A DNA stretch of 64,000 nt. Origin: Colwellia sp. (GTDB lineage: Bacteria; Pseudomonadota; Gammaproteobacteria; Enterobacterales; Alteromonadaceae). Shown in pieces: positions 1 to 64,000 of this stretch. The notes under the pieces were generated by a model. That model had not been told where the DNA came from, searched no databases, and was given only the letters and a program-made list of their open reading frames with translations. Where the stretch lies: contig JAPYOP010000004.1 in assembly GCA_029938115.1 (NCBI GenBank), positions 72,752 to 136,751 of the forward strand, written 5' to 3'. Numbering within the stretch: position 1 is the stretch's first letter; each line of letters opens with the position of its first letter. Both the position numbers and the translations under genes were made by a program.

Positions 1-192
1 GTGATAGCTGAGATTGAGACGATTAATGGTAAAAAATCGCAAGTAGATATTGATGATTTTTCATTAATAGAGTGGCAAACTGCTTTTAGCCGCTTAGCAT
101 CTCCTCAACTACCTAACCTAAAGAGTAAGCAAGCTCAATTTATTGGCCTTGATAAAGAAATCACTAACTCAATAGAATTACAGTACCAATAA
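1..192 (+). CDS. C-terminal fragment of an unidentified protein (gene starts left of the window)
   Basis: Open frame from position 1 to the stop at 190-192. No recognisable motif. Confidence 0.3.
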   Translation: MIAEIETINGKKSQVDIDDFSLIEWQTAFSRLASPQLPNLKSKQAQFIGLDKEITNSIELQYQ

Positions 193-205
193 AACAAATG
201 AGTTT

Positions 206-244
206 CATCTGGAGTTCTTGTAATAAAAGCAACTCCTTCAGATG
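206..244. terminator. Possible bidirectional hairpin between convergent genes
   Basis: Imperfect inverted repeat catctggagtt (206-216) / aactccttcagatg (231-244) between the + ORF ending at 192 and pxpC ending at 317. The stem has a 3-nt bulge. Confidence 0.35.
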
Positions 245-316
245 CAGGCAAACTATATTCTGTTAATTCATTTTTTCGAGCAACACCGTCACCAATAGTA
301 CTTTATCCAATATTTT

Positions 317-1264
317 TTAATCACAAAGTGTTAACGCTGTACGATTAAAACGGCTTAAGTTTAAATGAAAAAGGTTATGCGCTTGTTCCATACTAATGGG
401 TTCAAAACGTACTTTACAACCTTGGCTTAATTGGCCTAACTTATCGGTATCTACTGATGAAACAGCGCCTATTTTTGGATAACCACCTATAGTTTGTCTA
501 TCATTCATCAATACTATCGGCTGTCCATCTGCTGGTATTTGCACTGCGCCATGACAAATCCCTTCAGATAGAATGCCATCAATATCACACGATATTTTTT
601 GACCTTCTAAACGATACCCCATGCGATCAAAGCTTTTGCTAACTGTATATTCACTAGAAAAAAATAAACGCTGCTGGTGCGATGAAAAATGTTGCTGCTG
701 ATAACTTGGCACCGTATGCAATACAGCTTCATCAGAAAACTTAGGCCTTAGCCTATCTAATAAGGTTAAGTTTTGTGTTCTACTTTGATTTGCACAAGGT
801 AAAATATCACCTACTTTAAGCTTTTCACCGGTTAGGCCACCAACACCTTCTCGACAAACGGTTGCATTACTGCCAAAACTTTCGGGCAGCATAAAACCAT
901 GAGCCACAGCTAAGTAACTTCGTACACCTTGCGTGGCAAAACCTAACTCAATTAGATCACCTGCCTTTACCTGATAACTTCGCCATAACTCTTTGACTTG
1001 ACCATTAATGCTCAAGGGCATATTTGCGCCTGTAACAGCAATAGTACTATCAAGTTGCGCGGTTAGAGCTAGGCCGCCAACACTGATTTCAATGGCCGTT
1101 GCATTTAACTCATTAGCACATAAACGATTTGCCCACCGGAAGGCACCTAAATCTATTGGTCCGCCATTAGTTAAACCAATATTAAAAGCGCCAAAGCGGC
1201 CAGCATCTTGGATTAGGCTTAACATGCCCGGTTGCTTAACTAAAAAACCTATTGAGAGGGGCAT
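317..1264 (-). CDS. pxpC: 5-oxoprolinase subunit C (PxpC; KipA / allophanate hydrolase subunit 2 family)
   Basis: 315 aa. N-terminus GMLSLIQDAGRFG...GLTNGGPID and C-terminal DRQTIGGYPKIG are typical of this family. Its start overlaps the end of pxpB, last gene of a pxpA-pxpB-pxpC operon. Confidence 0.85.
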   Translation of the reverse strand: MPLSIGFLVKQPGMLSLIQDAGRFGAFNIGLTNGGPIDLGAFRWANRLCANELNATAIEISVGGLALTAQLDSTIAVTGANMPLSINGQVKELWRSYQVKAGDLIELGFATQGVRSYLAVAHGFMLPESFGSNATVCREGVGGLTGEKLKVGDILPCANQSRTQNLTLLDRLRPKFSDEAVLHTVPSYQQQHFSSHQQRLFFSSEYTVSKSFDRMGYRLEGQKISCDIDGILSEGICHGAVQIPADGQPIVLMNDRQTIGGYPKIGAVSSVDTDKLGQLSQGCKVRFEPISMEQAHNLFHLNLSRFNRTALTLCD

Positions 1265-2016
1265 GTATTAACTCCAAGGTTTTCGGGTAGTTCTCCGCCT
1301 AACGCCAAAAACTCAGCTTTTGTAATCACTTTAAACTTGACCTTATCTCCCACGTTAACTGGCATTATTGGTGTTGCAGTCGCATTAAACATATCTATAG
1401 GACATAAACCTATAATGTTCCAACCACCCGGAGAAACATCTGGATAAACAGCCGTTTGTTTATCCGCAATTGCGACGGCACCTTTAGGAACTTTCATTCG
1501 AGGTGTATTTAAACGCGGTAAAGCAATGCGTTCATCAACGTCACCTAAATAAGCAAAACCCGGTGCGAAACCTATGGCGTAAACCCGATATTCTTGAGCT
1601 TGATGAATATCAATAATTTGCTCAACACTTAAGTTTGTTCGTTTAGATATCACAGCTAAATCTGGCCCTGATTCTATAGAATAATATACCGGTAACTCAA
1701 CCAGTACAGCTTGCTCTGTATTGCTAGCTATTGGTGACTTATCTTCAAGGTTATGCAGTAGCGTTCTTAATTTATTACGCACTTGATGGTGGTCAGTCGT
1801 TGTTAAGTTAAACATCACCATAAGTGATGCATAAGAAGGAATAAGATCGATAACATCAGTCGACAAATCATCTTTCATCGCATGACGAATAAGTAACTCA
1901 GCTTGTTGCACTTTAGCAGACACTTCACTACTTGCTTGCTCTACAAAATAAATGATCAAAGCATTTTCACCAGCAATATGAATATTAAGATTTGCTGATG
2001 GTGTTTCTTTTAACAT
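1249..2016 (-). CDS. pxpB: 5-oxoprolinase subunit B (PxpB; KipI / allophanate hydrolase subunit 1 family)
   Basis: 255 aa. Motifs YRVYAIGFAPGFAYLG, PRLNTPR and GGWNIIG. Start abuts the pxpA stop, consistent with translational coupling. Confidence 0.85.
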   Translation of the reverse strand: MLKETPSANLNIHIAGENALIIYFVEQASSEVSAKVQQAELLIRHAMKDDLSTDVIDLIPSYASLMVMFNLTTTDHHQVRNKLRTLLHNLEDKSPIASNTEQAVLVELPVYYSIESGPDLAVISKRTNLSVEQIIDIHQAQEYRVYAIGFAPGFAYLGDVDERIALPRLNTPRMKVPKGAVAIADKQTAVYPDVSPGGWNIIGLCPIDMFNATATPIMPVNVGDKVKFKVITKAEFLALGGELPENLGVNTCPSQ

Positions 2017-2741
2017 TAGCCAATTAGCTCCCGAATAGCTTCAATAGCTTGCACACCTTCAATATTGTCACCATGAACACATAAACTGTCAGCATTTAAG
2101 TGCAAGGTCTTTCCACTAACCGTTGTAACGCTACCCTGCGCTTTCAATTGCTTAACTTGCGCTAGCATTTTGTCTTTATTATGCACTGCATCTGCTTTTG
2201 TACGCGATAATAACTTACCGTCATCGTCATAACATCTATCCGCAAAAGCTTCACTAAGCACTTCAATGCCAAACGTTTTCGCTTGTGCTCGATGTTGAAC
2301 AATATTTGGTGTTGCTTGCAACATAAGCTTTAACGGACGATGGTAACTGCTCAGTGCAATTAGAATAGCCTCACGAACATTGTCTTTTGCCATCATGTCA
2401 TTGTACAAAGCGCCATGGGGTTTAACGTATTCTAACTCAATATCTAGTGACTTAGCGACGCCATCAATAGCGGCTATTTGATACTTTACTAAAGCGATAA
2501 TTTCTTCTGTTGAGCAGTTTATTGAGCGGCGGCCAAAACCAACTAAATCAGGGTAACCCGGATGCGCGCCAACGCTAACATTATGCTCCTTGGCCAATAT
2601 TAGCGTGTTTTGCATCACCAAAGGGTCGCCAGCGTGAAAGCCGCAGGCAATGTTGGCTTGATCGATATGCAGCATAACTTGCTCATCTAAACCCATAGTC
2701 CAACTGCCAAAGCTTTCGCCTAAATCACAATTTAATTTCAT
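2016..2741 (-). CDS. pxpA: 5-oxoprolinase subunit A (PxpA; LamB/YcsF family)
   Basis: 241 aa. MKLNCDLGESFG...ANIACGFHAGDP...VGAHPGYPD...KPHGALYN...SLCVHGD is the LamB/YcsF signature. Confidence 0.9.
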   Translation of the reverse strand: MKLNCDLGESFGSWTMGLDEQVMLHIDQANIACGFHAGDPLVMQNTLILAKEHNVSVGAHPGYPDLVGFGRRSINCSTEEIIALVKYQIAAIDGVAKSLDIELEYVKPHGALYNDMMAKDNVREAILIALSSYHRPLKLMLQATPNIVQHRAQAKTFGIEVLSEAFADRCYDDDGKLLSRTKADAVHNKDKMLAQVKQLKAQGSVTTVSGKTLHLNADSLCVHGDNIEGVQAIEAIRELIG

Positions 2742-2742
2742 T

Positions 2743-2895
2743 TTATTTCCTTCTTGGCAAAATAACTATATTTCCTTGCACACAACCTTGAGCAAAACCT
2801 GAGGTATTATTGGTAAATTTATTATGACGAATTAGTTGACGTAATTCATAAGCACTCAGCTGTTCTGCACTAGCTTCGATACAATCTCCAGACAT
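2743..2895 (-). pseudogene. 50-codon N-terminal stump of a DUF1445 / YcsI-like (putative hydro-lyase, UPF0317) gene
   Basis: My own minus-strand translation gives MSGDCIEASAEQLSAYELRQLIRHNKFTNNTSGFAQGCVQGNIVILPRRK*. The RQLIR..F.G.TSG.A.G.VQ.N.VILP pattern is the N-terminus of roughly 260-aa DUF1445 proteins. The frame stops 1 nt before the pxpA ATG. It is shorter than the ORF-track cutoff. Confidence 0.55.
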
Positions 2896-3270
2896 GAAAA
2901 TCACTTTTATTGGCTTGATTTTATTGCTTGTTTGTACTGATTAACAAGCATGCTTTAATGAAAGTATTATTGCGGAAAAGCACAAAAAAAGCCACTGACA
3001 CTTTTATATATTCAGCATAAGAGGCAATAAGTTATATGCATATACATTTTGGCTAGAAGCCAATAACAATACTGTAGCGCTTGCAAGCAAAGGTAGTTCA
3101 TTTATCAGTGTTTTTGTTGTTGTTTTTACTATTAACATGCACCCTTTATATTCCAACAAAAGCACAAACAAAGAATATATCATTCCACCGTCAAAATAAA
3201 AAAACGAAACAGCTGTAAATTTACCGATATTTCGCTTTAAACAGTGCTTCGTTCTATAGACTAAGTAAAA

Positions 3271-4395
3271 CTATTTTACTAAACCTAAAGATGGCACTTT
3301 AGCAATCAAACCATTATTAAACCTGACTTTTTGACCACTTTGTAAACGTTCACCTCCGCGAATAATAACCATATCATTCAACGTTAAAGCGCCGATAACT
3401 GAAACATAGTCATCTACCCCTTGCCCTACAATGACAGAAACCTTCATCGCTTTATCTTCTTCATCAACAGTTAAAACATACGTTTCATTCTCTCGTAAAA
3501 CCAAAGCATCACGTGGTACTAACATTGCACTTTTAGGACGCTGTTTAGGTAGGGACACCATCACTGCACTACCGGCTAAAATATCAATATTGTTCGCTGA
3601 TAATCTAACATCGAAAGTACGAGACAACTGATTACCCGCTTGACTCCATGTGCGTATTGGCAATTGTATTAACTGATTTTGCCACTTCACCATAACTTGA
3701 GCATCTTTTTGCAAAAATGGCGCGATATTAATAGGCGCAGCAATTTTTATATCTAAATTTTTGGTATCAATCAACTGCACTAATGAACGACCAACAGAGA
3801 TCAACTCACCTACATGGGCAAAACGTTCACTTACATGACCACTAAAAGGTGCAACAATTTTAGTTTTTTCTAATGCGAGCTCAGTTTGAGCAACTAAACT
3901 TTTCAGCGCTGCCACTTCATTAATCGCGACAGTTAAATCTTTACTAGTTCGCTCAAACTCGCTCAGCGCTGAGTTATTTGCTTCACGTAATTTAGATATA
4001 CGTTTTTTCTGATGAGTTAAATACTCTACATTTGCTTGAAACTGTTTAACTTGCGCTTGCTGTCGAGCTAGTTGTAATTTTAAGTGTCGATCATCAATTT
4101 GCGCTAATAGCTGACCTTTTTCCACGCTGCTACCAACATCTTCTATCCAAAGCAACTGCCCTGTTTGTTCAGCAGAAATAGGAGCATTCATGCGACTAAT
4201 AACGTTAGCTGGCAACCAAATACTCGGCTTAACCTGCTGCTGTTTTACTGATTCAATACTCACTAACTGAGCAGGTTTTTCATCACTTGCTTGGACATTA
4301 AGCGATACAAGCAACATAGCGCTTAACAAAACTAATGACGACGCTGATGTTGATATATATCTAACTGCTGACGGGATAAATAGTTTTCTAATCAT
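3271..4395 (-). CDS. Efflux RND transporter periplasmic adaptor (membrane fusion protein)
   Basis: Signal/anchor MIRKLFIPSAV...LLVSLNVQA, coiled-coil hairpin region, and barrel motifs (APFSGHVSERFAHVGELISVG). Start trimmed to ATG 4395, which is preceded by aaggaa. The track start at 4434 is an upstream extension. Confidence 0.85.
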   Translation of the reverse strand: MIRKLFIPSAVRYISTSASSLVLLSAMLLVSLNVQASDEKPAQLVSIESVKQQQVKPSIWLPANVISRMNAPISAEQTGQLLWIEDVGSSVEKGQLLAQIDDRHLKLQLARQQAQVKQFQANVEYLTHQKKRISKLREANNSALSEFERTSKDLTVAINEVAALKSLVAQTELALEKTKIVAPFSGHVSERFAHVGELISVGRSLVQLIDTKNLDIKIAAPINIAPFLQKDAQVMVKWQNQLIQLPIRTWSQAGNQLSRTFDVRLSANNIDILAGSAVMVSLPKQRPKSAMLVPRDALVLRENETYVLTVDEEDKAMKVSVIVGQGVDDYVSVIGALTLNDMVIIRGGERLQSGQKVRFNNGLIAKVPSLGLVK

Positions 4396-4434
4396 GATTG
4401 TTTCCTTTAGTAAATTCATGTAATGAGCTAACAA

Positions 4435-7400
4435 CTAAACTTTCACTCGAGCACTAGGTAACTGCTCTAACGGTGCTTTTAAATTTTTTCGTGTTATAAG
4501 TTTTGGTAGAAAATCTTGCTTCACCAAACGTAACAGGCACGGTAATAGAACAATGGTAAATAGTGTGCTAAAGGCTAAACCGCCAACAATAACCGCGGCT
4601 AGACCTCGATAAATCACACTGCCAGCACCGGGTATTAATAGCAGTGGTAACATGCCAAAAAAGCTAGTTGCTGTGCTCATAAATATTGGCCGTAAACGTA
4701 AACTAAGCGCTTGCTCTATAGCTTGTGAGCGTTCTAATCCTTGTTGTTGCCCTATGCGTGTTTGATGCACTAATAAAATAGCGTTATTAACCACTAAACC
4801 TAGCAAGATAATAAAACCAATCATGGTAAGTAAATCAAGTGGTTGAAACACAGCTAAATTTAAAAGTTGCAGAGCTAAAATACCGCCAACTGTTGCTAGA
4901 GGAATGGTAATAACAACGAGTAGACTGTCTTTCACTGAGCGAAATAGTGCTGCCATTAATAAAAACAAAATGACTAAAGCAAAAGCAAAATTCTCGCTCA
5001 TTACGCTAATAGCTTTCTCTAATTGATCTGCACTACCACCGTATAAAATACTGCCGTCATCAGGCATTATTTCACGTAGTTTCGGCTCAACCTCCGCCTT
5101 TAATACCGCAATGGTTTCTTCAAGTGACCAACCTTTAGGTGGGTTTATATTTAAACTGATAGTACGGTTACCATTAATACGCGTTAAACGGCTAGGACCA
5201 ACGGTGCGCTTGATTTCAACAAGATTCGATAACTGGGTTAATTGGCCATTACCGGTAACTAATGGTACATCAGCAAGGTTATCAGGAGAGTTCCAGCCAT
5301 CTGCCCGCAAAATCATATCAAGACGTTTATTACCATTAAAGTACTCGCCAACGAATAAACCATCACCTAAGGTTCTAACAACTCGACCTAAATCCCGACG
5401 GTTCCACCCTAACTCTAAAATATTGCGATCGTTTGGAATTAACCTAAGCTCAGGCTCTGTCATTTCTAAACCGGGATTAGCATTAACGTTAGCACCTTCT
5501 ATGGCTTCGCTGACAAAGGTAATACCTTGACGAGCAACATTTTGCAGTGCTTTAGTGTCTTTTGATTGCAAATGAATGCTAACTTGTCTGCCACCACCAA
5601 AACCACCAAATAAATTTCCTTGTCGAGCAAACACTTGTGTGTCTGGCAAATCGACTAGAATTTCATCACGTACTAGTTCAAGCAATTCATCAACGCGAGA
5701 CTGATCTTTAACTCGAATACCTAAATTGCCGCCAAAAGGGCCACTAAAAATATAATAGTTTTTTAACGCCGGCTCTTTCGTACCGTCCATATAAGGTTTT
5801 AATCTAGCAACTATTGGCTCTATCACTTCTTTTTCAATGGTTTTAATATTCGCGCCCGGAGGAAACTGTAAATTGGCATCAACAGCATCACGCTTTACTG
5901 GCGGCAAATAATCCAGTTTTGGCATAGCAATAATCGAGACAATAATGGGCAAAACAAGCAGCGTTGTGGCTAGTGACAAACGTTTAACACGGGTATTAGT
6001 ACTGTTCATAACAAAAACTGTAATGCGTTGCCACAGTTTTTCATTTGGATCATTAACGTGCTGTTGTTTTAAAAAGTATTTAGCCAGTACTGGTAGCAAT
6101 ACCACGGCAACAATAAGCGAGACAGAAACAGCAATAGCAATGGTTAGCGCTAAGTCACCAAACAATTGCCCTTCAATATCCTTTAGAAAGAATACCGGTA
6201 AAAATATCGCCACTGTTGTCGCTGTAGAAGCAAGTAAAGCGCCCCACACTTGCTCTGCACCTTGCTCGGCACTATCTTCTTCATTAAGCCCTTTATCACG
6301 CATACGTAGAATATTTTCTAGCACTACAATGGCGGCATCTAACACCATACCTACAGCAAAAGCTAAGCCCGCAAGCGATATGACATTTAATGAACGTCCT
6401 GTTATTTCTAAAACAATAAAAGTACTTAACAAACTCACTGGAATGGCTGTGGCAATAATTAAGGTTGCGCGCATACGGCGTATGAAAAACCATAAAACTG
6501 AAAGTGACAAAGCAATGCCCGCAAACAAATTACCTGTAACTAAATTGATGGCGCGATAAATAAATACTGAAGCGTCAAATGATTGCACCATAACCAAGTC
6601 TTTATCCGCAAGTAACTCAGCGTTCATCAGCTCAACTTCGGCTTTAACCCGATTAAGTGTTCCTAAAACATTAGCGCCATTGGCTCTGTCAATACGCATA
6701 GAAAAGGCAGGGTTACCATTTTGTATCGCTAAGTTTTGTCTGTCATTTCGTTGAACCTTAACGGTAGCAATATCACTTAAACGGATGTTCCTACCATTTC
6801 TGGATGCCAACATAAGCTGAGAAAGTTCATCTACACCATACTTGCCGCTATACCGAAGCGTATACTGACGTCTACCCACATCAACAAAACCACCAGAAAC
6901 ATCCTCAGATGCAGAGACTAAAGCGACAAGATCTGTAATTTTAATGCCATATTCGGCTGCTTTCACAGGGTCATAACGAATTTGCAATTGCTCTCTGTTT
7001 TGCTGTGAAAAAGTTTGCACACTTGATACGCCCTCAATCGCCTCTATACGTGGACGAATAGTGTCATTGGTAAATTCCACATAATCGGCAATATCTTTAT
7101 CATTACCTGGCAAGGCTTGTAAAAAAAACCACGTTAGCGCGGGTGTATTACCACCGAAACCACCTAACATAATTCTAGGTGGACGTGCATCGCGAGGTAA
7201 ATTTGCGACCCTAGTCATGCGCGAAATAACCTCAATCAGTGTTTGCTCCATATTGGTGTCAACGCCAAACTCTAAATTAATGAATGCTGAGCCACGATTT
7301 GCAAAAGCGTTCATTGAATTTAAACCAGGAATACCGCGCAAAACTTGCTCTTGGGGCTCTATGATTTCCGATTCAATTTCTTTAGGTGATGCCGCTCGCC

Positions 7401-7551
7401 AAAAGGTTTGAATAGCAATACGCGGACGTTCAATATCTGGAAATAATTGTACCGGTAATTTAAAAAGGCTCAACATACCTACCAGTAAAATAAGCGCGAC
7501 TCCTACAGCAACGGCTGCGGGACTTGTTAAAGCACTTTTGGTTAATTTCAT
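4435..7551 (-). CDS. RND efflux permease (AcrB/AcrD/AcrF family)
   Basis: About 1038 aa with 12-TM RND topology and two large periplasmic loops. N-terminus MKLTKSALTSPAAVAVGVALILLVG. Start trimmed to ATG 7551. Confidence 0.9.
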   Translation of the reverse strand: MKLTKSALTSPAAVAVGVALILLVGMLSLFKLPVQLFPDIERPRIAIQTFWRAASPKEIESEIIEPQEQVLRGIPGLNSMNAFANRGSAFINLEFGVDTNMEQTLIEVISRMTRVANLPRDARPPRIMLGGFGGNTPALTWFFLQALPGNDKDIADYVEFTNDTIRPRIEAIEGVSSVQTFSQQNREQLQIRYDPVKAAEYGIKITDLVALVSASEDVSGGFVDVGRRQYTLRYSGKYGVDELSQLMLASRNGRNIRLSDIATVKVQRNDRQNLAIQNGNPAFSMRIDRANGANVLGTLNRVKAEVELMNAELLADKDLVMVQSFDASVFIYRAINLVTGNLFAGIALSLSVLWFFIRRMRATLIIATAIPVSLLSTFIVLEITGRSLNVISLAGLAFAVGMVLDAAIVVLENILRMRDKGLNEEDSAEQGAEQVWGALLASTATTVAIFLPVFFLKDIEGQLFGDLALTIAIAVSVSLIVAVVLLPVLAKYFLKQQHVNDPNEKLWQRITVFVMNSTNTRVKRLSLATTLLVLPIIVSIIAMPKLDYLPPVKRDAVDANLQFPPGANIKTIEKEVIEPIVARLKPYMDGTKEPALKNYYIFSGPFGGNLGIRVKDQSRVDELLELVRDEILVDLPDTQVFARQGNLFGGFGGGRQVSIHLQSKDTKALQNVARQGITFVSEAIEGANVNANPGLEMTEPELRLIPNDRNILELGWNRRDLGRVVRTLGDGLFVGEYFNGNKRLDMILRADGWNSPDNLADVPLVTGNGQLTQLSNLVEIKRTVGPSRLTRINGNRTISLNINPPKGWSLEETIAVLKAEVEPKLREIMPDDGSILYGGSADQLEKAISVMSENFAFALVILFLLMAALFRSVKDSLLVVITIPLATVGGILALQLLNLAVFQPLDLLTMIGFIILLGLVVNNAILLVHQTRIGQQQGLERSQAIEQALSLRLRPIFMSTATSFFGMLPLLLIPGAGSVIYRGLAAVIVGGLAFSTLFTIVLLPCLLRLVKQDFLPKLITRKNLKAPLEQLPSARVKV

Positions 7552-7767
7552 TATTTTTCCATCATCTATTACAATAATTAACAATTAAGATACATCTAGA
7601 TGACGAATTAAGCAGATGAGTTGCGCTTAATCGATAATTAAACACGATGAAATACAAAGATGAAATTGTTTGAAATGAGCAGACATAATTTGACATATCT
7701 TTGGCATTCTAAACGAGCAAAGTTATACTAACTCCCACAATAGCCCTTTTATAAATAGTAATTTCAA

Positions 7768-8781
7768 ATGCTTCGAATTTTTCTCTCTACTTTCATCTCG
7801 CTTTATTTTATTTCATCCTCCTTATTATTTGCTAAGTCATTTGAAGAACTCATTCAAGATTGTTTATTTAAAACTATTAAAAACGCTGAAAAAACACAAA
7901 CTTTACTTCAAATTGAAGATTACTGTGCAAAGAAAGTAATTAAAAAAGAGTTGGGGAATAAAGAACTTGGCGCCATCTCAGAACGAATGATTAAAGAAAG
8001 AAAGTCAGCATTTAATCCTTATGTGATCACCCCACATAAAATGAATTACATATTACCTGTGACCATTACCAACGAAATTAATACCAAAGCTTATGAGGAT
8101 TTTTCAAATTGGGCTGACAACCTTAAGGATGTTGAAGCAAAATTTCAAATAAGTATAAAAGTGCCTCTAACCACAGGAAACTTATTACCTAAAGGAGATC
8201 AGTTGTTTTTTGGCTTTACGATAGCATCATGGTGGCAACTCTATACTGAAAGTATTTCACGCCCTTTTAGGGAAACAAATTACCAACCAGAGTTGTTCTA
8301 CATTACACCTATAGATTGGCACCCTTTTGACAGCAATACAGGTGTTATATTTGGCTTTGAACACCAATCGAATGGTCGTTCACAAATTATTTCAAGAAGC
8401 TGGAACCGAGTTTATATTAATTTCCTATTTGAAAAAAACAATTTTGCGCTGTCATTTAGACCTTGGTATCGCGTTCCTGAAGATGAAAAAGAAAACGACT
8501 TTAATGCTGTTGGTGATGATAATCCTGACATAGATAATTACATGGGACACTTCGAATTAGGAATGGCTTACAACTGGCGTAAAGATTATGAATTTTCAAT
8601 GAAGTTAAGGGAAAATTTTTCAGAGCACCACGGAGCTATTGAAATAGGATTTACCTTTCCTTTATGGGCAAAACTAAGAGGTTATGCTCAATACTTTAAT
8701 GGTTATGGTGAAAGTTTAATTGATTACAACCATAAACAACAACGCTTTGGTATAGGTTTTGCGTTAACAGATATTCTTTAA
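7768..8781 (+). CDS. pldA: Outer-membrane phospholipase A1 (OMPLA)
   Basis: Signal peptide plus SWWQL...RPFRETNYQPELF, the catalytic block FEHQSNGRS...SRSWNR, DDNPDI..YMG, and C-terminal GYGESLIDYN. These are collinear with E. coli PldA motifs. Confidence 0.9.
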   Translation: MLRIFLSTFISLYFISSSLLFAKSFEELIQDCLFKTIKNAEKTQTLLQIEDYCAKKVIKKELGNKELGAISERMIKERKSAFNPYVITPHKMNYILPVTITNEINTKAYEDFSNWADNLKDVEAKFQISIKVPLTTGNLLPKGDQLFFGFTIASWWQLYTESISRPFRETNYQPELFYITPIDWHPFDSNTGVIFGFEHQSNGRSQIISRSWNRVYINFLFEKNNFALSFRPWYRVPEDEKENDFNAVGDDNPDIDNYMGHFELGMAYNWRKDYEFSMKLRENFSEHHGAIEIGFTFPLWAKLRGYAQYFNGYGESLIDYNHKQQRFGIGFALTDIL

Positions 8782-8897
8782 AACGTGTACTTTTCGCAAA
8801 GTATTTACATTTTCTAATTATTGCTACCATAAACCCAATCAGAGCCCTATACTTGAGTTATATAATTGAAAAAACACTAAAATTAAAGGTTTCTCAA

Positions 8898-10457
8898 ATG
8901 AGTAATAGCAAAGACTGTGTAGAGCACTTTATAGATATTGGCATGGCCTTATCTACAGAAAAAAACCATAATGCCCTTTTAGAGAAAATTCTAAAAAATG
9001 CGATGGAACTAAGCTCTGCAGATGCAGGTACTATTTACTCAATAACCGAAAATAAACAGCTAACCTTTGATACCGTATTAAACACTAGCTTAAATATTCA
9101 TTTAGGTGGTACGAGTAATAATCCTATCGATCTCCCTAATATTGATATTTATACTTTTGGTCAAGTTAACACCAGTGCAATGGTGGCAATTGCTGCCGCT
9201 AACGGAGAAATTATAAATGTTGAAGATGTTGATGAATGCGAAAACTATGACTTTAGTGCCGCAAAAGCTATGGATGAGCATATAGGATACAGAACTGATT
9301 CTGTATTAACTATTCCCATGAAAAATCACCAAGGAGATCTCAATGGTGTAATACAGCTTATTAACGCAACCAATGAACATAACGAAATAATTGCATTTAA
9401 TGACGATGATATCAGAGTGGTCAAATCACTGACTTCTTTCGCTGCAATTATTTTAACCAATAAACAGTTAGTGGTTGAAATGGAAAACCTATTTTCAGCC
9501 TTTTCCAAATTAATAGCCTCAGCCATAGATACAAAATCACCTTACACTGGTAGCCATTGTCGCCGTGTTCCTGAAATAACAATGCTGCTAGCTAATGCAT
9601 GTAACGAAATTGGGCATGGGCCTCTTGCAGATTTCACCATGGATAAAGAAGATTTTCATGAATTGAGTGTAGCGGCTTGGCTACACGATTGTGGAAAAGT
9701 GGCAACACCAGAATACATCATGGATAAAGCTAAAAAGCTTGAAACTATATTCGATAGAATAGAACTCGTAAAGGCGCGTTTTGAAATTGCTGCCCGTGAT
9801 ATTACCTATTCAACAAAACTAACTGATAAAGAAAAAGTAGCACAACTAAAAGTCTTATCTAGTGACAGAGATTTTATCGTACAAGCGAATACTGGCGGAG
9901 AATTTTTTGATGATGATAAAATTACTCGTGTATATAAAATTGCCAAGCATTATAAAATATCAATTGACGGAAAAACTCAATCGGTACTTAATAGTGATGA
10001 AGTACTTAACCTAATAATCAAACGAGGTACCCTTAATAACAAAGAACGTAAAATTATTAATGACCATATGAAAGTTACTGTCGAAATGCTTGAATCTATG
10101 CCCTTTCCTAAGCATTTACAAAATGTTCCCGAATATGCTTGTGGCCATCATGAAAAAATGGATGGTACTGGTTATCCTAAAGGCTTAAAGCGTGAACAAA
10201 TGTCGATACAAGCTAGGATAATGGCAATAGCCGATATTTTTGAAGCCTTAACATCGAATGACAGACCCTATAAAAAGCCCAAAACATTATCAGAAACCTT
10301 AAAAATCATGGGTTATATGAAACTTGATGATCACATTGATCCTGACTTATTTGACGTTTTTATACAGCAAGAAGTCTATTTAACCTTTGCAGAGAACTTC
10401 CTAGATGACTCTCAAATAGATAAAGTAGAGTTATGTAATATTCCTGGGTATAAATAA
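8898..10457 (+). CDS. GAF-domain HD-GYP protein (c-di-GMP phosphodiesterase family)
   Basis: N-terminal GAF-like region, then HD (AAWLHDCGKVATP) and GYP (HHEKMDGTGYPKGL) motifs. Start placed at ATG 8898. The track start at 8853 is a TTG extension. Confidence 0.85.
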   Translation: MSNSKDCVEHFIDIGMALSTEKNHNALLEKILKNAMELSSADAGTIYSITENKQLTFDTVLNTSLNIHLGGTSNNPIDLPNIDIYTFGQVNTSAMVAIAAANGEIINVEDVDECENYDFSAAKAMDEHIGYRTDSVLTIPMKNHQGDLNGVIQLINATNEHNEIIAFNDDDIRVVKSLTSFAAIILTNKQLVVEMENLFSAFSKLIASAIDTKSPYTGSHCRRVPEITMLLANACNEIGHGPLADFTMDKEDFHELSVAAWLHDCGKVATPEYIMDKAKKLETIFDRIELVKARFEIAARDITYSTKLTDKEKVAQLKVLSSDRDFIVQANTGGEFFDDDKITRVYKIAKHYKISIDGKTQSVLNSDEVLNLIIKRGTLNNKERKIINDHMKVTVEMLESMPFPKHLQNVPEYACGHHEKMDGTGYPKGLKREQMSIQARIMAIADIFEALTSNDRPYKKPKTLSETLKIMGYMKLDDHIDPDLFDVFIQQEVYLTFAENFLDDSQIDKVELCNIPGYK

Positions 10458-10567
10458 GTTACATCGATTTAAAGAGTACAACAACTTTTTTTACACTCTT
10501 TGCACTACAAAATTTCATCCAAACAAGGTAAATTACCTCTATCGATATTAAATATTATTGCAATCAA

Positions 10568-11500
10568 ATGCGCCGAGTTTTCATATTTCTATTCTTCAAT
10601 TTTTTCTGCTTATCTTCTTATGCTGATAGTCTAAACAATGATGAATTAAAAAATATTGAAGCTACATGTCAGCAATCATCACCACAGTGTTTAGCCTATT
10701 TAGAAATAGGATTAAACGGTTCACAACCTCACAGCAGACAATGGTTTCGTTTCAAACAACTAAGACTGTTTAATTTATTTGATTTGCAAAAATTGCCACA
10801 ATTAAAACAAGAGGTAAATTACTGGTTATTCGCTGACAATATGCCGCCGAACTTTGCAGTATATGTTTATATTTATCATGCGAAATTGAGTTCGGCTGAT
10901 GGTTTATCTAATGAGTCTACAACCTATCTTAACAAAGCAACAAACTTGCTAAATGATATTAACATCAAGTCTTTTTCACCTTTAAGATTAATAGAAATAG
11001 CTAATTTACAAATATCTCTTAAAAGCTATTCACAAGCAAAACAAACGTTATTACAACTTGAAGAAAAATTTAGTCAACGAGATTACCCCAATTTTAAAAA
11101 AGAGTTGTATGCTAATCTAGGCCATATATCATGGCATCAAAAAGACCATAAACAACATGTTTTTTATCGAATTAAATCTTTAGAGTGGAGTTTAAAAACA
11201 CCTAATAAGCAACAAATAGCTGTTGCTTATAACAATTTAGCTTTCGCATACAAAAATGACAAACAATATAATAAAGCTGAAATATCTTACTTACAGTCAA
11301 TTAAATATGCGAAATTAGCGCTAGATGATAGAACATTAGAAAGCACCTCGTTAAACTTAATAAAGGTTTTATTACTACAAAAAAAATTAACACAAGCTAG
11401 AGATACATTTGAGAAACTCTCTGAAAGCTTTGTTGAAGACATTCAATTAAAACGCAACAAGAAGCTTTATGAAAAATTGAAAGTACAGTTAGCCAAGTAA
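10568..11500 (+). CDS. Secreted TPR-repeat protein
   Basis: Signal peptide MRRVFIFLFFNFFCLSSYA. TPR-like repeats, for example AVAYNNLAFAYKNDKQYNKAEISYLQSIKYAK. Confidence 0.6.
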   Translation: MRRVFIFLFFNFFCLSSYADSLNNDELKNIEATCQQSSPQCLAYLEIGLNGSQPHSRQWFRFKQLRLFNLFDLQKLPQLKQEVNYWLFADNMPPNFAVYVYIYHAKLSSADGLSNESTTYLNKATNLLNDINIKSFSPLRLIEIANLQISLKSYSQAKQTLLQLEEKFSQRDYPNFKKELYANLGHISWHQKDHKQHVFYRIKSLEWSLKTPNKQQIAVAYNNLAFAYKNDKQYNKAEISYLQSIKYAKLALDDRTLESTSLNLIKVLLLQKKLTQARDTFEKLSESFVEDIQLKRNKKLYEKLKVQLAK

Positions 11501-13051
11501 TTAATCAAGGTACTTACCTTGTATAAGCATCAAATCATCTTGATGTTTAAAAACTAACTCTACTAATTTAGGATCAAATTTCACAGCGTTCATATCTTGA
11601 AAAAAACTCATCGTTTCTACTATTGACCAGGCGGGCTTGTAGCTTCGTTTATTAACAAGGGCATCAAATACATCAGCGACAGCAACTATACGACCATAAA
11701 TATGAATACCCTCCCCTTGTTTTCCTTTAGGGTAACCTGAGCCATCCCAATTTTCATGATGCTCAGCCGCAACAATGGCTCCGGCCCTTAAAACAGTTAA
11801 CTCTGACGATGCCAAAATGTCATAACCAATTTGCGCATGAGTTTTCATTTTTTGCCATTCTGCCTCGTTGAGTTTTCCGGGTTTGTTTAAAATATGATCC
11901 GGTATAGCTATCTTACCAATATCGTGCAGTGGTGATGCCTTATATAGTATCTCAACCTCTTGCTCGCTCATTCGCATAGCTCTGGCCAAGTACTGGCAAG
12001 TTAAAGCGACTCTTTTTACATGATTGCTTGTTTCTTTTGAGCGACTTTCCACAGCCTCACTCATACGGTAAATCATTTCTCGCTGGGTAAGATCTACTTC
12101 TTCAAACATTGCATGATTATCAAAGGCCACGCCAATATTATTACCAAAGACTTCTATCAGTTTCCGATCAAGACTATTGGCTTTTTCAATTCCCTCAATG
12201 AAGAACAAATTTTTACCATCTAAATGCGAGTCATAAACACCAATAAAGTAATCCTCGCCAAAATGATGACCACCTATATTATAAGCAATTTCAAGCCTTT
12301 CATCGCCAATCTCCTTGATAACATCACTTAATGGGTGATTTAAAAAAGCGCTAAACCGCCCTGTTGCCGCAATAACTATGCTGTGACGTTCACCATGTGA
12401 TGCTGCAATAAAGTTTACATTGACAAAAAAGGCACTACTATCAATATGAGACAAGGAACATAATTGTTGAAGTACACCCTGAGTAAAGTCTTTAATCGAT
12501 TGATGTGCAAAAATTTTATTTGAAGAGTTTATAACCGTTTCAAGACCTTTTTTATTGTCATATAAAGCCTTTATATCTCGATATGCTCTAAGGCATGCAT
12601 AGGAGAGAGTAAAAAGTTTAGTCGATGTTAATTCTGTTTTTTCCTTATAATCATTAATATCATAATTAGCGATCACTTCTTTTTCAGGGGCTTGTCCCGG
12701 TTGACCTGTGCGCAATACAAGGCGGATATGATGATTTTCTTTTACTTCTCGAATCCAACTTACAAGCTCTAAACCTGCTTTATCTGTCTCCATGACGACG
12801 TCAATTATGGCCATAGCAAAAGGAATGTTACTTTGTAAAAGTTCCTTTGCTTGCTTAGCACTATCAGCGGAATGAATTTTAAGGTTTTTACCAAATATTT
12901 TAGTCTTTTTTAATGCTAACCGAGTTACCATATGCACTTCAACTTCGTCATCTACAACAAGTATGTGCCAGTAATCTTCTATCGCCTTTTCACTATGCCC
13001 CGGTTCATCGTTAGATTCATCTGTAAAAACAAGAATTTCGTCCTTATTCAT
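11501..13051 (-). CDS. Response regulator: REC + middle domain (GAF/DUF3369-like) + HD-GYP
   Basis: REC residues are intact (VVDDE, IIDVVME, LRTGQPG, YKEK). HD (PLHDIGKIAIP) and GYP (HHENWDGSGYPKG) motifs are present. Confidence 0.85.
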   Translation of the reverse strand: MNKDEILVFTDESNDEPGHSEKAIEDYWHILVVDDEVEVHMVTRLALKKTKIFGKNLKIHSADSAKQAKELLQSNIPFAMAIIDVVMETDKAGLELVSWIREVKENHHIRLVLRTGQPGQAPEKEVIANYDINDYKEKTELTSTKLFTLSYACLRAYRDIKALYDNKKGLETVINSSNKIFAHQSIKDFTQGVLQQLCSLSHIDSSAFFVNVNFIAASHGERHSIVIAATGRFSAFLNHPLSDVIKEIGDERLEIAYNIGGHHFGEDYFIGVYDSHLDGKNLFFIEGIEKANSLDRKLIEVFGNNIGVAFDNHAMFEEVDLTQREMIYRMSEAVESRSKETSNHVKRVALTCQYLARAMRMSEQEVEILYKASPLHDIGKIAIPDHILNKPGKLNEAEWQKMKTHAQIGYDILASSELTVLRAGAIVAAEHHENWDGSGYPKGKQGEGIHIYGRIVAVADVFDALVNKRSYKPAWSIVETMSFFQDMNAVKFDPKLVELVFKHQDDLMLIQGKYLD

Positions 13052-13316
13052 TCGCTCTCCTAAACGCTACATTAATTCATTAATAATAGACTAAAACTTT
13101 ATATTTTCACCTCTAAATAACTCAATATTAATAATAACCTTAGGAAAATATCCATTAACTTTCTCAACAATTAAACATTAGATTAGAAGTGCGTATTTTT
13201 TAGTTATGGTTCAAGGTCAATTGATAAATTATCATTCCTGTATATTTAGCTAGTTTGAACTATGCTTTGATCACTATTGTTAATTTTATTTGACTTAAAT
13301 AAATAAAGGTTAGTGA

Positions 13317-14546
13317 ATGAATAATAACGAACTCCTTTCTTTTTCTGATGAACAGGCGCACCAGCCTTGCTTACCGATAAACAAAAAAGCAGAGCCTTGG
13401 AACTTACTAGTTGTTGATGATGAGTTATCGGTGCACGAAGTGACTCAGCTGGTTTTAAAAAATGTCACGGTATTGGGTAAAAATATTGCCATACATTCAG
13501 CCTGCAGTGCAGAGCAAGCTAAAGAGTTGATGGGGAGTAAAACCCACTTTGCATTTGCATTGATCGATGTAGTAATGGAAACAGATAATGCCGGTTTGTC
13601 ACTCGTTAAATGGATAAGAGAGACTAAGCAAGATCCCAATATTCGCCTAGTATTACGTACAGGTCAGCCCGGAGAAGCGCCCGAACAAGATATTATCAGC
13701 CGTTACGACATCCATGATTATAAAGAAAAAAATGAATTAACTGCAAAAAAACTTTTCACGTTATGTTACTCGTGTTTACGAACTTATAACGACATAATTA
13801 AAGCCAAAGAAATGCAAAAAATGTTACGCCACAGTGAAAAAATGGAAGCGGTAGGTCGGCTAGCTTCGGGTATTGTTCATGATTTCAATAATATTTTAGG
13901 GGTTATTTTATGTAATGTGGAATTATTACAACAAAATCCCTTTCAAAATGAACAACAAGACAAAAAGATCAACAGTATTAATAAAGCGGCATTGATGGGC
14001 AAAGATATTGTTAATAAATTGCATTCATTTACAACAAATAAATTAGAAAATAAAGAAAGCGTTAATATTAATGACATTATTACAAGAATAGATAAAGTTA
14101 TAGATCAATCAAGCGCTAGCAATACTAAATTGACTTACCAATTTGATAGTAATATTTGGTTAACTTATATCGTTGTGAGTGATTTTGAAAGCGCACTCTT
14201 TAATTTAGTTATTAACGCCAAAGATGCAATACAGCACAACGGCAATGTATTAATTCAAACAAGTAATTGCGTATTAGATGATGATTTTTGTCAATTAAAT
14301 CCAGAAGCCATTGCCGGAGAGTATGTTTTATTAACCGTAAGTGATAACGGAAAGGGTATATCACCACAGGTTATGCAACGTATATTTGAACCTTTTTTTA
14401 CCACAAAAACAGCAGGTACCGGTTTGGGCTTGGCACTAGTGTATGGCTTTGTTAATCGTTCTTCTGGTTATATTACCTTAAGCTCTGAATTAGACGTAGG
14501 TACAACATTTAAAATGTATTTACCAAAGACGCTACCTAATCATTGA
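13317..14546 (+). CDS. Histidine kinase with N-terminal receiver (REC-HisKA-HATPase)
   Basis: The REC is paralogous to the one in 11501-13051. H-box KMEAVGRLASGIVHDFNNILG. N-box NLVINAKDA. G-boxes DNGKGI and GTGLGLALV. Confidence 0.85.
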   Translation: MNNNELLSFSDEQAHQPCLPINKKAEPWNLLVVDDELSVHEVTQLVLKNVTVLGKNIAIHSACSAEQAKELMGSKTHFAFALIDVVMETDNAGLSLVKWIRETKQDPNIRLVLRTGQPGEAPEQDIISRYDIHDYKEKNELTAKKLFTLCYSCLRTYNDIIKAKEMQKMLRHSEKMEAVGRLASGIVHDFNNILGVILCNVELLQQNPFQNEQQDKKINSINKAALMGKDIVNKLHSFTTNKLENKESVNINDIITRIDKVIDQSSASNTKLTYQFDSNIWLTYIVVSDFESALFNLVINAKDAIQHNGNVLIQTSNCVLDDDFCQLNPEAIAGEYVLLTVSDNGKGISPQVMQRIFEPFFTTKTAGTGLGLALVYGFVNRSSGYITLSSELDVGTTFKMYLPKTLPNH

Positions 14547-14647
14547 GAATAAGAACCTTTAGTGCGTTTATTTTTAGATGTTTTTAAACGAGTCACCCTC
14601 AGTAAACTTAAGTCACATATTTTACAAACGAATGGGGCTAGCCTCTT

Positions 14648-16561
14648 ATGAATCTAGATATTTATATAAAAAAACGAATATTACTAAGAATAATGCTTAT
14701 CGCGAGTGTGTTGCTTTTTACCCTGCCTGCCACCTCATATCAACAATATGCCCCAAATAAAATTAAAGCCGCTTACGTATTTAACTTCATAAAATATATT
14801 GAATGGCCTAATGATAAAAACATCGTCAATTTAGTCGTTGGCTACTATGGCAACGAAAAAGATTATAGCGAGGCATTACAAGAGATGCAGGGCATGGCAG
14901 TAAGGCATTTTAATATAAACTTTATTAAAATCGCCTCTATTGACCAAATAAACGCATTGCATATAGTTGTGCTTGATAAAGCACAGTCTAAAAACATTAA
15001 TAAAATTTCAAAACAACTTAATGGACAAGCAACTCTAATTATTAGTGATCACACCATTGAAAACAAATACTCCATGCTAAATTTTATTGATACAGATAAA
15101 AACAAACTGATTTTTGAATTAAATCGCTATCAAATGCTAAACGCTCGATTAAAGGTTTCGCCTGATATTTTAGTACTGGGTGGAACTGAGCTAGATATAG
15201 CCAATGTACTTAAAGAAATGGATGCGACTATTACTAACAGCTTAATTGAAATTAAAGAGCAATCGAGTAAGTTAAATCAACTTAAAGAGAATATAACCGA
15301 CAGAGAAGAGCAATTAACATTGCACCAGAGAAAATTAGCCATACAGCAAAAACAGTTAACATCACAACACAGTCAACTTGAAAAGCAAAGTGGGCAATTA
15401 AAGCAAAATAAGAAGGAGTTTAAAACGCTGCAAGACAACTACAGCCTGATGACCAAAGAGCTTGATATTAGTCAAATTCAACTCACTAACAATATAGCTA
15501 ACTTGCAAAATTTAAAAATAGATACCAGTCAAAAAGAACAAATAATCTCACGTTTAGAAAGTCAAATTGATGAAAGAAAGGTTTTACTGAATAATTTAGA
15601 AAGTCAGCATGCGAAACAAAAACAAAAGCTTACCGACCAATCTACCGTTATCCAAGCACAATATATCGTCCTAATTATCATTGCTATTGCTAGCTTCGCT
15701 ATATTAATAATTCTGATTATTCTTTATATAAGTAAAAAAACTCAACATCAAGTAAATCAAGAGTTACAGCTTAATATTGCAGCTTTAGCTGAGTCCAACC
15801 TCAAACTAAGTAATGCCCAAGATCAATTAGTAGAGTCTGAAAAAATGGCTGCGCTCGGCGGCTTAGTCGCTGGCATTGCTCATGAAATAAATACACCAAT
15901 AGGTGTTAGTGTTACGGCTACGTCACATTTGGCAGATCAAATTGATTTATTTGACAAAGAATATAAAGTTGGAATATTAAAGAAATCTTCATTAGAAGAG
16001 TTATTGATTGATGCTAAAGATTCAACTGGCATTTTAATCAGGAACTTGCAAAGAGCGAGTAAGTTGATTAATAATTTTAAGCAGGTTGCTGTAGATCAAA
16101 GTAGCGAAGACAGGCGAAATTTTGAGTTACACACTTATATAGACGAACTAACACAAAGCCTTCGCCCTCAATTCAAACAAGGTAAGCACAGCATTAAGAC
16201 CACCTCAAACAGTAAAATTGAATTAAACAACTTCCCAGGCGTAATTGCGCAAATCATAACGAACTTAATTATGAATTCATTGAATCACGGTTTTAAAAAT
16301 AAAACACATGGGGAGATATTGATAGCACTGGCACTTGAGAACAATGAAGTAGTGATAGAGTATCGAGATAATGGTATTGGATTAACAGCGTCACAAAGAA
16401 AAAAAGTTTTTGAGCCTTTTTACACTACGGCTCGCTCAACAGGGGGATCAGGTTTAGGCATGTCTATTAGCTATAATCTGATTACTAGTAAGCTCCACGG
16501 GAGTATTAAATGCATGGAGACAACCGAAGGTGCCTATTTTTTAATAGTTTTTCCACTTTAA
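14648..16561 (+). CDS. Sensor histidine kinase with YfiR-like (DUF4154) periplasmic domain and a long coiled coil
   Basis: N-terminal TM/signal, then IKAAYVFNFIKYIEWP (DUF4154/YfiR-type signature). Next comes a Q/K/L-rich heptad-like stretch of about 140 aa, then the TM segment YIVLIIIAIASFAILIILIILYI. Kinase motifs: H-box GIAHEINTPIG, N-box NLIMNSLNH, G-box GGSGLGMS. Confidence 0.75.
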   Translation: MNLDIYIKKRILLRIMLIASVLLFTLPATSYQQYAPNKIKAAYVFNFIKYIEWPNDKNIVNLVVGYYGNEKDYSEALQEMQGMAVRHFNINFIKIASIDQINALHIVVLDKAQSKNINKISKQLNGQATLIISDHTIENKYSMLNFIDTDKNKLIFELNRYQMLNARLKVSPDILVLGGTELDIANVLKEMDATITNSLIEIKEQSSKLNQLKENITDREEQLTLHQRKLAIQQKQLTSQHSQLEKQSGQLKQNKKEFKTLQDNYSLMTKELDISQIQLTNNIANLQNLKIDTSQKEQIISRLESQIDERKVLLNNLESQHAKQKQKLTDQSTVIQAQYIVLIIIAIASFAILIILIILYISKKTQHQVNQELQLNIAALAESNLKLSNAQDQLVESEKMAALGGLVAGIAHEINTPIGVSVTATSHLADQIDLFDKEYKVGILKKSSLEELLIDAKDSTGILIRNLQRASKLINNFKQVAVDQSSEDRRNFELHTYIDELTQSLRPQFKQGKHSIKTTSNSKIELNNFPGVIAQIITNLIMNSLNHGFKNKTHGEILIALALENNEVVIEYRDNGIGLTASQRKKVFEPFYTTARSTGGSGLGMSISYNLITSKLHGSIKCMETTEGAYFLIVFPL

Positions 16562-16735
16562 TCCATTAAATAACCTAGCACTTAATGAGATGACCCCTCG
16601 CCTAATCTACATTTATCACTGTAATTTAGTGAGACTTGGTATAACCATTATATTTTTGCTGCGCTTAAATTTCACATTCGTTTCACAGGCAGTTACATAC
16701 GATATCATCACGAAAAATTACTGTGGTGAAAATTT

Positions 16736-17518
16736 ATGTCTTGTTCAATTGAATTAAAAAACGTTTCTCAATCATTTCAAAGCAATTGTTCTGATAGCAA
16801 TTCTTGCGAAAGCAATACTTCCAAAAACAATGTTTCGACTATTACCTTATTTGAAAATCTTAACTTATCAATAAGCCAAGGGCAATCGTACGCCATAACA
16901 GGACCTTCAGGTGCAGGTAAGTCGAGTTTACTAATGTTGCTTTCTGGATTAGAAAAACCAAGCTCAGGTCAAGGGTGTTTCAACAACGATAATCACACCT
17001 CAGCGCTTGATAATTTACGCTCAGAAATCGGTTTCATTTTTCAACAGTTTCATTTACTGCCTGAGCTAACTGCTTTGCACAATATTGCCCTACCATTGAA
17101 ATTACGGGGTGATAAACAAGCCATCAAAAAAGCTAAACACTGGTTAGCAAAGGTCGGTTTGTCGAAAAGAGCAAATCATAAACCGTCACAGTTAAGTGGT
17201 GGCGAACAACAACGTGTGGCAATCGCTCGTGCGTTAGTGTTTTCACCTAAGTTTATATTTGCCGATGAACCAACCGGTAATTTAGATCAACACAATGCTA
17301 ATGAAATTGCTGATATTTTATTTGCTTGCTGCCAAGAAAATAATGCAGGTTTAGTTATTGTTACTCACAGCAATGTACTGGCAAGTAAGGCGCAGAACAT
17401 CTATTCACTCGCCAATGGAGAACTGACTAAAACCAACGCAAGTTTGATAACACCAATATTTGAGGAGCAACAAGTAGAAAAAGTGGTAATAAACACAGCG
17501 CAGGTGGCACCATGTTAA
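16736..17518 (+). CDS. ABC transporter ATP-binding protein (YbbA/LolD-like)
   Basis: Walker [10 protein letters not shown], signature [15 protein letters not shown], Walker [13 protein letters not shown]. The stop overlaps the start of the downstream permease gene. Confidence 0.9.
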
Positions 17519-19995
17519 GGCATCATATGCAATTAGCTTGGCATTATTTCAAACAAGAATACCGCCAACCTCATCAGAAACTACTCCGCTGGGTTCAAGC
17601 CACTTTAATGGTTTTTATTGTCACCTTAACGCTATCAAGTAGTACTATTCAACATTACCTACAGGGCAACTTACAAAACCTGTTAGGTGCCGATGCTGTA
17701 TTAACTCAAAAAGATAAATTAACCGGCAAACAACTCACTTCATTAGTTAATTTTAGTGATATTGTGGTCAATACCTTGCAAATAAATACCACGTTAACAT
17801 TTAATGGAAAATGGCAACGTGCAAAACTAAAAGCGGTCGGAAGTGATTATCCCTTACAAGGTCAATTACTCACATCAACCTCTTTTAAAAACGCTGCAAC
17901 TGCTACAAACGGTGGGCCTACAATCGGAAATATATGGTTAGACAGTCGACTATTTGCCAGTTTAACCATAACCATTGGCGACACTATCAATTTAGGTGAT
18001 CATGCTTTTATGGTATCAAGGGTGCTAATTCACGAGCCAGATAGATTGATGGAAGGTCATAATGTTTCTATGAGAGCTATCGTCAATATTATTGATATGG
18101 AAAAGTTAGCTTTTCCAACAGATCTTATTCAACATCGTTACCTAGTTTCTGCGTCAAAATCACAAGTACAGCAACTTATTGACTGGCAACAAGCACAACT
18201 TCCAGCAGCGCAAATTCACCATAAACAAGGTGTCCATCCATTAGCTTTGTTTTGGCAACGCACTGAAAACTTTTTAGGCTTAGCCTCTATTATTTTATTC
18301 TTTATGGCTGCGATTGCCATTGAACAAATAGCGCAAGTTCACTTAAAAAAAGAACAATATTTTTCAGCCGTTTGTATGAGTTTAGGTGCTTCAAAAGCGA
18401 CCGGTTTACAACTTTCACTGTTCAAGTGGTTCATTAATATATTGGTACTGATACCTATAGTCGCCATTTTATCTGGCGCATTTCATTGGTTGATCGTCGG
18501 TTGGTTAGCTAATACATTTGCCGAAATCACTTGGCAATTAGATGTTTGGCTTATGGCTAAAACGATAGCGACCAGTGTATTACTCTTTGCCGTTTTTCAT
18601 TCACCCGTTTGGTTAACATTGTACCAAACATCAGTCGCTAAGTTGTTTCATCAAAATCAAAAAAGCCTTTCTTTAGGATTGATTAAACTATGTGCCTTAG
18701 CCGTGCTTGCTTGGGTTGCTCTGACGTACTCTGACAATGGTTTATTAACCTTGATGTTAGTCGGCAGTATTTTTATCACCATATTGTTAATGGCCGCTAT
18801 TAGTTGGACAGTATTAACAGTGGGTGAAAAAGCCACACAACAATTTTCAGGGCTGATCCCTTTTACCTTGTTTATGATGAAACAGCGCTTATTAAGTAAA
18901 AGCACTCAAATTCTAGGCATTGGCTTAAGTACCTTTTTATTGTTATTTACGCTCATGCTTTTAAAAGACTTAGGTGACACGATGGTTTCATACCAGAGAA
19001 CACATGACGGTAATGTTATGGTTTCACAAGCGAGTCAGTCACAAATGAATGCAATACAAGAGTGGTCTAAAGAACATAATATTAGCTTACGTCAATCTAA
19101 ACCTTACTTGTATGCCAAAGTAGTCAAAATAAATAACCAAACCTTAAGTGAGTTTACAACAAAACCCAGTGACAGTTTAGCGACGTTATCAAACGCTATT
19201 AGACTGCATTGGAGTGAAAGTATTCCAAATAATAACCGTGTAGTTCAAGGGCAATGGTGGCAAAAAAACACTAAAAACTGGCAACAAATATCACTTGAAG
19301 AAGAAGTCATGATTGACTTAGATTTGACGCTTGGAGATAAGCTTACTTTTATTATTCATCAACAAAGTTTTACCTTCACTATTACCGCAAGTCATGTTTA
19401 TAAGCCAGGAGCGGGTTCAATTACCTTCTGGGTACAAATGCCCCAAGCAGCCATTGAGCATATCAACGCACCTCAATATAATATGGCAAGTTTGGAGCTA
19501 AATGATGAACAATGGCCACTGCTCAGCCAGTTGTGGCAAGATCATCCAACAATAAGAATGGCCTCTTTACAGGAATTAACAAAACAATTTGATAAGATCT
19601 TAGCCATGATAACTCAAGTCATTAGCGGTTTTTCCGTGATGATTATTTTACTCGCTATTATTGTGATTTTGTCTTCAATCAATGCATTTGAAAGTAAAGA
19701 AAAGAAAAAGAACAGTGTCATTATGAGTTTTGGTTTTTTAAAGAACACCTGTTTGCAGCTAAACATTATTGAATGGTTAATTACCGCATTAATTATAGCA
19801 ACAGGAGCGATAGCCGGCACTTACATTACCGGTATGTTAATTTATCAATCTCAGTTCTCAATGTCTTACCAACCAAACTTAGTTGTATTACTTATCACAT
19901 TAGCAATTATTTTGGGCACAGTAACCTTATTGGGTGTTTACGCTAGCCGACATAGTTTAAAGAGCTCGGTGAAGCAATTAATGGCTGATGTTTAG
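17512..19995 (+). CDS. FtsX-like ABC permease, duplicated (YbbP-like)
   Basis: 827 aa with two FtsX-type 4-TM bundles separated by large loops. Overlaps the ATPase gene by 7 nt. Confidence 0.8.
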   Translation: MLRHHMQLAWHYFKQEYRQPHQKLLRWVQATLMVFIVTLTLSSSTIQHYLQGNLQNLLGADAVLTQKDKLTGKQLTSLVNFSDIVVNTLQINTTLTFNGKWQRAKLKAVGSDYPLQGQLLTSTSFKNAATATNGGPTIGNIWLDSRLFASLTITIGDTINLGDHAFMVSRVLIHEPDRLMEGHNVSMRAIVNIIDMEKLAFPTDLIQHRYLVSASKSQVQQLIDWQQAQLPAAQIHHKQGVHPLALFWQRTENFLGLASIILFFMAAIAIEQIAQVHLKKEQYFSAVCMSLGASKATGLQLSLFKWFINILVLIPIVAILSGAFHWLIVGWLANTFAEITWQLDVWLMAKTIATSVLLFAVFHSPVWLTLYQTSVAKLFHQNQKSLSLGLIKLCALAVLAWVALTYSDNGLLTLMLVGSIFITILLMAAISWTVLTVGEKATQQFSGLIPFTLFMMKQRLLSKSTQILGIGLSTFLLLFTLMLLKDLGDTMVSYQRTHDGNVMVSQASQSQMNAIQEWSKEHNISLRQSKPYLYAKVVKINNQTLSEFTTKPSDSLATLSNAIRLHWSESIPNNNRVVQGQWWQKNTKNWQQISLEEEVMIDLDLTLGDKLTFIIHQQSFTFTITASHVYKPGAGSITFWVQMPQAAIEHINAPQYNMASLELNDEQWPLLSQLWQDHPTIRMASLQELTKQFDKILAMITQVISGFSVMIILLAIIVILSSINAFESKEKKKNSVIMSFGFLKNTCLQLNIIEWLITALIIATGAIAGTYITGMLIYQSQFSMSYQPNLVVLLITLAIILGTVTLLGVYASRHSLKSSVKQLMADV

Positions 19996-20083
19996 AGTAG
20001 AAATATATATTTCACATCTGTTTCACGGTGTCTTTGTCACACTTAACTTATACCAAACGTATAGATACTTAAGAGAGAAACAG

Positions 20084-21202
20084 ATGAATATTTTAAAGCA
20101 GACTTTATTAGTTATAACGACATTATTAGCTACGTTAATAGTGACAACATTACAGGTGCAAGCCGAAACAAATACCAAGAAAGTATTAATGGTAGTCAGT
20201 GGCAATGGCCAAGGAGAAGAAAAACCAGGCTATGAATTTGATGAGTTTTCAAAAGCCTATTCGGTTTTTAAAGATAATGGCATTACTGTTGATATCGCCA
20301 GCCCAAAAGGCGGACAAGTAGAAGCAGATAAATACGATCCAAGTAAAAGCTATAATGCGAAAGTATTAATTGATGAAGCTATTATGGCAAAACTTAATAA
20401 TACTCTTGCGACGAGTACAATAGATGCTAAGGCATATGATGCAGTGTTTGTTGTTGGTGGCAAAGGTGCTATGTTTGATTTACCTAAAGACAAAGCATTA
20501 CAAAGTGTTATTGCCCAAATATATCAACAACAAGGCAGTGTCGCTGCTGTTTGTCATGGCCCCGCGGCATTAGTTAATGTAAAACTAAAAGATGGTAGTT
20601 ATTTGGTTGCCAATAAAGCAATAAACAGTTTTACTAACCAAGAAGAAAAGCTGTTTGGTCAAAAGTGGATAAACGATTTTGATTTCATGCTTGAAGATAA
20701 ATTAAGCGAGCGTGGCGCTAACTTTCAATCAAGTGAAATAATGTTAAGTCATGTGGCTATTGACGGACGTTTAATCACAGGACAAAACCCTACCTCAACA
20801 GTAGATGTCGCGACCGCTTTAGTTAAGAGTTTAGGCTTAACACCTGTTAAAGTGGCGGTGGAATTAGAAGATAAAACCATGGCTGTAGTAGCTAAATTTA
20901 TAGCCGGTGACAAGTCAGCACTTGAAACACTTGCCAATAATCAAGCGCAGTATCACATACCTCTAGTTGGTATGTACGGCTTTTATTTCCTAAAAATAGC
21001 GGATACAACACTCGACTTTGAGCAATCATTAGCCTTAATGTTAGTGGCACAAAAAGCAATTAATAGCCCTAACCTTGATATGACAATAGCAAAAACACAG
21101 TCAAAATTAGGCCAAGCAGCTAATGCAAAAGCTACATTGAATCAGTTAATTACTGCAAAACCTGATTTCAAACCCGCGCAAGACATGTTAAAAACGTTAT
21201 AA
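20084..21202 (+). CDS. Secreted DJ-1/PfpI (type 1 glutamine amidotransferase-like) protein with a helical C-terminal extension
   Basis: Signal peptide MNILKQTLLVITTLLATLIVTTLQVQA. Nucleophile elbow AAVCHGPAAL and GRLITGQNP. The C-terminal ~130 aa look TPR-like. Start trimmed from 19988 to ATG 20084. Confidence 0.75.
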   Translation: MNILKQTLLVITTLLATLIVTTLQVQAETNTKKVLMVVSGNGQGEEKPGYEFDEFSKAYSVFKDNGITVDIASPKGGQVEADKYDPSKSYNAKVLIDEAIMAKLNNTLATSTIDAKAYDAVFVVGGKGAMFDLPKDKALQSVIAQIYQQQGSVAAVCHGPAALVNVKLKDGSYLVANKAINSFTNQEEKLFGQKWINDFDFMLEDKLSERGANFQSSEIMLSHVAIDGRLITGQNPTSTVDVATALVKSLGLTPVKVAVELEDKTMAVVAKFIAGDKSALETLANNQAQYHIPLVGMYGFYFLKIADTTLDFEQSLALMLVAQKAINSPNLDMTIAKTQSKLGQAANAKATLNQLITAKPDFKPAQDMLKTL

Positions 21203-21293
21203 GGTACCCATTTTACTTTAGGGTATAGAATCAGTTCTTAACGATAACTTGAAGCCAAGAAAGCGTTAAGAACATTTAAATTAGAGAAATGGT

Positions 21294-22028
21294 ATGAATA
21301 ATCAATCTTTATATATTCTAGTCGTTGAAGATCAGCAAAGTATCGCTCAAAATATTGCCGACTATATGGAGGGGAAAGGTCACGTATTAGATTTTGCTAC
21401 CCAAGGTGACCAAGGGTTAGCGCTGGCATTAGCCAACCACTATGATTTAGTCATTCTCGATTTAAATTTACCCGTAATGGATGGGCTTGAGGTTTGCAAA
21501 CAATTACGAGAACAAGCTAATCATCACGTGCCTATTATCATGCTGACAGCAAGAGACAGTGTCGATGATAAAATATCGGGTTTTACGCAAGGGGCAGATG
21601 ATTATTTAACCAAACCCTTTTCTTTAGATGAACTGGAAGTGCGCTGCTTCGCTTTATCAAGACGCCATTTATTACAAACCAATCATACCTTAACCTTTGA
21701 TCAGCTAATCATTGATAGAAAAAAACAACAAGTAACACGTGCAGGAACCCCCCTTGAGTTACATAGTATGGGCTACCGTATTCTTGTCATTTTAGCCCAA
21801 GCATATCCTCAAGTGGTTAGCCGTTCAAAGTTATCCCAAAAACTATGGGGAGATGAGCCAACAGAATCAGATGCTCTTAGATCTCACATCTATCAATTAC
21901 GAAATATTTTAGATAAGCCTTTTGATTATCCAATGATAAAAACCATGCATGGTATTGGCTTCCTATTACATGTAAAAAATGATGTAGAAAGCAATGTAAT
22001 AAACGGTGAAAAAAACGATGAAAAATAA
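21294..22028 (+). CDS. OmpR/PhoB-family response regulator
   Basis: REC (VVEDQ, VILDLNLP, LTARD, TKPF) plus a winged-helix C-terminus (LRSHIYQLRNILD...IKTMHGIGF). Confidence 0.9.
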   Translation: MNNQSLYILVVEDQQSIAQNIADYMEGKGHVLDFATQGDQGLALALANHYDLVILDLNLPVMDGLEVCKQLREQANHHVPIIMLTARDSVDDKISGFTQGADDYLTKPFSLDELEVRCFALSRRHLLQTNHTLTFDQLIIDRKKQQVTRAGTPLELHSMGYRILVILAQAYPQVVSRSKLSQKLWGDEPTESDALRSHIYQLRNILDKPFDYPMIKTMHGIGFLLHVKNDVESNVINGEKNDEK

Positions 22029-23331
22029 CAACAGCAACAATCATAATCAAGCACATACGGATAAACAAACACAGGCAATTAAGTTTCACAGCTTGAGCAG
22101 GAAAATCATCAGCCAATTCTGTTTATTTACCCTGTTAGTCTCTACGGTTTGGGGCATGCTTTGCTTCATATTAATGTATAACATTGAAGATGAATTTATT
22201 GAAAGGGAAGTCAGACAAGAAGCACTATATTTACAACAAAATTTTGACCAAAACAAGCAATGGTCAGCCTCTCGCGTCAGTTATATGAAGTTATATTTTT
22301 CAAAAAACACCTTACCTGATGATATTAAGCAGCAATATATTATCGAGCCCCGCAGAAAAGAGTTTTCAGGAAATAACGGCCGCCATTATCACTTATTAGC
22401 CTTACCAAAATCAGAAAACATTTACCTTGTAGCAGAAGTCAGTGAAATGTTGTTAGTTCGTCCTATTACTGAGGGTATATTAAAATTCATGCTGACTTCA
22501 GGTTTAATATTAGTACTACTTGCCTTTGTTATCGCGTGGCAACTCGGCAGAAAAACCGCTATGCCATTGAAGCAGCTTGCCGATTTAGTTAACGGTGTTG
22601 CCCCTGAAAATATCCCCGATAAGTTTGCTAAGCAATTCCCAAATAATGAAATTGGAGTTTTAGCGCAAACCTTAGAAAGCGCCATGACCAGAATTAACCA
22701 AAGCTTGCTCAGAGAAAAATGTTTTACGCGTGATGTCAGTCATGAACTTAGAACACCTGTCGCTATTATTAAAAATGCCGTCGAGGTGTATCGTAATCAA
22801 CATTCAACAGATGAAGACAATCCAGTTATAAATCGTATATCTCAAGCAAGTACACAAATGGAGCAAACAGTTACCACACTGTTAACCCTCGCAAGGGAAG
22901 AACATACCGAAGCAGACAAAAGAAACATTAAAATACTGCCATTAATTGAACAATCTATTATTGACCAGAATCACCTCATCAATAACAAACCAATACAAGT
23001 TGAAGTAAACGACAATTGTAATGTAGAAGTCTATGCACAGTCAGGTATGTTGACGGTATTATTAGACAATTTAATCGGCAATGCTTTTCAATATACGCAA
23101 GCAGGCAAGGTAACCATTGAAATGCAAAATAAAACACTTATTGTTACTGATACCGGCCCTGGCATTGAACCTAGCATTTCAGATAAAATAACTGAACCTG
23201 CCGTTAAAGGTGACCAAAGCACGGGTTATGGTTTCGGTTTATCGATTGTAAAACGTTTATGTGAACATCAAGGCTGGCTATTAACATTTTCAAGTGAGCA
23301 AGGAACCAAAATTTCTATTTCGCTGAAATAA
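22006..23331 (+). CDS. Sensor histidine kinase (2 TM, HAMP, HisKA, HATPase), partner of the OmpR-type regulator
   Basis: H-box FTRDVSHELRTPVA, N-box DNLIGNAFQY, G-boxes DTGPGI and GYGFGLSIV. Overlaps the regulator gene by 23 nt. Confidence 0.85.
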   Translation: MKKTMKNNNSNNHNQAHTDKQTQAIKFHSLSRKIISQFCLFTLLVSTVWGMLCFILMYNIEDEFIEREVRQEALYLQQNFDQNKQWSASRVSYMKLYFSKNTLPDDIKQQYIIEPRRKEFSGNNGRHYHLLALPKSENIYLVAEVSEMLLVRPITEGILKFMLTSGLILVLLAFVIAWQLGRKTAMPLKQLADLVNGVAPENIPDKFAKQFPNNEIGVLAQTLESAMTRINQSLLREKCFTRDVSHELRTPVAIIKNAVEVYRNQHSTDEDNPVINRISQASTQMEQTVTTLLTLAREEHTEADKRNIKILPLIEQSIIDQNHLINNKPIQVEVNDNCNVEVYAQSGMLTVLLDNLIGNAFQYTQAGKVTIEMQNKTLIVTDTGPGIEPSISDKITEPAVKGDQSTGYGFGLSIVKRLCEHQGWLLTFSSEQGTKISISLK

Positions 23332-23372
23332 TCGCTTAACTGTAGTAATACCAATATCACTAATTAAGTGAT

Positions 23373-23413
23373 TTACCCTTTGATAAATCTCATCAAGAGT
23401 CATCAAAGGGTAA
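23373..23413. terminator. Bidirectional hairpin terminator between convergent genes
   Basis: Perfect 12-bp stem ttaccctttgat (23373-23384) / atcaaagggtaa (23402-23413) with a 17-nt loop and A/T-rich flanks. It lies between the stops at 23331 (+) and 23436 (-). Confidence 0.6.
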
Positions 23414-23435
23414 AAATAACTATCAATAGTTAAAA

Positions 23436-24161
23436 CTATTGTGCCTGTTTGCCTTGATAGTGATAATCTGAAAAAGTATCAAGGGAGGTTTCATTAATTT
23501 CAGTAAAATAAGCAAAACTCCCTTTCATATTCATTTTATTTTGCTTGGTTAGTACCGCGCCATTAATATGTAAAAACGTAAATGTTATCGCTAAATCAGT
23601 AATTTTGGCGGTAAACATGGGGGAAAAATCTGAATTATTCCAAATCGATATTTTTTCAATAAATTGGTACTCTTTTTGATAGGTTAACTGTCCTTGAAGT
23701 TTACCGATAGCATCTTCACCCAATTTCTTTAAGTTAACGTTAAATGCCATCACAATGTTTTTTTCATCAGTAGAAACTAAAGACAAGCTTTCTTGATTAA
23801 TAAGCGCACGTAACTTGAGTTGTATATGATTGCCTGGCTTCGCTTTACTGGTTTGCTCTTGCTTCTTTTTCACAAAGTTCTTAATCTGCTTTTTTGTCGG
23901 TAATTGACCATTAATTTCTTTAAGGAGCCATTGTTCATTGGCTTGTGGGGAATATTGTTCAATACTACTTGTTATGTCACCTTCCTCGTTTTCATAGCGA
24001 GAAATGTTATAAGACCAAAGCTCTCTTTGTGTCTGTTCAACTTTTATAATGGCGCGATTCACTTTTTCCTTAAGCGATACGAACTCTTCAGTAGTGTTTT
24101 CTGCTGCAATGATATTAAAAACAGAACCAAAGCAAATCAGTAATAAGCAAGTATTCTTCAT
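23436..24161 (-). CDS. Secreted hypothetical protein
   Basis: 241-aa ORF with signal peptide MKNTCLLLICFGSVFNIIAAE. No motif I recognise. Confidence 0.5.
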   Translation of the reverse strand: MKNTCLLLICFGSVFNIIAAENTTEEFVSLKEKVNRAIIKVEQTQRELWSYNISRYENEEGDITSSIEQYSPQANEQWLLKEINGQLPTKKQIKNFVKKKQEQTSKAKPGNHIQLKLRALINQESLSLVSTDEKNIVMAFNVNLKKLGEDAIGKLQGQLTYQKEYQFIEKISIWNNSDFSPMFTAKITDLAITFTFLHINGAVLTKQNKMNMKGSFAYFTEINETSLDTFSDYHYQGKQAQ

Positions 24162-24316
24162 GTTGTTGCCTTTTGGGATATTAAAAGCAAACTGTATTCG
24201 TTTTTATGTGAAATGAAGGTGAAATCTACTAGCGTTGTTATATAAAGTTCACGGAGTGAAAGGCATTGACCTTTATATTTTGGGAAGTGTTATGTCTGCT
24301 GTGCGCATTACGGTAA

Positions 24317-24679
24317 TTACAGCCAGAAAAGAGCATCATCCCTCTTAGTAAATACTTGAATATTCAATACGGCAGAGCTTGGAATGTTAGCCGCAAAATC
24401 AGCACTAAGTTTTGCCCCTTTATTTGGCGCATACACAGCTATTTTATCAATAGCTGATAATGTTCCAAACTTTATCAAGGCATCTAATTGAGTTGAATAG
24501 GAATTAGTTTTATTGATTAGTAATGAAAATGAATTAGTAAAAATGGATAATAAATAATTATGGATTTCATCAACCATTTCAATGCTGATATCAACACCTT
24601 CATCTATCATTATTTCAGCAATATTAGCCTGTATAATATTGATTTTTCCAAATGATAATTTTTGTAATTCCATGTTCAA
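24317..24679 (-). CDS. Hypothetical protein (possibly STAS/SpoIIAA-like fold)
   Basis: Isolated 120-aa ORF. The weak resemblance to small STAS-type proteins is an impression only. Confidence 0.35.
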   Translation of the reverse strand: MNMELQKLSFGKINIIQANIAEIMIDEGVDISIEMVDEIHNYLLSIFTNSFSLLINKTNSYSTQLDALIKFGTLSAIDKIAVYAPNKGAKLSADFAANIPSSAVLNIQVFTKRDDALFWL

Positions 24680-25000
24680 TATATTCCTGACAATGTTATG
24701 AACGATGAAATTTTAAAGACGTACTGTAAATAAAGCATTCTTCCCCATCATTATTCGAACTGTTACCCATATAATACATTATTTTTTTTAGGGTTATTAT
24801 AATAATAATAGGTAAAACCATAGGAAATAATACGCTTTATTCAATTTAATCTGTTTTCTACCGCCCCTCTTTTAAACATTAAATTAAAATCATCAATCTG
24901 TAGGCTCACCCCCTTAATGAAAAACGGCATAAAGAAGGCTTTAAGATTAGTCGTGACAAAGCAATTTACTTGATTGATAAGCTTGTTCATAAAAGGCAAA

Positions 25001-26113
25001 CTACAATGAAGAAAGGTTCATCAAGCTTTTAACTGATTTTTCCAGTTCAGCTTTGTTTTCCAAATGAGTCAGAATTTTATTATTGCTGCTTTCAAGGATA
25101 TTAATTATTCGACTTTCCTGATCTTCTTCTAAGCCCATACTTGGCAAAGCTTCCTCTATAAGTAACAGTTGTTCAACGCATATTTGACTACTTTTTAAAT
25201 AGTAATCTTCGAAAATGAAACTCAGATTCTTTAACTCTAGCGCCATTTTTTGCAAGCTAATAGCGCGTCTATCTTGTCTTTCCTGATGTTCTTTTATAAG
25301 AATAATCTGAGCCACTCGATTATTTGCCGCTTGAACAATTACACATAAATGGTCTTTCAATCGTCCGGTTAAGTCAGGGTTATCAATAGGCATATTTTTA
25401 ATAAAAAGTGATATCGCAGGGTAGTTAACTATGCACCTTTGATTAAATTCCATAATTCTCCCCATATCCCTTAACTGATAGAATAATTTTTCTTCTAGCT
25501 GGGAAACATAGCTTGAACCAGAAATGTTGTGCTCTGTTTCGTTATCACGAATTTGCACCACGATATTAAGTCCATATTCTTGACAAGCATCGATGACCGT
25601 TTGTGCTAATGCCTTTTGTGTTGTCGTTTGACTAGAGTTTTCGATGAACTGAACTATGATGCCAAGTTCACTGGATGTTGCCATTGCCGACATGGCCGTT
25701 TTCATTGCCATTTTAGAGTTATCTTCCAACTCTTGGTTCTTTTTTTGATTAGATAAGGTCAGGCTAAGCTTTACTTTTAATTCATTGGCATTAAACGGCT
25801 TCGAAATATAATCATCGCCACCGGCTTCAAAACCTGTCAGCCTTTCTTCGCTCGTTGAACGAGCTGAAACAAATATAACGGGGATAGCTGAAATATTTTC
25901 ATTAGCCTTAATTTGTTTGCATACTTCATAGCCATCCATACCTGGCATACTGACATCTAACAAGACAACATGAGGCATCACATTTTCTATATTGGCTAAA
26001 CATTCCTGCCCCGATTCAAAAATAGACAACTCATATTCATCTTGTAAATGTAACTCCATGATCTCACAATTGACGACTTCGTCATCTACAACCATTACGC
26101 GATGTTTATTCAT
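25001..26113 (-). CDS. Response regulator: REC + ~240-aa uncharacterised output domain
   Basis: REC is intact ([27 protein letters not shown]). I recognise nothing in the C-terminal two-thirds. ATGA overlap with the upstream kinase gene, and an aaggaa RBS. Confidence 0.8.
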
Positions 26114-27441
26114 GATATGTTCCTTTCTTGTTGAATCAACTGCCGTCGGGGTAAAATTATAGTGAATGTTGTGCCTATATCCGCATTTCGGCTAGCGAAA
26201 ATCTTTCCTCTATGTAGTTGAACAATTTCTTTGCAAATAGCCAGTCCCAGCCCTGTTCCTCCTGCCCCTGTGTTAGTCGTGCTACTTTGTTTAAATTTAT
26301 CAAAAACCGATTCAAGTTCATTTTCAGGAATGCCAACACCTTGGTCGGTCAGTGAATATTTAAGTGCTGGTACTTCTTTGCCATCAAGGTCAATGGTAGT
26401 TCTACTTAACTGAAAGCATAGCGATGAGTTTTCTGGACTATATTTAATCGCATTTAAAATGACATTTTTGAACACACGAAAAATCATGTCCCCATTGGCC
26501 TCAACAGCGCCGAAGCCTTCAGGTCGCTCAATCATGCTAAAAATGTCTTTTGATTGCACATTTTCACAAACAGGAATAAGGATGTGTTCGCCCCTATACA
26601 TGAAGTAAATTGAGATATTACGACGAATTATAAGTGCGCTATAGGCAGTGAGTACATCGGTTCCTATAAGAAATAAATCCTGAACTTCCATATCAGGCTG
26701 TAAGTTATCTTGTTCTAATTTTGACAAATCTAGAAGCTGGTTAAGTAAAACCAGTAATCGCTCAGCACTTTGGTTTATCCGGTTAAAGTAATGTAGCAGC
26801 TTGCTTCGCTCTCCTGTTTCTGCTTGTTGGGCTCCAAATTCAGCAAAACTCAAAATACCGTGCATTGGTGTACGTAACTCGTGGGATATATTGGCCAAAA
26901 ATTCTGACTTCGCTCTATTGGCCTGCTCAGCCATTTCCTTAGCCGCTTTTAGATCACTTGTTCTTGAATCAACAATTTCTTCTAGGTCATCTTGTCGTAT
27001 CATGAGTTTAGCGGTTAAAGATTTTAACTCTTGCAGTAATTGTTCATTTTGCAGTTGAATATTGACATTATTGACTGCGCGATCCAGAGCGTTCTTCAAA
27101 ATGAACTTGTTAAAAGGTTTCTCAATATAGTCGTTTGCACCTTCTTTCAGTGCGGATATTGCATTTTCTTTTGTGCCTTTTCCAGTGATCAGAATACTAT
27201 AAAGGCAATTAGTAATTTTATGAGCTTCGGCAATGAGTTCTATACCTGACATACCGTCCATATTTAAGTCAGTAATTAATATTTGAAACGCCTGTGTTTT
27301 AATTTTAACAAGTGCAGAGATAGGATTATTGCATGTTTCAAAAACATACTCGTCGTTGATAAGAGACGATATAATTTTCAATTGGGTTCGACTATCGTCA
27401 ACCACTAATATTCTGTTTTTTGCTATTTCAACGCTACTCAT
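26110..27441 (-). CDS. Histidine kinase with N-terminal receiver (REC-coiled coil-HisKA-HATPase)
   Basis: REC ([26 protein letters not shown]). H-box [13 protein letters not shown]-box [11 protein letters not shown]-boxes DQGVGI and GGTGLGLAI. Start placed at ATG 27441. The track start at 27453 is TTG. Confidence 0.85.
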
Positions 27442-27886
27442 GATGATGTACAAAACAGGAAGATAAGGTTAACCAAGCATAGTACAATTTGAAGAATGTC
27501 ACGGTATTGAAATCCGTTATTTTTAGTGACGGTGATAATGTTCGTTAGGTAATCAACCGTGAAAACATACCGTTTTAGACTATTATTAATTAATAGATAG
27601 TTTTAGATGAATGATGATTAAATTTTGGTTTTACTGATGAATTAAACAAAGAGAAAGATCTTTGTGATAGCCCATAGATAAGTATTAGCACTTATTCGTT
27701 TTAGGTGTATTTGATGCACTTGTTAATAAACGATGTACAAACCAGCTTGGTCAATTAGCTGAATTAGTGTTAAACACCAAAGTGAGCTGATGACAAGACA
27801 AGAGAAGACAAGATAAGTACACTAATTAGTGCATTGATTAGTACATTAATATTGATATATTAAAATTACTATTAAGCGGAGCAATC

Positions 27887-30238
27887 ATGTTTATAAAAAT
27901 TATAATTATACGCCTATTAACTATTTTATTGAGCCTGCTGGTATCTACTTATCCTTATGCAAATGATGAGTTATTTGAAGAAAGCATGTCGAGTTTATTT
28001 AGTTTGTCACTAAAAGAGTTATCACAGGTTACCGTTAGTACTAGTGGCCTTACCGAAAATACCATTAGCCAATCTCCCTCAACGATCACTATTATTAACC
28101 AACAACAAATCGATCGAAGTCCCGCTAGAAATATTCGCGACTTGCTTGAAATCTATGTGCCGGGTTTAATGTTCTTCGATGACTCAACAAGTGGTGGTAA
28201 TATTCGCATTCGTGGGCTTGGCGAGCGAAATTACACTACGCTGTTACTCATCAATAGCAGACCAGTTAATCAAAAGTCTTACCGGGGCTCACTTTCAGTA
28301 CTAAATAACTGGGACATGCAGGATATAGAAAGAATTGAAGTTGCCAGAGGGCCTGGTTCAGTAACTCATGGTCCAGGTGCTATCTCGGGTGTTATCAATA
28401 TTGTTACTAAAAAAGCAGGCACTTATGATGGTGTAACTTTAGGAGCAACATATAACGCGGATTACCAAAGCAAAGGCGCTTATATAGATGTTGGCCATGT
28501 CGGTGAAAATGTACAATGGCGAACTCACGTCAGCATGGTGCGTACCAAAGGATATGAAAACCTTCAAATATATCAATTTTCTAATAATGGTGAACATGGT
28601 TACAAAGGCGATGTCGAGGCTTTTAGTGGTTCAGACGGGAACACTGTAGCTAATTTTTACAGCGATACCGACGATAAAGCGCAAGTCAAAATCTCCGTTG
28701 ATATGGCATTATATGATAATTGGCATTTATTAACGCGTTATAGCTCATCGGGAAATGTTGGTACAGTGACAAATAAAGATTATTTAAATGGCGAGCAAGC
28801 AACTCACGAATTTCGTGAAGAGCTGTTCTTAATTAACCTTGACAATAACTATCAGATAAATAATCAATGGCAATTAAAGAGTTTACTAAGCTTCGACTCC
28901 GTTAATTACTTCACCACTAACGCCAAACAAATAGACCTCGATCACAACGCTATTTTAAATAAAACAAAAAACTATGCAGAAAACGAATGGTTTGCCCGTT
29001 CTTTACTCACTTATAGTTGGAATGAAGATGACTCTTTTACCGCCGGTATTGAATACTCCCATGATTATTTAACCAAACCCTGGCGGGAATCGGCGAACAC
29101 ATTTCGCGCTGGTTCTAGCAGGCGCAATTTTATTTCTGAAGATTCATTATATCGTGGTGATGGCAGTAACGGTACTATCAAAGATTCCAGAGTCGTTGAA
29201 TATACCGATGGTTGGTCGGCTAACACTTATTCAGTTATGGCTGAGTTAAAATATCATTTACTGCCCGAGGTTCAAGCATTACTTTCGGCTAGAATAGATA
29301 AAAATGACTTTACCGCCAGCATGTTTTCCCCTCGCATAGCCGTAGTTGCCAACATTGACGAACACAACATTATAAAAGCGAGTTGGCAACAATCTTTACG
29401 CATGAATACCATGACGGATCTTTATATAGAAGAACTTGAAGGCAATCAAAACGATCCTGAAGAAATCAATGCAGTTGAACTTACCTATCACCATATTTTT
29501 AATTCGCAACTGTACACAAACCTAACTTTTTATACTTACGATGCAGAAATTATTGCTTGGAGTGGCGATAAGTCAGAACTAGTTGGTGAACAAAAAGCCA
29601 GTGGTTTAGAATTGGAACTTACCTATCAAGCTAACGATTTCACTTTCGGTATAAATCATTCCTATCAAAAGCTTAATGATTGGGACTTTGTTGCCAAGGA
29701 AGATAACGGTTCAAAATCTCAAAAAACTAGCCTCTCGGATTTTTTTCTCCATAGAGGTTTTTTAACCTTCAACAGCACCGGCAATAGCCTCATATTTTGG
29801 TCCGACAATACCACTAAACTATGGTCAGATATCCGTTTGGGTGATGAGTTGATTTTGCATTTCGATGCCAGAGTCATGTGGGAATTAGAGTATGGTAATG
29901 ATTTATATACTATGTATGACAATGCTTATGCCTCGGTAGATACAAACGCTTTATCCCCTGGCGATTTGGAAAATCATTCTGATGGATTGTACAACTTGGG
30001 TGAATATCAAAGGACCGTTGATGAGAAAGGGGCATTTGGACGCTCGGTACACATTAATGCCTCTTTGATTTGGGAAGTACCTTACTTCAATAACACTAAA
30101 CTTAGTCTTTACGTGCAGAACCTTATTAACCTTGATGATAATAAACGGCAAAAATCAATAAACTATGGTTTTGTTCCGATAAGTAGCTGGTTGGAAGAGC
30201 CCCGTGCTTTCTGGCTGACATTGGAAGTTGAGCTTTAG
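27887..30238 (+). CDS. TonB-dependent outer-membrane receptor
   Basis: Signal peptide, plug-domain motifs (ITIINQQQIDRSPARNIRDLLEIYVPG, IRIRGLG, IERIEVARGPGSVTHGPGAISGVINIVTK), then a long beta-barrel. Confidence 0.85.
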   Translation: MFIKIIIIRLLTILLSLLVSTYPYANDELFEESMSSLFSLSLKELSQVTVSTSGLTENTISQSPSTITIINQQQIDRSPARNIRDLLEIYVPGLMFFDDSTSGGNIRIRGLGERNYTTLLLINSRPVNQKSYRGSLSVLNNWDMQDIERIEVARGPGSVTHGPGAISGVINIVTKKAGTYDGVTLGATYNADYQSKGAYIDVGHVGENVQWRTHVSMVRTKGYENLQIYQFSNNGEHGYKGDVEAFSGSDGNTVANFYSDTDDKAQVKISVDMALYDNWHLLTRYSSSGNVGTVTNKDYLNGEQATHEFREELFLINLDNNYQINNQWQLKSLLSFDSVNYFTTNAKQIDLDHNAILNKTKNYAENEWFARSLLTYSWNEDDSFTAGIEYSHDYLTKPWRESANTFRAGSSRRNFISEDSLYRGDGSNGTIKDSRVVEYTDGWSANTYSVMAELKYHLLPEVQALLSARIDKNDFTASMFSPRIAVVANIDEHNIIKASWQQSLRMNTMTDLYIEELEGNQNDPEEINAVELTYHHIFNSQLYTNLTFYTYDAEIIAWSGDKSELVGEQKASGLELELTYQANDFTFGINHSYQKLNDWDFVAKEDNGSKSQKTSLSDFFLHRGFLTFNSTGNSLIFWSDNTTKLWSDIRLGDELILHFDARVMWELEYGNDLYTMYDNAYASVDTNALSPGDLENHSDGLYNLGEYQRTVDEKGAFGRSVHINASLIWEVPYFNNTKLSLYVQNLINLDDNKRQKSINYGFVPISSWLEEPRAFWLTLEVEL

Positions 30239-30621
30239 CTTAACGTACACCCACTATATTAATTCAACTGTAATAAGTATTATCCAGCCATCGGCGGAAA
30301 TTGAACTCAATTATAACTCACTTCCGCACCGCACCGCACTTAAATAATGCTACTTTCTGTAACTCTATTCACTATTATTTCTGAATAATGTTGAACGTAT
30401 CCATAATTCAGAACAAATTTATCGCCAGTTAGCAATGCGCTCTAATACTCTGTCGGTGCTACTGAACAGTTGACTGTCAGCTAATAAACATCGAGTTAAT
30501 CATCAGTTCAAAGTCGCAATATTATCCTTTAGTTCAACCAATGCAGGCCGCACATTGGTAGCCCCCTTGTTGGCGCTTCACACCACAAACGATTAATCTC
30601 TTTTACTCTCTCTTTATATTA

Positions 30622-30660
30622 CTTAAATGCAAATGATAGTAGTTATCATTTGCATTTAAG
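30622..30660. promoter_or_regulatory. Fur-box-like perfect palindrome upstream of tonB-exbB-exbD
   Basis: 17-bp arms cttaaatgcaaatgata (30622-30638) / tatcatttgcatttaag (30644-30660) with a 5-nt spacer. The core aatgatagtagttatcatt resembles the Fur consensus GATAATGATAATCATTATC. It sits 72-110 nt upstream of the tonB ATG. Confidence 0.6.
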
Positions 30661-30731
30661 TTCGCATCTACTTATACTGCATACATAAAATTACATGACC
30701 TGAATTTCACCCTCCCCTTGACTGAGAGATT

Positions 30732-31484
30732 ATGAAAGAACATTCACGCTTAATAATATCTTTTACCCTGACCATTTTAATGCATGCGGGTTTTATCTTT
30801 TATGTTGCTCAATCTGCAGCTATCATGCCGTCAAACGAAACATCGAGAGCCATGAAATTCAACCTTATTACTGTAAGTAAACCACAAGAAGCTGAGCAGA
30901 AAGAGAATCAGCACAGCGCCTCGCCACAGCCATCAAAAGACGTTAACTTGGCAAGTAAACCTCCTATTATTCAAACGAAGACAGCTGTAAACAAAGTGAT
31001 AAAAAAAGTACATGTTGAAAAAGAAACGCTCGTTAATAAAGAGCTAGTGCTGACAAAAGAACACGCTATCGCAAGCAATAATGACAATGAAAGAAAAGTA
31101 GAGCCTTCGCCAATTAAAACAGCAACCGCAAGTAGCCAATCGCAAGAAAAACCGGTGAAAAATTTCTCGGTTGCTCGTCAAGAAGATAACACTCTCGTAC
31201 AACAAGCTCGATTTAAAAGCCTGCCGCCAGCGCCAAGCTACCCAAGGCGAGCAAGATTACGTGGCCAACAAGGTACCGCCTTGATACATGCTCAATTAAA
31301 TATCACCGGCGAGGTGATAAAAACACGTTTAGCAAAATCTTCAGGGTTTTCCTTATTGGATAAAGCAGCAATTAAGGCGGTTTATCTTTGGGATTTTATG
31401 CCCGGTGCTACCGAACTAGGTCGTGTTCAAGTGTGGGTTGAAATCCCAGTACAATTTGTCTTGCAGCCAGTGAAGTTAGGGTAG
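30732..31484 (+). CDS. tonB: Energy transducer TonB
   Basis: N-terminal anchor helix, a P/K/E/Q-rich linker, and a TonB C-terminal domain (PSYPRRARLRGQQGTALI...SSGFSLLDKAAIKAV). Confidence 0.8.
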   Translation: MKEHSRLIISFTLTILMHAGFIFYVAQSAAIMPSNETSRAMKFNLITVSKPQEAEQKENQHSASPQPSKDVNLASKPPIIQTKTAVNKVIKKVHVEKETLVNKELVLTKEHAIASNNDNERKVEPSPIKTATASSQSQEKPVKNFSVARQEDNTLVQQARFKSLPPAPSYPRRARLRGQQGTALIHAQLNITGEVIKTRLAKSSGFSLLDKAAIKAVYLWDFMPGATELGRVQVWVEIPVQFVLQPVKLG

Positions 31485-31487
31485 TTT

Positions 31488-32147
31488 ATGTCACTTTCAT
31501 TTATGGCTTTCGGACCGATTGCCTACCCGCTAATAATATGCTCTTTTCTTGGTTTGATATTGATCACAGAACGCTTGATTTATTTTGTTCTGTGGCACTC
31601 TAGCGGCAATGCCAAACAAGTATTAAAGCAAGTACGCTCAATAAATTTTGGTGTTACACAAGCAAGCACTTTAGTTGAACAAAACCGTTTAGTTAAAAGC
31701 ACTCGACTGCTGTTACATCATGGTGGAAAAAGCCGTGAGTTACGTGAAGAAATGGTTAATCATTGGCTAACTAAAGAGCGAAATCAATTATTCAAACACT
31801 TCGGCTGGTTAACCTTATTGGCCGTTATCAGCCCAATGTTAGGTTTATTAGGTACTGTATTAGGCATTATTAAAGTATTCGCCGCCATTGCCAGTCATAC
31901 CGGTCAGGTATATCCGGCTTTATTAGCCGATGGTCTTGGACAGGCGATGTTAACCACAGCAGCTGGCTTGGCAATTGCTATCCCAGTATTAATTACTATG
32001 CATGCTCTACGGATATGGGCAAACAGTCGATTAACCCTATTAGCTGAAACCTTAAATGAAGTTAATTTATTACTTGAAGGCATAGACATCCAAGAGATAA
32101 ATAGTCTCAAGGCTCAGCATAAACCTGCTCAGGTAAATACGACATGA
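31488..32147 (+). CDS. exbB: MotA/TolQ/ExbB proton-channel protein
   Basis: 3 TM helices. Motifs ISPMLGLLGTVLGII and GLGQAMLTTAAGLAIAIP. Lies 3 nt after tonB. Confidence 0.85.
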   Translation: MSLSFMAFGPIAYPLIICSFLGLILITERLIYFVLWHSSGNAKQVLKQVRSINFGVTQASTLVEQNRLVKSTRLLLHHGGKSRELREEMVNHWLTKERNQLFKHFGWLTLLAVISPMLGLLGTVLGIIKVFAAIASHTGQVYPALLADGLGQAMLTTAAGLAIAIPVLITMHALRIWANSRLTLLAETLNEVNLLLEGIDIQEINSLKAQHKPAQVNTT

Positions 32148-32572
32148 TCCACATTGAAACAGAGCAACATAGCGGCTTTTCCGATTTGGCGGTAGATTTA
32201 ACACCGATGATAGATATTCTATTTATTGTATTAGTGTTTTTTATTCTAACCGCTAATCCGGTAGAGCACGCGCTAAAAGTAGATTTACCCGCCAAAGGTG
32301 CTGAACAAGCACAAGCGTTAATTGTTAAAAAAAGCATACAAATCACTTTATTTACCGAGGGAAAGTGGGCGATTAATGAACACAAGTTTTCTGATTGGTC
32401 ACCAACAAAAATAGCGTTAAAAGCCGCCATCGAAAATGCGCCTGAGAGCGAAATTGTCATCGCCTCGGCAAGAAACGCTTCAGTAGAGCAACTGCTTGAA
32501 CTCATGGCCTTTTTACAACAAGAAAACTTGCAAGCCGCACAAATTATGATGGATTCAGCGACGACTCCTTAA
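32144..32572 (+). CDS. exbD: ExbD/TolR biopolymer transport protein
   Basis: DLTPMIDILFIVLVFFI anchor motif. ATGA overlap with exbB. Confidence 0.85.
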   Translation: MIHIETEQHSGFSDLAVDLTPMIDILFIVLVFFILTANPVEHALKVDLPAKGAEQAQALIVKKSIQITLFTEGKWAINEHKFSDWSPTKIALKAAIENAPESEIVIASARNASVEQLLELMAFLQQENLQAAQIMMDSATTP

Positions 32573-32654
32573 CAAATTATATTTAGCACTAATGAAATTC
32601 GACATTAACTTTAATAAAACTTTAATAAAAACTTAACCTTATAAAAGGCTGTTC

Positions 32655-34844
32655 ATGAAAACTCGATCAACAATCACCAATCCGAAAAAACTAGCTGTAC
32701 TTTCTTTACTGTGCAGTACCTATTTACCTGTTTATGCAGAAGAAGCCATCACTAAACTTGAGGCAGTCACTAGTTATGGTGAACAAACAGCATTACAGCA
32801 AAGACAACAATCGCCAAACAGCATAGTGGTGATCGACCAAGCGCAAATTGAACGTTTTAATGACGCAACCGCTGGCGATGTACTGCGCCGTTTACCCGGC
32901 GTATTATTTGGTGGTGCGCCAGGTGAAAACAAAGATGTCCGTATTCGCGGTTTAGATAAAGAATACTCTCAAGTATTAATTAATGGTCGTCGTATCCCTG
33001 GTGGCGGAGAAAAACGTGAGTTTCAACTAGATCAACTTCCGGCTCAACTTATTGAGCGAATTGAAGTAATTAGAGCGCCTACGGCTGATATGGATGCACA
33101 AGGTATTGCCGGTACCATTAATATAATTTTAAAAACAATCCCCTCTGAGCCGTTGTTCAGCATTACCGCAGGTGCCAGCTTATTAAAAGACGGTGATATT
33201 AAGCCTAACATCAATCTTACCTATGGTGGACAAGAAGATGATTTTGGCTATTTGTTGAACCTGAACGTGCAACAGCGTCAATTGACAAAAAACAAAACCA
33301 AGCAAAGTTTTAAAGCCGATGGCAGCGCAGATAAGTCGGAAACAGAGCATGAAGATAAACAATTTGATGAATTACAATTTGCGCCAAGTTTTAGCTGGAC
33401 ATTATCAGACAAGGATCAATTAAGTATCGAACCTTTATTACTTGTTTCAGATGAAGACAAAACTAAAGACAAACTCAAGTTTAAAAGTGATGGCAGCATT
33501 GATGGTAAAGAATTAGAGCAAGAAGAAAAACAGCGCTTAAATTGGGCGCTTTATGGTCAATGGCAACATCAATATGGCTCAGGCAATGAATTCTCCCTTG
33601 GTATTAACCTGCAAGAAAGCAAAGAAGATAAAGAAAAAGTTAAAACTGCTTACAAGGGGGAGGATAATTTAGACAAGATAGAAAATGAAATCGAAGATAA
33701 GTCTGATCAAGAATGGGCATTAACACTAAAAAATAAAAATTATATTGGCGAGCAACATACTTTAGTAACGGGCATTGAGTTTATTGATAAAGAGCGTAAT
33801 AAAAATAAAATAAGAACCGAAACTAAAAAAGGTGAAACCAAGCCAAAAAGCGAGGCGAAAGATAAATATAATATCAATGAACAACGTTTCAATGCTTACA
33901 TTCTTGATGAATACAGTCTTAGTGAACGCCAATTACTAACACCGGGCATTCGTTTTGAATGGACAGATACTCGAGTTACTAGTAGCAGTGAGACCAACAG
34001 CACAAGTACCGATTCATTTTGGAGTCCGTCTTTACATTATTTATTCAACTGGACCGAGGCAACGAACATTCGCGCTAGTATTACCAATACAGCACGTCGA
34101 CCAAAGTTTGATGATATGGCACCTTATGTCGAGTCAAAAGATGGCACCCTTGATAAGCCAGATAAAGCAGGTAATCCTGATTTAATACCAGAAACAGCAA
34201 CCGGTTTTGATGTTGGCATTGATCATTATTTTGCCAAACAAGCAGGTAATATTGGTCTTAACGTATTTTATCGAGATATTGATGATAAAATTGAAACACG
34301 GGTAACGTTCGATTCAACCACGGAACGTTATCAAGAAACACCTGAAAATGTTGGCAGTGCGCGACTCAAAGGCATTGAGTTTGATATGAGTTTCAATATG
34401 AACTCATATGGTCTAGAAGGCCTTACTTTATCCGGCAATGTCACCTTTCTCGATGGTGAGATCACTGATCAATTAACCGGTAAAAAAACACCTTTTAAAG
34501 AACAACCTGATTATGTCTATAACCTAGGTTTTGATCATCAAATACCTTCGCTTAGTGTCAGCTGGGGCATGAATTTCAATCAAATATCAGCCCGAGAAAG
34601 TGATGAAATCAAAGATGGTAAACAAACACTAGAGTCACTTGCCATGCAAAAATATTTAGACCTTTATATTAAAAAATCTTTTGCCAATGGCTCTGAGATA
34701 CGTCTTTCGGCACAAAATTTATTGGAAGCTAATACTGATAAAAACAAAACCATTTTTAAAGGCGACGGCAATATCGACAAGTTTGAACATGATCTTGAGC
34801 AATCTAGCCGCATTATTTACTTATCATTTACAGGTCGTTGGTAA
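32655..34844 (+). CDS. TonB-dependent outer-membrane receptor
   Basis: Signal peptide, plug (GDVLRRLPGV, VRIRGLDKEYSQVLINGRR, IERIEVIRAPTADMDAQGIAGTINIILK), and barrel ending in the aromatic ...LSFTGRW. Confidence 0.9.
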   Translation: MKTRSTITNPKKLAVLSLLCSTYLPVYAEEAITKLEAVTSYGEQTALQQRQQSPNSIVVIDQAQIERFNDATAGDVLRRLPGVLFGGAPGENKDVRIRGLDKEYSQVLINGRRIPGGGEKREFQLDQLPAQLIERIEVIRAPTADMDAQGIAGTINIILKTIPSEPLFSITAGASLLKDGDIKPNINLTYGGQEDDFGYLLNLNVQQRQLTKNKTKQSFKADGSADKSETEHEDKQFDELQFAPSFSWTLSDKDQLSIEPLLLVSDEDKTKDKLKFKSDGSIDGKELEQEEKQRLNWALYGQWQHQYGSGNEFSLGINLQESKEDKEKVKTAYKGEDNLDKIENEIEDKSDQEWALTLKNKNYIGEQHTLVTGIEFIDKERNKNKIRTETKKGETKPKSEAKDKYNINEQRFNAYILDEYSLSERQLLTPGIRFEWTDTRVTSSSETNSTSTDSFWSPSLHYLFNWTEATNIRASITNTARRPKFDDMAPYVESKDGTLDKPDKAGNPDLIPETATGFDVGIDHYFAKQAGNIGLNVFYRDIDDKIETRVTFDSTTERYQETPENVGSARLKGIEFDMSFNMNSYGLEGLTLSGNVTFLDGEITDQLTGKKTPFKEQPDYVYNLGFDHQIPSLSVSWGMNFNQISARESDEIKDGKQTLESLAMQKYLDLYIKKSFANGSEIRLSAQNLLEANTDKNKTIFKGDGNIDKFEHDLEQSSRIIYLSFTGRW

Positions 34845-34846
34845 TC

Positions 34847-35533
34847 ATGAAAAAACATGTCTTCAATACACGAGTATTACATAATTGGATCAGCGTAGCC
34901 TTGGTATTACCATTGTTTATTGTTGGCATGAGTACATTTTTTATGTCCCATGATAAAGCTTTGGGTCAAGCCATTATCGGTTATACCAACGAAGCAATTG
35001 AAATAAAAGACTTGCTGAAAACCTCTGACGGTCACACTTTTTTAGCAACTAAAAATGGCGTTTATCAAGCTATTGATAATAAATTTATAGCCATTAACGC
35101 ACTTAGCAGTGAAATAAGAGTGCTTGAGCAACTTAATGATGGTCGTTTGCTGGCCGCCGGTAAATACGGATTGTGGTTGCACGACCTAGAAGGTAGCTGG
35201 CAGAAGCTTCATAATGCTGATATCCATGGCCTGCAAATATTGCCTAAAGACTGGTATTTAGTCACCAAAGAGCAAGGGGTATTGTTAAGTAGCGATCAGG
35301 GACTGAGCTGGCAGCAAGAACCGAAAATGACACAATTGCTTAGCTCCATGGCAACCAAACGTTCGTTACAACTCGGTAAGTTGATGAAAGATCTTCATAC
35401 TGGTAAAGCAATCATGGGGAAAGAGTATGAGTGGATTTGGGCAGATATTTTGGCCTTAGTACTCGTTATGCTTGCTCTTACCGGCATTTATATGTGGTGG
35501 AAGTCGCAAAAACGCAAACAGGCGCTGCAATGA
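34847..35533 (+). CDS. PepSY-associated TM-helix protein with a BNR-like loop
   Basis: TM1 WISVALVLPLFIVGMSTFF. The C-terminal DLHTGKAIMGKEYEWIWADILALVLVMLALTGIYMWW is the PepSY_TM signature. The loop contains SSDQGLSW (an SxDxGxxW BNR-type motif). Start trimmed to ATG 34847. Confidence 0.6.
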   Translation: MKKHVFNTRVLHNWISVALVLPLFIVGMSTFFMSHDKALGQAIIGYTNEAIEIKDLLKTSDGHTFLATKNGVYQAIDNKFIAINALSSEIRVLEQLNDGRLLAAGKYGLWLHDLEGSWQKLHNADIHGLQILPKDWYLVTKEQGVLLSSDQGLSWQQEPKMTQLLSSMATKRSLQLGKLMKDLHTGKAIMGKEYEWIWADILALVLVMLALTGIYMWWKSQKRKQALQ

Positions 35534-36753
35534 TAAGCCAAGTTGTATTGTCCTTATTACTTTTGATATTTACTGTTGGTGGCATAGGCATTGTGTTGTG
35601 CCAAGTAAATATTGCTTGGCAAAGCTGGCGAGGTGCTCAGCGAAATAAACAGCAACTTACAGCCCTATCCAATGCGCAACCACTGTCACTAAAAGTGATT
35701 GCTCGTCAGGAATTAACTGAGCGACACTTTAGTGTGCGTTTGCAACGCGTGAATAACAAAACATTAACTCATTTTTTACCCGGCCAATATTTAACCTTGA
35801 TGGTGGAAAACCAATCGATGAAAGGCTCTTTAGTTAAGGGAGTTCAAAAGCGATGTTATTCCTTAGCTTCTTGGCAAGAAAATACTGACAGTTATGAATT
35901 AGCTATTCAGAGAGAGGTCAATGGCCAAGTATCAACTTGGCTACATTCTAACCTACAAATCGGTACTATCATCAAAGCGCTACCGCCAAAGGGCAGCTTT
36001 GTTATTGAGCCTAAGCAAGTTCGGCATATCGTATTAGTGGCTGGTGGCATAGGCATAACTCCGCTACGTGCAATGGTGCATCAGTTCATCGCTGAAATTG
36101 CTAATGATTCATCGGCGAAAAAAACAATAAGTTTGTTTTATAGTGCTAAAACAGCTAATGAGATGTGTTATTTCGCTGAATTTACTCAACTTGCACAGCA
36201 GTATTCCTTCTTTACCTTTTATACTTTTCTATCAAAGCCTGAGAATGCTAATAGTGAACTTAACTGGCAAGGTACTATTGGTCGTATCAGTGCAGAACAA
36301 CTTACGCAGAAGCTTGAATTAGCTGAAAATAGTCATCAATCATCAAAGGAAAAGTTTATAGATAAAACGACTTGCCACTATTACATGTGTGGCCCAAACG
36401 CCATGATGGATGACTTAAAACACGGTTTAATACAGCAAGGCATCTCTGAAGCTAACATTAACTTTGAACGTTTTGGCGTTAATATTGACACTATTGGAGA
36501 TGAAAAATTCACGATAAAACTAGGTGAGAATGTTTGTATTGAGTTTAGAAAACAACGAACATTACTTGATGCTATACAAGAACAAGGTATTGAAATAGAA
36601 AGTGAATGTCGTACCGGTGAATGTGGTCAATGTAAAATAAAGCTTCAACAGGGTAGAGTTAAACAACTTATTGCAAGTGATGCCTATTTAAATGATGGTG
36701 AAATATTAACTTGTTGCAGTGTGCCAATCAGTGACTTGGTGATTGAAATATAA
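35530..36753 (+). CDS. Membrane-anchored FNR-type oxidoreductase with C-terminal 2Fe-2S ferredoxin domain (candidate ferric/siderophore reductase)
   Basis: N-terminal TM helix. FAD motif RCYSLAS. NAD motif VLVAGGIGITP. YMCGP. Plant-type 2Fe-2S cysteines CRTGECGQC...LTCC. Start at ATG 35530 gives an ATGA overlap with the upstream gene. The track start at 35431 lies inside that gene. Confidence 0.8.
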   Translation: MISQVVLSLLLLIFTVGGIGIVLCQVNIAWQSWRGAQRNKQQLTALSNAQPLSLKVIARQELTERHFSVRLQRVNNKTLTHFLPGQYLTLMVENQSMKGSLVKGVQKRCYSLASWQENTDSYELAIQREVNGQVSTWLHSNLQIGTIIKALPPKGSFVIEPKQVRHIVLVAGGIGITPLRAMVHQFIAEIANDSSAKKTISLFYSAKTANEMCYFAEFTQLAQQYSFFTFYTFLSKPENANSELNWQGTIGRISAEQLTQKLELAENSHQSSKEKFIDKTTCHYYMCGPNAMMDDLKHGLIQQGISEANINFERFGVNIDTIGDEKFTIKLGENVCIEFRKQRTLLDAIQEQGIEIESECRTGECGQCKIKLQQGRVKQLIASDAYLNDGEILTCCSVPISDLVIEI

Positions 36754-36960
36754 CCGTTAAGTTAATTCCAACTCGAAAGAAAAACAACCTAAAGAAAATT
36801 GCTTAGTCTGTAAATGAGATACTTCACTTGAACTTAATAGTTAATTACATATTATTTGTTTTTTAGACCATACTTCCTCAAGTTTAGGTAGAAGCTTTTA
36901 CTCAACTAACCTACCTTTGTTCCAGCTCATTTTTGTTTGATAAAGTACAATGGCTTCACC

Positions 36961-37293
36961 TTAATTATTTTCAATAATGTAGCTTTTGATGTTTGCTAAT
37001 CTGTAGGGCTTTTCAATTTTATCATCAAAGCACATATCCATAGCTACATCGAGTTCTCCAGTGATTAGTATTTTTTTTGATGTGCAAGTTATTGCTTTAG
37101 CAACATCTACCCCCGTTTGTTTTTTTAAGCGGTAGTCAATAAATATCATATCTGGTTTTGTCTTATTGCAATATTCTATCGCAGGTTCTTCATCAGTAAA
37201 AATAGTAATATTTATCTCATTTGAATGTAAATATTCTTCAAATATCTGGCAAAGAGATTCTTCATCATCAATATACACAACGTTGATTGACAT
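36961..37293 (-). CDS. Single-domain response regulator (CheY-like)
   Basis: 110 aa. YIDDEE, IFIDYRL, LITGE and EKPY occupy the canonical positions. aaggaa RBS. Starts 1 nt after the kinase stop. Confidence 0.8.
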   Translation of the reverse strand: MSINVVYIDDEESLCQIFEEYLHSNEINITIFTDEEPAIEYCNKTKPDMIFIDYRLKKQTGVDVAKAITCTSKKILITGELDVAMDMCFDDKIEKPYRLANIKSYIIENN

Positions 37294-37294
37294 A

Positions 37295-39124
37295 TTATTC
37301 CTTATTCATTTTTGGAAAATTGATAATAAAACATGTGTTTTTATTATTGTTATCTATGGAAACTTTAGCTCCATGGCTATCTAAAATCCCTTTTACTATA
37401 GATAAACCAAGACCTGTACCTTCATCTGCACTTTTTGAGGTAATGAAAGGTTCGAATATTGAAATATGTTTATCTAAAGGAATTCCTGAACCCGCATCTG
37501 TAATTGAAATATTATAGTGCTGTTTAGTTTCTGTCACCGATATATCCACCCATTTATCAGGAAGTTCTGATACAGCGTCTATGGCGTTATTCAACAAATT
37601 AACAATAACTTGCTCTACTTCTATTTCGTTACATTGAATTTTACTATTTTCAATATGATTACATTGCAGTTTAATGAGATGTTGCTTAAATTTTGGTCTA
37701 GTGAGTATTATAGCCTCATTAATCAAGTCATTAAGTAAGCAAACAGTATATTTACTTTTTACATCACTTCGGGAGAATTTTTTCAAGCTTTGAACTATAT
37801 GGGCAATTCGATCGCAAGATTTTAAAATGGCCGTTGATTTTTCTGATATACATTCAGGAGACGCTTTACAGCTGGTTAATTGTAATAATTCAGCGTAACC
37901 AGAAATAACACCTAACGGATTATTAATCTCGTGGGCAATACTTGCCGACAACTCGCCAAGTGCCGAAAACTTTGCGTTAACAACACTTTTTTGTCTTTCT
38001 TGATTATACTTTGTTTCAATCAGTTTACGTTCATGGATGTCTTGAATAGTACCCGATATAGTTACAATTTTGCCATCTTTATAGTTAGCTTTACCGTTGG
38101 TATATACCCACTTTATATTACCTTTGGGAGTGCTTGCTTGTAACTCTAATTCATAAGGCTCTCCAAATTCAACCGCTCTGTTAACCGCTTCTTCGATAAT
38201 GGGCAGATCTTCAGTAATAAATAACTGTAATCCATCTTCTAAGAATGGCGTTAACCCGTCAACTTTATCAACTTCTAATATCCTAAAGGTTTCATCTGTC
38301 CATGATAATTCACCCGTAGAAACAACCAACTCCCAACCGCCAACTTTTGCTGCTGAGCTTGTTTCACTGAGAATCCTAAGGGCCTTTAAGCGATCATCTT
38401 CGCTTTTAACTTTGTCCGTTATATCTTGTCTTATCGCAATGTAATGAGAAATTTTATTTTTATTAAATATAGGGATTAATATACTTTGTACATGATAGTA
38501 ACCACCCGCTTTGCTTCGGTTTGTAATGACTCCGGACCAAACCTTTCCTGCTGATATTTTTTTCCAAATATCGCTAAAAAATGAAGTAGGATGATAACCT
38601 GAATTAATTAATTTATGCGTACTACCGATCAAGTCTTCTCTTGAGTAACCTGATATATCACAAAAATTATCATTTACTTTGGTGATGACGCCTCTGATAT
38701 CCGTTTCAGCATAAATTGTTTCTTGCTCTAATGCGTCTTGTAAATTTTGAAACTGTTCTCTAATTCTAGTTTGCTCGGTAACTTCACGAGCGATCGCATA
38801 TATAAGTTCTGATTTTATATCAATATAACAATTCCACGAAAAGATTAAATAGTGACCTTTTTTGTGTCTGTATCTATTTTCAAAAAATAAAGCATATTGC
38901 CCTAAGTATAATTTTTTAAATTCTCGAGCTGTTGTTTCAACGTCATCGGGGTGTATAAAATCCAAGATAGGGGTAGATAATAACTTTTCTTCACTATAGC
39001 CTAATGTCTGGATAAATGAAGGGTTAACTGTTTGAAGGTATCCTCTTACATTAACGACACATAACATCTCAATTGATAGATTAAAAAATTGCTCGTATAA
39101 GTTGTTTTTTGCGTTGATTGGCAT
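37295..39124 (-). CDS. Multi-PAS cytoplasmic sensor histidine kinase
   Basis: Three or four PAS/PAC-like modules (for example RGVITKVNDNFCDISGYSREDLIG...GGYYHVQSILIPI). H-box SIAHEINNPLG, N-box NLLNNAIDA, G-boxes DAGSGI and GTGLGLSIV. Start uncertain: ATG 39124 or TTG 39163. Confidence 0.85.
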   Translation of the reverse strand: MPINAKNNLYEQFFNLSIEMLCVVNVRGYLQTVNPSFIQTLGYSEEKLLSTPILDFIHPDDVETTAREFKKLYLGQYALFFENRYRHKKGHYLIFSWNCYIDIKSELIYAIAREVTEQTRIREQFQNLQDALEQETIYAETDIRGVITKVNDNFCDISGYSREDLIGSTHKLINSGYHPTSFFSDIWKKISAGKVWSGVITNRSKAGGYYHVQSILIPIFNKNKISHYIAIRQDITDKVKSEDDRLKALRILSETSSAAKVGGWELVVSTGELSWTDETFRILEVDKVDGLTPFLEDGLQLFITEDLPIIEEAVNRAVEFGEPYELELQASTPKGNIKWVYTNGKANYKDGKIVTISGTIQDIHERKLIETKYNQERQKSVVNAKFSALGELSASIAHEINNPLGVISGYAELLQLTSCKASPECISEKSTAILKSCDRIAHIVQSLKKFSRSDVKSKYTVCLLNDLINEAIILTRPKFKQHLIKLQCNHIENSKIQCNEIEVEQVIVNLLNNAIDAVSELPDKWVDISVTETKQHYNISITDAGSGIPLDKHISIFEPFITSKSADEGTGLGLSIVKGILDSHGAKVSIDNNNKNTCFIINFPKMNKE

Positions 39125-39666
39125 CGTTGAAGTTCCATTATAAATTGGGAGGTTACCCACCAAGTAACCTAAACTTTCGTGGTTAACTTAGATTATTCAT
39201 TACATTCAGAGCTGGGTTAAATACTTCTTTAGCAAACATCCCTGAAATACATAATAGAATAAAGTAGGATAAATTAATTACAGACATAAATATTGTCTAT
39301 TTGAATGGTACTCTCTGTATGCACAGTCATATACGTACTAAACCTATTCTGATATGACTATCAGTCTCATGAGTTACTATTACAATATTATCATTATCGA
39401 GTATTAATTTTTCATAAAAAGGGTATTTAACCGAGTCTATATTTTTATTTTTTCTTTTGGGTTTGTCTTTGTTAGAACAATCTTCATAAGTCATAATATC
39501 ATTCTCTATTCTGTATTTAGTGGTCTAATTGCTTTATACGTCCAACTATCAGTATCTTTATGATCAGCTCATTGTTCAACTCATCTTCTCTACATTGAAA
39601 ATGTAGTTTCGCTGGTGGAACGCGTCAATAATGATACCGACTTAAGGTAACCTTCGACTGATATAA

Positions 39667-41208
39667 TTATTTAAACGTAGCACTTAACGCATCAATTATT
39701 GCCGCATTTTCATATACTTCAACACCATTTTTATTGACTTTTTGCGCCAATTCAGCATTATTTTTAGATATTTCATCAATATTAATAATACTTTGATTTA
39801 TTTGATCGGCCACCACACTTTGTTCTTCTGTTGCCGTTGCTATCTGGGATGTCATATCGCTAACATCATTAACGTTAGTAAGAATATTTTCCATAGCATC
39901 TTTTATATTTAAGGTATCTTCGGAGCATTGCTCCGCATTAGATTTGCTCACAAGCATTGTCTGACTCCATTCTTCTAAAGTTGTTTTCAACTTTTCTACA
40001 GAAGCCTGAATTTGCACTGTGGCATCTTGTGTTCTACTTGCAAGTGTTCTTACTTCATCTGCAACTACAGCAAAACCACGCCCTTGTTCCCCGGCTCTAG
40101 CAGCCTCGATTGCAGCATTTAAAGCTAATAAATTGGTTTGGTCTGCAATACCTTGAATTTCAGACATAATTGTAGAAATATTTTTAACATCTGTGACTAA
40201 GGATATTGCATTGCTCGCTGCATTTTCGACATCTCCTGTCAGATTGACTATTCTAGTTTGACTCACCTCAATAATTTTTATATTTTCATTACATTTATCC
40301 TGAATACTGACCACACTGTCATGGGTTTGAGTTGTATTTTTACTTACCTCGTCAATCGTCGCGCTCATCTCTGTAATTGCCGTTGCAAATTGCGCTAAAT
40401 GCGAATTTTCTTCATTGATACCTTCAAGCATTTCGCTGGATACTTTTTCTAACTCACTAGCAAGATTCACAAGTATTCTTCCTGAATCACTACTTCTCCC
40501 CAATATAGTTGAAACTTTCGCTTTATATAGCTCTACAGGGTAATTCATAATATTGGTCAGTCCTTTCCCTAAATAGATGAATCGAGAAGGGCTATCGGTC
40601 AACTGCTTTATTTTCGTTACTGTATTGGGGAAAACAATCAATTCTTCTGAAAAAATGATTATAATTAGAAAAAAAGACGTTAATAAAGTCACAATTGAAA
40701 TAATGGGATCCGCATATATCCAGTTAACAATACATGAAAATAAAATGATAATAGTTGCGAGAGTGCGTTTTAAGGTAATATTAGCACTGAGTTCACGAAT
40801 TGATTTACCGTTGTTTAACTGATCATATAGTTGTTGGGCTTTTATTTTTTGTTGTTCGCTCGGACATTTTCTTACTGACTGATAACCTTTTATAGTTCCA
40901 TTTTCATATAAAGGCGTTACATAGGCATCCACCCAATAATAACTACCATTTTTAGAACGATTTTTTACAATGCCACGCCATGAATCACCTTGTTTCAGCT
41001 TCCCCCATAAATCTGCAAATGCTGCTTTAGGCATGTTAGGATGACGGACAACATTATGATGTTGTCCGATTAATTCCTCAAGCGTGTATCCAGCAATTTC
41101 ACAAAATTCTGGGTTAGCATAAGTAATCCTCCCCTCTAGATCAGTAATTGATACTAATTGGACTGTTTCAGCAAACCTTATCTCATTGTTATTGTAACTA
41201 TGTTTCAT
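39667..41208 (-). CDS. Methyl-accepting chemotaxis protein with N-terminal PAS domain (Aer-like topology)
   Basis: PAS ([33 protein letters not shown]...[17 protein letters not shown]), two TM helices, and the MCP signalling hairpin ([37 protein letters not shown]). Confidence 0.9.
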
Positions 41209-41295
41209 TATTATTTAATTCCTTTTTATTGTGAAATTCATTAGAAATAAAAACACCATCTCTAAATTATGACTTAACCTAAACATGGCATGGTT

Positions 41296-42552
41296 TTAAT
41301 AAACCTTGTCATAGAATTCATTTAGCCACTTTTCAAATTGAGAAATAGGTAAAGGCTTTGCGATAACATAGCCTTGAGCATTATCACAGCCCATTTTTTG
41401 TAACAAGTCTAAGGTTTCTTGGTCTTCAACACCTTCTGCAATCACTGACATTTTTAAGTTGTGTCCAAGTAAAATGCAGGTATCTACAATAGCTTTTGAC
41501 TCCACACTAGTAAGCATACCGCTAACAAATGTCCTATCTATTTTTAGCTCAGTAAAAGGGACTCGATGTAATTGAGACAGCGAAGAATAGCCGGTACCAA
41601 AGTCATCAATCGACAACTGAAAACCTTTAAGCCGAAGACGTGTTAATATATTCAATGATGTGGTTAATTCAGTCATTAATGCTGATTCGGTTATTTCTAG
41701 CATTAACATACTGGGGTCGACTTCATTTTCATTAACTAATCGAGTGAGTTGATCTGGCAAGGTAAATGAGGTGATATTTTGCGCCGATATATTAATTGAA
41801 ATTTTTAAACCTAAGGCGCGTTTATTCCATAATTTGAGTTGCGCTATTGCTAAATTTATTACCCGTTCAGTCAATTGTTCAATAACGCCTGACTGTTCTG
41901 CTAATGGAATAAATTGATCCGGAAAAATCACGCCATACTCAGGATGATGCCATCTCACTAACGCCTCTACGCCTATAATCTTTTGCTGTGAAAGGCTCAT
42001 TTGAGGTTGATAGTATAAAACCAATTGCTGCTGTTTTATCGCTTCTTTTAACTCGAGAAAAGTAAGTTGAAAATCTATGGCTTTATTTGTCGAAAACTTT
42101 CTTCTGGGATGAACAGAATCAAGTGAATTCCCCTTAGATCCGCTATCGTGTGTTATCGAATTATTTTGGTTATTTATCTCCCTTAAAGTCATTAAAATTT
42201 TAATTAAATAGGGAAATTTAATTGGTTTAGTTAAATAAGTAATAATATTCAAGCCATATTCTTTAGCGAGTTGCATGGATGAGTGTAAAACGCCTTCGTC
42301 ACAGGCACTCATTATCAGTAATGAACAATTTTTATTAACATAGGCAAGCTCTCTGATGACTTGTACACCATCCATGTCAGGCATTTTCAAATCAAGCAAG
42401 ACAACATCATCATCATTAATAGGAGAAGCTAAAAATGCCTTAGCGCTTTGATGAACAACCACATTAAATTCATCACAAGTATAAGCCTCCAACAAATCAC
42501 ACATTTGAATATCGTCATCGACGATATAAAGTTTTGCTGATTCCGCTTTCAT
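41296..42552 (-). CDS. Response regulator REC-EAL (c-di-GMP phosphodiesterase)
   Basis: REC (IVDDD, VLLDLKMPDMDG). All EAL catalytic blocks are present: EALVRW, NISAQ, EITES, DDFGTGYSS, LKIDRTFV, AEGVED, QGY. Confidence 0.9.
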   Translation of the reverse strand: MKAESAKLYIVDDDIQMCDLLEAYTCDEFNVVVHQSAKAFLASPINDDDVVLLDLKMPDMDGVQVIRELAYVNKNCSLLIMSACDEGVLHSSMQLAKEYGLNIITYLTKPIKFPYLIKILMTLREINNQNNSITHDSGSKGNSLDSVHPRRKFSTNKAIDFQLTFLELKEAIKQQQLVLYYQPQMSLSQQKIIGVEALVRWHHPEYGVIFPDQFIPLAEQSGVIEQLTERVINLAIAQLKLWNKRALGLKISINISAQNITSFTLPDQLTRLVNENEVDPSMLMLEITESALMTELTTSLNILTRLRLKGFQLSIDDFGTGYSSLSQLHRVPFTELKIDRTFVSGMLTSVESKAIVDTCILLGHNLKMSVIAEGVEDQETLDLLQKMGCDNAQGYVIAKPLPISQFEKWLNEFYDKVY

Positions 42553-42642
42553 TATTGATTTCCTTTGAGTATGACTTAACGATCGTTTGATTTATAAGCT
42601 ACCTTGCATTGCAATATAATTAACAAGGGATTTATTTTTATC

Positions 42643-45420
42643 TCAGCTTTTATTTGAATCTAATAATTTCCGAGCATTGGCTAATAATTCAAATGAAGTG
42701 TATGGTTTTGAGATTATCGGAATATCCTCAAAACGACCATGTGGAATATTAATCTCACCATCAAAGCCAGTAGCAAATAAAATGGGGATACTCAGATCTA
42801 AAGCCCTAATTTTTTCAACTAGTTGGTAACCATTTATTTTTGGCATAATCACATCACTAATGATCAAGTCGATACTTTGTTCTTTAAGGTAGGACAGTGC
42901 CCCCTCACCGGAGCTTGTTTGAAAAACGGTATAACCTTCATTTTCGAGAATGGTTTTTGCAAGTAACCCTAAGGCTAATTCATCGTCAACCACTAAAATT
43001 TTTTCTTTACATTTAAATGATATATATTTATTTATATAGGATAGATTTTTACTATTTTTAGATTTGCTTCTTGGTAAATAAATTTTAAACGAGGTACCAA
43101 TATTGACTTCTGAATAAACGTAAATCCCCCCCTGAGAAGAAGTAATAAAACCATAAACTTGTGATAAACCTAAACCGCTACCTTCATCGCCCTTAGTAGT
43201 GTAAAAAGGTTCAAATATCTGACGTTTCACTTCAGCATTCATTCCACAACCATTATCTGTGATGGATAAACAAATAAAATCTCCCGCGATTAAATTATAT
43301 CGATCCGCTTCAATAGCTGAAAGTGTGACGTTTTGAGTTGATATTGATAATAATCCACCATTAAACATGGCATGTTTGGCGTTAATACCTAAATTAAGGA
43401 TCACATCATCAAATGCATTTATGTCAACTTTAGTGCACCATAAATTGTCAGCTAAGGAATAATCCATAGTCACTAATGGCGTAAGTGTTTTTGCTAACAT
43501 TTCTTGAGTAGCCATTAATAAATAATTAATATTAATGACTTCACTTTTTTTCGGTTTTTGTTTTGAAAAAGTTAGTAGTTTACGAGTTAACTCGCAACCA
43601 CGATTACTCGCGGTAATAATTTGCTGACAGTATTTTAAAAGCTTAGGGTTTTGTTCTTGATCTAGCCCTAGTTCCAATAGTTCGCCAAAACCTGACACAA
43701 TACCCAATAAATTATTAAAATCATGAGCAATGCCACCGGTTAACTTTCCTAAAGCATCCATTTTTTGTATACGCTGCAACTTTTCTTGCTGTTCAGTATA
43801 AGTGCTTAAATCATGGCAAGTGCCAACATATCGAATATTATCATTGGCATCTGAAGAAAGTTCAGTAATGGATAAGCTGATTGGAAATTCTTGACCATTT
43901 CTTTTAAGAGCAATCACTTTCCGGCCAATACCTATAACTTTTGCTTTTTTAGTTTGTTGATAATCTTCTAGATAAGTATCATGCATAATTGCTATTGATT
44001 TTGGCATTAATAACTTAATATTTTGTCCTAAAAGCTCGGAGTCAGAATAACCAAACATTATTTCAGTTGCGGCATTTATACTTAAAATAATGCCTTTACT
44101 ATTGATGGTAATAACTGCATCAATTATTGCACTTAAAATCTCTCGTTTTTCTGTTTCTTTTTGAGCTAAAAGTTTTAGTTGCTGTCGCTCTTGGGTGACG
44201 TCTCTAACAATGGAAACAACACCTATAACTGTGCCACAATCATCTTTAATGAGTGAATTATGCCATTCCGTTATTATAATATCGCCATTTTGCATAATTA
44301 AGGAATGAACACTATGCTCCCCCCCTTCAATAATAAGTAAATCTTTCCATACTTTTTCAACTGTTTTTTGTTCATTAATAGGCACTAAGGTTGAAATAAA
44401 GTCGAGTTGTTTTAATTCATCTCCGGTATAGTTGAGCATTTTTATTGCAGATTGATTGCATTCGAGCAACTTAAAATCTGCATCCCATTTAAAAGACGCT
44501 AACGGTGCTTGTTCACTATACAATTTTAAACATTGTTGTGTTTCTTGATGAACCGTATGAAGGGCCAGATGTTTTAACTCGCTGGATATTTTGCCAGCAA
44601 AGATCTTTAAAATATCTTCCCAATATTTACTTTTATCAATATCTTTGGTAAATAATAAAATTAATCCACCAATCACTTTTTTATTAACATCGAATATAGG
44701 CACCCCGATGTAACTTTGAATATGTTGTTCTACAAAAAATACATCTTTTGGAAATAGCGTTTGAATATCTTGATGAAAATAACAAATGCTATCATTGGTG
44801 ATATTGATATTATTTACAATATCGTCACATGGGGTACCTTTAAGCTCATAAGTAATATTTTCAATTATTTGCATATCGCAGCAATAGGCCACTGTTTTCA
44901 TTTTCAGGCCATCACCAAAGTTATTCAAGCCAATAAGAACTTTGTCTGCTCCAAATAATTCAGCAATTTTTAACGCGACATTGTTAAAGAAATTGGCGTT
45001 ATCAGCCGTGAAAATTAAGTTAGCGGTCTCTGAGATACTTCTAATTAAAGAATGCTGTTCGGTTACATCATTCATTGAAATGGTAATAAGTCTTTTAGAA
45101 TTATATTTAAATTCAGATATATCGTAACTAATCGTTAATTCATTGCCCTGATGATTTTTGAGTTGAACAAGATGATTTTTGAGTGTTTTTTTATCATTTA
45201 AACTATCAATAATAAATGAAAAGTTATCTTTACCTAGCCATGTACAGTCTTCAAATACATTTTTAGCCATCAAACGATCTTTACTATCACTTAACATATA
45301 ACAGGCTGTTTGATTAATTTCTTCTCGCATACCTGTATCTAAATCAATAATTTGTATACCTATGGGACTAGAGTGAAATGCAGTCGACACTAAACTGTCG
45401 CTTTCATATGATTTAGACAC
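42643..45420 (-). CDS. Hybrid sensor kinase PAS-GAF-PAS-PAS-HisKA-HATPase-REC
   Basis: H-box KMDALGKLTGGIAHDFNNLLG. G-boxes DNGCGM and GSGLGLSQV. C-terminal REC (VVDDE, IISDVIMPKINGY, SKPY). Start proposed at GTG 45420, preceded by agaggga. The track start at 45456 is also GTG. Confidence 0.9.
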   Translation of the reverse strand: MSKSYESDSLVSTAFHSSPIGIQIIDLDTGMREEINQTACYMLSDSKDRLMAKNVFEDCTWLGKDNFSFIIDSLNDKKTLKNHLVQLKNHQGNELTISYDISEFKYNSKRLITISMNDVTEQHSLIRSISETANLIFTADNANFFNNVALKIAELFGADKVLIGLNNFGDGLKMKTVAYCCDMQIIENITYELKGTPCDDIVNNINITNDSICYFHQDIQTLFPKDVFFVEQHIQSYIGVPIFDVNKKVIGGLILLFTKDIDKSKYWEDILKIFAGKISSELKHLALHTVHQETQQCLKLYSEQAPLASFKWDADFKLLECNQSAIKMLNYTGDELKQLDFISTLVPINEQKTVEKVWKDLLIIEGGEHSVHSLIMQNGDIIITEWHNSLIKDDCGTVIGVVSIVRDVTQERQQLKLLAQKETEKREILSAIIDAVITINSKGIILSINAATEIMFGYSDSELLGQNIKLLMPKSIAIMHDTYLEDYQQTKKAKVIGIGRKVIALKRNGQEFPISLSITELSSDANDNIRYVGTCHDLSTYTEQQEKLQRIQKMDALGKLTGGIAHDFNNLLGIVSGFGELLELGLDQEQNPKLLKYCQQIITASNRGCELTRKLLTFSKQKPKKSEVININYLLMATQEMLAKTLTPLVTMDYSLADNLWCTKVDINAFDDVILNLGINAKHAMFNGGLLSISTQNVTLSAIEADRYNLIAGDFICLSITDNGCGMNAEVKRQIFEPFYTTKGDEGSGLGLSQVYGFITSSQGGIYVYSEVNIGTSFKIYLPRSKSKNSKNLSYINKYISFKCKEKILVVDDELALGLLAKTILENEGYTVFQTSSGEGALSYLKEQSIDLIISDVIMPKINGYQLVEKIRALDLSIPILFATGFDGEINIPHGRFEDIPIISKPYTSFELLANARKLLDSNKS

Positions 45421-45661
45421 TGGTTTCCCTCTTAACTTGAGAAGTATTACAAACACAAAAATGAATTGTAAACGCTCAAAACAAAAAGTACAATCGATAA
45501 ATTCGATATAATTAAGCGTTTTAAAAGCAATAAAGTAAAAAACTCTGATAGATTTAACCTAAATCAATAATTAATATTAAGATACGTGCTATAAAGTTAG
45601 CTCTTATTTATTAAAGGTTATTACTGCCTAATTATATTGATACTTTTTTGAGAATTAAAAA

Positions 45662-46219
45662 TTGAATAATCCAGAAAAATTACTTACTCCAGGCCAAGTT
45701 GGGAAACTGCTAAGCGTATCACCGATAACTGTTCGGTTTTGGGCTAAAGAGGGTCGTTTAAAGTTTATTACAACCCCTGGAGGTCATCGTCGATTTGAAC
45801 GCACTGAAATAGAGAAATTAATTAAAGGTAAACTAGTTGCTAAAAAAGAGAAAACTATCGTTATCGTAGAAGATGACGAACAACATGCCGAATTATTAGT
45901 TGAATTTATTGAAGTCTTATATCCCAAGTACGAGGTTAAAGTTGCCTACAGTGGTTTTGAAGCGGGCAGTGTGATAGAGATCCTCAAACCAAACCTTATT
46001 TTTCTAGATTTAGTTATGCCTGATATTGATGGTTTAGCCGTTTGTAAACATATCAGATCAAATGACGCCACTAAAAACATTCCCATTATCGCGATGTCAG
46101 GCCTTTCTCGACAAGAAAATATAGATGAGGTTATTTCATCAGGCGCTAATCAGTTTTTAACTAAACCAATAAAATTATCGGTATTAAAACGAGCAGTAGA
46201 CTCTTTAATAGTAGATTAA
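45662..46219 (+). CDS. N-terminal HTH (MerR/excisionase-type) + C-terminal REC regulator
   Basis: HTH LLTPGQVGKLLSVSPITVRFWAKEGRLKFITTPGGHRRF, followed by a complete REC (IVEDDE, IFLDLVMPDIDG, AMSG, TKPI). The only available start upstream of the HTH is TTG 45662. Confidence 0.75.
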   Translation: MNNPEKLLTPGQVGKLLSVSPITVRFWAKEGRLKFITTPGGHRRFERTEIEKLIKGKLVAKKEKTIVIVEDDEQHAELLVEFIEVLYPKYEVKVAYSGFEAGSVIEILKPNLIFLDLVMPDIDGLAVCKHIRSNDATKNIPIIAMSGLSRQENIDEVISSGANQFLTKPIKLSVLKRAVDSLIVD

Positions 46220-46427
46220 CTTAATAAAGGGTTCATTTAGAAACTGGCTTCTATTTAAGCGCTGACAACTCTAAACATCCATTCAGGGTGAAAGCAATAC
46301 ATTTGGCTAAGTTTGCAGTCAACGAAAAGGATTTTAATAGCTTTAGAATCGTCGTGTATATATCAAAATCCGGGTAGAAATTTTGATGACCCCCGCTGAA
46401 ACAAGTAATTGCTCCGGAGCTTTACGC

Positions 46428-47282
46428 TCAAACGACCAGTACGGGTATGCCAGCCAATGCCCAATCAAAAAACACCGCGCTCATCACAACGAGGAAAATA
46501 GTTACTAATGAGACTATAGTCCGTGGTGACCATTTCAGTTTGTCTAGCGCAAGGCCGAGCAAGGGCAATATTTGCATCATGTGGGTCGCAATAAAATGTG
46601 GAATGCGTAAATCACCCACTTCGCGTGACCAGCCCACAACAGGGATTTTCACATGATTAATAACGTCTCCCACTAAATGAGAATGTGCAGGGGCGCGTGC
46701 CATTGTCATCGCATAAATTAGCGTTAATACCGAGCCTATGGTTAACCCTAAGATAGAGCCAAGTCGCAAGCCTGGTAGAGTCTTCTCGCCATATTTATAA
46801 ATCAATAAACCCAGTACAAAAGACACCAAAATAAGATTCACTGCGCCAACCCCCATTAAACCATACATTATCGATTCAAAATCCGTTGAACCATTGTAAT
46901 GAGAAGCCCTGCCACGGGCGGCTTGCACGCTAATATAGAGCTGTTCGAACAACATTGAAGCCACCGCTAAATAAGTAAATGCCATCAAAATAACTCCCGT
47001 GCGGCGCTGGCGATCCAACTGCTGAGCTAGCAGCGCTAGCGTTAGAAAATGTATTCCTAACGACAGAGAGAACTTAATCGGTTTTGCCCATATCGGTGAA
47101 AAATTTAACACGCGTGCATCGAAATAATAAGCGGGTAACATCAGCAAGGTCAGTGCAAATAAAAACAAGCACGACATGGTAAGTACTCGAGTAATATAAT
47201 CATTATCCAATCGCTGACTAAACCTAATGAATGACACTGGCGCCTGATGTTGTTGCTGATTGCCAAATAGCTTAGTAAGCAT
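46428..47282 (-). CDS. Polytopic inner-membrane protein, function unknown
   Basis: 284 aa with about 7 hydrophobic helices. Overlaps the upstream DUF4281 gene by 11 nt, so probably co-transcribed. Confidence 0.5.
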   Translation of the reverse strand: MLTKLFGNQQQHQAPVSFIRFSQRLDNDYITRVLTMSCLFLFALTLLMLPAYYFDARVLNFSPIWAKPIKFSLSLGIHFLTLALLAQQLDRQRRTGVILMAFTYLAVASMLFEQLYISVQAARGRASHYNGSTDFESIMYGLMGVGAVNLILVSFVLGLLIYKYGEKTLPGLRLGSILGLTIGSVLTLIYAMTMARAPAHSHLVGDVINHVKIPVVGWSREVGDLRIPHFIATHMMQILPLLGLALDKLKWSPRTIVSLVTIFLVVMSAVFFDWALAGIPVLVV

Positions 47283-47742
47283 GATGATTCTCCTCTGATT
47301 GAACCGGCATTGGTTGCGTCATAATTGCACGCATCAACAAAAAGAGTCCTAGCCCTAAGGGGCCAAACATAAAGGTTGCTATTAATATAGGGGCTTGAAG
47401 CAGTCGGGATAGTCTAATTTCGTCGGCATGACGGGCTATCCAACTACCAACAAACAAATCGAAGGCCAAATAATGAACCCAACCAGCTAATAAAACAGCG
47501 TCATTTTCAAATAGTACTCTAACCGAAGCAAGCGAACTATACCCACCGTCACTACTAAAAAAGTGAGTGAGAATTAAGCCGCTATAAAGCGCACTAAGCC
47601 CTAAAGGCAACAAGTATTGAGCAATAAATATCAACGCTTTATTGCGCGGCAACAGCACCAAAATAAGCCAACCGCATAATGCGGATTGCCCCGCCCAACC
47701 AAATAACTGTTCTACTTCCATCATCTTTATATCTCTTTTCAT
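47272..47742 (-). CDS. ABA4-like / DUF4281 small membrane protein
   Basis: About 150 aa with 4 TM helices. Motifs FGWAGQSALCGWLILVLLP and VHYLAFDLFVG resemble the DUF4281 family. Confidence 0.55.
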   Translation of the reverse strand: MKRDIKMMEVEQLFGWAGQSALCGWLILVLLPRNKALIFIAQYLLPLGLSALYSGLILTHFFSSDGGYSSLASVRVLFENDAVLLAGWVHYLAFDLFVGSWIARHADEIRLSRLLQAPILIATFMFGPLGLGLFLLMRAIMTQPMPVQSEENHHAY

Positions 47743-47889
47743 AAGTGTTATTAACTAAGAAACAGGATTTAATCAGCAGCGATGGCTACATTCGTCCAAA
47801 TAGGACTACTTAGACGTACAAATCGGACGATTAGCACTTAGATGGTCGATAATTTAGCTGTCAGGAAAACAAAGTGGCGTAAGAAGATA

Positions 47890-49098
47890 TTATTGCACTA
47901 AGGTATGGCGGTACTGGCTTGGAGTCTGATTAATGAATTGTTTAAAGACGGCATTAAAGGTACTTTTTGAGGAAAACCCTGCTGTCATTGCCAAATCGAT
48001 AATTTTTATGTTTTGATCATGTTTTAGCCGCTGACAAACAAAATTTATTCGATACTCGTTTACAAATTGGTAAAAATTTTTGCCTTGATGTTGGTTCAAT
48101 ACTTCTGATAAATGATGAGTACTAATACCAACGATGTCTGCCAAACGGGTTAAGGTCAGTTGACTATCGAGATATGGCTGCTCAGTTTTCATTTTTTCGA
48201 TAATAACAGTTAAGAGGCTTTTTCTTATTTCTGGATCTAATGCGCCACCCTGTTCACTAGTACGTTCTTCACAAGACTCTGTGCTTCTGGCTGTGACAAG
48301 GTCAGTTTCTGCTTCTTGCTCGGGTTCGCTTGTTGCTAATTGCGCAATTTTAAATAAGGTTGGATTTCGCCACTGCGCCATAGCAATACTGTAAATAAAA
48401 ACAATGATCAGCACATCGCCAACAATAGATAAAGAATAGAATTCAGAGGCAAATCCATCCGCGGTTTTTAGTATCCAAATGACCAGATCTAACAACAGCA
48501 ATTTCCATAACCAAGTGAACATTTCAGGATTAAAATTTGATAATGTCTGATTCGCTTTGCGCTGAAAGCGTCGAACCATTGTCATGCTCAAACCAATGTA
48601 TATAAATGATTGCAATGTTAAAATTACTTGTCCGGCAATAATCGGAGTTAAGTTACTCGGTCCGTGCAAAATTGCCTCAAGCTTTATTTCAGGTGATGAT
48701 AAAAAAAGCTCAATATTAAGCAGATAACAGAGTATAAAAGGCGAAAAATGTAGTAAGTCTTTAAGTGCAAAGGGTCTATCGATGACCGCGTGGCGGCAAT
48801 AAAGATAAATAAACGCACCATAACTGGCCGGCAGAAATTGGTGTAGCCCAATTAACGCGGAAAATGCGTTGAGTTCACCATTAATGTAAATAAAAGGACC
48901 AAGAAAATTCAAACCTAAGAACAGACACCATGTGCCCAAAATACGGCTAGCGGTGGAGTTTTGAGGGCCCCATATCAACAAGCCCGCGAGCACAAAGCCT
49001 TGAAATACACCTATCACATGTAAATACTGCATTAAAATAGACATATATACGCTTAACTTTCCTATATTTGGCCAAGTAGCTAACGATAACAGCAGCAA
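47890..49098 (-). CDS. AraC-family transcription regulator with N-terminal multi-TM domain
   Basis: About 240 aa of TM helices, then an AraC HTH pair (LTRLADIVGISTHHLSEVLN...DLAMTAGFSSKSTFNAVFKQFINQTPSQYR). The real start may be the internal ATG 49044. Confidence 0.8.
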   Translation of the reverse strand: MLLLSLATWPNIGKLSVYMSILMQYLHVIGVFQGFVLAGLLIWGPQNSTASRILGTWCLFLGLNFLGPFIYINGELNAFSALIGLHQFLPASYGAFIYLYCRHAVIDRPFALKDLLHFSPFILCYLLNIELFLSSPEIKLEAILHGPSNLTPIIAGQVILTLQSFIYIGLSMTMVRRFQRKANQTLSNFNPEMFTWLWKLLLLDLVIWILKTADGFASEFYSLSIVGDVLIIVFIYSIAMAQWRNPTLFKIAQLATSEPEQEAETDLVTARSTESCEERTSEQGGALDPEIRKSLLTVIIEKMKTEQPYLDSQLTLTRLADIVGISTHHLSEVLNQHQGKNFYQFVNEYRINFVCQRLKHDQNIKIIDLAMTAGFSSKSTFNAVFKQFINQTPSQYRHTLVQ

Positions 49099-49371
49099 TT
49101 ATATATGAAAAGTAAAACTTTAGTCCTAACGGAACTAAGCTCATTTAAGGGCTGTATCTGTTGTTACTGCTATGTGTTTCATATCAGATAGTCGCTAACA
49201 CCAGCAGTTAATGTTTATTTAATTTCAAATAATTGTTATGAAATCACCCCTTTATCGCATTTTATTGCTGGCGATGTTTTTAGTCTACTTGTACAGTGGT
49301 TATTGCTGTTGCAAAAGACACTGGCGGCACAATGTCTCAGGGGAAGGTTGCTGTTGATAAAGCCAAAGGTG

Positions 49372-49431
49372 GCGGTAAAAATACCTGTTTCAAAAGCTGG
49401 TAAATCATTGAAAGACATGATTAATACTTAG
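49372..49431 (+). pseudogene. Degraded HU-family gene remnant (C-terminal tail only is readable)
   Basis: The frame ending at TAG 49429-49431 reads AVKIPVSKAGKSLKDMINT*, which matches the HU C-terminus pattern K(V/I)P.FKAGK.LKD. Upstream frames are broken. It is positionally equivalent to the HU pseudogene at 59023-59294. Confidence 0.35.
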
Positions 49432-50827
49432 ACCGATATTATTTTAAAGGTGAGCATTTTAATTATTCCTCTGCTCACCTTTTCCACAAATGAATCATAA
49501 ATTAAAAACTAAAACTAAAACTAAAGAATTAATCCTCTTCATCTTCAACACGAACGCCCCAAACATCATGTTCATCGGCATGAATAATTTGTACCCAAAT
49601 TTGGTCGCCAGGTTTAGCATCGAAATCATCAGACAAATAAACTTTGCCATCAACTTCGGGGGCATCCATATAAGAGCGCCCTACTGCGCCAAGAGAATTG
49701 ACTTCATCAATTAAGATTAAATACTCTTGACCAATGCGAGCTTGTAATTTGTCGCTACTAATTTTTGCTTGTACAGCCATAAAGCGTTGTAGCCTGCCTT
49801 CCATCACTTCATCTGGAACATGATCCGGTAATGCGTTTGCCGTAGCGCCTTCAACAGGCGAATATTTAAAGCAACCTACGCGATCTAATTGTGCCTCTTC
49901 TAGAAATACCAATAGTTCTTCAAACTCTTCTTCAGTTTCTCCCGGAAAACCAACAATAAATGTTGAACGAATAACTAGCTCAGGGCAAATCTCACGCCAT
50001 TTAGCAATACGCTCTAACACACGGTCTGAGCTACCAGGACGTTTCATTAGTTTCAAAATACGTTTATTGGCATGCTGAAAAGGAATATCTAAATACGGCA
50101 GTATTTTTCCTTCTGCCATAAGAGGTATGATTTTATCAACATGTGGATAAGGGTAAACATAATGCAAACGAATCCAAACGCCCTGCTTGGCTAATTCTTC
50201 ACAAAGTTGCTGCATATGCGTTTTAACGGGCATACCATCCCAAAAGTCAGTTTTGTGTTTAACATCAACGCCGTATGCAGACGTGTCTTGAGAAATAACC
50301 AGCAACTCTTTAACGCCAGCATCAACTAAGCGCTTTGCTTCACCCAGTACATCACCCACAGGACGAGAGTCTAAATCGCCACGCATTGACGGGATTATGC
50401 AGAAGGTACAACGGTGATTACAGCCTTCTGATATTTTTAAATAGGCATAATGCTTAGGGGTAAGTTTAACCCCCTGTGGAGGTACTAAATCAATAAATGG
50501 ATTATGTACTGGCTTAGCAACATGCTTATGTACTTGTGTTAATACCTCATCATAAGCATGAGGACCTGTAACCCCAAGAACATTAGGATGAAGTTCGATA
50601 ATTTCATCTTTTTTAACACCTAAACAACCGGTAACCAACACCTTGCCATTTGCTGCTAACGCTTCACCTATGGTATCAAGTGATTCTTGTACCGCTGAAT
50701 CAATGAAACCACAGGTATTAACAATCACTAACTCAGCATCATCGTAGCTATTGGTTACATCATAGCCTTCAGTACGAAGTTGAGTAAGAATGCGTTCAGA
50801 ATCAACAAGATTCTTCGGGCAACCTAG
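49426..50827. repeat. Direct repeat copy A (rimO 3' 1.3 kb + terminator), paired with 59308-60703
   Basis: Collinear with copy B at a constant offset of 9876 nt through the coding part. About 8% mismatches in a 120-nt sample counted by eye. Similarity ends abruptly at 50827/50828. Confidence 0.85.
49446..49482. terminator. Bidirectional hairpin terminator downstream of the truncated rimO copy
   Basis: Stem aaaggtgagca (49446-49456) / tgctcaccttt (49472-49482). T-run on the + strand and A/T-rich on the - strand. Confidence 0.6.
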
Positions 50828-50836
50828 GTTGTTTAC
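49529..50836 (-). pseudogene. rimO: 5'-truncated rimO copy (lacks promoter and first ~52 codons; remaining 433 codons intact)
   Basis: The frame is open from 50836 to the stop at 49529. Homology to the full copy begins at ...[14 protein letters not shown] (50827), and an in-frame TAG lies at 50837-50839 just upstream. The radical-SAM motif CNHRCTFC is retained. There are 11 amino-acid differences in the 399 aa shared with the ORF-track protein. Confidence 0.85.
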
Positions 50837-51334
50837 CTAAGCCCTATCTTTAACCCTGTAACAGAGCTAAAACTACCATATACTCTTTTCATATTAACGT
50901 TAATTTGCTCGAAAAATGTGTTCAACAATTTACACTTCAAGGTCATTCTAGCAACCTCAAATGAAGTCTCCTGATAAGTAAGGGCAGGCGTTATTAATTC
51001 AAACTAGGCATAGAGTCATCTCATTTAATTGAACTTTTAATAGTGCACGTATTCATTTCTTGTATTAGATACAACGGACAAAACACCTTATCCCAGTTAG
51101 CAAAAGGACGGTACTTTGCTAGCTCCAAACAGTTTGAGAAACAACAGAAACAAGAGGTAACAAATTAATATCGACTCCACTTTCTTATTCCTTAGGTAAT
51201 GATAAAGCCAATAAGTATAAAAATATAATTTTTTGTTCCTAATTTAACCATAAGCACATTTTCATCATTGTATGACGTGATATTGTCATTTATATTAGAT
51301 GTTATTATTTCCTATAACGCCAGTTGCTTACGTG

Positions 51335-52009
51335 ATGCCTCAATTGTTATTTTATTTAAAAGCTTTAATGCTCGCTTACTTATATTTTTTGCTCTTTAGT
51401 TCAAATGCTGCCAATGCTAATTCATCGCTAAAATTATCTGATATTAAAGATGAGAACCTCGCGTCATGTATTTTAAAAAACGCGACGAAAATGCATTTAG
51501 AAATTGTAGAAGAGTTAACCCATTTAAAATGTCACGGCATGAACATCACTAATTTGGAAGGGCTAGAGATGTTGATAAATTTAGAGAAACTATCTCTATT
51601 CAATAACAGCCTAACTCATGCCGACCTTCGACCCTTTAAAAAACTCAAACATTTGAATGTTGCAAATAATAAGCTGGTAAACATCAATATTGTCGGTTTA
51701 TTACATTTAGAAAGTTTATACCTATTTAAAAACAAACTCGTTACGGTTGACTTTAAAGGCTTGAGTCAGCTCAAAAAAATTCGTATAACAAATAACAAGT
51801 TAAAAATACTAGATATTTCTGCACTGCTATCTCTTGAGAAAGCTTACTTTTTTGATAACAAACTTGAAGAGCTGGTTGTTGCAGGTCTGCCTAATATTAA
51901 ATTTATTGAATTAAGACAAAACCCCATGCCCGATGAGGTTTATGATAGGTACGATGCATTAGAGGGCATTACTATTATACATGATGGTAATGCCGATGAT
52001 TGGAAGTAA
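51335..52009 (+). CDS. Secreted leucine-rich-repeat (LRR) protein
   Basis: Signal peptide MPQLLFYLKALMLAYLYFLLFSSNAANA. About 7 LRRs of 22 aa (LxxLxLxxNxLxxhxhxxLxxL), for example LEKLSLFNNSLTHADLRPFKKLKHLNVANNKL. Start trimmed to ATG 51335. Confidence 0.75.
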   Translation: MPQLLFYLKALMLAYLYFLLFSSNAANANSSLKLSDIKDENLASCILKNATKMHLEIVEELTHLKCHGMNITNLEGLEMLINLEKLSLFNNSLTHADLRPFKKLKHLNVANNKLVNINIVGLLHLESLYLFKNKLVTVDFKGLSQLKKIRITNNKLKILDISALLSLEKAYFFDNKLEELVVAGLPNIKFIELRQNPMPDEVYDRYDALEGITIIHDGNADDWK

Positions 52010-52019
52010 ATCTATCGTC

Positions 52020-53279
52020 TTAAATGTTATAAGCTACCGATGCAAACCAAGTAGTTAAATCATTATTTGCTTTAGGAAAATAGTGCAAGCCATGCTTAAC
52101 ACGATAATCTGCAAAAACGAGCTTAAGCTCCCACTTTCTCGTCGCACGAAAGGCTAATTCAAAATCTAATTCTCTACCAATAACATTGCCATTTTGATAA
52201 TTTTTATAAACGTGATAAACACTCCGCCAGCGTAACTTTTTATATCGACCTTGATAGGTCAGATATTGATCTCGCAAGCCATTTTGCATACCGTAGCCGG
52301 TAAAAATATCAGCCCAACCTTGAAATTTATGATTAGTTCCTAATGGTGTGATAAAACCTTGCATATTATCTTCACTCAGTATTTCTTGGCTCAACTCAAT
52401 TCTATGACTTTTATACTGAACGCCAGCCTGTAGTAAACTATACCATGCTTGATAACTTACCTGATTATTGTCAGCATCTTGTTGTGTCGCAAATTCGACT
52501 GTATAGCGGTATTTAAATTTGTTTGGCTTAAACTCATCACTAATTCGCACACCAAATGTATTGGTGGAGAACCTTGCAAGATCATTATTTTCAAGAAAAT
52601 AACCATAACCAACGATCGAAAGATCATCTTCGGTTTTATACGCTACATTTACTAAATGTGCGTCTATACGGTGTTCACCTAGCTCATTAGCTGGACGCTT
52701 TTCAGTTAAACCATAGCGAATATCATCTTTTGGTATCGTAGCTGTGGAGTTTTGTCCGAAAATTCGATGAACTTTACTGCTATATGCATATTGTACATGC
52801 CAGTTGAGTTGATCATTATAATCAAACTTAAAAGCATCAAAACTTTGTGGTGTTTGCCAAAATTCAATTTCGCCTACAAAACGTTCATTATCAAACGCCA
52901 ACGCTTGGCGACCAAATATCAATTGCCAATTATCATCACTATCATATTGAAGATTGATTTTACTCCAATTAAAACCTTTTGGATCAGGAATAGCCGATGT
53001 CGCTTTTTTCACCGTAACTGAATTATAATCACCATCATTAAAAGCATAGACATAATTAGGCTCTAACAATAATTGCCATTGCTCGTTTTTATCCAAAGTG
53101 AAATTAGAGGTTAGCTTTACTCGTGTAGTAAATGCATGAGCATCCCCTAGCCAATTATCATTAACTTGCTGAAAACGAGTACGCATACCTAACTCATACT
53201 CACCGGGAATTTCCACCGCTAAAACATTATTTAAACAAGCAAAACTAACTAATAACGAAACAAAAACGGTATAAGCCAT
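52020..53279 (-). CDS. Alginate-export-family-like outer-membrane beta-barrel
   Basis: Signal peptide MAYTVFVSLLVSFACLNNVLA. The block WQLIFGRQALAFDNERFVGEIEFWQTPQSFDAFKFDY resembles the AlgE/alginate-export family core. Alternating beta pattern, C-terminal ...FASVAYNI. Start trimmed to ATG 53279 to remove the overlap with the anti-sigma gene. Confidence 0.65.
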   Translation of the reverse strand: MAYTVFVSLLVSFACLNNVLAVEIPGEYELGMRTRFQQVNDNWLGDAHAFTTRVKLTSNFTLDKNEQWQLLLEPNYVYAFNDGDYNSVTVKKATSAIPDPKGFNWSKINLQYDSDDNWQLIFGRQALAFDNERFVGEIEFWQTPQSFDAFKFDYNDQLNWHVQYAYSSKVHRIFGQNSTATIPKDDIRYGLTEKRPANELGEHRIDAHLVNVAYKTEDDLSIVGYGYFLENNDLARFSTNTFGVRISDEFKPNKFKYRYTVEFATQQDADNNQVSYQAWYSLLQAGVQYKSHRIELSQEILSEDNMQGFITPLGTNHKFQGWADIFTGYGMQNGLRDQYLTYQGRYKKLRWRSVYHVYKNYQNGNVIGRELDFELAFRATRKWELKLVFADYRVKHGLHYFPKANNDLTTWFASVAYNI

Positions 53280-53334
53280 TCTCTTCAAAGTTAAATCAGC
53301 TCGGGCATTACAGTCATTCTTAAGCGCATAAAAA

Positions 53335-54174
53335 TCAAACATCGTTTTTCCACTCTTGTAAACGCACACATAGACCACGAGAAACTATTAGACTACTGGG
53401 TTCACCGATGGCAGAGCCACCAAGCTCTTCAATAGTAACAATTAAAGACTCTGAGTCTTTTATTAAGCGCCATTGTGCGTTTGTTAATTGCTGTTCAATA
53501 AGTTTTTTACCGATAGAAATAACCCCTAAGCTTCTAGCTTCAGAGTCTGATTTAGACACGACCCACAACTCTAAAGACTGATCCTCATCAATCGTAGGGA
53601 TACCGACAACATTAACGATTAGTTTTTTCGATTCGCCATAGGTAGTTGCAACTAAATGTGCTTTACCGTCTGGTTCGGTCAATACTGCCACATAACTAAG
53701 TGGATCATTATTCTGCTCAAAAGGCTTGGTTATAAGTAACACCGATACGGCTAACATCGCAAATGAAAAAACACTGACATAGCGTATTGCCGGTCTCGTT
53801 AGCCATGACTTAAGCAATGAACTAAAAAAGTGAATTAAACCGGCTTCATTACTGGAATGTGACTCTATTTTAGTTGCCACCGTTTTTGATTTTTCAGTTA
53901 TTTCAATCGCATTTGCGATATTTTGCCAAACCTGTTCACTAGGAGGGAGTTCCTTGGTTTGTTGATCAAGAGGAACAAATCGTGTTTGCCAATACTCAAT
54001 ACGCTGAGCTAAGGCCTCGTTATAAACAGCCTGCTTCTCAACGCATTGATGAACATGGCGTGTTAAAGTCCCAAGCACATATTGGCTCGCTAAATGCCCA
54101 ATTATTTGGACGTTCTTATAACGTTCAGGTATTTTTGATGAAAATAGCGCATGAGAAGTTAATTGTTCAGACAT
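53335..54174 (-). CDS. Anti-sigma factor, RskA-type (single TM, periplasmic RskA-like domain)
   Basis: N-terminal sigma-binding region (LASQYVLGTL...), TM helix VSVFSFAMLAVSVLLI, and C-terminus LELWVVSKSDSEARSLGVI...LIVTIEELGGSAIGEPSS typical of RskA domains. Overlaps the sigma gene by 16 nt. Confidence 0.75.
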   Translation of the reverse strand: MSEQLTSHALFSSKIPERYKNVQIIGHLASQYVLGTLTRHVHQCVEKQAVYNEALAQRIEYWQTRFVPLDQQTKELPPSEQVWQNIANAIEITEKSKTVATKIESHSSNEAGLIHFFSSLLKSWLTRPAIRYVSVFSFAMLAVSVLLITKPFEQNNDPLSYVAVLTEPDGKAHLVATTYGESKKLIVNVVGIPTIDEDQSLELWVVSKSDSEARSLGVISIGKKLIEQQLTNAQWRLIKDSESLIVTIEELGGSAIGEPSSLIVSRGLCVRLQEWKNDV

Positions 54175-54788
54175 AACTGTAACCTCCCTAAGCCACGACG
54201 GATCCAAGATTTTATGGTATTAATCGGCGTATCAAAATAGTGAGCAATGTCCTCACGGCTGTAACCGTATAAATAAGCCATTAAAATACTTTGACTTTGT
54301 TTTTGCTCAAGTTTTGCTAAACAGTTATTTAGCAGTTGTTCACTGTGTTTATCTAAGCCCACTTGTGCAGAGTATTGGTTTATATTCTCTAACTGTTGCG
54401 GTGTTAATTCCATCTCATTAAATTGCACCATATCCTTTTGGTGCCGCCTTTGGTCATAGCGCAATCGATCATAAGCGCGATAGCGAACAATTGAGGCTAA
54501 CCAAGTGAATACTTCACTTTTATCAATATTATAACTGTCGCAATTTTGCCAAACCTGTATAAAAGCTTCCTGTAACACTTCGTTAGCACTATCAACATGA
54601 CGAGTAATACGATAGGCAATACCATTGAGACGAGCCGCAGTTAGTTGATAAAGTTCATTAAAAGCTTGTTTGTCACCTTGTTGGCATAATTGAAATAAAC
54701 ACGCTAATTTATCACCATCGTAACGACTTTTCTCTTTTACTTTGGTATTTTGCTCAGTCAATGTGATTTTTCCTTGTTGGTTTATCAT
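54159..54788 (-). CDS. ECF (group IV sigma-70) RNA polymerase sigma factor
   Basis: Region 2 (AFNELYQLTAARLNGIAYRITRHVDSANEVLQEAFIQVWQN...FTWLASIVRYRAYDRLR) and region 4 (ILMAYLYGYSREDIAHYFDTPINTIKSWIRRGL). Confidence 0.9.
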   Translation of the reverse strand: MINQQGKITLTEQNTKVKEKSRYDGDKLACLFQLCQQGDKQAFNELYQLTAARLNGIAYRITRHVDSANEVLQEAFIQVWQNCDSYNIDKSEVFTWLASIVRYRAYDRLRYDQRRHQKDMVQFNEMELTPQQLENINQYSAQVGLDKHSEQLLNNCLAKLEQKQSQSILMAYLYGYSREDIAHYFDTPINTIKSWIRRGLGRLQLCLNN

Positions 54789-54857
54789 CTTGATAAAATG
54801 AAAGTTTCATATATTTCAACCTAGTAAATCATAGGCTGGTCACAATTAAAAAGACAG

Positions 54858-55982
54858 TTAAAAATAAAAGTGGCTTTGTAAAAAGATGACGTCATAGTTT
54901 TGTTCTGGCATTTGGGGGATATCTTGCTTAACTCTAATGCCTAAACGCAGTTGAATATTTGAGAATGGCGTATACTCTGTAATAAAAGAATATCGTGTTT
55001 GTTCATTTTCGTCGACGTCATTATCAGGGTCAAAATACTCGGCGGTTAATTTAAAGTTCCAACCTTTTCGCCACTGATAATTCATTTCAATTAAACCTAC
55101 CTGTTGACTAATGTCTTGTTTAGTAAAAGTATTAGCTGCTTCTAAATTGATATAGTCTACTTCGGCTAACAATCCAATATTCCGCCATTGAGTCCCTGCA
55201 AACACATTAAACATTTTCGTTTGGTGGTCGCCGTCATTTAGCATTGCACTAGCACCTAATCTGAAATGTGGAAACAGATGTTCTATTCGAGTACCGTATA
55301 ACAAACTATCGTCGTCATTAGTCGCTTGACTCGTGCCGTTAGCCAAGTAAAGGTTTACGGTGGTTTTTCCAAAATTAACGCCATACTCAATGCCATTGTC
55401 GCTATTATCAAAGTTCATACCGGTGACTTGACGAATGAAAGCACTGTCATCTTCAATGCGTAATCCATATGGAATAAATAATTTTCCTGCTTTTAAATAG
55501 CTTGCTTGTAATGATGAATTTTCAGCAAAGTTATACATAACAAAAGCTTCACGGTTAATGGCACTTCCGGGGGCTACTTGTTCATCAACATAAAAAGATA
55601 AGCCTGTTTCAGGGATGCTAAAATGTAAGTAAATCTGCGCACTTTCCGTTGAAAAGCCTTTGCTAGTGTCGTTAGTTTCGGCTTCACTTTTTTGATAACT
55701 CGCGTTAAAACGAGCATCAGTGCCAATGGTTAAGAATTGTGTTAATTTAGCTATTGTTTTACTATCAAATTGATAAGTTTTGCGGGGTAATACTGTTTGT
55801 CCGTAATTTCTACCAAAATCATTTCGCAAACCACCGCCAATAGGGTTCACGTGGCATGCGCTGCATGCAAGGTTATTTTTAATGGCTAAATACGGCTCGG
55901 CTTGTGCTGCAATGCTAAAAGCAAATGCGATGACTGACGATAATATTATTACTGCGGTTATTCGTTTATAAAGAAAATTCAT
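54858..55982 (-). CDS. Outer-membrane beta-barrel protein with N-terminal CxxCH motif (candidate fused monoheme cytochrome-porin)
   Basis: Signal peptide MNFLYKRITAVIILSSVIAFAFSIAAQA. CSACH at mature residues 12-16 (nt 55851-55865). Then about 340 aa with an alternating amphipathic pattern, ending in the aromatic ...LQSHFYF. Start trimmed to ATG 55982, which overlaps the upstream stop by 17 nt. Confidence 0.6.
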   Translation of the reverse strand: MNFLYKRITAVIILSSVIAFAFSIAAQAEPYLAIKNNLACSACHVNPIGGGLRNDFGRNYGQTVLPRKTYQFDSKTIAKLTQFLTIGTDARFNASYQKSEAETNDTSKGFSTESAQIYLHFSIPETGLSFYVDEQVAPGSAINREAFVMYNFAENSSLQASYLKAGKLFIPYGLRIEDDSAFIRQVTGMNFDNSDNGIEYGVNFGKTTVNLYLANGTSQATNDDDSLLYGTRIEHLFPHFRLGASAMLNDGDHQTKMFNVFAGTQWRNIGLLAEVDYINLEAANTFTKQDISQQVGLIEMNYQWRKGWNFKLTAEYFDPDNDVDENEQTRYSFITEYTPFSNIQLRLGIRVKQDIPQMPEQNYDVIFLQSHFYF

Positions 55983-56862
55983 AATAAAATACTCCTCCTT
56001 CAATGCCATTATTATCACCATCTATAATTTGCCCTTGTTGAGTAACCATAGTTGCGATACTGCTTTCATTTAACCGAATCATTAACTTGGTAATGTCGCG
56101 ATCTAACCCCTGCACACTCACTTGTATGCTCTGGTCGTTAATAACATGAATTGAAACTTGCTCATTAGAAACCAACGTCGAATAAACCGATGATAGGGAA
56201 CCTTTAAAACTGTTAACAAGTATTTGATCATTAGTTAAGTTGGCGAAATTCATTGCTTTGTTAAACCAAAAAACTATCGTTATTGCGTTTTTTTCTCGCC
56301 ATATATAATCATTTTGACTCATAAAGTCGGCAACATTTTCTTCTGATACATTCTCTTTAAACTTTACTATAGTGACTACTGCTCGGTTGATTTTTGCCAT
56401 GTTTGCAGTGTTTTGTGGGATCACCGCTCCTTCATCTATCCATTGTTTAATTGCGGAAATAGTTTGCTCATCAAGTGCAGACTGCCCCAATGGCATACGA
56501 GCACCTGCCCGGTTATCACCTGTGATTTTGAGGTATAGATAGCTTTCTTGAGCAGAGCCGGGCAAAACTCGTTTAAATAACGAATTTGAAGAGTCTACGT
56601 TTATTAAGTTATCAATTGAACTTTCAAGTGATGACAAATCTTGTCCTGCTGCTGGGTTAGCTCCTCCATGACAAACAGAACAAATAGGTGTAAATACGTG
56701 ATCTTGAATTGATGGTAACGTTGCTTGAATGCCGTCTTCCACCAGCGGTACTTCGGTTATTTCATCAAGAGGGCGGCCTTGTTCATCTAACCCATCACCA
56801 CTTCCTGCGTTACAACCAGAAAAAAGTAGTAAACAAATAGCTAAAGATAATGGAAGTTTCAT
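55966..56862 (-). CDS. Lipoprotein with PSCyt1-like c-type cytochrome domain + Ig-like C-terminal domain
   Basis: Lipobox LLFSGC. HVFTPICSVCHGG...RVLPGSAQESYLYLKI...MPLGQSALDEQTISAIKQWIDEGA follows the pattern of the planctomycete-type cytochrome c domain (CxxCH at nt 56668-56682). The C-terminus ...IIDGDNNGIEGGVFYYEFSL resembles bacterial Ig-like domains. Start trimmed to ATG 56862. Confidence 0.65.
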   Translation of the reverse strand: MKLPLSLAICLLLFSGCNAGSGDGLDEQGRPLDEITEVPLVEDGIQATLPSIQDHVFTPICSVCHGGANPAAGQDLSSLESSIDNLINVDSSNSLFKRVLPGSAQESYLYLKITGDNRAGARMPLGQSALDEQTISAIKQWIDEGAVIPQNTANMAKINRAVVTIVKFKENVSEENVADFMSQNDYIWREKNAITIVFWFNKAMNFANLTNDQILVNSFKGSLSSVYSTLVSNEQVSIHVINDQSIQVSVQGLDRDITKLMIRLNESSIATMVTQQGQIIDGDNNGIEGGVFYYEFSL

Positions 56863-56932
56863 AGCACATCTCGTTTTCATTAATACATGAAAACCCAACA
56901 CTAGATAATATTAGTGTTGAGTTTGGTCGACG

Positions 56933-58933
56933 CTACGGGCGAGCAATTGTCCAACTAGGGTAATCTCCAGTCGTATCACCAATTTCACTGTCACCTATAT
57001 AGAAATACAATGGTAAGCCTTGATAAGACCATTGATAGGTTGTTGTATCATTTTCTGCACGAGAAATAATGGTATAATCACCAAAGGCTTGCTCTGGAGA
57101 TATTGCATAAATCGGTGGCCATAAGGCCGCACAACTATCAAAACAAACACTAACACCTGAATCTTTCACATCTGAATCAAAAGTGTATAAAGTTAACCCT
57201 TTAAGTTCCTCGGCTGTTTTACCAATACTGTCAAGTACATCGCCATGAGCCACCAGTAACGGCCCCTCAGTTTCATGATCATCAACTTTAATTGGTGCCG
57301 GTCGTGCAACATGCCAAATTGAATTTACATTTTCACCCTTGATATCATCAGCAGTTTCATCTGGCGTGAAAAAATATAACGCCATATCATTTATTGCCCA
57401 CTGCTTGCTACCATTACTGCGGGTAATGATTGAAAATGGCGCAGTTGCTACATCAGTTTTATCGGCAATTAAGGGTGGCCAAGCAGCTAAACAGTCACCT
57501 TCACAAAGACTGACACCCGCCGTGTCGTTATCAAAGGTATAAAGTGCAAAGCCAGTTTTATTAGCGATTGAATCAACAAATTCGTTAGTATTCTCATCGC
57601 GTATTAAGGTATGAACAGCACCTTCTAAGGTTAACGTAGCCCCTAATATATTGATTTCCTGTTTTAATACCGTGTTAACAGGGGTGATTAAATGCCAAAT
57701 ACCATTGATCCCATCACCATTGATTTCTCCTCTGGCAAAGTCGCTTTTAAAGAAATAAAGTGGCATGTCTTGAAAAGCCCACTGCTTAGTTCCGTCGTTT
57801 CGGCTAATTAGACTAAATTCCCCAATGGCAACATCTTCCTCATTTGGTACAAATGCAGGCCAAATATCTAAACAAGCATCAATACAGTTTGATGTGCCCG
57901 TTGTATCGTTATCAAATACGTATAAGCTAAAACCATCTTTATCCATGGTTGTAACGGTATTGGCTAAGGCCGACACATTAACCATGCCCGTTGCTGATAA
58001 TGAACGGCCATTGGCTGTGGTGCGTTGTATAGCGGGCTCTTGTGTGGCTATATGCCAGATATCATTGACTTCATCACCGTTCACATCTCCTGCGGCATTA
58101 TCATTTACAAAGAAATATAAAGGTTTGCCTTTATATGCCCACTGCATATTGCCGTTACTCACCTCAATAATACTTAAAGGTGGCATTGCCATAGCGCCAG
58201 TATCAGCAAGCAGAGGTGGCCAAATATTGATACAATCACCTGCACAGGCAGTATCATTTAACGGATCGTTATCAAAGCTATAGAGGGCAAAGCCCGCCTT
58301 ATCCCTACGCATTTGAGACAAGACTCCTGAACTATCACTAACCGTAAGAATAGTTTCGTTACCGATATAGCTATTCACACCTGAGAGATTAGCTGACATT
58401 AATGGCGTAGGGCGTGCAAGGTGCCAAACATTGTTAATACCATCTCCGCCAATATCTCCCTGAGCAGAGTCTAGATACCAGTGGTACAAAGGCTGGCCTT
58501 TATAAGCCCATTGCATATCACCCTCACCGCGAGCAACTATGGTCATTAATTCGTCTATTTCAGCTCCCTCTCCAGCAAGTAGTGGCGGCCACCGGCCAGC
58601 ACAGGTATCAGTATCATCTGGCGTACCTTCACAACTTGAAGAATTTATTTCGTCATTATCGAAGGTATACAAAGACAAGCCAGATTCAGCAATAATTAAT
58701 GAACCATTGTTATTTACAACCGTTACATTTGGCTTAGAGATCTGGCTTGGAAAGACTGCTGTCGGCGTAGACGGTGGTGGATCAATATAAGGATCATCAT
58801 TCGTTGATGAAGAGGATCCACCGCCACCTCCTCCACAAGCAGAAAGTACAACAACGGCAACACTAGAAATTAAAATGTATTTTGTATAATTGATTAAGGT
58901 AATAATGAGTTTACTTTTTATTTGCTTATGCAT
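56933..58933 (-). CDS. Large lipoprotein with 10 COG4315 / PF03640-type repeats (5 tandem double modules)
   Basis: Lipobox VLSAC followed by GGGGGGSSSS. There are five modules. Each has a repeat G(F/L)xLYxFDxD...C..(C)...WPP(L/I) followed by a repeat (Q)W(A/S)(Y/F/I)...PLY(F/H)(F/W/Y)..D...GD..G......W(H/T)(L/I/V)A. This is the Yx(FWY)xxD lipoprotein motif. Start uncertain: ATG 58933, 58963 or 59008. Confidence 0.75.
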   Translation of the reverse strand: MHKQIKSKLIITLINYTKYILISSVAVVVLSACGGGGGGSSSSTNDDPYIDPPPSTPTAVFPSQISKPNVTVVNNNGSLIIAESGLSLYTFDNDEINSSSCEGTPDDTDTCAGRWPPLLAGEGAEIDELMTIVARGEGDMQWAYKGQPLYHWYLDSAQGDIGGDGINNVWHLARPTPLMSANLSGVNSYIGNETILTVSDSSGVLSQMRRDKAGFALYSFDNDPLNDTACAGDCINIWPPLLADTGAMAMPPLSIIEVSNGNMQWAYKGKPLYFFVNDNAAGDVNGDEVNDIWHIATQEPAIQRTTANGRSLSATGMVNVSALANTVTTMDKDGFSLYVFDNDTTGTSNCIDACLDIWPAFVPNEEDVAIGEFSLISRNDGTKQWAFQDMPLYFFKSDFARGEINGDGINGIWHLITPVNTVLKQEINILGATLTLEGAVHTLIRDENTNEFVDSIANKTGFALYTFDNDTAGVSLCEGDCLAAWPPLIADKTDVATAPFSIITRSNGSKQWAINDMALYFFTPDETADDIKGENVNSIWHVARPAPIKVDDHETEGPLLVAHGDVLDSIGKTAEELKGLTLYTFDSDVKDSGVSVCFDSCAALWPPIYAISPEQAFGDYTIISRAENDTTTYQWSYQGLPLYFYIGDSEIGDTTGDYPSWTIARP

Positions 58934-58971
58934 GATCATAATCCATCCAATTTTAGGTTTCATATAAGCAA

Positions 58972-58996
58972 TACGCCGCAAAAAAAATAAAGTTGC
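58972..58996 (-). promoter_or_regulatory. Candidate ECF-type promoter (AAC-N16-CGTA) upstream of the lipoprotein operon
   Basis: The minus strand reads gtgcAAC-tttattttttttgcgg-CGTAt, with exactly 16 nt between AAC and CGT. This matches the minimal ECF -35/-10 signature. It lies 39 nt upstream of ATG 58933. Pattern match only. Confidence 0.3.
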
Positions 58997-59022
58997 ACTA
59001 ATGTTCATTTATAAATAAAAAT

Positions 59023-59294
59023 ATGAATAAAAGTGAATTGGTAGGAAAATCGCTGAAGGGGCAGATATATCAAAAGCTTCTGATATTCGGGCGTTAGATA
59101 GTTTGATTGGCTCTATCACTGAAGAATTATCTAATGGAGGTGAAGTTGCATTAGTGGGTTTTGGTACTTACAAAGTTAATGAACGTGCTGCTCGTAAGGT
59201 TCGTAATCTTCATACAGGTGCGGGAATTCAAATCGCTGCTGCAAAAGTAGCTGCTGTTAACGGTGAGTTATTTAGGTCAAAAATGCCCTGCTGA
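59023..59294 (+). pseudogene. HU-family DNA-binding protein gene, frameshifted
   Basis: ATG 59023 gives MNKSELVGK and then runs out of frame to TAG 59095-59097. Adding one A to the a4 run at 59046-59049 restores [58 protein letters not shown]..., which joins the track ORF 59103-59294. The conserved RNP motif reads RNL, and the C-terminal tail departs from the HU pattern. Confidence 0.7.
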
Positions 59295-59307
59295 TACATG
59301 GTATAAA

Positions 59308-60703
59308 ATTTGGACCGCTATTATTATAAAGGCGAGTGTTTAAATGATTCTCCTACTCGCCTTTTTCACAAAGAAACCATCAATTGAAAACTTAACCTAA
59401 ATCGTTAAGCTTCTTCATCTTCGACACGAACGCCCCAAACATCATGCTCATCTGCATGAATAATTTGAACCCATATTAGGTCGCCAGGTTTGGCATCAAA
59501 ATCATCAGACAAATAAACTTTGCCATCAACTTCTGGTGCATCCATATAAGAACGCCCTACTGCGCCAAGAGAATTTACTTCATCAATGAGAATTAAATAT
59601 TCTTGGCCAATGCGTGCTTGTAGTTTATCCGCACTGATTTTAGCTTGTACTGCCATGAAACGCTGTAAGCGTTCTTCCATTACTTCATCTGAAACATGGT
59701 CAGGTAGAGCATTCGCCGTAGCACCTTCAACAGGCGAGTATTTAAAACAACCTACACGGTCTAATTGCGCTTCTTCTAAAAAGTCTAATAACTCTTCAAA
59801 TTCTTCTTCAGTTTCACCTGGAAAACCAACAATAAACGTTGAACGAATAACGAGTTCAGGACAAATTTCTCGCCATTTAGCAATACGCTCTAAGACTCTG
59901 TCTGAGCTACCAGGACGTTTCATTAGTTTAAGGATACGTTTGTTAGCATGCTGAAAAGGAATATCTAAATACGGTAATATTTTACCTTCTGCCATAAGAG
60001 GTATGATTTTATCAACATGCGGATAAGGGTAAACATAATGCAAACGGATCCATACGCCCTGCTTCGCTAACTCTTCACATAACTGCTGCATGTGTGTTTT
60101 AACGGGCATGCCTTCGTAGAAATCCAATTTATGTTTAACATCAACACCATAAGCAGAGGTATCTTGAGAAATGACTAGCAACTCTTTTACACCTGAATCA
60201 ACTAAACGTTTGGCTTCGCCTAATACATCTCCCACAGGACGAGAGTCTAAATCGCCACGCATTGAAGGGATAATGCAGAAAGTACAACGATGGTTGCAGC
60301 CTTCTGATATTTTTAAATACGCATAATGTTTAGGTGTTAACTTCACACCTTGTGGCGGTACTAAATCAATAAACGGATTATGCACGGGCTTTACAACATG
60401 CTTATGTACTTGTGTTAATACTTCATCGTATGCATGAGGGCCTGTTACACCTAATACATTAGGGTGCAATTCGATAATTTCATCTTTCTTAACACCTAAA
60501 CAACCGGTAACCAATACTTTACCATTTGCGGCTAACGCTTCACCGATGGTATCAAGTGATTCTTGCACCGCTGAATCAATAAAACCACAGGTATTTACAA
60601 TCACTAATTCTGCATCATCGTAGCTATTGGTTACATCATAACCTTCGGTGCGAAGTTGAGTAAGAATACGCTCTGAGTCCACTAAGTTCTTTGGGCAGCC
60701 GAG
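59308..60703. repeat. Direct repeat copy B (inside and downstream of full-length rimO), paired with 49426-50827
   Basis: See copy A. Same orientation. Contains the terminator and codons ~53-484 of rimO. Confidence 0.85.
59328..59366. terminator. Bidirectional hairpin terminator between the HU pseudogene and rimO
   Basis: Stem aaaggcgagt (59328-59337) / actcgccttt (59355-59364) followed by a T-run. Homologous to the hairpin at 49446-49482, with compensatory stem changes. Confidence 0.6.
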
Positions 60704-60859
60704 ACTGACAAAACCTATTTTCGCAGCGCGATTTGACTCTGTATTTGCAGTAACGACGGCCTGATGCTGTTCTTCAATCATTTTAGATGGAATGTCTAAC
60801 GTGGTTGTTTGGCTCTGAGCTGAATTACTTGTGCTTGGGTCAAATTGCTTAACGGTCAT
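59405..60859 (-). CDS. rimO: Ribosomal protein S12 methylthiotransferase RimO (full length)
   Basis: 484 aa. N-terminal MTTase cysteines ([22 protein letters not shown]), radical-SAM CNHRCTFC, and a C-terminal TRAM domain. The ~45-aa N-terminal extension before KIGFVSLGC suggests the real start may be an internal ATG. Confidence 0.95.
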
Positions 60860-61151
60860 AGGCGCCTTTGCTAATCAATAGCGTGTTTCAGGTGATTTTT
60901 AGTGCGCGGATTATACAGGATTACGATGTAGAAGTCTGTATAACTTGGGACTGGCTGATGTGTTTTTTGCACACAAACTTGGTCACCAACTTCAACATAA
61001 AACCCATCCAATAAATTTCACCGTCAAGATAATGTGTTTGGTTTCGTTGTTTATAAACTTAAATCATGTTTAAAAACACCAAATTATTTTTAATAATTGG
61101 ACTAAACTTAGGAATTACTGCTTTTATCTTCCCAATTAAAAAGAAGAAATA

Positions 61152-62030
61152 ATGAGATGTTTTGCAATTATCTATCTGCTTCTTTATTCCGTTTTGTTTT
61201 CGGAATATATTCACGCAATTGAAAAACCAACAATACGTTGGTTAACTTGGCAACAAGCACCAAACTTTATCATTGAAGGAAAATTTAAGGGGCAAGGTAT
61301 TGGTGGAACTTTAACAAAAAAACTTCAAGATAACTTACCTCAATATAACCATATAAACGTATTAAGCAATACTAGAAGGTATCAATCTCTCATAAAAGAA
61401 AAAAACGTTTGTGTTGCTTGGGCTTGGATCGTACCTGGAAGTGAAAAATATCGAATTCATAGTAGAGCCGTTTCATTAGCACCTCGTTCAGGCATTCAAA
61501 TTTTGAAAACAAAACAACATTTATTTGGTAAACCAGGAGAAACATTATCTCTAAAAAATCTGTTAACGAACCTTGATCTAAAACTAGGTTATTTAGAAGA
61601 GATGACCTATTCCAAACGAGTTCATGAACTACTTGAGGAAAATAGAAATAAAGGCAACATTCATTTCTCATCAAGAAATGAGGTTGAATTTAATTTATCA
61701 ATGCTGGACAGAGAACATTTAGATTACTTTTTTAGCTTTTCAGCGCAAGCTATTTTTGATGCAGAATTAAAAGGCATTAACAATAAATATCAGTTTTACA
61801 ATATTGAAGAAATGGACCTTTATACAAGTATGCACACCCATTGTTCTAAAACGCCTTTTGGTGAACAAGTTATGTCTGAGGTTGAAAAAATCCTAACAAA
61901 TGATACATTGATGGAACATTTATCAGTAATTGAAAGATGGCATGGAGAGAATAAAGCATATCGAGATATATTCATGAAATACGTAATTAACCGTGAAGTA
62001 ACAGCTATTGTGACTAATCCTGGTCAATGA
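61152..62030 (+). CDS. Periplasmic solute-binding-like protein (family-3 / TIGR02285-like), function unknown
   Basis: Signal peptide MRCFAIIYLLLYSVLFSEYIHA. The N-terminal IRWLTWQQAPNFI...GQGIGG pattern recalls a family common in Alteromonadales. This is an impression, not verified. Confidence 0.5.
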   Translation: MRCFAIIYLLLYSVLFSEYIHAIEKPTIRWLTWQQAPNFIIEGKFKGQGIGGTLTKKLQDNLPQYNHINVLSNTRRYQSLIKEKNVCVAWAWIVPGSEKYRIHSRAVSLAPRSGIQILKTKQHLFGKPGETLSLKNLLTNLDLKLGYLEEMTYSKRVHELLEENRNKGNIHFSSRNEVEFNLSMLDREHLDYFFSFSAQAIFDAELKGINNKYQFYNIEEMDLYTSMHTHCSKTPFGEQVMSEVEKILTNDTLMEHLSVIERWHGENKAYRDIFMKYVINREVTAIVTNPGQ

Positions 62031-62124
62031 AACATCAAATGATATTGTTTAATAAATAAATGCAAAATAGAAAAAAATTAATTTTAATAAAAATATTACC
62101 TCTATATTTTAAGAGCAACTTTGC

Positions 62125-64000
62125 ATGAATTATCTATCGCTGATTTTTGCTGGTTCTATAGCTCGAAAGCTATCAATGGCGTTAATTTTGTTAGGCTTTG
62201 CCGCGACTTTAGTCATTTCAACAATCGAAATATATTGGGATTATAAAGCTGAACTTAAACATATTAATAGTCGATTAGAAAGTATTCAAGAGACGCATGC
62301 TCCAAGTATTGCATCAAACGTATGGAATGTTTCTCATAAACAAATACAAACTCAGTTACAAGGCTTGCATAGTATTTCCGAATTTTCGTATATTGAAATT
62401 ACAACACCACATGACGATTTTTGGTCAGAAGGAGAAAAATTAGCCACTAACGTATTAGTTAAAAGCATCCCATTAAAGTATGCTGATTTGGGCGAAAACT
62501 TGTTAGTTGGAACCATGGTTATTCAGGTAAATGTAGACGAAGTATTTAACAAAATCACTGCTAAGGCAATTCAAACGTTTTTCTATTTTGCTGTATGGAT
62601 ATTTATCCTCGCTGGATGTCAATTTCTTATATTTAGATATTTAGTCACTCGACACTTAAACCACATTGCTAATTACACCTCTTCAATGAAGTTCATCGAT
62701 GAGGAGAAAGACCTAATACTCGAACGAAATATTTCTACGAATAGTTCTTCTGACGAGCTGGACTCTGTTGTTTATTCAATAAACTCCCTTCGAAATCTAG
62801 TTACTAATTATACAGATGAGATTAAAAAGAACGAACAACGCTTTAGAGGGTTATTTGAAAATACGGATGTTGCTATTTGGAATGAAGATCTTTCACAAGT
62901 TTACCTTGCGCTAAGAGAACTAAAATCAAAAGGAATCATCGATCTAAAATCTTATTTAACAGAAAACGAAAATATAGCCTTCGAACTAGCAGAAGAAGTT
63001 AATGTTATTCAAGTAAATGAAGCAACACTTAATTTTTTTCAAGCAAAGTCTCAAGAAGACTTACTTGATAATATAAGCAAAACATTTGGTGACGATGCAA
63101 TAACAGTTTTTATTGAGCAACTATGCTGCATTTGGGATAAGAAAAAAACATTTCGAGCTGAAGCAAATTTTCTAGGGTTAAAAGGAAAAAAATTTACTGC
63201 GATTGTCTCCTATCAAATCCCAGAGAATGATGAAGGCTTCAAAAGTGTATCAGTAAGTATGTTTGATATTAGTAAACGTAAAGAGGATGAACAAAAGCTA
63301 CTTACTCAAAGCAAGATCATTACAAATATGACAGAAGGAGCTTATCTTATACGGTGTAGTGACTCATTAATCGTTTATGCTAATCCAACTTTTGAAAGTA
63401 TGTTTGGTTATGAAAAAAATGAAATGTTAGGAAAGCATGTATCGATTGTAAATGCACCTAGCGAATTTTCCCCTGAAGATTTAGCTTCCAATATAATTAC
63501 TAAATTAAAGCAAGACAATAAATGGAGTGGTGACGTAAAAAACATTCGCAAAGACGGCTCTACTTTTTGGTGTTTTGCCAATGTATCAAGTTTTATACAT
63601 CCTGAATTTGGTGAAGTTTGGCTTGCAGTTCATGCGGATATCACTGAAAGAATAAAAATGGAAGAAATATTACGTCGAACACAAAAAATGGATGCTGTGG
63701 GAAAACTCACAGGAGGAATAGCCCACGACTACAATAATATGCTTTCAATAGTTGCTGGATATTCAGAACTATTAGAACGGCACCTAAAAGAACAACCTAA
63801 ACTACTGGAGTATGCTGAACAAATAAACCATGCAGCAGAGCGTGGTGCGCATATGACCAAAAAACTACTGGCTTTTTCAAAAGCTGACATTGGAGATTAT
63901 GAACCTGCAAACATCAATGTAATATTGCAAGAACAACAAGAAATGATCCAAAAAACCCTTACTCCACGAATAAATCTTGAGTTTAATTTTTCTGATAACA
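62125..64000 (+). CDS. Membrane PAS sensor histidine kinase (partial; runs off the window end)
   Basis: Not in the ORF track because it has no stop. My own translation from ATG 62125 is open through 64000. Two TM helices flank a ~120-aa loop, followed by PAS modules (RGLFENTDVAIWNED...; ITNMTEGAYLIRCSD...MLGKHVSIVNAP...GSTFWCFANV) and the H-box KMDAVGKLTGGIAHDYNNMLS. Confidence 0.85.
   Translation, partial: MNYLSLIFAGSIARKLSMALILLGFAATLVISTIEIYWDYKAELKHINSRLESIQETHAPSIASNVWNVSHKQIQTQLQGLHSISEFSYIEITTPHDDFWSEGEKLATNVLVKSIPLKYADLGENLLVGTMVIQVNVDEVFNKITAKAIQTFFYFAVWIFILAGCQFLIFRYLVTRHLNHIANYTSSMKFIDEEKDLILERNISTNSSSDELDSVVYSINSLRNLVTNYTDEIKKNEQRFRGLFENTDVAIWNEDLSQVYLALRELKSKGIIDLKSYLTENENIAFELAEEVNVIQVNEATLNFFQAKSQEDLLDNISKTFGDDAITVFIEQLCCIWDKKKTFRAEANFLGLKGKKFTAIVSYQIPENDEGFKSVSVSMFDISKRKEDEQKLLTQSKIITNMTEGAYLIRCSDSLIVYANPTFESMFGYEKNEMLGKHVSIVNAPSEFSPEDLASNIITKLKQDNKWSGDVKNIRKDGSTFWCFANVSSFIHPEFGEVWLAVHADITERIKMEEILRRTQKMDAVGKLTGGIAHDYNNMLSIVAGYSELLERHLKEQPKLLEYAEQINHAAERGAHMTKKLLAFSKADIGDYEPANINVILQEQQEMIQKTLTPRINLEFNFSDN

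Follow-up and report, generated by a model that had tools for sequence, protein, structure and literature searches.

A decayed att-like motif and a recurrent breakpoint inside rimO suggest a site-specific junction at a Colwellia gene island

How a block of unrelated genes came to lie between two copies of the same gene is the question raised by this locus. In the 64,000-nt stretch of a Colwellia sp. contig analysed here (the window), a full-length rimO and a copy lacking its 5' end are encoded on the same (minus) strand, 9876 nt apart. An earlier note on this DNA had explained the layout by integration through homology, and had taken the boundary of the truncated copy to be wherever a homologous fragment happened to end. 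The evidence presented below gives slightly better than even chances to another reading, in which an attR-type junction at a recurrent hotspot of site-specific integration forms the boundary at 50827/50828. The hotspot would be the ~15 nt of rimO that encode LGCPK, and the DNA next to the junction a recombinase-less island. The features involved are collected in Table 1.

Table 1. Features of the two rimO copies, the putative junction and the DNA between them
Feature	Coordinates	Strand	Basis or remark
Full-length rimO, 484 aa	59405..60859	-	TIGR01125 at 596 bits; alignment with truncated copy
5'-truncated rimO, codons 53-484 plus stop	49529..50827	-	TIGR01125 at 523 bits
Core in intact rimO, CTCGGCTGCCCAAAG, codons 53-57 (LGCPK)	60689..60703	-	attB-equivalent
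Core at junction, CTAGGTTGCCCGAAG, first 15 nt of truncated copy	50813..50827	-	
Putative decayed P-arm motif, TAGGGCTTAGGTAAACAAC	50828..50846	-	motif of relatives
Tail of full copy, common to truncated copy	59296..59404	-	terminator-like hairpin ~59328-59364
Tail of truncated copy	49415..49528	-	terminator-like hairpin ~49446-49482
HU-family (Bac_DNA_binding) pseudogene	59023..59297	+	convergent with rimO; Pfam match of the L081 homologue
Cargo gene 1, secreted Lipoprotein_15-repeat protein, 691 aa	56933..59008	-	PF03640, 9 repeats, E = 2e-101; NF040526
Cargo gene 2, hypothetical protein, 311 aa	55966..56901	-	same operon conserved in L102-L105
Cargo gene 3, hypothetical protein, 387 aa	54858..56021	-	
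Cargo gene 4, ECF sigma factor	54159..54788	-	domain matches
Cargo gene 5, anti-sigma factor (RskA_C)	53335..54207	-	domain matches
Cargo gene 6, probable outer-membrane protein, 452 aa	52020..53378	-	weak Alginate_exp match only; conserved operon member
Cargo gene 7, leucine-rich-repeat protein	51299..52009	+	convergent with operon; domain matches
Non-coding spacer, LRR gene to motif	50847..51298	.	common to L102-L104

The geometry of the repeat is as the earlier note described it. At an offset of 9876 nt, the ungapped comparison of 49529-50827 with 59405-60703 gives 70-97% identity per 30 nt, falling to a background level of 10-40% beyond these limits, and local alignment returns one gap-free block of 1299 nt covering codons 53-484 plus the stop. 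Downstream, another 101+7 nt align (49415-49522 with 59296-59404), interrupted by two indels of 6 nt and 1 nt. A hairpin follows the truncated and the full copy alike, and two of its pairs differ between them by compensatory changes (GGCGAGT/ACTCGCC versus GGTGAGC/GCTCACC). In the tail of the truncated copy, an HU-like gene on the opposite strand is represented by its last ~20 codons. Similarity runs through the remaining coding sequence and the terminator-like hairpin, and stops sharply between 50827 and 50828, beyond which an in-frame TAG is found at 50837-50839. The truncated ORF, whose match to the RimO model TIGR01125 begins at model position 40, contains no frameshift or internal stop, and its first possible start codon is a GTG at 50728. 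The full copy is expressed from its own upstream region. An assembly artefact joining two rimO alleles of a mixed sample, for which the sole argument is that two diverged copies are present, is scarcely credible: the flanks of each copy are unique, independent isolate and MAG assemblies show the same architecture, and the cargo-motif junction is seen again in three independent contigs (L102-L104).

The two copies are 86.7% identical, with 145 of the 173 differences at third codon positions. The 11 amino-acid differences counted earlier are correct, although over 433 aligned residues and not 399, and the first of them is at residue 156. From the exact alignment, dS is 0.88 and dN is 0.025; the resulting dN/dS of 0.029 is not near 1, and the longest run without a mismatch is 35 nt. 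The truncated copy holds 4 private residues and no indel, against 27 private residues in a decayed relative (L081), and this lack of decay implies that it belonged to a working gene up to the very recent past. As already proposed from the mostly synonymous divergence, the comparison supports the view that two alleles, each of which would have evolved as a working gene in a separate lineage, were joined recently.

The same values bear on an ancient rimO duplication, inherited vertically in a Colwellia clade with turnover of the cargo and occasional gene conversion by the full copy. Such a history would agree with a junction motif common to several lineages, with the truncated copies each being nearest to the full rimO in the genome they come from (86.7%, 87.8%, and 88.8%), and with the conversion tract seen in L081. 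However, a pseudogene so diverged should carry many replacements and indels, as the L081 comparison illustrates, and the window's copies combine a high dS with a very low dN/dS and have no identical tract longer than 35 nt. In addition, the truncated copies form no clade, and those of L091 and L092 are separated by a dS of 1.09, yet the 130-170 nt that they have in common upstream are 83% identical. Taken with these points, an ancient duplication is very improbable.

The breakpoint is found well beyond this window. At least seven other Colwellia contigs with differing cargo carry a truncated rimO that starts at Leu53 of LGCPK; this start at codon 53 is seen, with unrelated cargo, in L002, L081/82/90, L089/94, L098/99/91, L092, and L088. 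Each of these copies is preceded by the ~20-nt consensus TAGGGTTGGTGTAAATATG, with its GGTG and ATG, or by a decayed form of it, and in the better-preserved relatives the ATG is placed right before Leu53. The window's version has lost the ATG and about 7 of its 19 positions are changed. The motif was not found elsewhere in the 101 loci or in the window. The earlier statement that no att-like repeat is visible at either edge has thus to be withdrawn, since an att-like motif and core are present at the truncated edge.

The counterpart of these truncated copies is a set of five independent rimO 5' fragments (L002, L003 twice, L096, and L116), whose right-hand partners differ. All five end inside the ~15-nt core, four after CCNAAR and one after GGCT; by a rough estimate of our own, made with no tool, four further independent breaks would fall by chance within ~17 of the 1455 nt with a probability of the order of 1e-8. 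In L002 and L116 the full rimO is flanked by both kinds of fragment, with a resident-type 5' fragment upstream of the full gene. Junctions are stacked at rimO in L003 (the two 5' fragments) and L102 (several rimO remnants), and in L098 the truncated copy is followed by the same genes (DJ-1/PfpI, CadC-like) that in L003 and L085/86 come after a single full rimO.

These recurrences are difficult to reconcile with a random piece of foreign DNA that carried a rimO 3' portion and whose end forms the boundary, whether it entered through one crossover or through homology-facilitated illegitimate recombination. Such a fragment would explain the bracketing of the cargo by long diverged direct repeats, the absence of integrase and tRNA, and the host-like composition of the cargo (tetranucleotide r = 0.969; GC 0.375 versus 0.362), which is consistent with a Colwellia donor. 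It becomes quite improbable once the same breakpoint and motif recur with other cargo, the ends of independent 5' fragments fall in one 15-nt stretch, and the core coincides with a known att site. What survives of integration by homology is that imported DNA would have recombined with the resident rimO; the random fragment end gives way to a probable hotspot.

The known att site is that of Burkholderia phage JC1, which integrates in the 5' end of rimO via an 18-bp overlap beside a serine recombinase (PMC9144972). Its attP reads ...ATAGGTATAGTATCCCTCGGGTGCCCGA and encodes IGIVSLGCP. Of 5426 complete E. coli genomes, 7 also have a JC1-like recombinase divergent from rimO, as do the MAG L026 and five IMG/VR contigs (matches with E = 1e-34 to 1e-39). 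In the E. coli prophages the native 5' fragment ends after GGCTGCCCAAAAAAT, and attR is ATGGCTAAGATTGGATTTATATCATTAGGCTGT. The Colwellia core consists of the same codons as the att overlap of JC1 and the E. coli prophages, and all P arms, the Colwellia motif (GVGVNM-L) included, mimic rimO codons 47-52 in frame. It is the phage-side arm of these sites that the Colwellia motif resembles.

As the earlier note had it, integrase and transposase domains are absent from the cargo and the adjoining genes, and no tRNA was found in the window. The search for a serine or tyrosine recombinase, or a remnant of one, was negative in the window and beside every Colwellia junction examined. The IS91-family element of L091, L098, and L116 is a private insertion without counterpart in the window. 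The junction pattern is absent from the IMG/VR viral contigs, and no rimO 5' fragment lies within the 3.1 kb upstream of the full gene, up to the window limit. These last two results and the missing Colwellia recombinase were counted against the attR-type reading, as was the concern that the decayed P arm might no longer bind a recombinase.

The cargo gives an indication of the order of events. The HU pseudogene carries a frameshift after MNKSELVGK, the same as in L081, and L004 has an intact 90-aa version of the gene. Cargo genes 2 and 3 matched no Pfam family; gene 3 has a homologue 94% identical in a Colwellia MAG, and others are widespread in Alteromonadales. Cargo, spacer, and decayed motif are together 94.7% identical to a Colwellia MAG block (L102-L104), with about 87% over the non-coding 100 nt beside the motif, and L102 continues with unrelated DNA after the core. 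The rimO and HU pseudogene beside this block are only 81-85% identical to the L102 versions, so the island has not moved as a single unchanged unit. The cargo plus motif predates the present junction and, since the truncated copy is free of decay, the core is the exact point at which an old P-core end was joined with a fresh gene.

That joining may also be explained with the site-specific step in the island's past and not in this genome. A circle already carrying the junction (motif-core-rimO 3' part-terminator-HU pseudogene-cargo) would have been inserted by RecA, Campbell fashion, through a single crossover within the 1.3-kb rimO homology, having arisen by aberrant excision, by attB x attP recombination on the chromosome of a donor, or through excision by RecA where a donor had the same repeats. 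The topology fits, the cargo order being a circular permutation of 'P arm-core-rimO-downstream genes', and no recombinase is present. Large serine integrases, moreover, normally act on attP x attB only and leave attR-type sites unrecombined with attB. Homologous exchange does act on the rimO repeats of relatives: the L081 truncated copy is 92-96% identical to its own full copy over the last ~800 nt and 82-84% over the first 400 nt, and between the L091 and L092 copies identity reaches 98% nowhere but in the last 300 nt. A crossover at a random position, however, should leave an old decayed stretch beside the junction, whereas the truncated copy looks fresh right up to it and the motif is old and decayed, a contrast repeated in L098. 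Copies of this identity, with no uninterrupted run above 35 nt, are also a poor RecA substrate, and the five 5' fragments ending in the core with different partners are left unexplained. A RecA-mediated insertion is on balance unlikely.

According to the attR-type reading, the truncated copy would be the displaced 3' part of the resident, until recently working rimO, and the ~19 nt upstream of it a decayed element-side (P) arm, from the type of attachment site on which large serine recombinases that target rimO act. The incoming DNA was most likely a non-autonomous island with an attP-like site and a passenger rimO, which would have recombined at the core of the resident rimO through a recombinase presumably acting in trans. 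The simplest circle, with a P-core-rimO hybrid site, would not be a legitimate serine-integrase substrate, a point also held against this reading. The DNA between the copies would be ordinary Colwellia chromosomal DNA from another lineage, comprising the HU pseudogene and a 7-gene ECF-sigma/secreted-protein module, and the expressed gene would now owe at least its codons 53-484 to the imported rimO. We infer which copy is resident and which imported; a search for a close relative with an empty site found none. The window's resident 5' fragment may lie beyond coordinate 64000, or may have been removed by recombination between 5' repeats.

The closest likeness is with JC1 and its relatives, which also integrate where rimO encodes the conserved (S)LGCPK, leave a native 5' fragment ending CCNAAR, and provide an in-frame arm that mimics rimO codons and gives a start codon to the displaced gene body. 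These are, however, complete prophages; their recombinase gene lies at 40-75 nt from the arm, and they rebuild a near-normal N-terminus, hence a single rimO. The Colwellia island, on the contrary, has neither recombinase nor phage genes, the Colwellia arm gives only a Met before Leu53, and the island is accompanied by a second, full-length rimO that creates a 1.4-kb direct repeat.

Phage 21 and e14 integrate within icd of E. coli by means of a tyrosine recombinase that the element encodes, the element also bringing a replacement 3' end of ~165 nt. Here too the site is inside a protein-coding gene, the replacement is mostly synonymous, and the displaced native end stays, but the Colwellia replacement spans ~1.3 kb (90% of the gene) and comes without integrase. 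In complex class 1 integrons built by ISCR1, captured genes are likewise bracketed by a partial duplicate of a conserved segment, which is explained by the homologous rescue of a circular intermediate. ISCR1 is present there, whereas the window has no IS91-family element.

In Streptococcus thermophilus, the fda gene is reportedly one of the places where site-specific accretion at att sites occurs. In the CIMEs of the accretion concept (reviewed in PMC5704250), att-type junctions likewise bound islands devoid of recombination or transfer genes, and several junctions can be stacked at one gene; they differ in keeping short att repeats, while the Colwellia repeat is nearly the whole target gene and the left boundary in the window is formed by an intact gene and not by an attL. 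The islands of dusA-specific integrases also enter a conserved housekeeping gene at its 5' end and restore that end, although with a tyrosine integrase always adjacent and a short duplication (PMC4482086). Finally, an Acidithiobacillus ferrooxidans island, or partial ICE, is listed with rimO as attB, a rimO direct repeat, and no integrase gene, as in Colwellia, but that element measures 53-165 kb and carries type IV secretion genes (PMC10322971, Tables 1 and 2).

Alignment bears out the direct repeat of rimO that the earlier note had described, together with its statistics. At an offset of 9876 nt, the full-length gene and the second copy, which lie in the same orientation, are 70-97% identical per 30 nt across the second copy, and similarity is at background level outside it. 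Local alignment gives 1299 nt without gaps, which correspond to codons 53-484 plus the stop codon, and about 108 nt more can be aligned downstream with two small indels; two compensatory pair changes preserve, in both copies, the hairpin that follows the stop codon. The copies differ at 173 of these 1299 nt, with 145 of the changes at third codon positions, and at 11 of 433 residues, and their longest identical run is 35 nt. The dN/dS between them, which the earlier note had proposed to check for a value near 1, is 0.029 at a dS of 0.88. Such values, without a conversion tract, contradict an ancient duplication of rimO held intact by gene conversion. This reading is further opposed by the truncated copies, which do not form a clade, and by the copies of the relatives' loci L091 and L092, whose dS is 1.09 beside a shared upstream stretch of 83% identity. 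The truncated copy of the window has neither a frameshift nor an internal stop, and carries four private residues (0-4 in working copies, 27 in the decayed copy of the metagenome locus L081).

By its best rimO matches, the window belongs to Colwellia. In Colwellia RimO, in the window and in its homologues, about 46 residues precede the start of the TIGR01125 model; this N-terminal extension is very variable in sequence and length between species (close homologues have 472-507 aa). Short forms of RimO (about 430 aa) are absent from the best 120 protein-database matches.

A second rimO copy, truncated or decayed, is also found downstream of the full gene in several relatives, and its cargo differs each time (see the table). 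Because the same architecture is present in many independent assemblies, a misassembly of two rimO alleles is excluded. Every copy whose 5' end survives starts at codon 53, and in at least eight lineages the boundary falls at the core, the stretch of rimO coding for LGCPK (codons 53-57). The start is preceded by a shared motif, the P arm, with the consensus TAGGGTTGGTGTAAATATG joined to CTNGGCTGYCCNAARAA; the motif does not occur elsewhere in the loci compared or in the window. A degenerate junction pattern, run against metagenome contigs, returned nine stretches, seven of them such junctions. The arm supplies a start codon in L088, L089, L092 and L098 (GGTG...ATG CTN GGC). In the window arm the ATG is lost, a TAG precedes the homology by three codons, and the first start codon is a GTG at codon 86.

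The opposite pieces, rimO 5' fragments upstream of full genes, occur in L002, L003 (two fragments), L096 and L116, each with a different right-hand partner, and end in CCNAAR in four cases and in GGCT in one. From the starts of the 3' fragments and the ends of the 5' fragments, it follows that both overlap within about 15 nt coding for LGCPK. No such 5' fragment (attL) is found in the window between 60860 and 64000, and the attL-type fragment of this island could sit beyond the window end. The genes flanking rimO on both sides are unlike in nearly every relative. The truncated edge, where the earlier note had seen no att-like element, is an att-type junction shared across Colwellia, at a hotspot used by phage-type serine recombinases.

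The earlier note had instead proposed that a foreign fragment was inserted through a Campbell-type crossover or through homology-facilitated illegitimate recombination. The layout this predicts is present, as the insert is bracketed by direct repeats of a shared homologous segment; the arbitrary fragment end that it also implies is contradicted by the recurrent junction, with its fixed boundary at the core. The crossover point that a sliding window was expected to locate did not appear either, since affinity to third parties is 82-91% throughout, with no clear switch.

An attachment site at this position is known from phages. [quoted passage not shown] At the site, the JC1 genome reads ATGTCGAAGAAGTATAGTATAGGTATAGTATCCCTCGGGTGCCCGAGA, coding MSKKYSIGIVSLGCP, and the codons are those of the Colwellia core; the window junction at codon 53, the JC1 attP, and the E. 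coli attL and attR all involve the same rimO codons. A scan of IMG/VR with the core and the following codons gave five contigs, all five with a JC1-like recombinase divergent from rimO (E = 1e-34 to 1e-39), an arrangement found as well in the metagenome-assembled genome (MAG) L026. JC1-like prophages stand at rimO in 7 of 5426 complete E. coli genomes. In E. coli MFDS1016424, the native promoter and 5' fragment stop at GGCTGCCCAAAAAAT, followed by CAAG..., beside bssR, and the rebuilt gene, about 32 kb off, starts with ATGGCTAAGATTGGATTTATATCATTAGGCTGTCCG, coding MAKIGFISLGCP. The prophage of the E. coli loci L112/L113 encodes a 581-aa 'recombinase family protein', divergent from a rebuilt rimO of 435 aa. 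The element-side arms are all in-frame mimics of rimO codons 47-52, and the Colwellia motif fits among them (GGG GTT GGT GTA AAT ATG, coding GVGVNM). In Acidithiobacillus ferrooxidans, rimO has also been described as the site of a genomic island or partial ICE, for which no integrase is listed (PMC10322971). A paper on Methylophilaceae retrieved for rimO and genomic islands was a false match, to the words 'Rimov Reservoir'.

In Colwellia, tblastn searches with JC1 gp1 and five relatives gave no match in the window or in any locus, and the search for recombinase remnants beside the P arms gave insignificant matches only. No autonomous Colwellia element was found: the junction pattern has 0 matches in IMG/VR, and the plasmid and phage collections, searched for free forms of the element, returned chromosomal rimO only. 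Pfam scans detected no recombinase domain among the cargo genes and their neighbours to both sides, and no tRNA occurs across the 64 kb of the window, in agreement with the earlier note, which had reported neither integrase nor tRNA; an island inserted at a tRNA or tmRNA by a tyrosine integrase was rejected on these grounds. Recombination or transfer genes are absent from the inside of the island, both in the window and in the relatives examined.

Rolling-circle capture by IS91/ISCR elements was also rejected. A Y2 (HUH) transposase is present only in L091, L098 and L116, as a private insertion, and is absent from the window; an IS91-family element with a Y2 transposase and a tyrosine recombinase, which adjoins the junction in L091 and L098, is likewise dismissed as the cause, as L088 and L092 share 130-170 nt by the motif but lack this IS. 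The proteins of this pair are 84-98% identical across different metagenomes and frameshifted in L116, and the element looks like an active IS of these Colwellia populations that lands inside rimO islands. The likeness of the motif to Chi-like, dif/Xer-like or integron sites is a loose one, made by eye. The gene by the distal 5' fragment of L003, considered as a homologue of the TIGR02285-family gene of the window, has no BLASTP similarity to it, and the argument from upstream synteny was therefore withdrawn.

The age of the junction can be approached through the Colwellia MAG L102 (with L103 and L104), to which the nearest homologue, at 94%, of one of the cargo proteins belongs. At 94.7% identity, L102 shares with the window a block that runs through the spacer and the motif and into the core, of which it covers the first 8 nt. 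Both motifs are decayed alike, with the ATG gone and 2 nt deleted, and the 100 non-coding nt beside them are about 87% identical. Unrelated DNA follows the core in L102; at equal offset, it weakly resembles the DNA joined to one of the L003 5' fragments (z = 3.7), and the core with this DNA may be an intact attP-like site. The rimO copies and the HU pseudogene beside the block are 80-85% identical to those of the window. Extra genes and internal rimO fragments surround the block, and the locus appears to be the product of several successive events. The seven-gene module of the cargo also occurs in L105, at 72% identity and away from any rimO, and is therefore ordinary chromosomal material. In the window, an old end of cargo, motif and core meets, precisely at the core, a gene that still worked until the very recent past. 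A last step in which RecA crossed in a circle already carrying the junction is rated lower, because the truncated copies of the window and L098 look fresh right up to the junction and the 13% divergence between the copies is unfavourable for RecA.

In L098, the truncated copy sits in its native downstream context: it is followed by DJ-1/PfpI and CadC-like regulator genes, which follow a single full rimO in L003 and L085/L086. By analogy, the truncated copy of the window would likewise be the resident gene in its native context; as no proteins identical to those of the window are on record, the empty site was not found. The most economical account would start from an island that bears an attP-like site together with a passenger rimO, and would have it recombine with the resident rimO at the core of that gene. 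The expected product would consist of the 5' fragment, island flank, full rimO, cargo, P arm, core and resident 3' part, a layout observed in L002 and L116. If RecA then deleted the DNA between the short 5' repeats, the window layout would result, and a deletion between the 3' repeats would give that of L003. Homologous exchange does act on these repeats, with mosaic copies in L081 and L091/L092. The weak point of this account is that no recombinase was found in any Colwellia locus, nor any free element; recombination would have to depend on an enzyme supplied in trans. The wider proposal is a tentative one and, taken whole, rather unlikely: a Colwellia family of recombinase-less islands, with their own full rimO and attP-like site, that would enter at the LGCPK core by means of a serine recombinase whose gene lies elsewhere, much as satellites do, or with no dedicated enzyme, and then lose one flank by recombination between rimO repeats. 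If true, rimO would be a portable landing pad, with modules of defence genes and envelope genes gathering to either side of it.

The cargo consists of an HU-family pseudogene and the seven-gene module. The HU frameshift is common to the window and L081, and the L004 version is intact, with 90 aa. GC and tetranucleotide composition, which the earlier note had proposed to compare between the cargo and its flanks, do not distinguish the cargo from the rest of the window. The direct repeats within the Lipoprotein_15 gene reflect nine protein repeats. Upstream of the TIGR02285-family gene, an AT-rich region has no listed ORF of at least 60 aa, in a list that excludes any ORF running off the window end. 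A 41-nt stretch of the window is 90% identical to intergenic, hairpin-rich sequence of L091 that adjoins the junction motif in L088, L091 and L092, and may be a small dispersed Colwellia repeat.

Features of the window and of the rimO loci used for comparison
Locus	Coordinates	Strand	Feature
Window	59405-60859	-	Full-length rimO, 484 aa
Window	60704-60859		N-terminal extension of RimO
Window	49529-50827	-	5'-truncated rimO copy
Window	50828-50846	-	P arm
Window	50820-59032		Block shared with L102
Window	59023-59297	+	HU-family pseudogene, convergent with rimO; frameshift after MNKSELVGK, C-terminus altered
Window			Seven-gene module: Lipoprotein_15-repeat protein; two hypothetical proteins; ECF sigma factor; RskA-type anti-sigma factor; probable outer-membrane protein; convergent LRR protein
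Window	57525-58689		37-nt direct repeat, four copies, spacing 360-387 nt
Window	62030-64000		AT-rich region, about 2 kb, 31-34% GC
Window	30478-30517		41-nt stretch matching L091
L091	6401-6441		Counterpart of the 41-nt stretch
L002			Cargo: porin, MCP
L002	6485-9491		5' fragment to full gene: SLATT_5 and two unknown ORFs, defence-type
L081/L082			Cargo: HU pseudogene, AraC, beta-lactamase
L089			Cargo: about 10 kb of redox and regulator genes
L098/L099/L091			Cargo: M4 peptidase and an IS
L098/L099	1-9300		Upstream of full rimO: relaxase (PF03432), IS3-type HTH fragment, OLD-family/AAA_15 ATPase and UvrD-like helicase pair
L116			Cargo: OMP
L116	390-6032		5' fragment to full gene: NERD, DUF4365, DUF6998, methyltransferase, defence-type
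L091	6574-8685		IS91-family Y2 transposase and 300-aa tyrosine recombinase
L098	15359-17470		Same pair
L116	7989-8857		Same pair
L102	5886-6304, 6380-6969, 18207-18376		Two internal rimO fragments, and an insertion of about 390 nt flanked by two copies of the HU start with about 28 intergenic nt
L112/L113 (E. coli NZ_CP106924.1)	about 3064500-3096750		Prophage of about 32 kb between bssR and rimO

The rimO fragments of Colwellia mark a hotspot at which islands accumulate to either side of the gene. Defence-type genes are among their contents, such as an OLD-family ATPase paired with a UvrD helicase, SLATT, NERD and DUF4365; the ATPase and helicase pair of L098/L099 resembles a Gabija-type defence system. 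Short or truncated rimO calls beside a full copy are best annotated as displaced parts of the gene, not as paralogues. What had seemed an insertion by homology only becomes a recognisable att-site scar, and a little-known att site in the 5' core of rimO, that of the Burkholderia phage JC1, now extends to prophages of E. coli and to marine Colwellia. As this core is conserved across Beta- and Gammaproteobacteria, its recombinases could serve as broad integration tools, and the route by which recombinase-less islands reach it is an experimentally tractable question.

Integration at the 5' end of rimO was already known, and the novelty here is that the island has no recombinase and that its replacement copy is nearly as long as the gene. 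Like the JC1-like elements, the window island is joined to rimO within the conserved core of the 5' region that codes for (S)LGCPK; unlike them, with their recombinase adjoining the arm, it has no recombinase gene. In its lack of recombination and transfer genes, it resembles cis-mobilizable elements; of the two att sites that bound such elements, only one, of attR type, can be recognised here.

What the first reader, a model, noticed from the sequence alone, without database searches (positions are those of the whole stretch)
52020..58996. Cargo is a co-directional six-gene envelope cluster with its own ECF sigma/anti-sigma pair
On the minus strand, with gaps of 70, -17, 69, -16 and 55 nt, the genes are:
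1. COG4315-repeat lipoprotein.
2. CxxCH (PSCyt1-like) lipoprotein.
3. CxxCH beta-barrel outer-membrane protein.
4. ECF sigma factor.
5. RskA-type anti-sigma factor.
6. Alginate-export-like porin.

Every non-regulatory product carries a signal peptide or lipobox, so all of them are predicted to act in the periplasm or outer membrane. The regulators sit inside the cluster, which suggests autoregulated, signal-induced expression. Two proteins have potential c-type haem sites, and one is cysteine-rich with C..C..WPP motifs. This makes a redox or metal-handling function at the outer membrane plausible. I do not know a characterised system with this composition.
Basis: inference. Interest (0 to 1): 0.8.

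Follow-up and report, generated by a model that had tools for sequence, protein, structure and literature searches.

The report
ECF-controlled outer-membrane cytochrome-porin gene cluster
A Colwellia-type marine bacterium carries a conserved seven-gene set, switched on by its own sigma/anti-sigma pair, that builds an uncharacterised outer-membrane module around a haem-carrying porin distantly related to Cyc2, the bacterial iron-oxidising protein.

Summary
All six minus-strand genes are present with the stated spacings, signal peptides or lipoboxes and haem motifs.

Three points add to it or correct it:
- A seventh gene belongs to the set: the convergent LRR protein at 51299-52009(+).
- The g1 gene starts downstream of the ORF's first ATG.
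- The CxxCH barrel (g3) is a remote sister of Cyc2, the fused monohaem cytochrome-porin. It has a 16-strand barrel and the same haem-motif spacing. The profile match covers only the N-terminal haem region, and g3 fails the strict Cyc2 motif.

Across 80 genome loci, the g2-g3 pair (lipoprotein cytochrome c plus cytochrome-porin) is the constant core. The full seven-gene set recurs in 28-35 Alteromonadales, Cellvibrionales and related genomes.

A conserved ECF-type promoter, TGCAAC(TTT)-N16/17-CGTA, lies upstream of g1. Where the sigma operon is separate, the same motif lies upstream of it too. The sigma factor is SigK-like (ECF18/19), has both hallmark cysteines and is followed by an RskA-type anti-sigma.

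Most likely this is an inducible outer-membrane electron-transfer module. Its substrate is unknown. No paper describing it was found. I rate it a new variant of a known kind, interest about 0.65.

The parts
58972..58997 (-). ECF-type promoter, TGCAAC-N16-CGTA (TGCAACTTTATTTTTTTTGCGGCGTA)
   Evidence: It is the only exact match in the 64-kb window, and no relaxed match lies upstream of the sigma or LRR genes. The same motif sits upstream of g1, g2 or the sigma operon at 46-47 sites in related loci, with a spacer of 16 or 17. The -10 CGTAT matches the ECF18 consensus quoted in PMC13492112.
56933..58963 (-). g1: outer-membrane lipoprotein with ten PF03640/COG4315 repeats, arranged as five modules each carrying C-x3-10-C-x3-WP(P). 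The true start is 58963 or 58939/58933.
   Evidence: Pfam E 2e-101 and NCBIfam SCO0930_lipo. Lipobox VLSAC. The cysteine motif is conserved in orthologues. The AF2 model has pLDDT 88 and no PDB fold match. In Thalassotalea ND16A the protein is fused to g2-type cytochrome domains.
55966..56862 (-). g2: lipoprotein monohaem c-type cytochrome (PSCyt1-like domain with CSVCH and an RMP methionine) plus a C-terminal Ig-like domain
   Evidence: The lipobox (LFSGC), the CxxCH and the RMP motif are conserved. The gene lies directly upstream of g3 in about 74 of 80 loci.
54858..55982 (-). g3: fused monohaem cytochrome and 16-strand outer-membrane porin, a remote sister of Cyc2
   Evidence: Invariant AEPYLAxKxxxxCxxCHxNPxGGG. 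AF2 predicts 16 strands. Foldseek finds 16-strand porins including OprP and OprO. hhalign against a Cyc2-signature set gives probability 95%, E 4e-8, over the N-terminal region only. An HMM built from the Cyc2-signature set hits only g3-family proteins.
54159..54788 (-). g4: ECF sigma factor, SigK-like (ECF18/19 type)
   Evidence: Sigma70_r2 and r4_2; NCBIfam SigK PRK09646, E 5e-36. The two cysteines (C146, C206) are invariant in orthologues, as in SigK C133/C183 (PMC7509140).
53335..54174 (-). g5: RskA-type transmembrane anti-sigma factor; overlaps g4 by 16 nt
   Evidence: RskA_C E 3e-16. Conserved YVAVL, LW..S..D..R and EE.GGS..EP...G.C motifs.
52020..53342 (-). g6: alginate-export-family (AlgE-like) outer-membrane porin. 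The start is 53342 (public call, 440 aa) or 53279.
   Evidence: Pfam Alginate_exp matches 17 of 20 orthologues. It always travels with the sigma, anti-sigma and LRR genes. Its closest outside paralogues lie in nitrate-assimilation clusters.
51299..52009 (+). LRR protein: secreted, internalin-like, with conserved C57, C78-H79 and the C-terminus RQNPMPDELYD..HDGNADDW. It is the co-conserved seventh gene.
   Evidence: LRR_4 and LRR_8. The profile matches internalins. It lies next to g6 in 34 loci and is co-directional with the sigma operon in Cellvibrionales and Bowmanella.

Best explanation
This is a self-contained ECF regulon for the outer membrane.

**Regulation.** A SigK-like sigma factor (g4) is held by a membrane-spanning RskA-type anti-sigma (g5). 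When an envelope signal releases it, it transcribes the operon g1-g2-g3-g4-g5-g6 from a single TGCAAC-N16-CGTA promoter upstream of g1. That includes its own gene, giving positive feedback.

**Output.** The output is a two-haem electron path at the outer membrane.
- g3 is a 16-strand porin. Its N-terminal monohaem segment probably sits in the periplasmic mouth of the barrel, as proposed for Cyc2.
- g2 is an outer-membrane-anchored lipoprotein cytochrome c, probably with His/Met haem ligation.
- g1 is a multi-module, cysteine-pair lipoprotein that works with the cytochromes, perhaps in substrate or partner binding.
- g6 is a small-solute porin. Together with the periplasmic LRR protein it always accompanies the sigma/anti-sigma pair. 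It either admits the substrate or inducer, or helps relay the signal.

**Most likely chemistry.** A small soluble redox-active species is oxidised, or less likely reduced, in or at the g3 pore. A metal cation such as Fe(II) is the leading guess, because the conserved barrel residues are mostly acidic. Electrons would then pass through g2 to periplasmic carriers.

**Shown:** gene content, conservation, promoter motif, folds and motif-level homology. **Inferred:** haem attachment, direction of electron flow, substrate, signal, and the roles of g1, g6 and the LRR protein.
For: **Synteny.** g2-g3 are adjacent in about 74 of 80 loci. The full seven-gene set occurs in 28-35 loci across several orders.

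**Promoter.**
- The motif is found at 46-47 cluster gene starts, against 65 matches in 1.36 Mb overall. The spacer is 16 or 17 and the -35 has a TTT extension.
- It has a single exact copy in the window.
- It also precedes g2 where g1 is absent (L012, L014, L015, L019).
- It also precedes the sigma operon where that operon is separate (15 sites).
- Its -10 matches the ECF18 CGTAT consensus.

**Sigma and anti-sigma.** SigK-like with an invariant cysteine pair, followed by RskA_C.

**g3.**
- Invariant CxxCH 12 residues after signal-peptide cleavage.
- A 16-strand barrel, with OprP and OprO among the best structural matches. These are the same templates reported for Cyc2 (PMC8406198).
- The FARQ[TY]xxxCxxCH spacing is identical, and both families have an FGRx[FY] motif downstream.
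- hhalign gives 95% probability, E 3.6e-8. A generic cytochrome control gives about 10%.
- The Cyc2-signature HMM hits 35 g3-family proteins and nothing else among 1,091 proteins.

**g2.** Conserved lipobox, CxxCH and RMP.

**g1-g2 link.** A natural fusion of COG4315 modules with two g2-type cytochrome domains exists (P0211).

**ECF association.** Distant g2-g3 loci also carry an ECF sigma gene just downstream.
Against: - Homology to Cyc2 is confined to about 45-65 N-terminal residues. The barrels are not detectably similar in sequence.
- g3 lacks the strict PXFAR[Q/K][T/Y] and PXL motifs.
- No haem attachment, redox activity or transcription has been measured.
- The hosts are aerobic heterotrophs, not known iron oxidisers.
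- The AF2 model of the haem segment has low confidence (pLDDT below 50 for residues 35-93).
- The LRR gene in this genome is convergent and has no ECF motif upstream.
- Conserved Arg and His residues in g6, and its nitrate-cluster paralogues, hint at an anionic solute rather than a metal cation.
- g1 has no fold relative from which to infer a role.
Confidence: 0.6

Rival explanations
1. **Envelope oxidative-stress defence.** The two haem proteins act as catalysts or scavengers for a reactive oxidant or radical at the outer membrane (peroxide, hypochlorite, superoxide or a nitrogen oxide). They do not act as a conduit to the respiratory chain. The redox-sensitive SigK-type sigma factor senses the stress.
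For: ECF18/19 sigma factors carry a redox-sensitive cysteine pair, and it is invariant here. The g1 modules carry conserved cysteine pairs. The g3 family has an invariant His four residues from the C-terminus that is absent from the Cyc2-signature set, which suggests a different haem environment. The nearest paralogues of g6 serve uptake of a small anion, so an anionic oxidant is conceivable.
Against: There is no peroxidase, catalase, SOD or thioredoxin-type domain above threshold. The only detectable relative of g3 is an electron-transfer oxidase. g2 looks like an ordinary His/Met electron carrier.
Confidence: 0.2
2. **Trans-envelope signalling plus metal homeostasis.** The AlgE-like porin g6, the LRR protein and RskA form a surface-to-cytoplasm signalling chain, analogous in logic to FecA-FecR-FecI. 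g1 (CxxxC modules) binds a thiophilic metal such as Cu(I). g2 and g3 oxidise that metal.
For: The sigma, anti-sigma, LRR and g6 genes are inherited all-or-none, in 34-35 loci. In Cellvibrionales they form one operon, sigma-antisigma-LRR-g6, separate from g1-g3. The LRR protein has an invariant C-terminal peptide and conserved Cys and His residues. g1 has 3-5 cysteine pairs.
Against: There is no TonB-dependent transducer and no FecR domain. No known copper-binding domain was detected. The cysteine pairs in g1 may simply be structural disulfides. Nothing shows contact between the LRR protein, g6 and RskA.
Confidence: 0.12
3. **Polysaccharide export or degradation accessory.** The alginate-export-like barrel exports a polymer, or the module supplies electrons to extracellular polysaccharide oxidases.
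For: g6 matches the Pfam Alginate_exp family. Many of the hosts are polysaccharide degraders such as Cellvibrio, Microbulbifer, Agarilytica and Teredinibacter-like strains.
Against: The conserved neighbourhood holds no glycosyltransferase, polymerase, AlgK/AlgX-like or CAZyme gene. The closest outside paralogues of g6 lie in nitrate-assimilation operons, so the family includes small-solute porins.
Confidence: 0.04
4. **Fortuitous neighbours.** The genes sit together on an inserted fragment and do not form a functional unit.
For: In this genome the block lies between two diverged rimO copies, so it may have arrived as one piece.
Against: The same genes stay together in different genomic contexts and in rearranged order across orders, and they share one promoter motif.
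Confidence: 0.02

Closest known systems
Cyc2, the fused monohaem cytochrome-porin iron oxidase (Acidithiobacillus, Mariprofundus PV-1; Keffer et al. 2021, PMC8406198)
   Same: Both have a signal peptide, a single CxxCH a few residues into the mature protein, and a 16-strand barrel most like OprP and OprO. Both are over 365 aa. The motif spacing is identical (P-x-[F/L]-A-x-[Q/K]-x-x-x-x-CxxCH) and both have a downstream FGRx[F/Y]. The profile-profile match is 95%.
   Different: g3 fails the defining PXFAR[Q/K][T/Y] and PXL motifs. The barrel sequences are not detectably related. g3 has an invariant NPxGGGxR after the haem motif and an invariant His at -4 from the C-terminus. It is always paired with a lipoprotein cytochrome and is under ECF control. 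Loci with the Cyc2 signature lack g1, g2, g6 and LRR homologues. The hosts are heterotrophs.
cyc2-cyc1 of the Acidithiobacillus rus operon
   Same: An outer-membrane cytochrome-porin is encoded next to a periplasmic c-type cytochrome that would accept its electrons.
   Different: Here the partner is a monohaem PSCyt1-like lipoprotein with an Ig-like domain, not a dihaem c4. No rusticyanin or cox genes are present. The gene order is partner first, then porin.
SigK-RskA (ECF18/ECF19) of Mycobacterium and Yersinia (PMC7509140; PMC7826278)
   Same: The sigma factor is SigK-like with the conserved cysteine pair. An RskA_C anti-sigma lies immediately downstream and overlaps it. The regulon is small and encodes secreted proteins and lipoproteins. 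The -10 is of the CGTAT type.
   Different: The regulon content differs: there is no fasciclin MPT70/83 and no DipZ. The -35 is TGCAACTTT rather than GCATCC. The sigma genes lie inside the target operon in Alteromonadales.
Porin-cytochrome complexes MtrCAB and PioAB/MtoAB
   Same: They also provide outer-membrane electron transfer through a barrel and cytochrome pair.
   Different: Those systems use 26-strand barrels that sheathe separate decahaem proteins. Here one haem is fused to a 16-strand barrel and a separate lipoprotein carries one more haem.
FecA-FecR-FecI cell-surface signalling
   Same: An outer-membrane barrel gene is inherited together with a transmembrane anti-sigma and an ECF sigma.
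   Different: The barrel is AlgE-like, not a TonB-dependent transducer. The anti-sigma is of the RskA type, not FecR. An LRR protein is added. No signalling role has been shown.
Alginate_exp-family porins of nitrate-assimilation clusters (P0522, P0517)
   Same: They are the closest paralogues of g6 outside the cluster, at about 29% identity and of similar size.
   Different: Their genomic context and presumably their solute differ. They are not linked to a sigma factor or an LRR gene.

Membership tests
Cyc2 fused cytochrome-porin (criteria of Keffer et al. 2021, PMC8406198) | Signal peptide followed by a single CXXCH near the N-terminus | tested here: met
   CSACH starts 12 residues after the predicted cleavage site (AQA|EP). 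It is invariant in 21 aligned homologues and in 13 distant representatives.
Cyc2 fused cytochrome-porin (criteria of Keffer et al. 2021, PMC8406198) | 16-strand beta-barrel porin with structural similarity to OprO and OprP | tested here: met
   The AF2 model has 16 strands and barrel pLDDT of 70-88. Foldseek gives OprP 2o4v TMq 0.62 and OprO 4rjw TMq 0.60 among 16-strand porins.
Cyc2 fused cytochrome-porin (criteria of Keffer et al. 2021, PMC8406198) | Length of at least 365 aa | tested here: met
   374 aa from M14, which is also the public gene call.
Cyc2 fused cytochrome-porin (criteria of Keffer et al. 2021, PMC8406198) | PXFAR[Q/K][T/Y] motif upstream of CXXCH | tested here: not met
   g3 has P-Y-L-A-I-K-N at the same spacing. 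P, A and K are kept; F becomes L, R becomes I, and T/Y becomes N. More distant members have PYMAVRE.
Cyc2 fused cytochrome-porin (criteria of Keffer et al. 2021, PMC8406198) | PXL motif about 4 residues after CXXCH | tested here: not met
   g3 has CH-V-N-P-x-G-G-G instead, with no PxL.
Cyc2 fused cytochrome-porin (criteria of Keffer et al. 2021, PMC8406198) | Sequence similarity to Cyc2 representatives (BLASTP E no greater than 1e-5) | tested here: inconclusive
   No named Cyc2 sequence was available. Against 41 metagenomic proteins carrying the Cyc2 signature, the best BLASTP E is 8e-5 and the HMM gives 1.4e-5 (20 bits). hhalign gives 95%, E 3.6e-8, for the N-terminal region only. The barrel alone is not significant.
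Cyc2 fused cytochrome-porin (criteria of Keffer et al. 2021, PMC8406198) | Fe(II) oxidase activity and covalently bound haem | not testable with these tools
   This needs expression, haem staining and Fe(II) oxidation assays.
ECF18/ECF19 SigK-RskA pair | ECF sigma (regions 2 and 4 only) with its best matches to SigK-type models | tested here: met
   Sigma70_r2 and r4_2; NCBIfam PRK12537 at 3e-37 and SigK PRK09646 at 5e-36. All NCBIfam hits are below the equivalog cut-offs, so this shows type, not orthology.
ECF18/ECF19 SigK-RskA pair | RskA_C-domain transmembrane anti-sigma encoded directly downstream | tested here: met
   PF10099 E 3e-16, above the cut-off; the gene overlaps the sigma gene by 16 nt.
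ECF18/ECF19 SigK-RskA pair | Conserved cysteine pair, equivalent to SigK C133/C183 | tested here: met
   C146 (CL..L at the start of region 4) and C206 (L..CL at the C-terminus) are invariant in 19 orthologues. The criterion comes from PMC7509140.
ECF18/ECF19 SigK-RskA pair | Assignment by the ECF Hub group HMMs | not testable with these tools
   The ECF Hub models are not available here. The promoter -10 CGTAT agrees with the ECF18 consensus quoted in PMC13492112.
COG4315 / PF03640 (Lipoprotein_15) repeat lipoproteins | Tandem PF03640 repeats with the Yx(FWY)xxD motif and a lipobox | tested here: met
   Ten repeats, 331 bits. Ten [LIVM][YF].[FWY].{1,2}D-type motifs (LYTFDND, LYFFVND and similar) and the lipobox LSAC.
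Alginate_exp (PF13372, AlgE-like barrels) | Match to the family profile above the curated cut-off | tested here: inconclusive
   The window protein scores 20.1 bits against a cut-off of 25.2. However, 17 of 20 orthologues match (best E 1.9e-9), and most database homologues carry PF13372.
FecIRA-type cell-surface signalling | TonB-dependent transducer with an N-terminal signalling domain, plus a FecR anti-sigma | tested here: not met
   No Plug, TonB_dep_Rec, STN or FecR domain occurs in any cluster protein.
MtrCAB / PioAB porin-cytochrome complexes | Multihaem (decahaem) cytochrome inside a 26-strand barrel | tested here: not met
   g2 and g3 each have one CxxCH, and the barrel has 16 strands.

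The most novel reading that the evidence does not exclude
Aerobic heterotrophic Gammaproteobacteria carry a previously unrecognised sister family of the Cyc2 iron oxidase. It is present in at least 411 of 185,579 species genomes. Together with a dedicated lipoprotein cytochrome and a COG4315 lipoprotein of unknown fold, it would form a stress-inducible electron conduit across the outer membrane. That conduit would let non-lithotrophs oxidise Fe(II) or other small reductants, or quench extracellular radicals. Its expression would be governed by a new kind of trans-envelope sensor built from an AlgE-like porin, a periplasmic LRR protein and an RskA anti-sigma.
Probability: 0.3. Interest if true: 0.85.

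Novelty: new variant of a known kind. Interest (0 to 1): 0.65.

Why it matters
**Iron cycling.** Cyc2 is the main genetic marker used to infer microbial Fe(II) oxidation. A related cytochrome-porin family that the motif-based Cyc2 screen excludes, and that sits in common marine and soil heterotrophs, would widen the set of organisms able to exchange electrons across the outer membrane. It could also change how iron-cycling potential is read from metagenomes.

**Testable handles.** The cluster offers a compact system with three open questions attached:
- what signal RskA-type anti-sigma factors sense;
- what the widespread COG4315/PF03640 repeat does, given that it has no solved structure and no literature;
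- whether an LRR protein plus an AlgE-like porin takes part in signalling.

The predicted promoter and the small regulon make the genetics straightforward.

Tried and rejected
**Searches that found nothing.**
- PDB sequence searches for g1 (phmmer) and for g6 (profile) gave no hits.
- Foldseek of a confident g1 model against the PDB found nothing below E 0.02.
- Literature searches for COG4315, PF03640 and Lipoprotein_15 found nothing relevant.
- The supplements of the Cyc2 paper and a text search for 'FARQ' did not yield Cyc2 sequences. I therefore collected Cyc2-signature proteins from metagenomes by DNA pattern.
- tblastn of g3 against plasmids found no match.
- The supplements of the ECF reclassification paper are not held.

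**Ideas tested and dropped.**
- Full-length or barrel-only homology between g3 and Cyc2 is not significant.
- A generic 'any CxxCH' explanation for the g3-Cyc2 match fails the control against the g2 cytochrome domain, which gives only about 10% probability.
- g1 and g2 are not paralogues (BLASTP E 0.55). Their clustering together came from a natural fusion protein.
- There is no second ECF promoter upstream of the sigma or LRR genes in this window.
- There is no evidence for internal terminators: six sites found against 5.9 expected.
- A mobile-element reading lacks an integrase and a tRNA.
- The polysaccharide-export reading of g6 is weakened by its nitrate-cluster paralogues.

Full report
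**1. Observation**

The six minus-strand ORFs exist as described. The public gene calls for this contig (138,981 nt, NCBI) use the same g2, g3 and g4 starts.

Profile searches confirm the labels:
- g1 has ten PF03640/COG4315 repeats (E 2e-101; NCBIfam SCO0930_lipo).
- g2 has a weak PSCyt1 hit around CSVCH.
- g3 has no curated family but carries CSACH.
- g4 is an ECF sigma factor with its best hits to SigK-type models.
- g5 has RskA_C (E 3e-16).
- g6 matches Alginate_exp weakly. Seventeen of 20 orthologues match, with a best E of 1.9e-9.

Lipoboxes are visible in g1 (VLSAC) and g2 (LFSGC). Signal peptides are visible in g3, g6 and the LRR protein.

**2.

(a) The gene on the other strand at 51299-52009 encodes a secreted internalin-like LRR protein. 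It is co-conserved with the cluster in 34 loci and always lies next to g6.

(b) A conserved promoter at 58972-58997(-) lies inside the long g1 ORF. g1 therefore begins at 58963 or, more likely, at 58939/58933.

(c) g3 is not an orphan. It resembles Cyc2.

**3. Conservation**

The g3 family has 1,818 hits in the word-indexed protein search. In the exhaustive profile search of 1.84 billion representatives it has 2,078, 887 and 224 representative clusters at E no greater than 1e-3, 1e-10 and 1e-30. It is encoded in 411 of 185,579 species genomes.

The closest relative is a Colwellia MAG at 94% identity, so the window is from a Colwellia-like organism.

In the 80 best genome loci:
- g2 lies directly upstream of g3 in about 74.
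- g1 lies upstream of g2 in about 45.
- The sigma, anti-sigma, g6 and LRR genes occur together in 34-35.
- 28 loci have g1, the sigma gene, g6 and the LRR gene all recognisable.

In Alteromonadales the order matches the window. In Cellvibrionales and relatives, sigma-antisigma-LRR-g6 forms a separate operon on the opposite strand.

In Steroidobacteraceae, Nevskiales and others only g2-g3 is kept. There it is often followed by a small barrel (Gcw_chp) and an ECF sigma factor of another group. Linkage of g2-g3 to an ECF sigma is therefore recurrent: 51 of 80 loci have one within 8 kb.

**4. Regulation**

A motif [T/C]GCAAC-N16/17-CGTA, with a TTT extension after the -35, lies 24-116 nt upstream of g1 in nearly every locus that has the sigma pair. 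It also lies upstream of the sigma operon where that operon is separate (15 cases). It lies upstream of g2 in four genomes that lack g1.

Forty-six of 65 matches in 1.36 Mb fall at these gene starts. The remainder is about what chance predicts, given 0.49 expected per 64 kb for the TGCAAC form.

The window has exactly one copy, upstream of g1. No relaxed copy lies before the sigma or LRR genes.

The -10 CGTAT equals the ECF18 consensus quoted from the ECF Hub (-35 GCATCC, -10 CGTAT; PMC13492112).

The sigma factor keeps both cysteines that characterise ECF18/19 SigK proteins (PMC7509140 and PMC7826278).

The gaps are small or negative and terminator-like sites are not in excess. The simplest reading is one sigma-dependent transcript, g1 to g6, that includes the sigma gene and so gives positive autoregulation. 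This is inferred, not measured.

**5. g3**

In an alignment of 21 homologues the mature N-terminus reads AEPYLAxKNNLxCxxCHVNPxGGGxRNxFGxxYG, with C53, C56 and H57 invariant.

AlphaFold2 gives a 16-strand barrel, with barrel blocks at pLDDT 70-88. The haem segment, residues 35-93, is not confidently modelled.

Foldseek returns 16-strand porins. OprP (TMq 0.62) and OprO (0.60) are among the best. The Cyc2 authors report the same templates. They define Cyc2 by four features (PMC8406198):
- a signal peptide;
- one CXXCH;
- a 16-strand porin;
- the motif AXPXFAR[Q/K][T/Y] upstream of CXXCH, plus PXL downstream.

No named Cyc2 sequence was at hand. I therefore pulled 41 full-length proteins with that signature from metagenomes by DNA pattern.

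Their spacing, FARQ[T/Y]xxxCxxCH, is the same as LAIKNNLACSACH in g3. Both families have FGRx[F/Y] about 10-12 residues after the haem motif.

The comparisons gave these results:
- Profile-profile comparison: 95% probability (E 3.6e-8) over 46 N-terminal columns.
- The same comparison without signal peptides: 81% (E 1.2e-5).
- The barrels alone: not significant.
- A control with the g2 cytochrome domain: about 10%.
- An HMM of the Cyc2-signature set, searched against 1,091 neighbourhood proteins: 35 g3-family members and nothing else.

More distant g3-family representatives (PYMAVREGYKCSQCH) are closer still to the Cyc2 motif. Two carry an extra upstream PQFPARHGHECTACH.

I conclude that g3 belongs to a sister family of Cyc2. 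It shares the architecture and the ancestry of the haem segment, but it fails the strict membership motif. It also has features of its own: NPxGGGxR, an acid-rich set of invariant barrel residues, and an invariant His at -4 from the C-terminus.

**6. g2, g1, g6 and the LRR protein**

*g2.* It is a lipoprotein. A conserved GxGLDxxGxP segment follows the lipid cysteine. Next come a variable linker and a PSCyt1-like domain with invariant CxxCH and RMP, the likely Met ligand. The C-terminus is an Ig-like domain. In Granulosicoccus a second cytochrome domain replaces the Ig-like domain.

*g1.* It is a lipoprotein of five modules, each with LYxFDxD ... C-x3-10-C-x3-WPP ... QWxYxGxPLYxFxxD. The cysteine pairs are conserved in orthologues. 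Its AF2 model is confident (pLDDT 88), yet it has no PDB fold match below E 0.02, no PDB sequence relative and no literature. In Thalassotalea ND16A, modules 4 and 5 are replaced by two g2-type cytochrome domains (P0211). This natural fusion ties g1 functionally to the cytochromes.

*g6.* It has no solved relative by sequence. Its nearest paralogues outside the cluster, at about 29% identity, lie in nitrate-assimilation operons. The family therefore includes small-solute porins, and a polysaccharide role is unlikely.

*LRR protein.* It has conserved C57, C78-H79 and a nearly invariant C-terminal peptide, RQNPMPDELYD..HDGNADDW.

Loci with the Cyc2 signature have none of these accessory genes.

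**7. Mechanism**

The best-supported model is an ECF-inducible outer-membrane electron-transfer module. The route would run from the substrate in or at the g3 pore to the g3 haem, then to the g2 haem, then to periplasmic carriers. g1 would act as an associated binding or redox partner. g6 and the LRR protein would serve either solute entry or signal relay to RskA.

The substrate is not known. Fe(II) or another cation fits the Cyc2 analogy and the acidic barrel. An anion or radical fits the relatives of g6 and the redox-sensing sigma type.

Rival readings are listed with their tests: oxidant defence, a signalling and metal-homeostasis system, and a polysaccharide role.

**8. Genomic setting ('cargo')**

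The cluster lies between a full rimO (59405-60859) and a 5'-truncated rimO copy (about 49529-50827). The copies are 85.6% identical over 1.4 kb.

The 8.2-kb block 50820-59032 is 94.7% identical to the Colwellia MAG locus L001 and ends exactly at the truncated copy. L001 also has rimO fragments around its cluster.

This fits acquisition or reshuffling at rimO. However, the window holds no integrase and no tRNA, no plasmid carries g3, and in other genera the cluster is not next to rimO. Mobility is plausible but not shown.

**9. Novelty and score**

No paper in the searched libraries describes this gene set or a Cyc2-like protein under ECF control.

The parts belong to known kinds: ECF18/19 regulation and the Cyc2-like cytochrome-porin. 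The family, its obligatory partners and its regulation are undescribed.

I rate it a new variant of a known kind, with interest 0.65. There is roughly a 0.3 chance that it represents a broader, unrecognised capacity of heterotrophs for trans-outer-membrane electron transfer with a new sensing module.

Noticed in passing
window 49529-50827(-) and 59405-60859(-): rimO is present twice, as a full copy and a copy lacking about 130 nt at its 5' end. The copies are 85.6% identical and 9,876 nt apart, and they bracket the whole cluster. The block shared with Colwellia MAG L001 (94.7% identity) ends exactly at the truncated copy, and L001 also holds three rimO fragments. The window contains no integrase and no tRNA.
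   Followed up: partly
window 59023-59294(+): An HU-like DNA-binding protein gene lies between rimO and g1, divergent from g1. It is broken by a frameshift near 59047 and has an aberrant C-terminus, so it is probably a pseudogene. A fragment of it is also present in L001.
   Followed up: partly
window 52009-52020: g6 and the LRR gene converge with only 10 nt between their stop codons. That leaves no room for terminators, so their transcripts would overlap.
   Followed up: no
L008 11216-12246 and L009 11228-12316: In two Alteromonadaceae genomes an extra gene sits between g3 and the sigma gene: a fatty-acid hydroxylase family protein in L008 and a homocysteine S-methyltransferase-like protein in L009. 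In both genomes a CGCAACTTT..CGTA motif precedes the extra gene; the sigma gene has its own copy (TGCAAC in L008, CGCAAC in L009). This suggests lineage-specific additions to the regulon.
   Followed up: partly
proteins P0381 and P0399 (distant g3-family representatives): These proteins carry an additional upstream segment. In P0381 it is a second haem motif (IPQFPARHGHECTACH) that resembles the canonical Cyc2 PxFAR motif. In P0399 the segment is similar (LPQFPVRFG) but has no second CxxCH. P0381 may be an intermediate between the two families.
   Followed up: no
L201 and L203 (contexts of P0522 and P0517): The closest paralogues of g6 outside the cluster are Alginate_exp-family porins embedded in nitrate-assimilation clusters (ANTAR regulator, NrtABC-like transporter, NirBD, NasA). 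They are probably nitrate or nitrite porins.
   Followed up: partly
protein P0211 (Thalassotalea sp. ND16A; L004 7157-9016): The g1 orthologue has three COG4315 modules fused to two g2-type cytochrome c domains. This genome also keeps a separate g2.
   Followed up: partly
window 37295-46219: Downstream of the truncated rimO lies a dense set of signalling genes: a PAS histidine kinase, a PAS-MCP, a receiver-EAL protein, a hybrid PAS kinase and a MerR-receiver protein. An AraC-type regulator with a multi-pass membrane N-terminus follows at 47890-49098.
   Followed up: no
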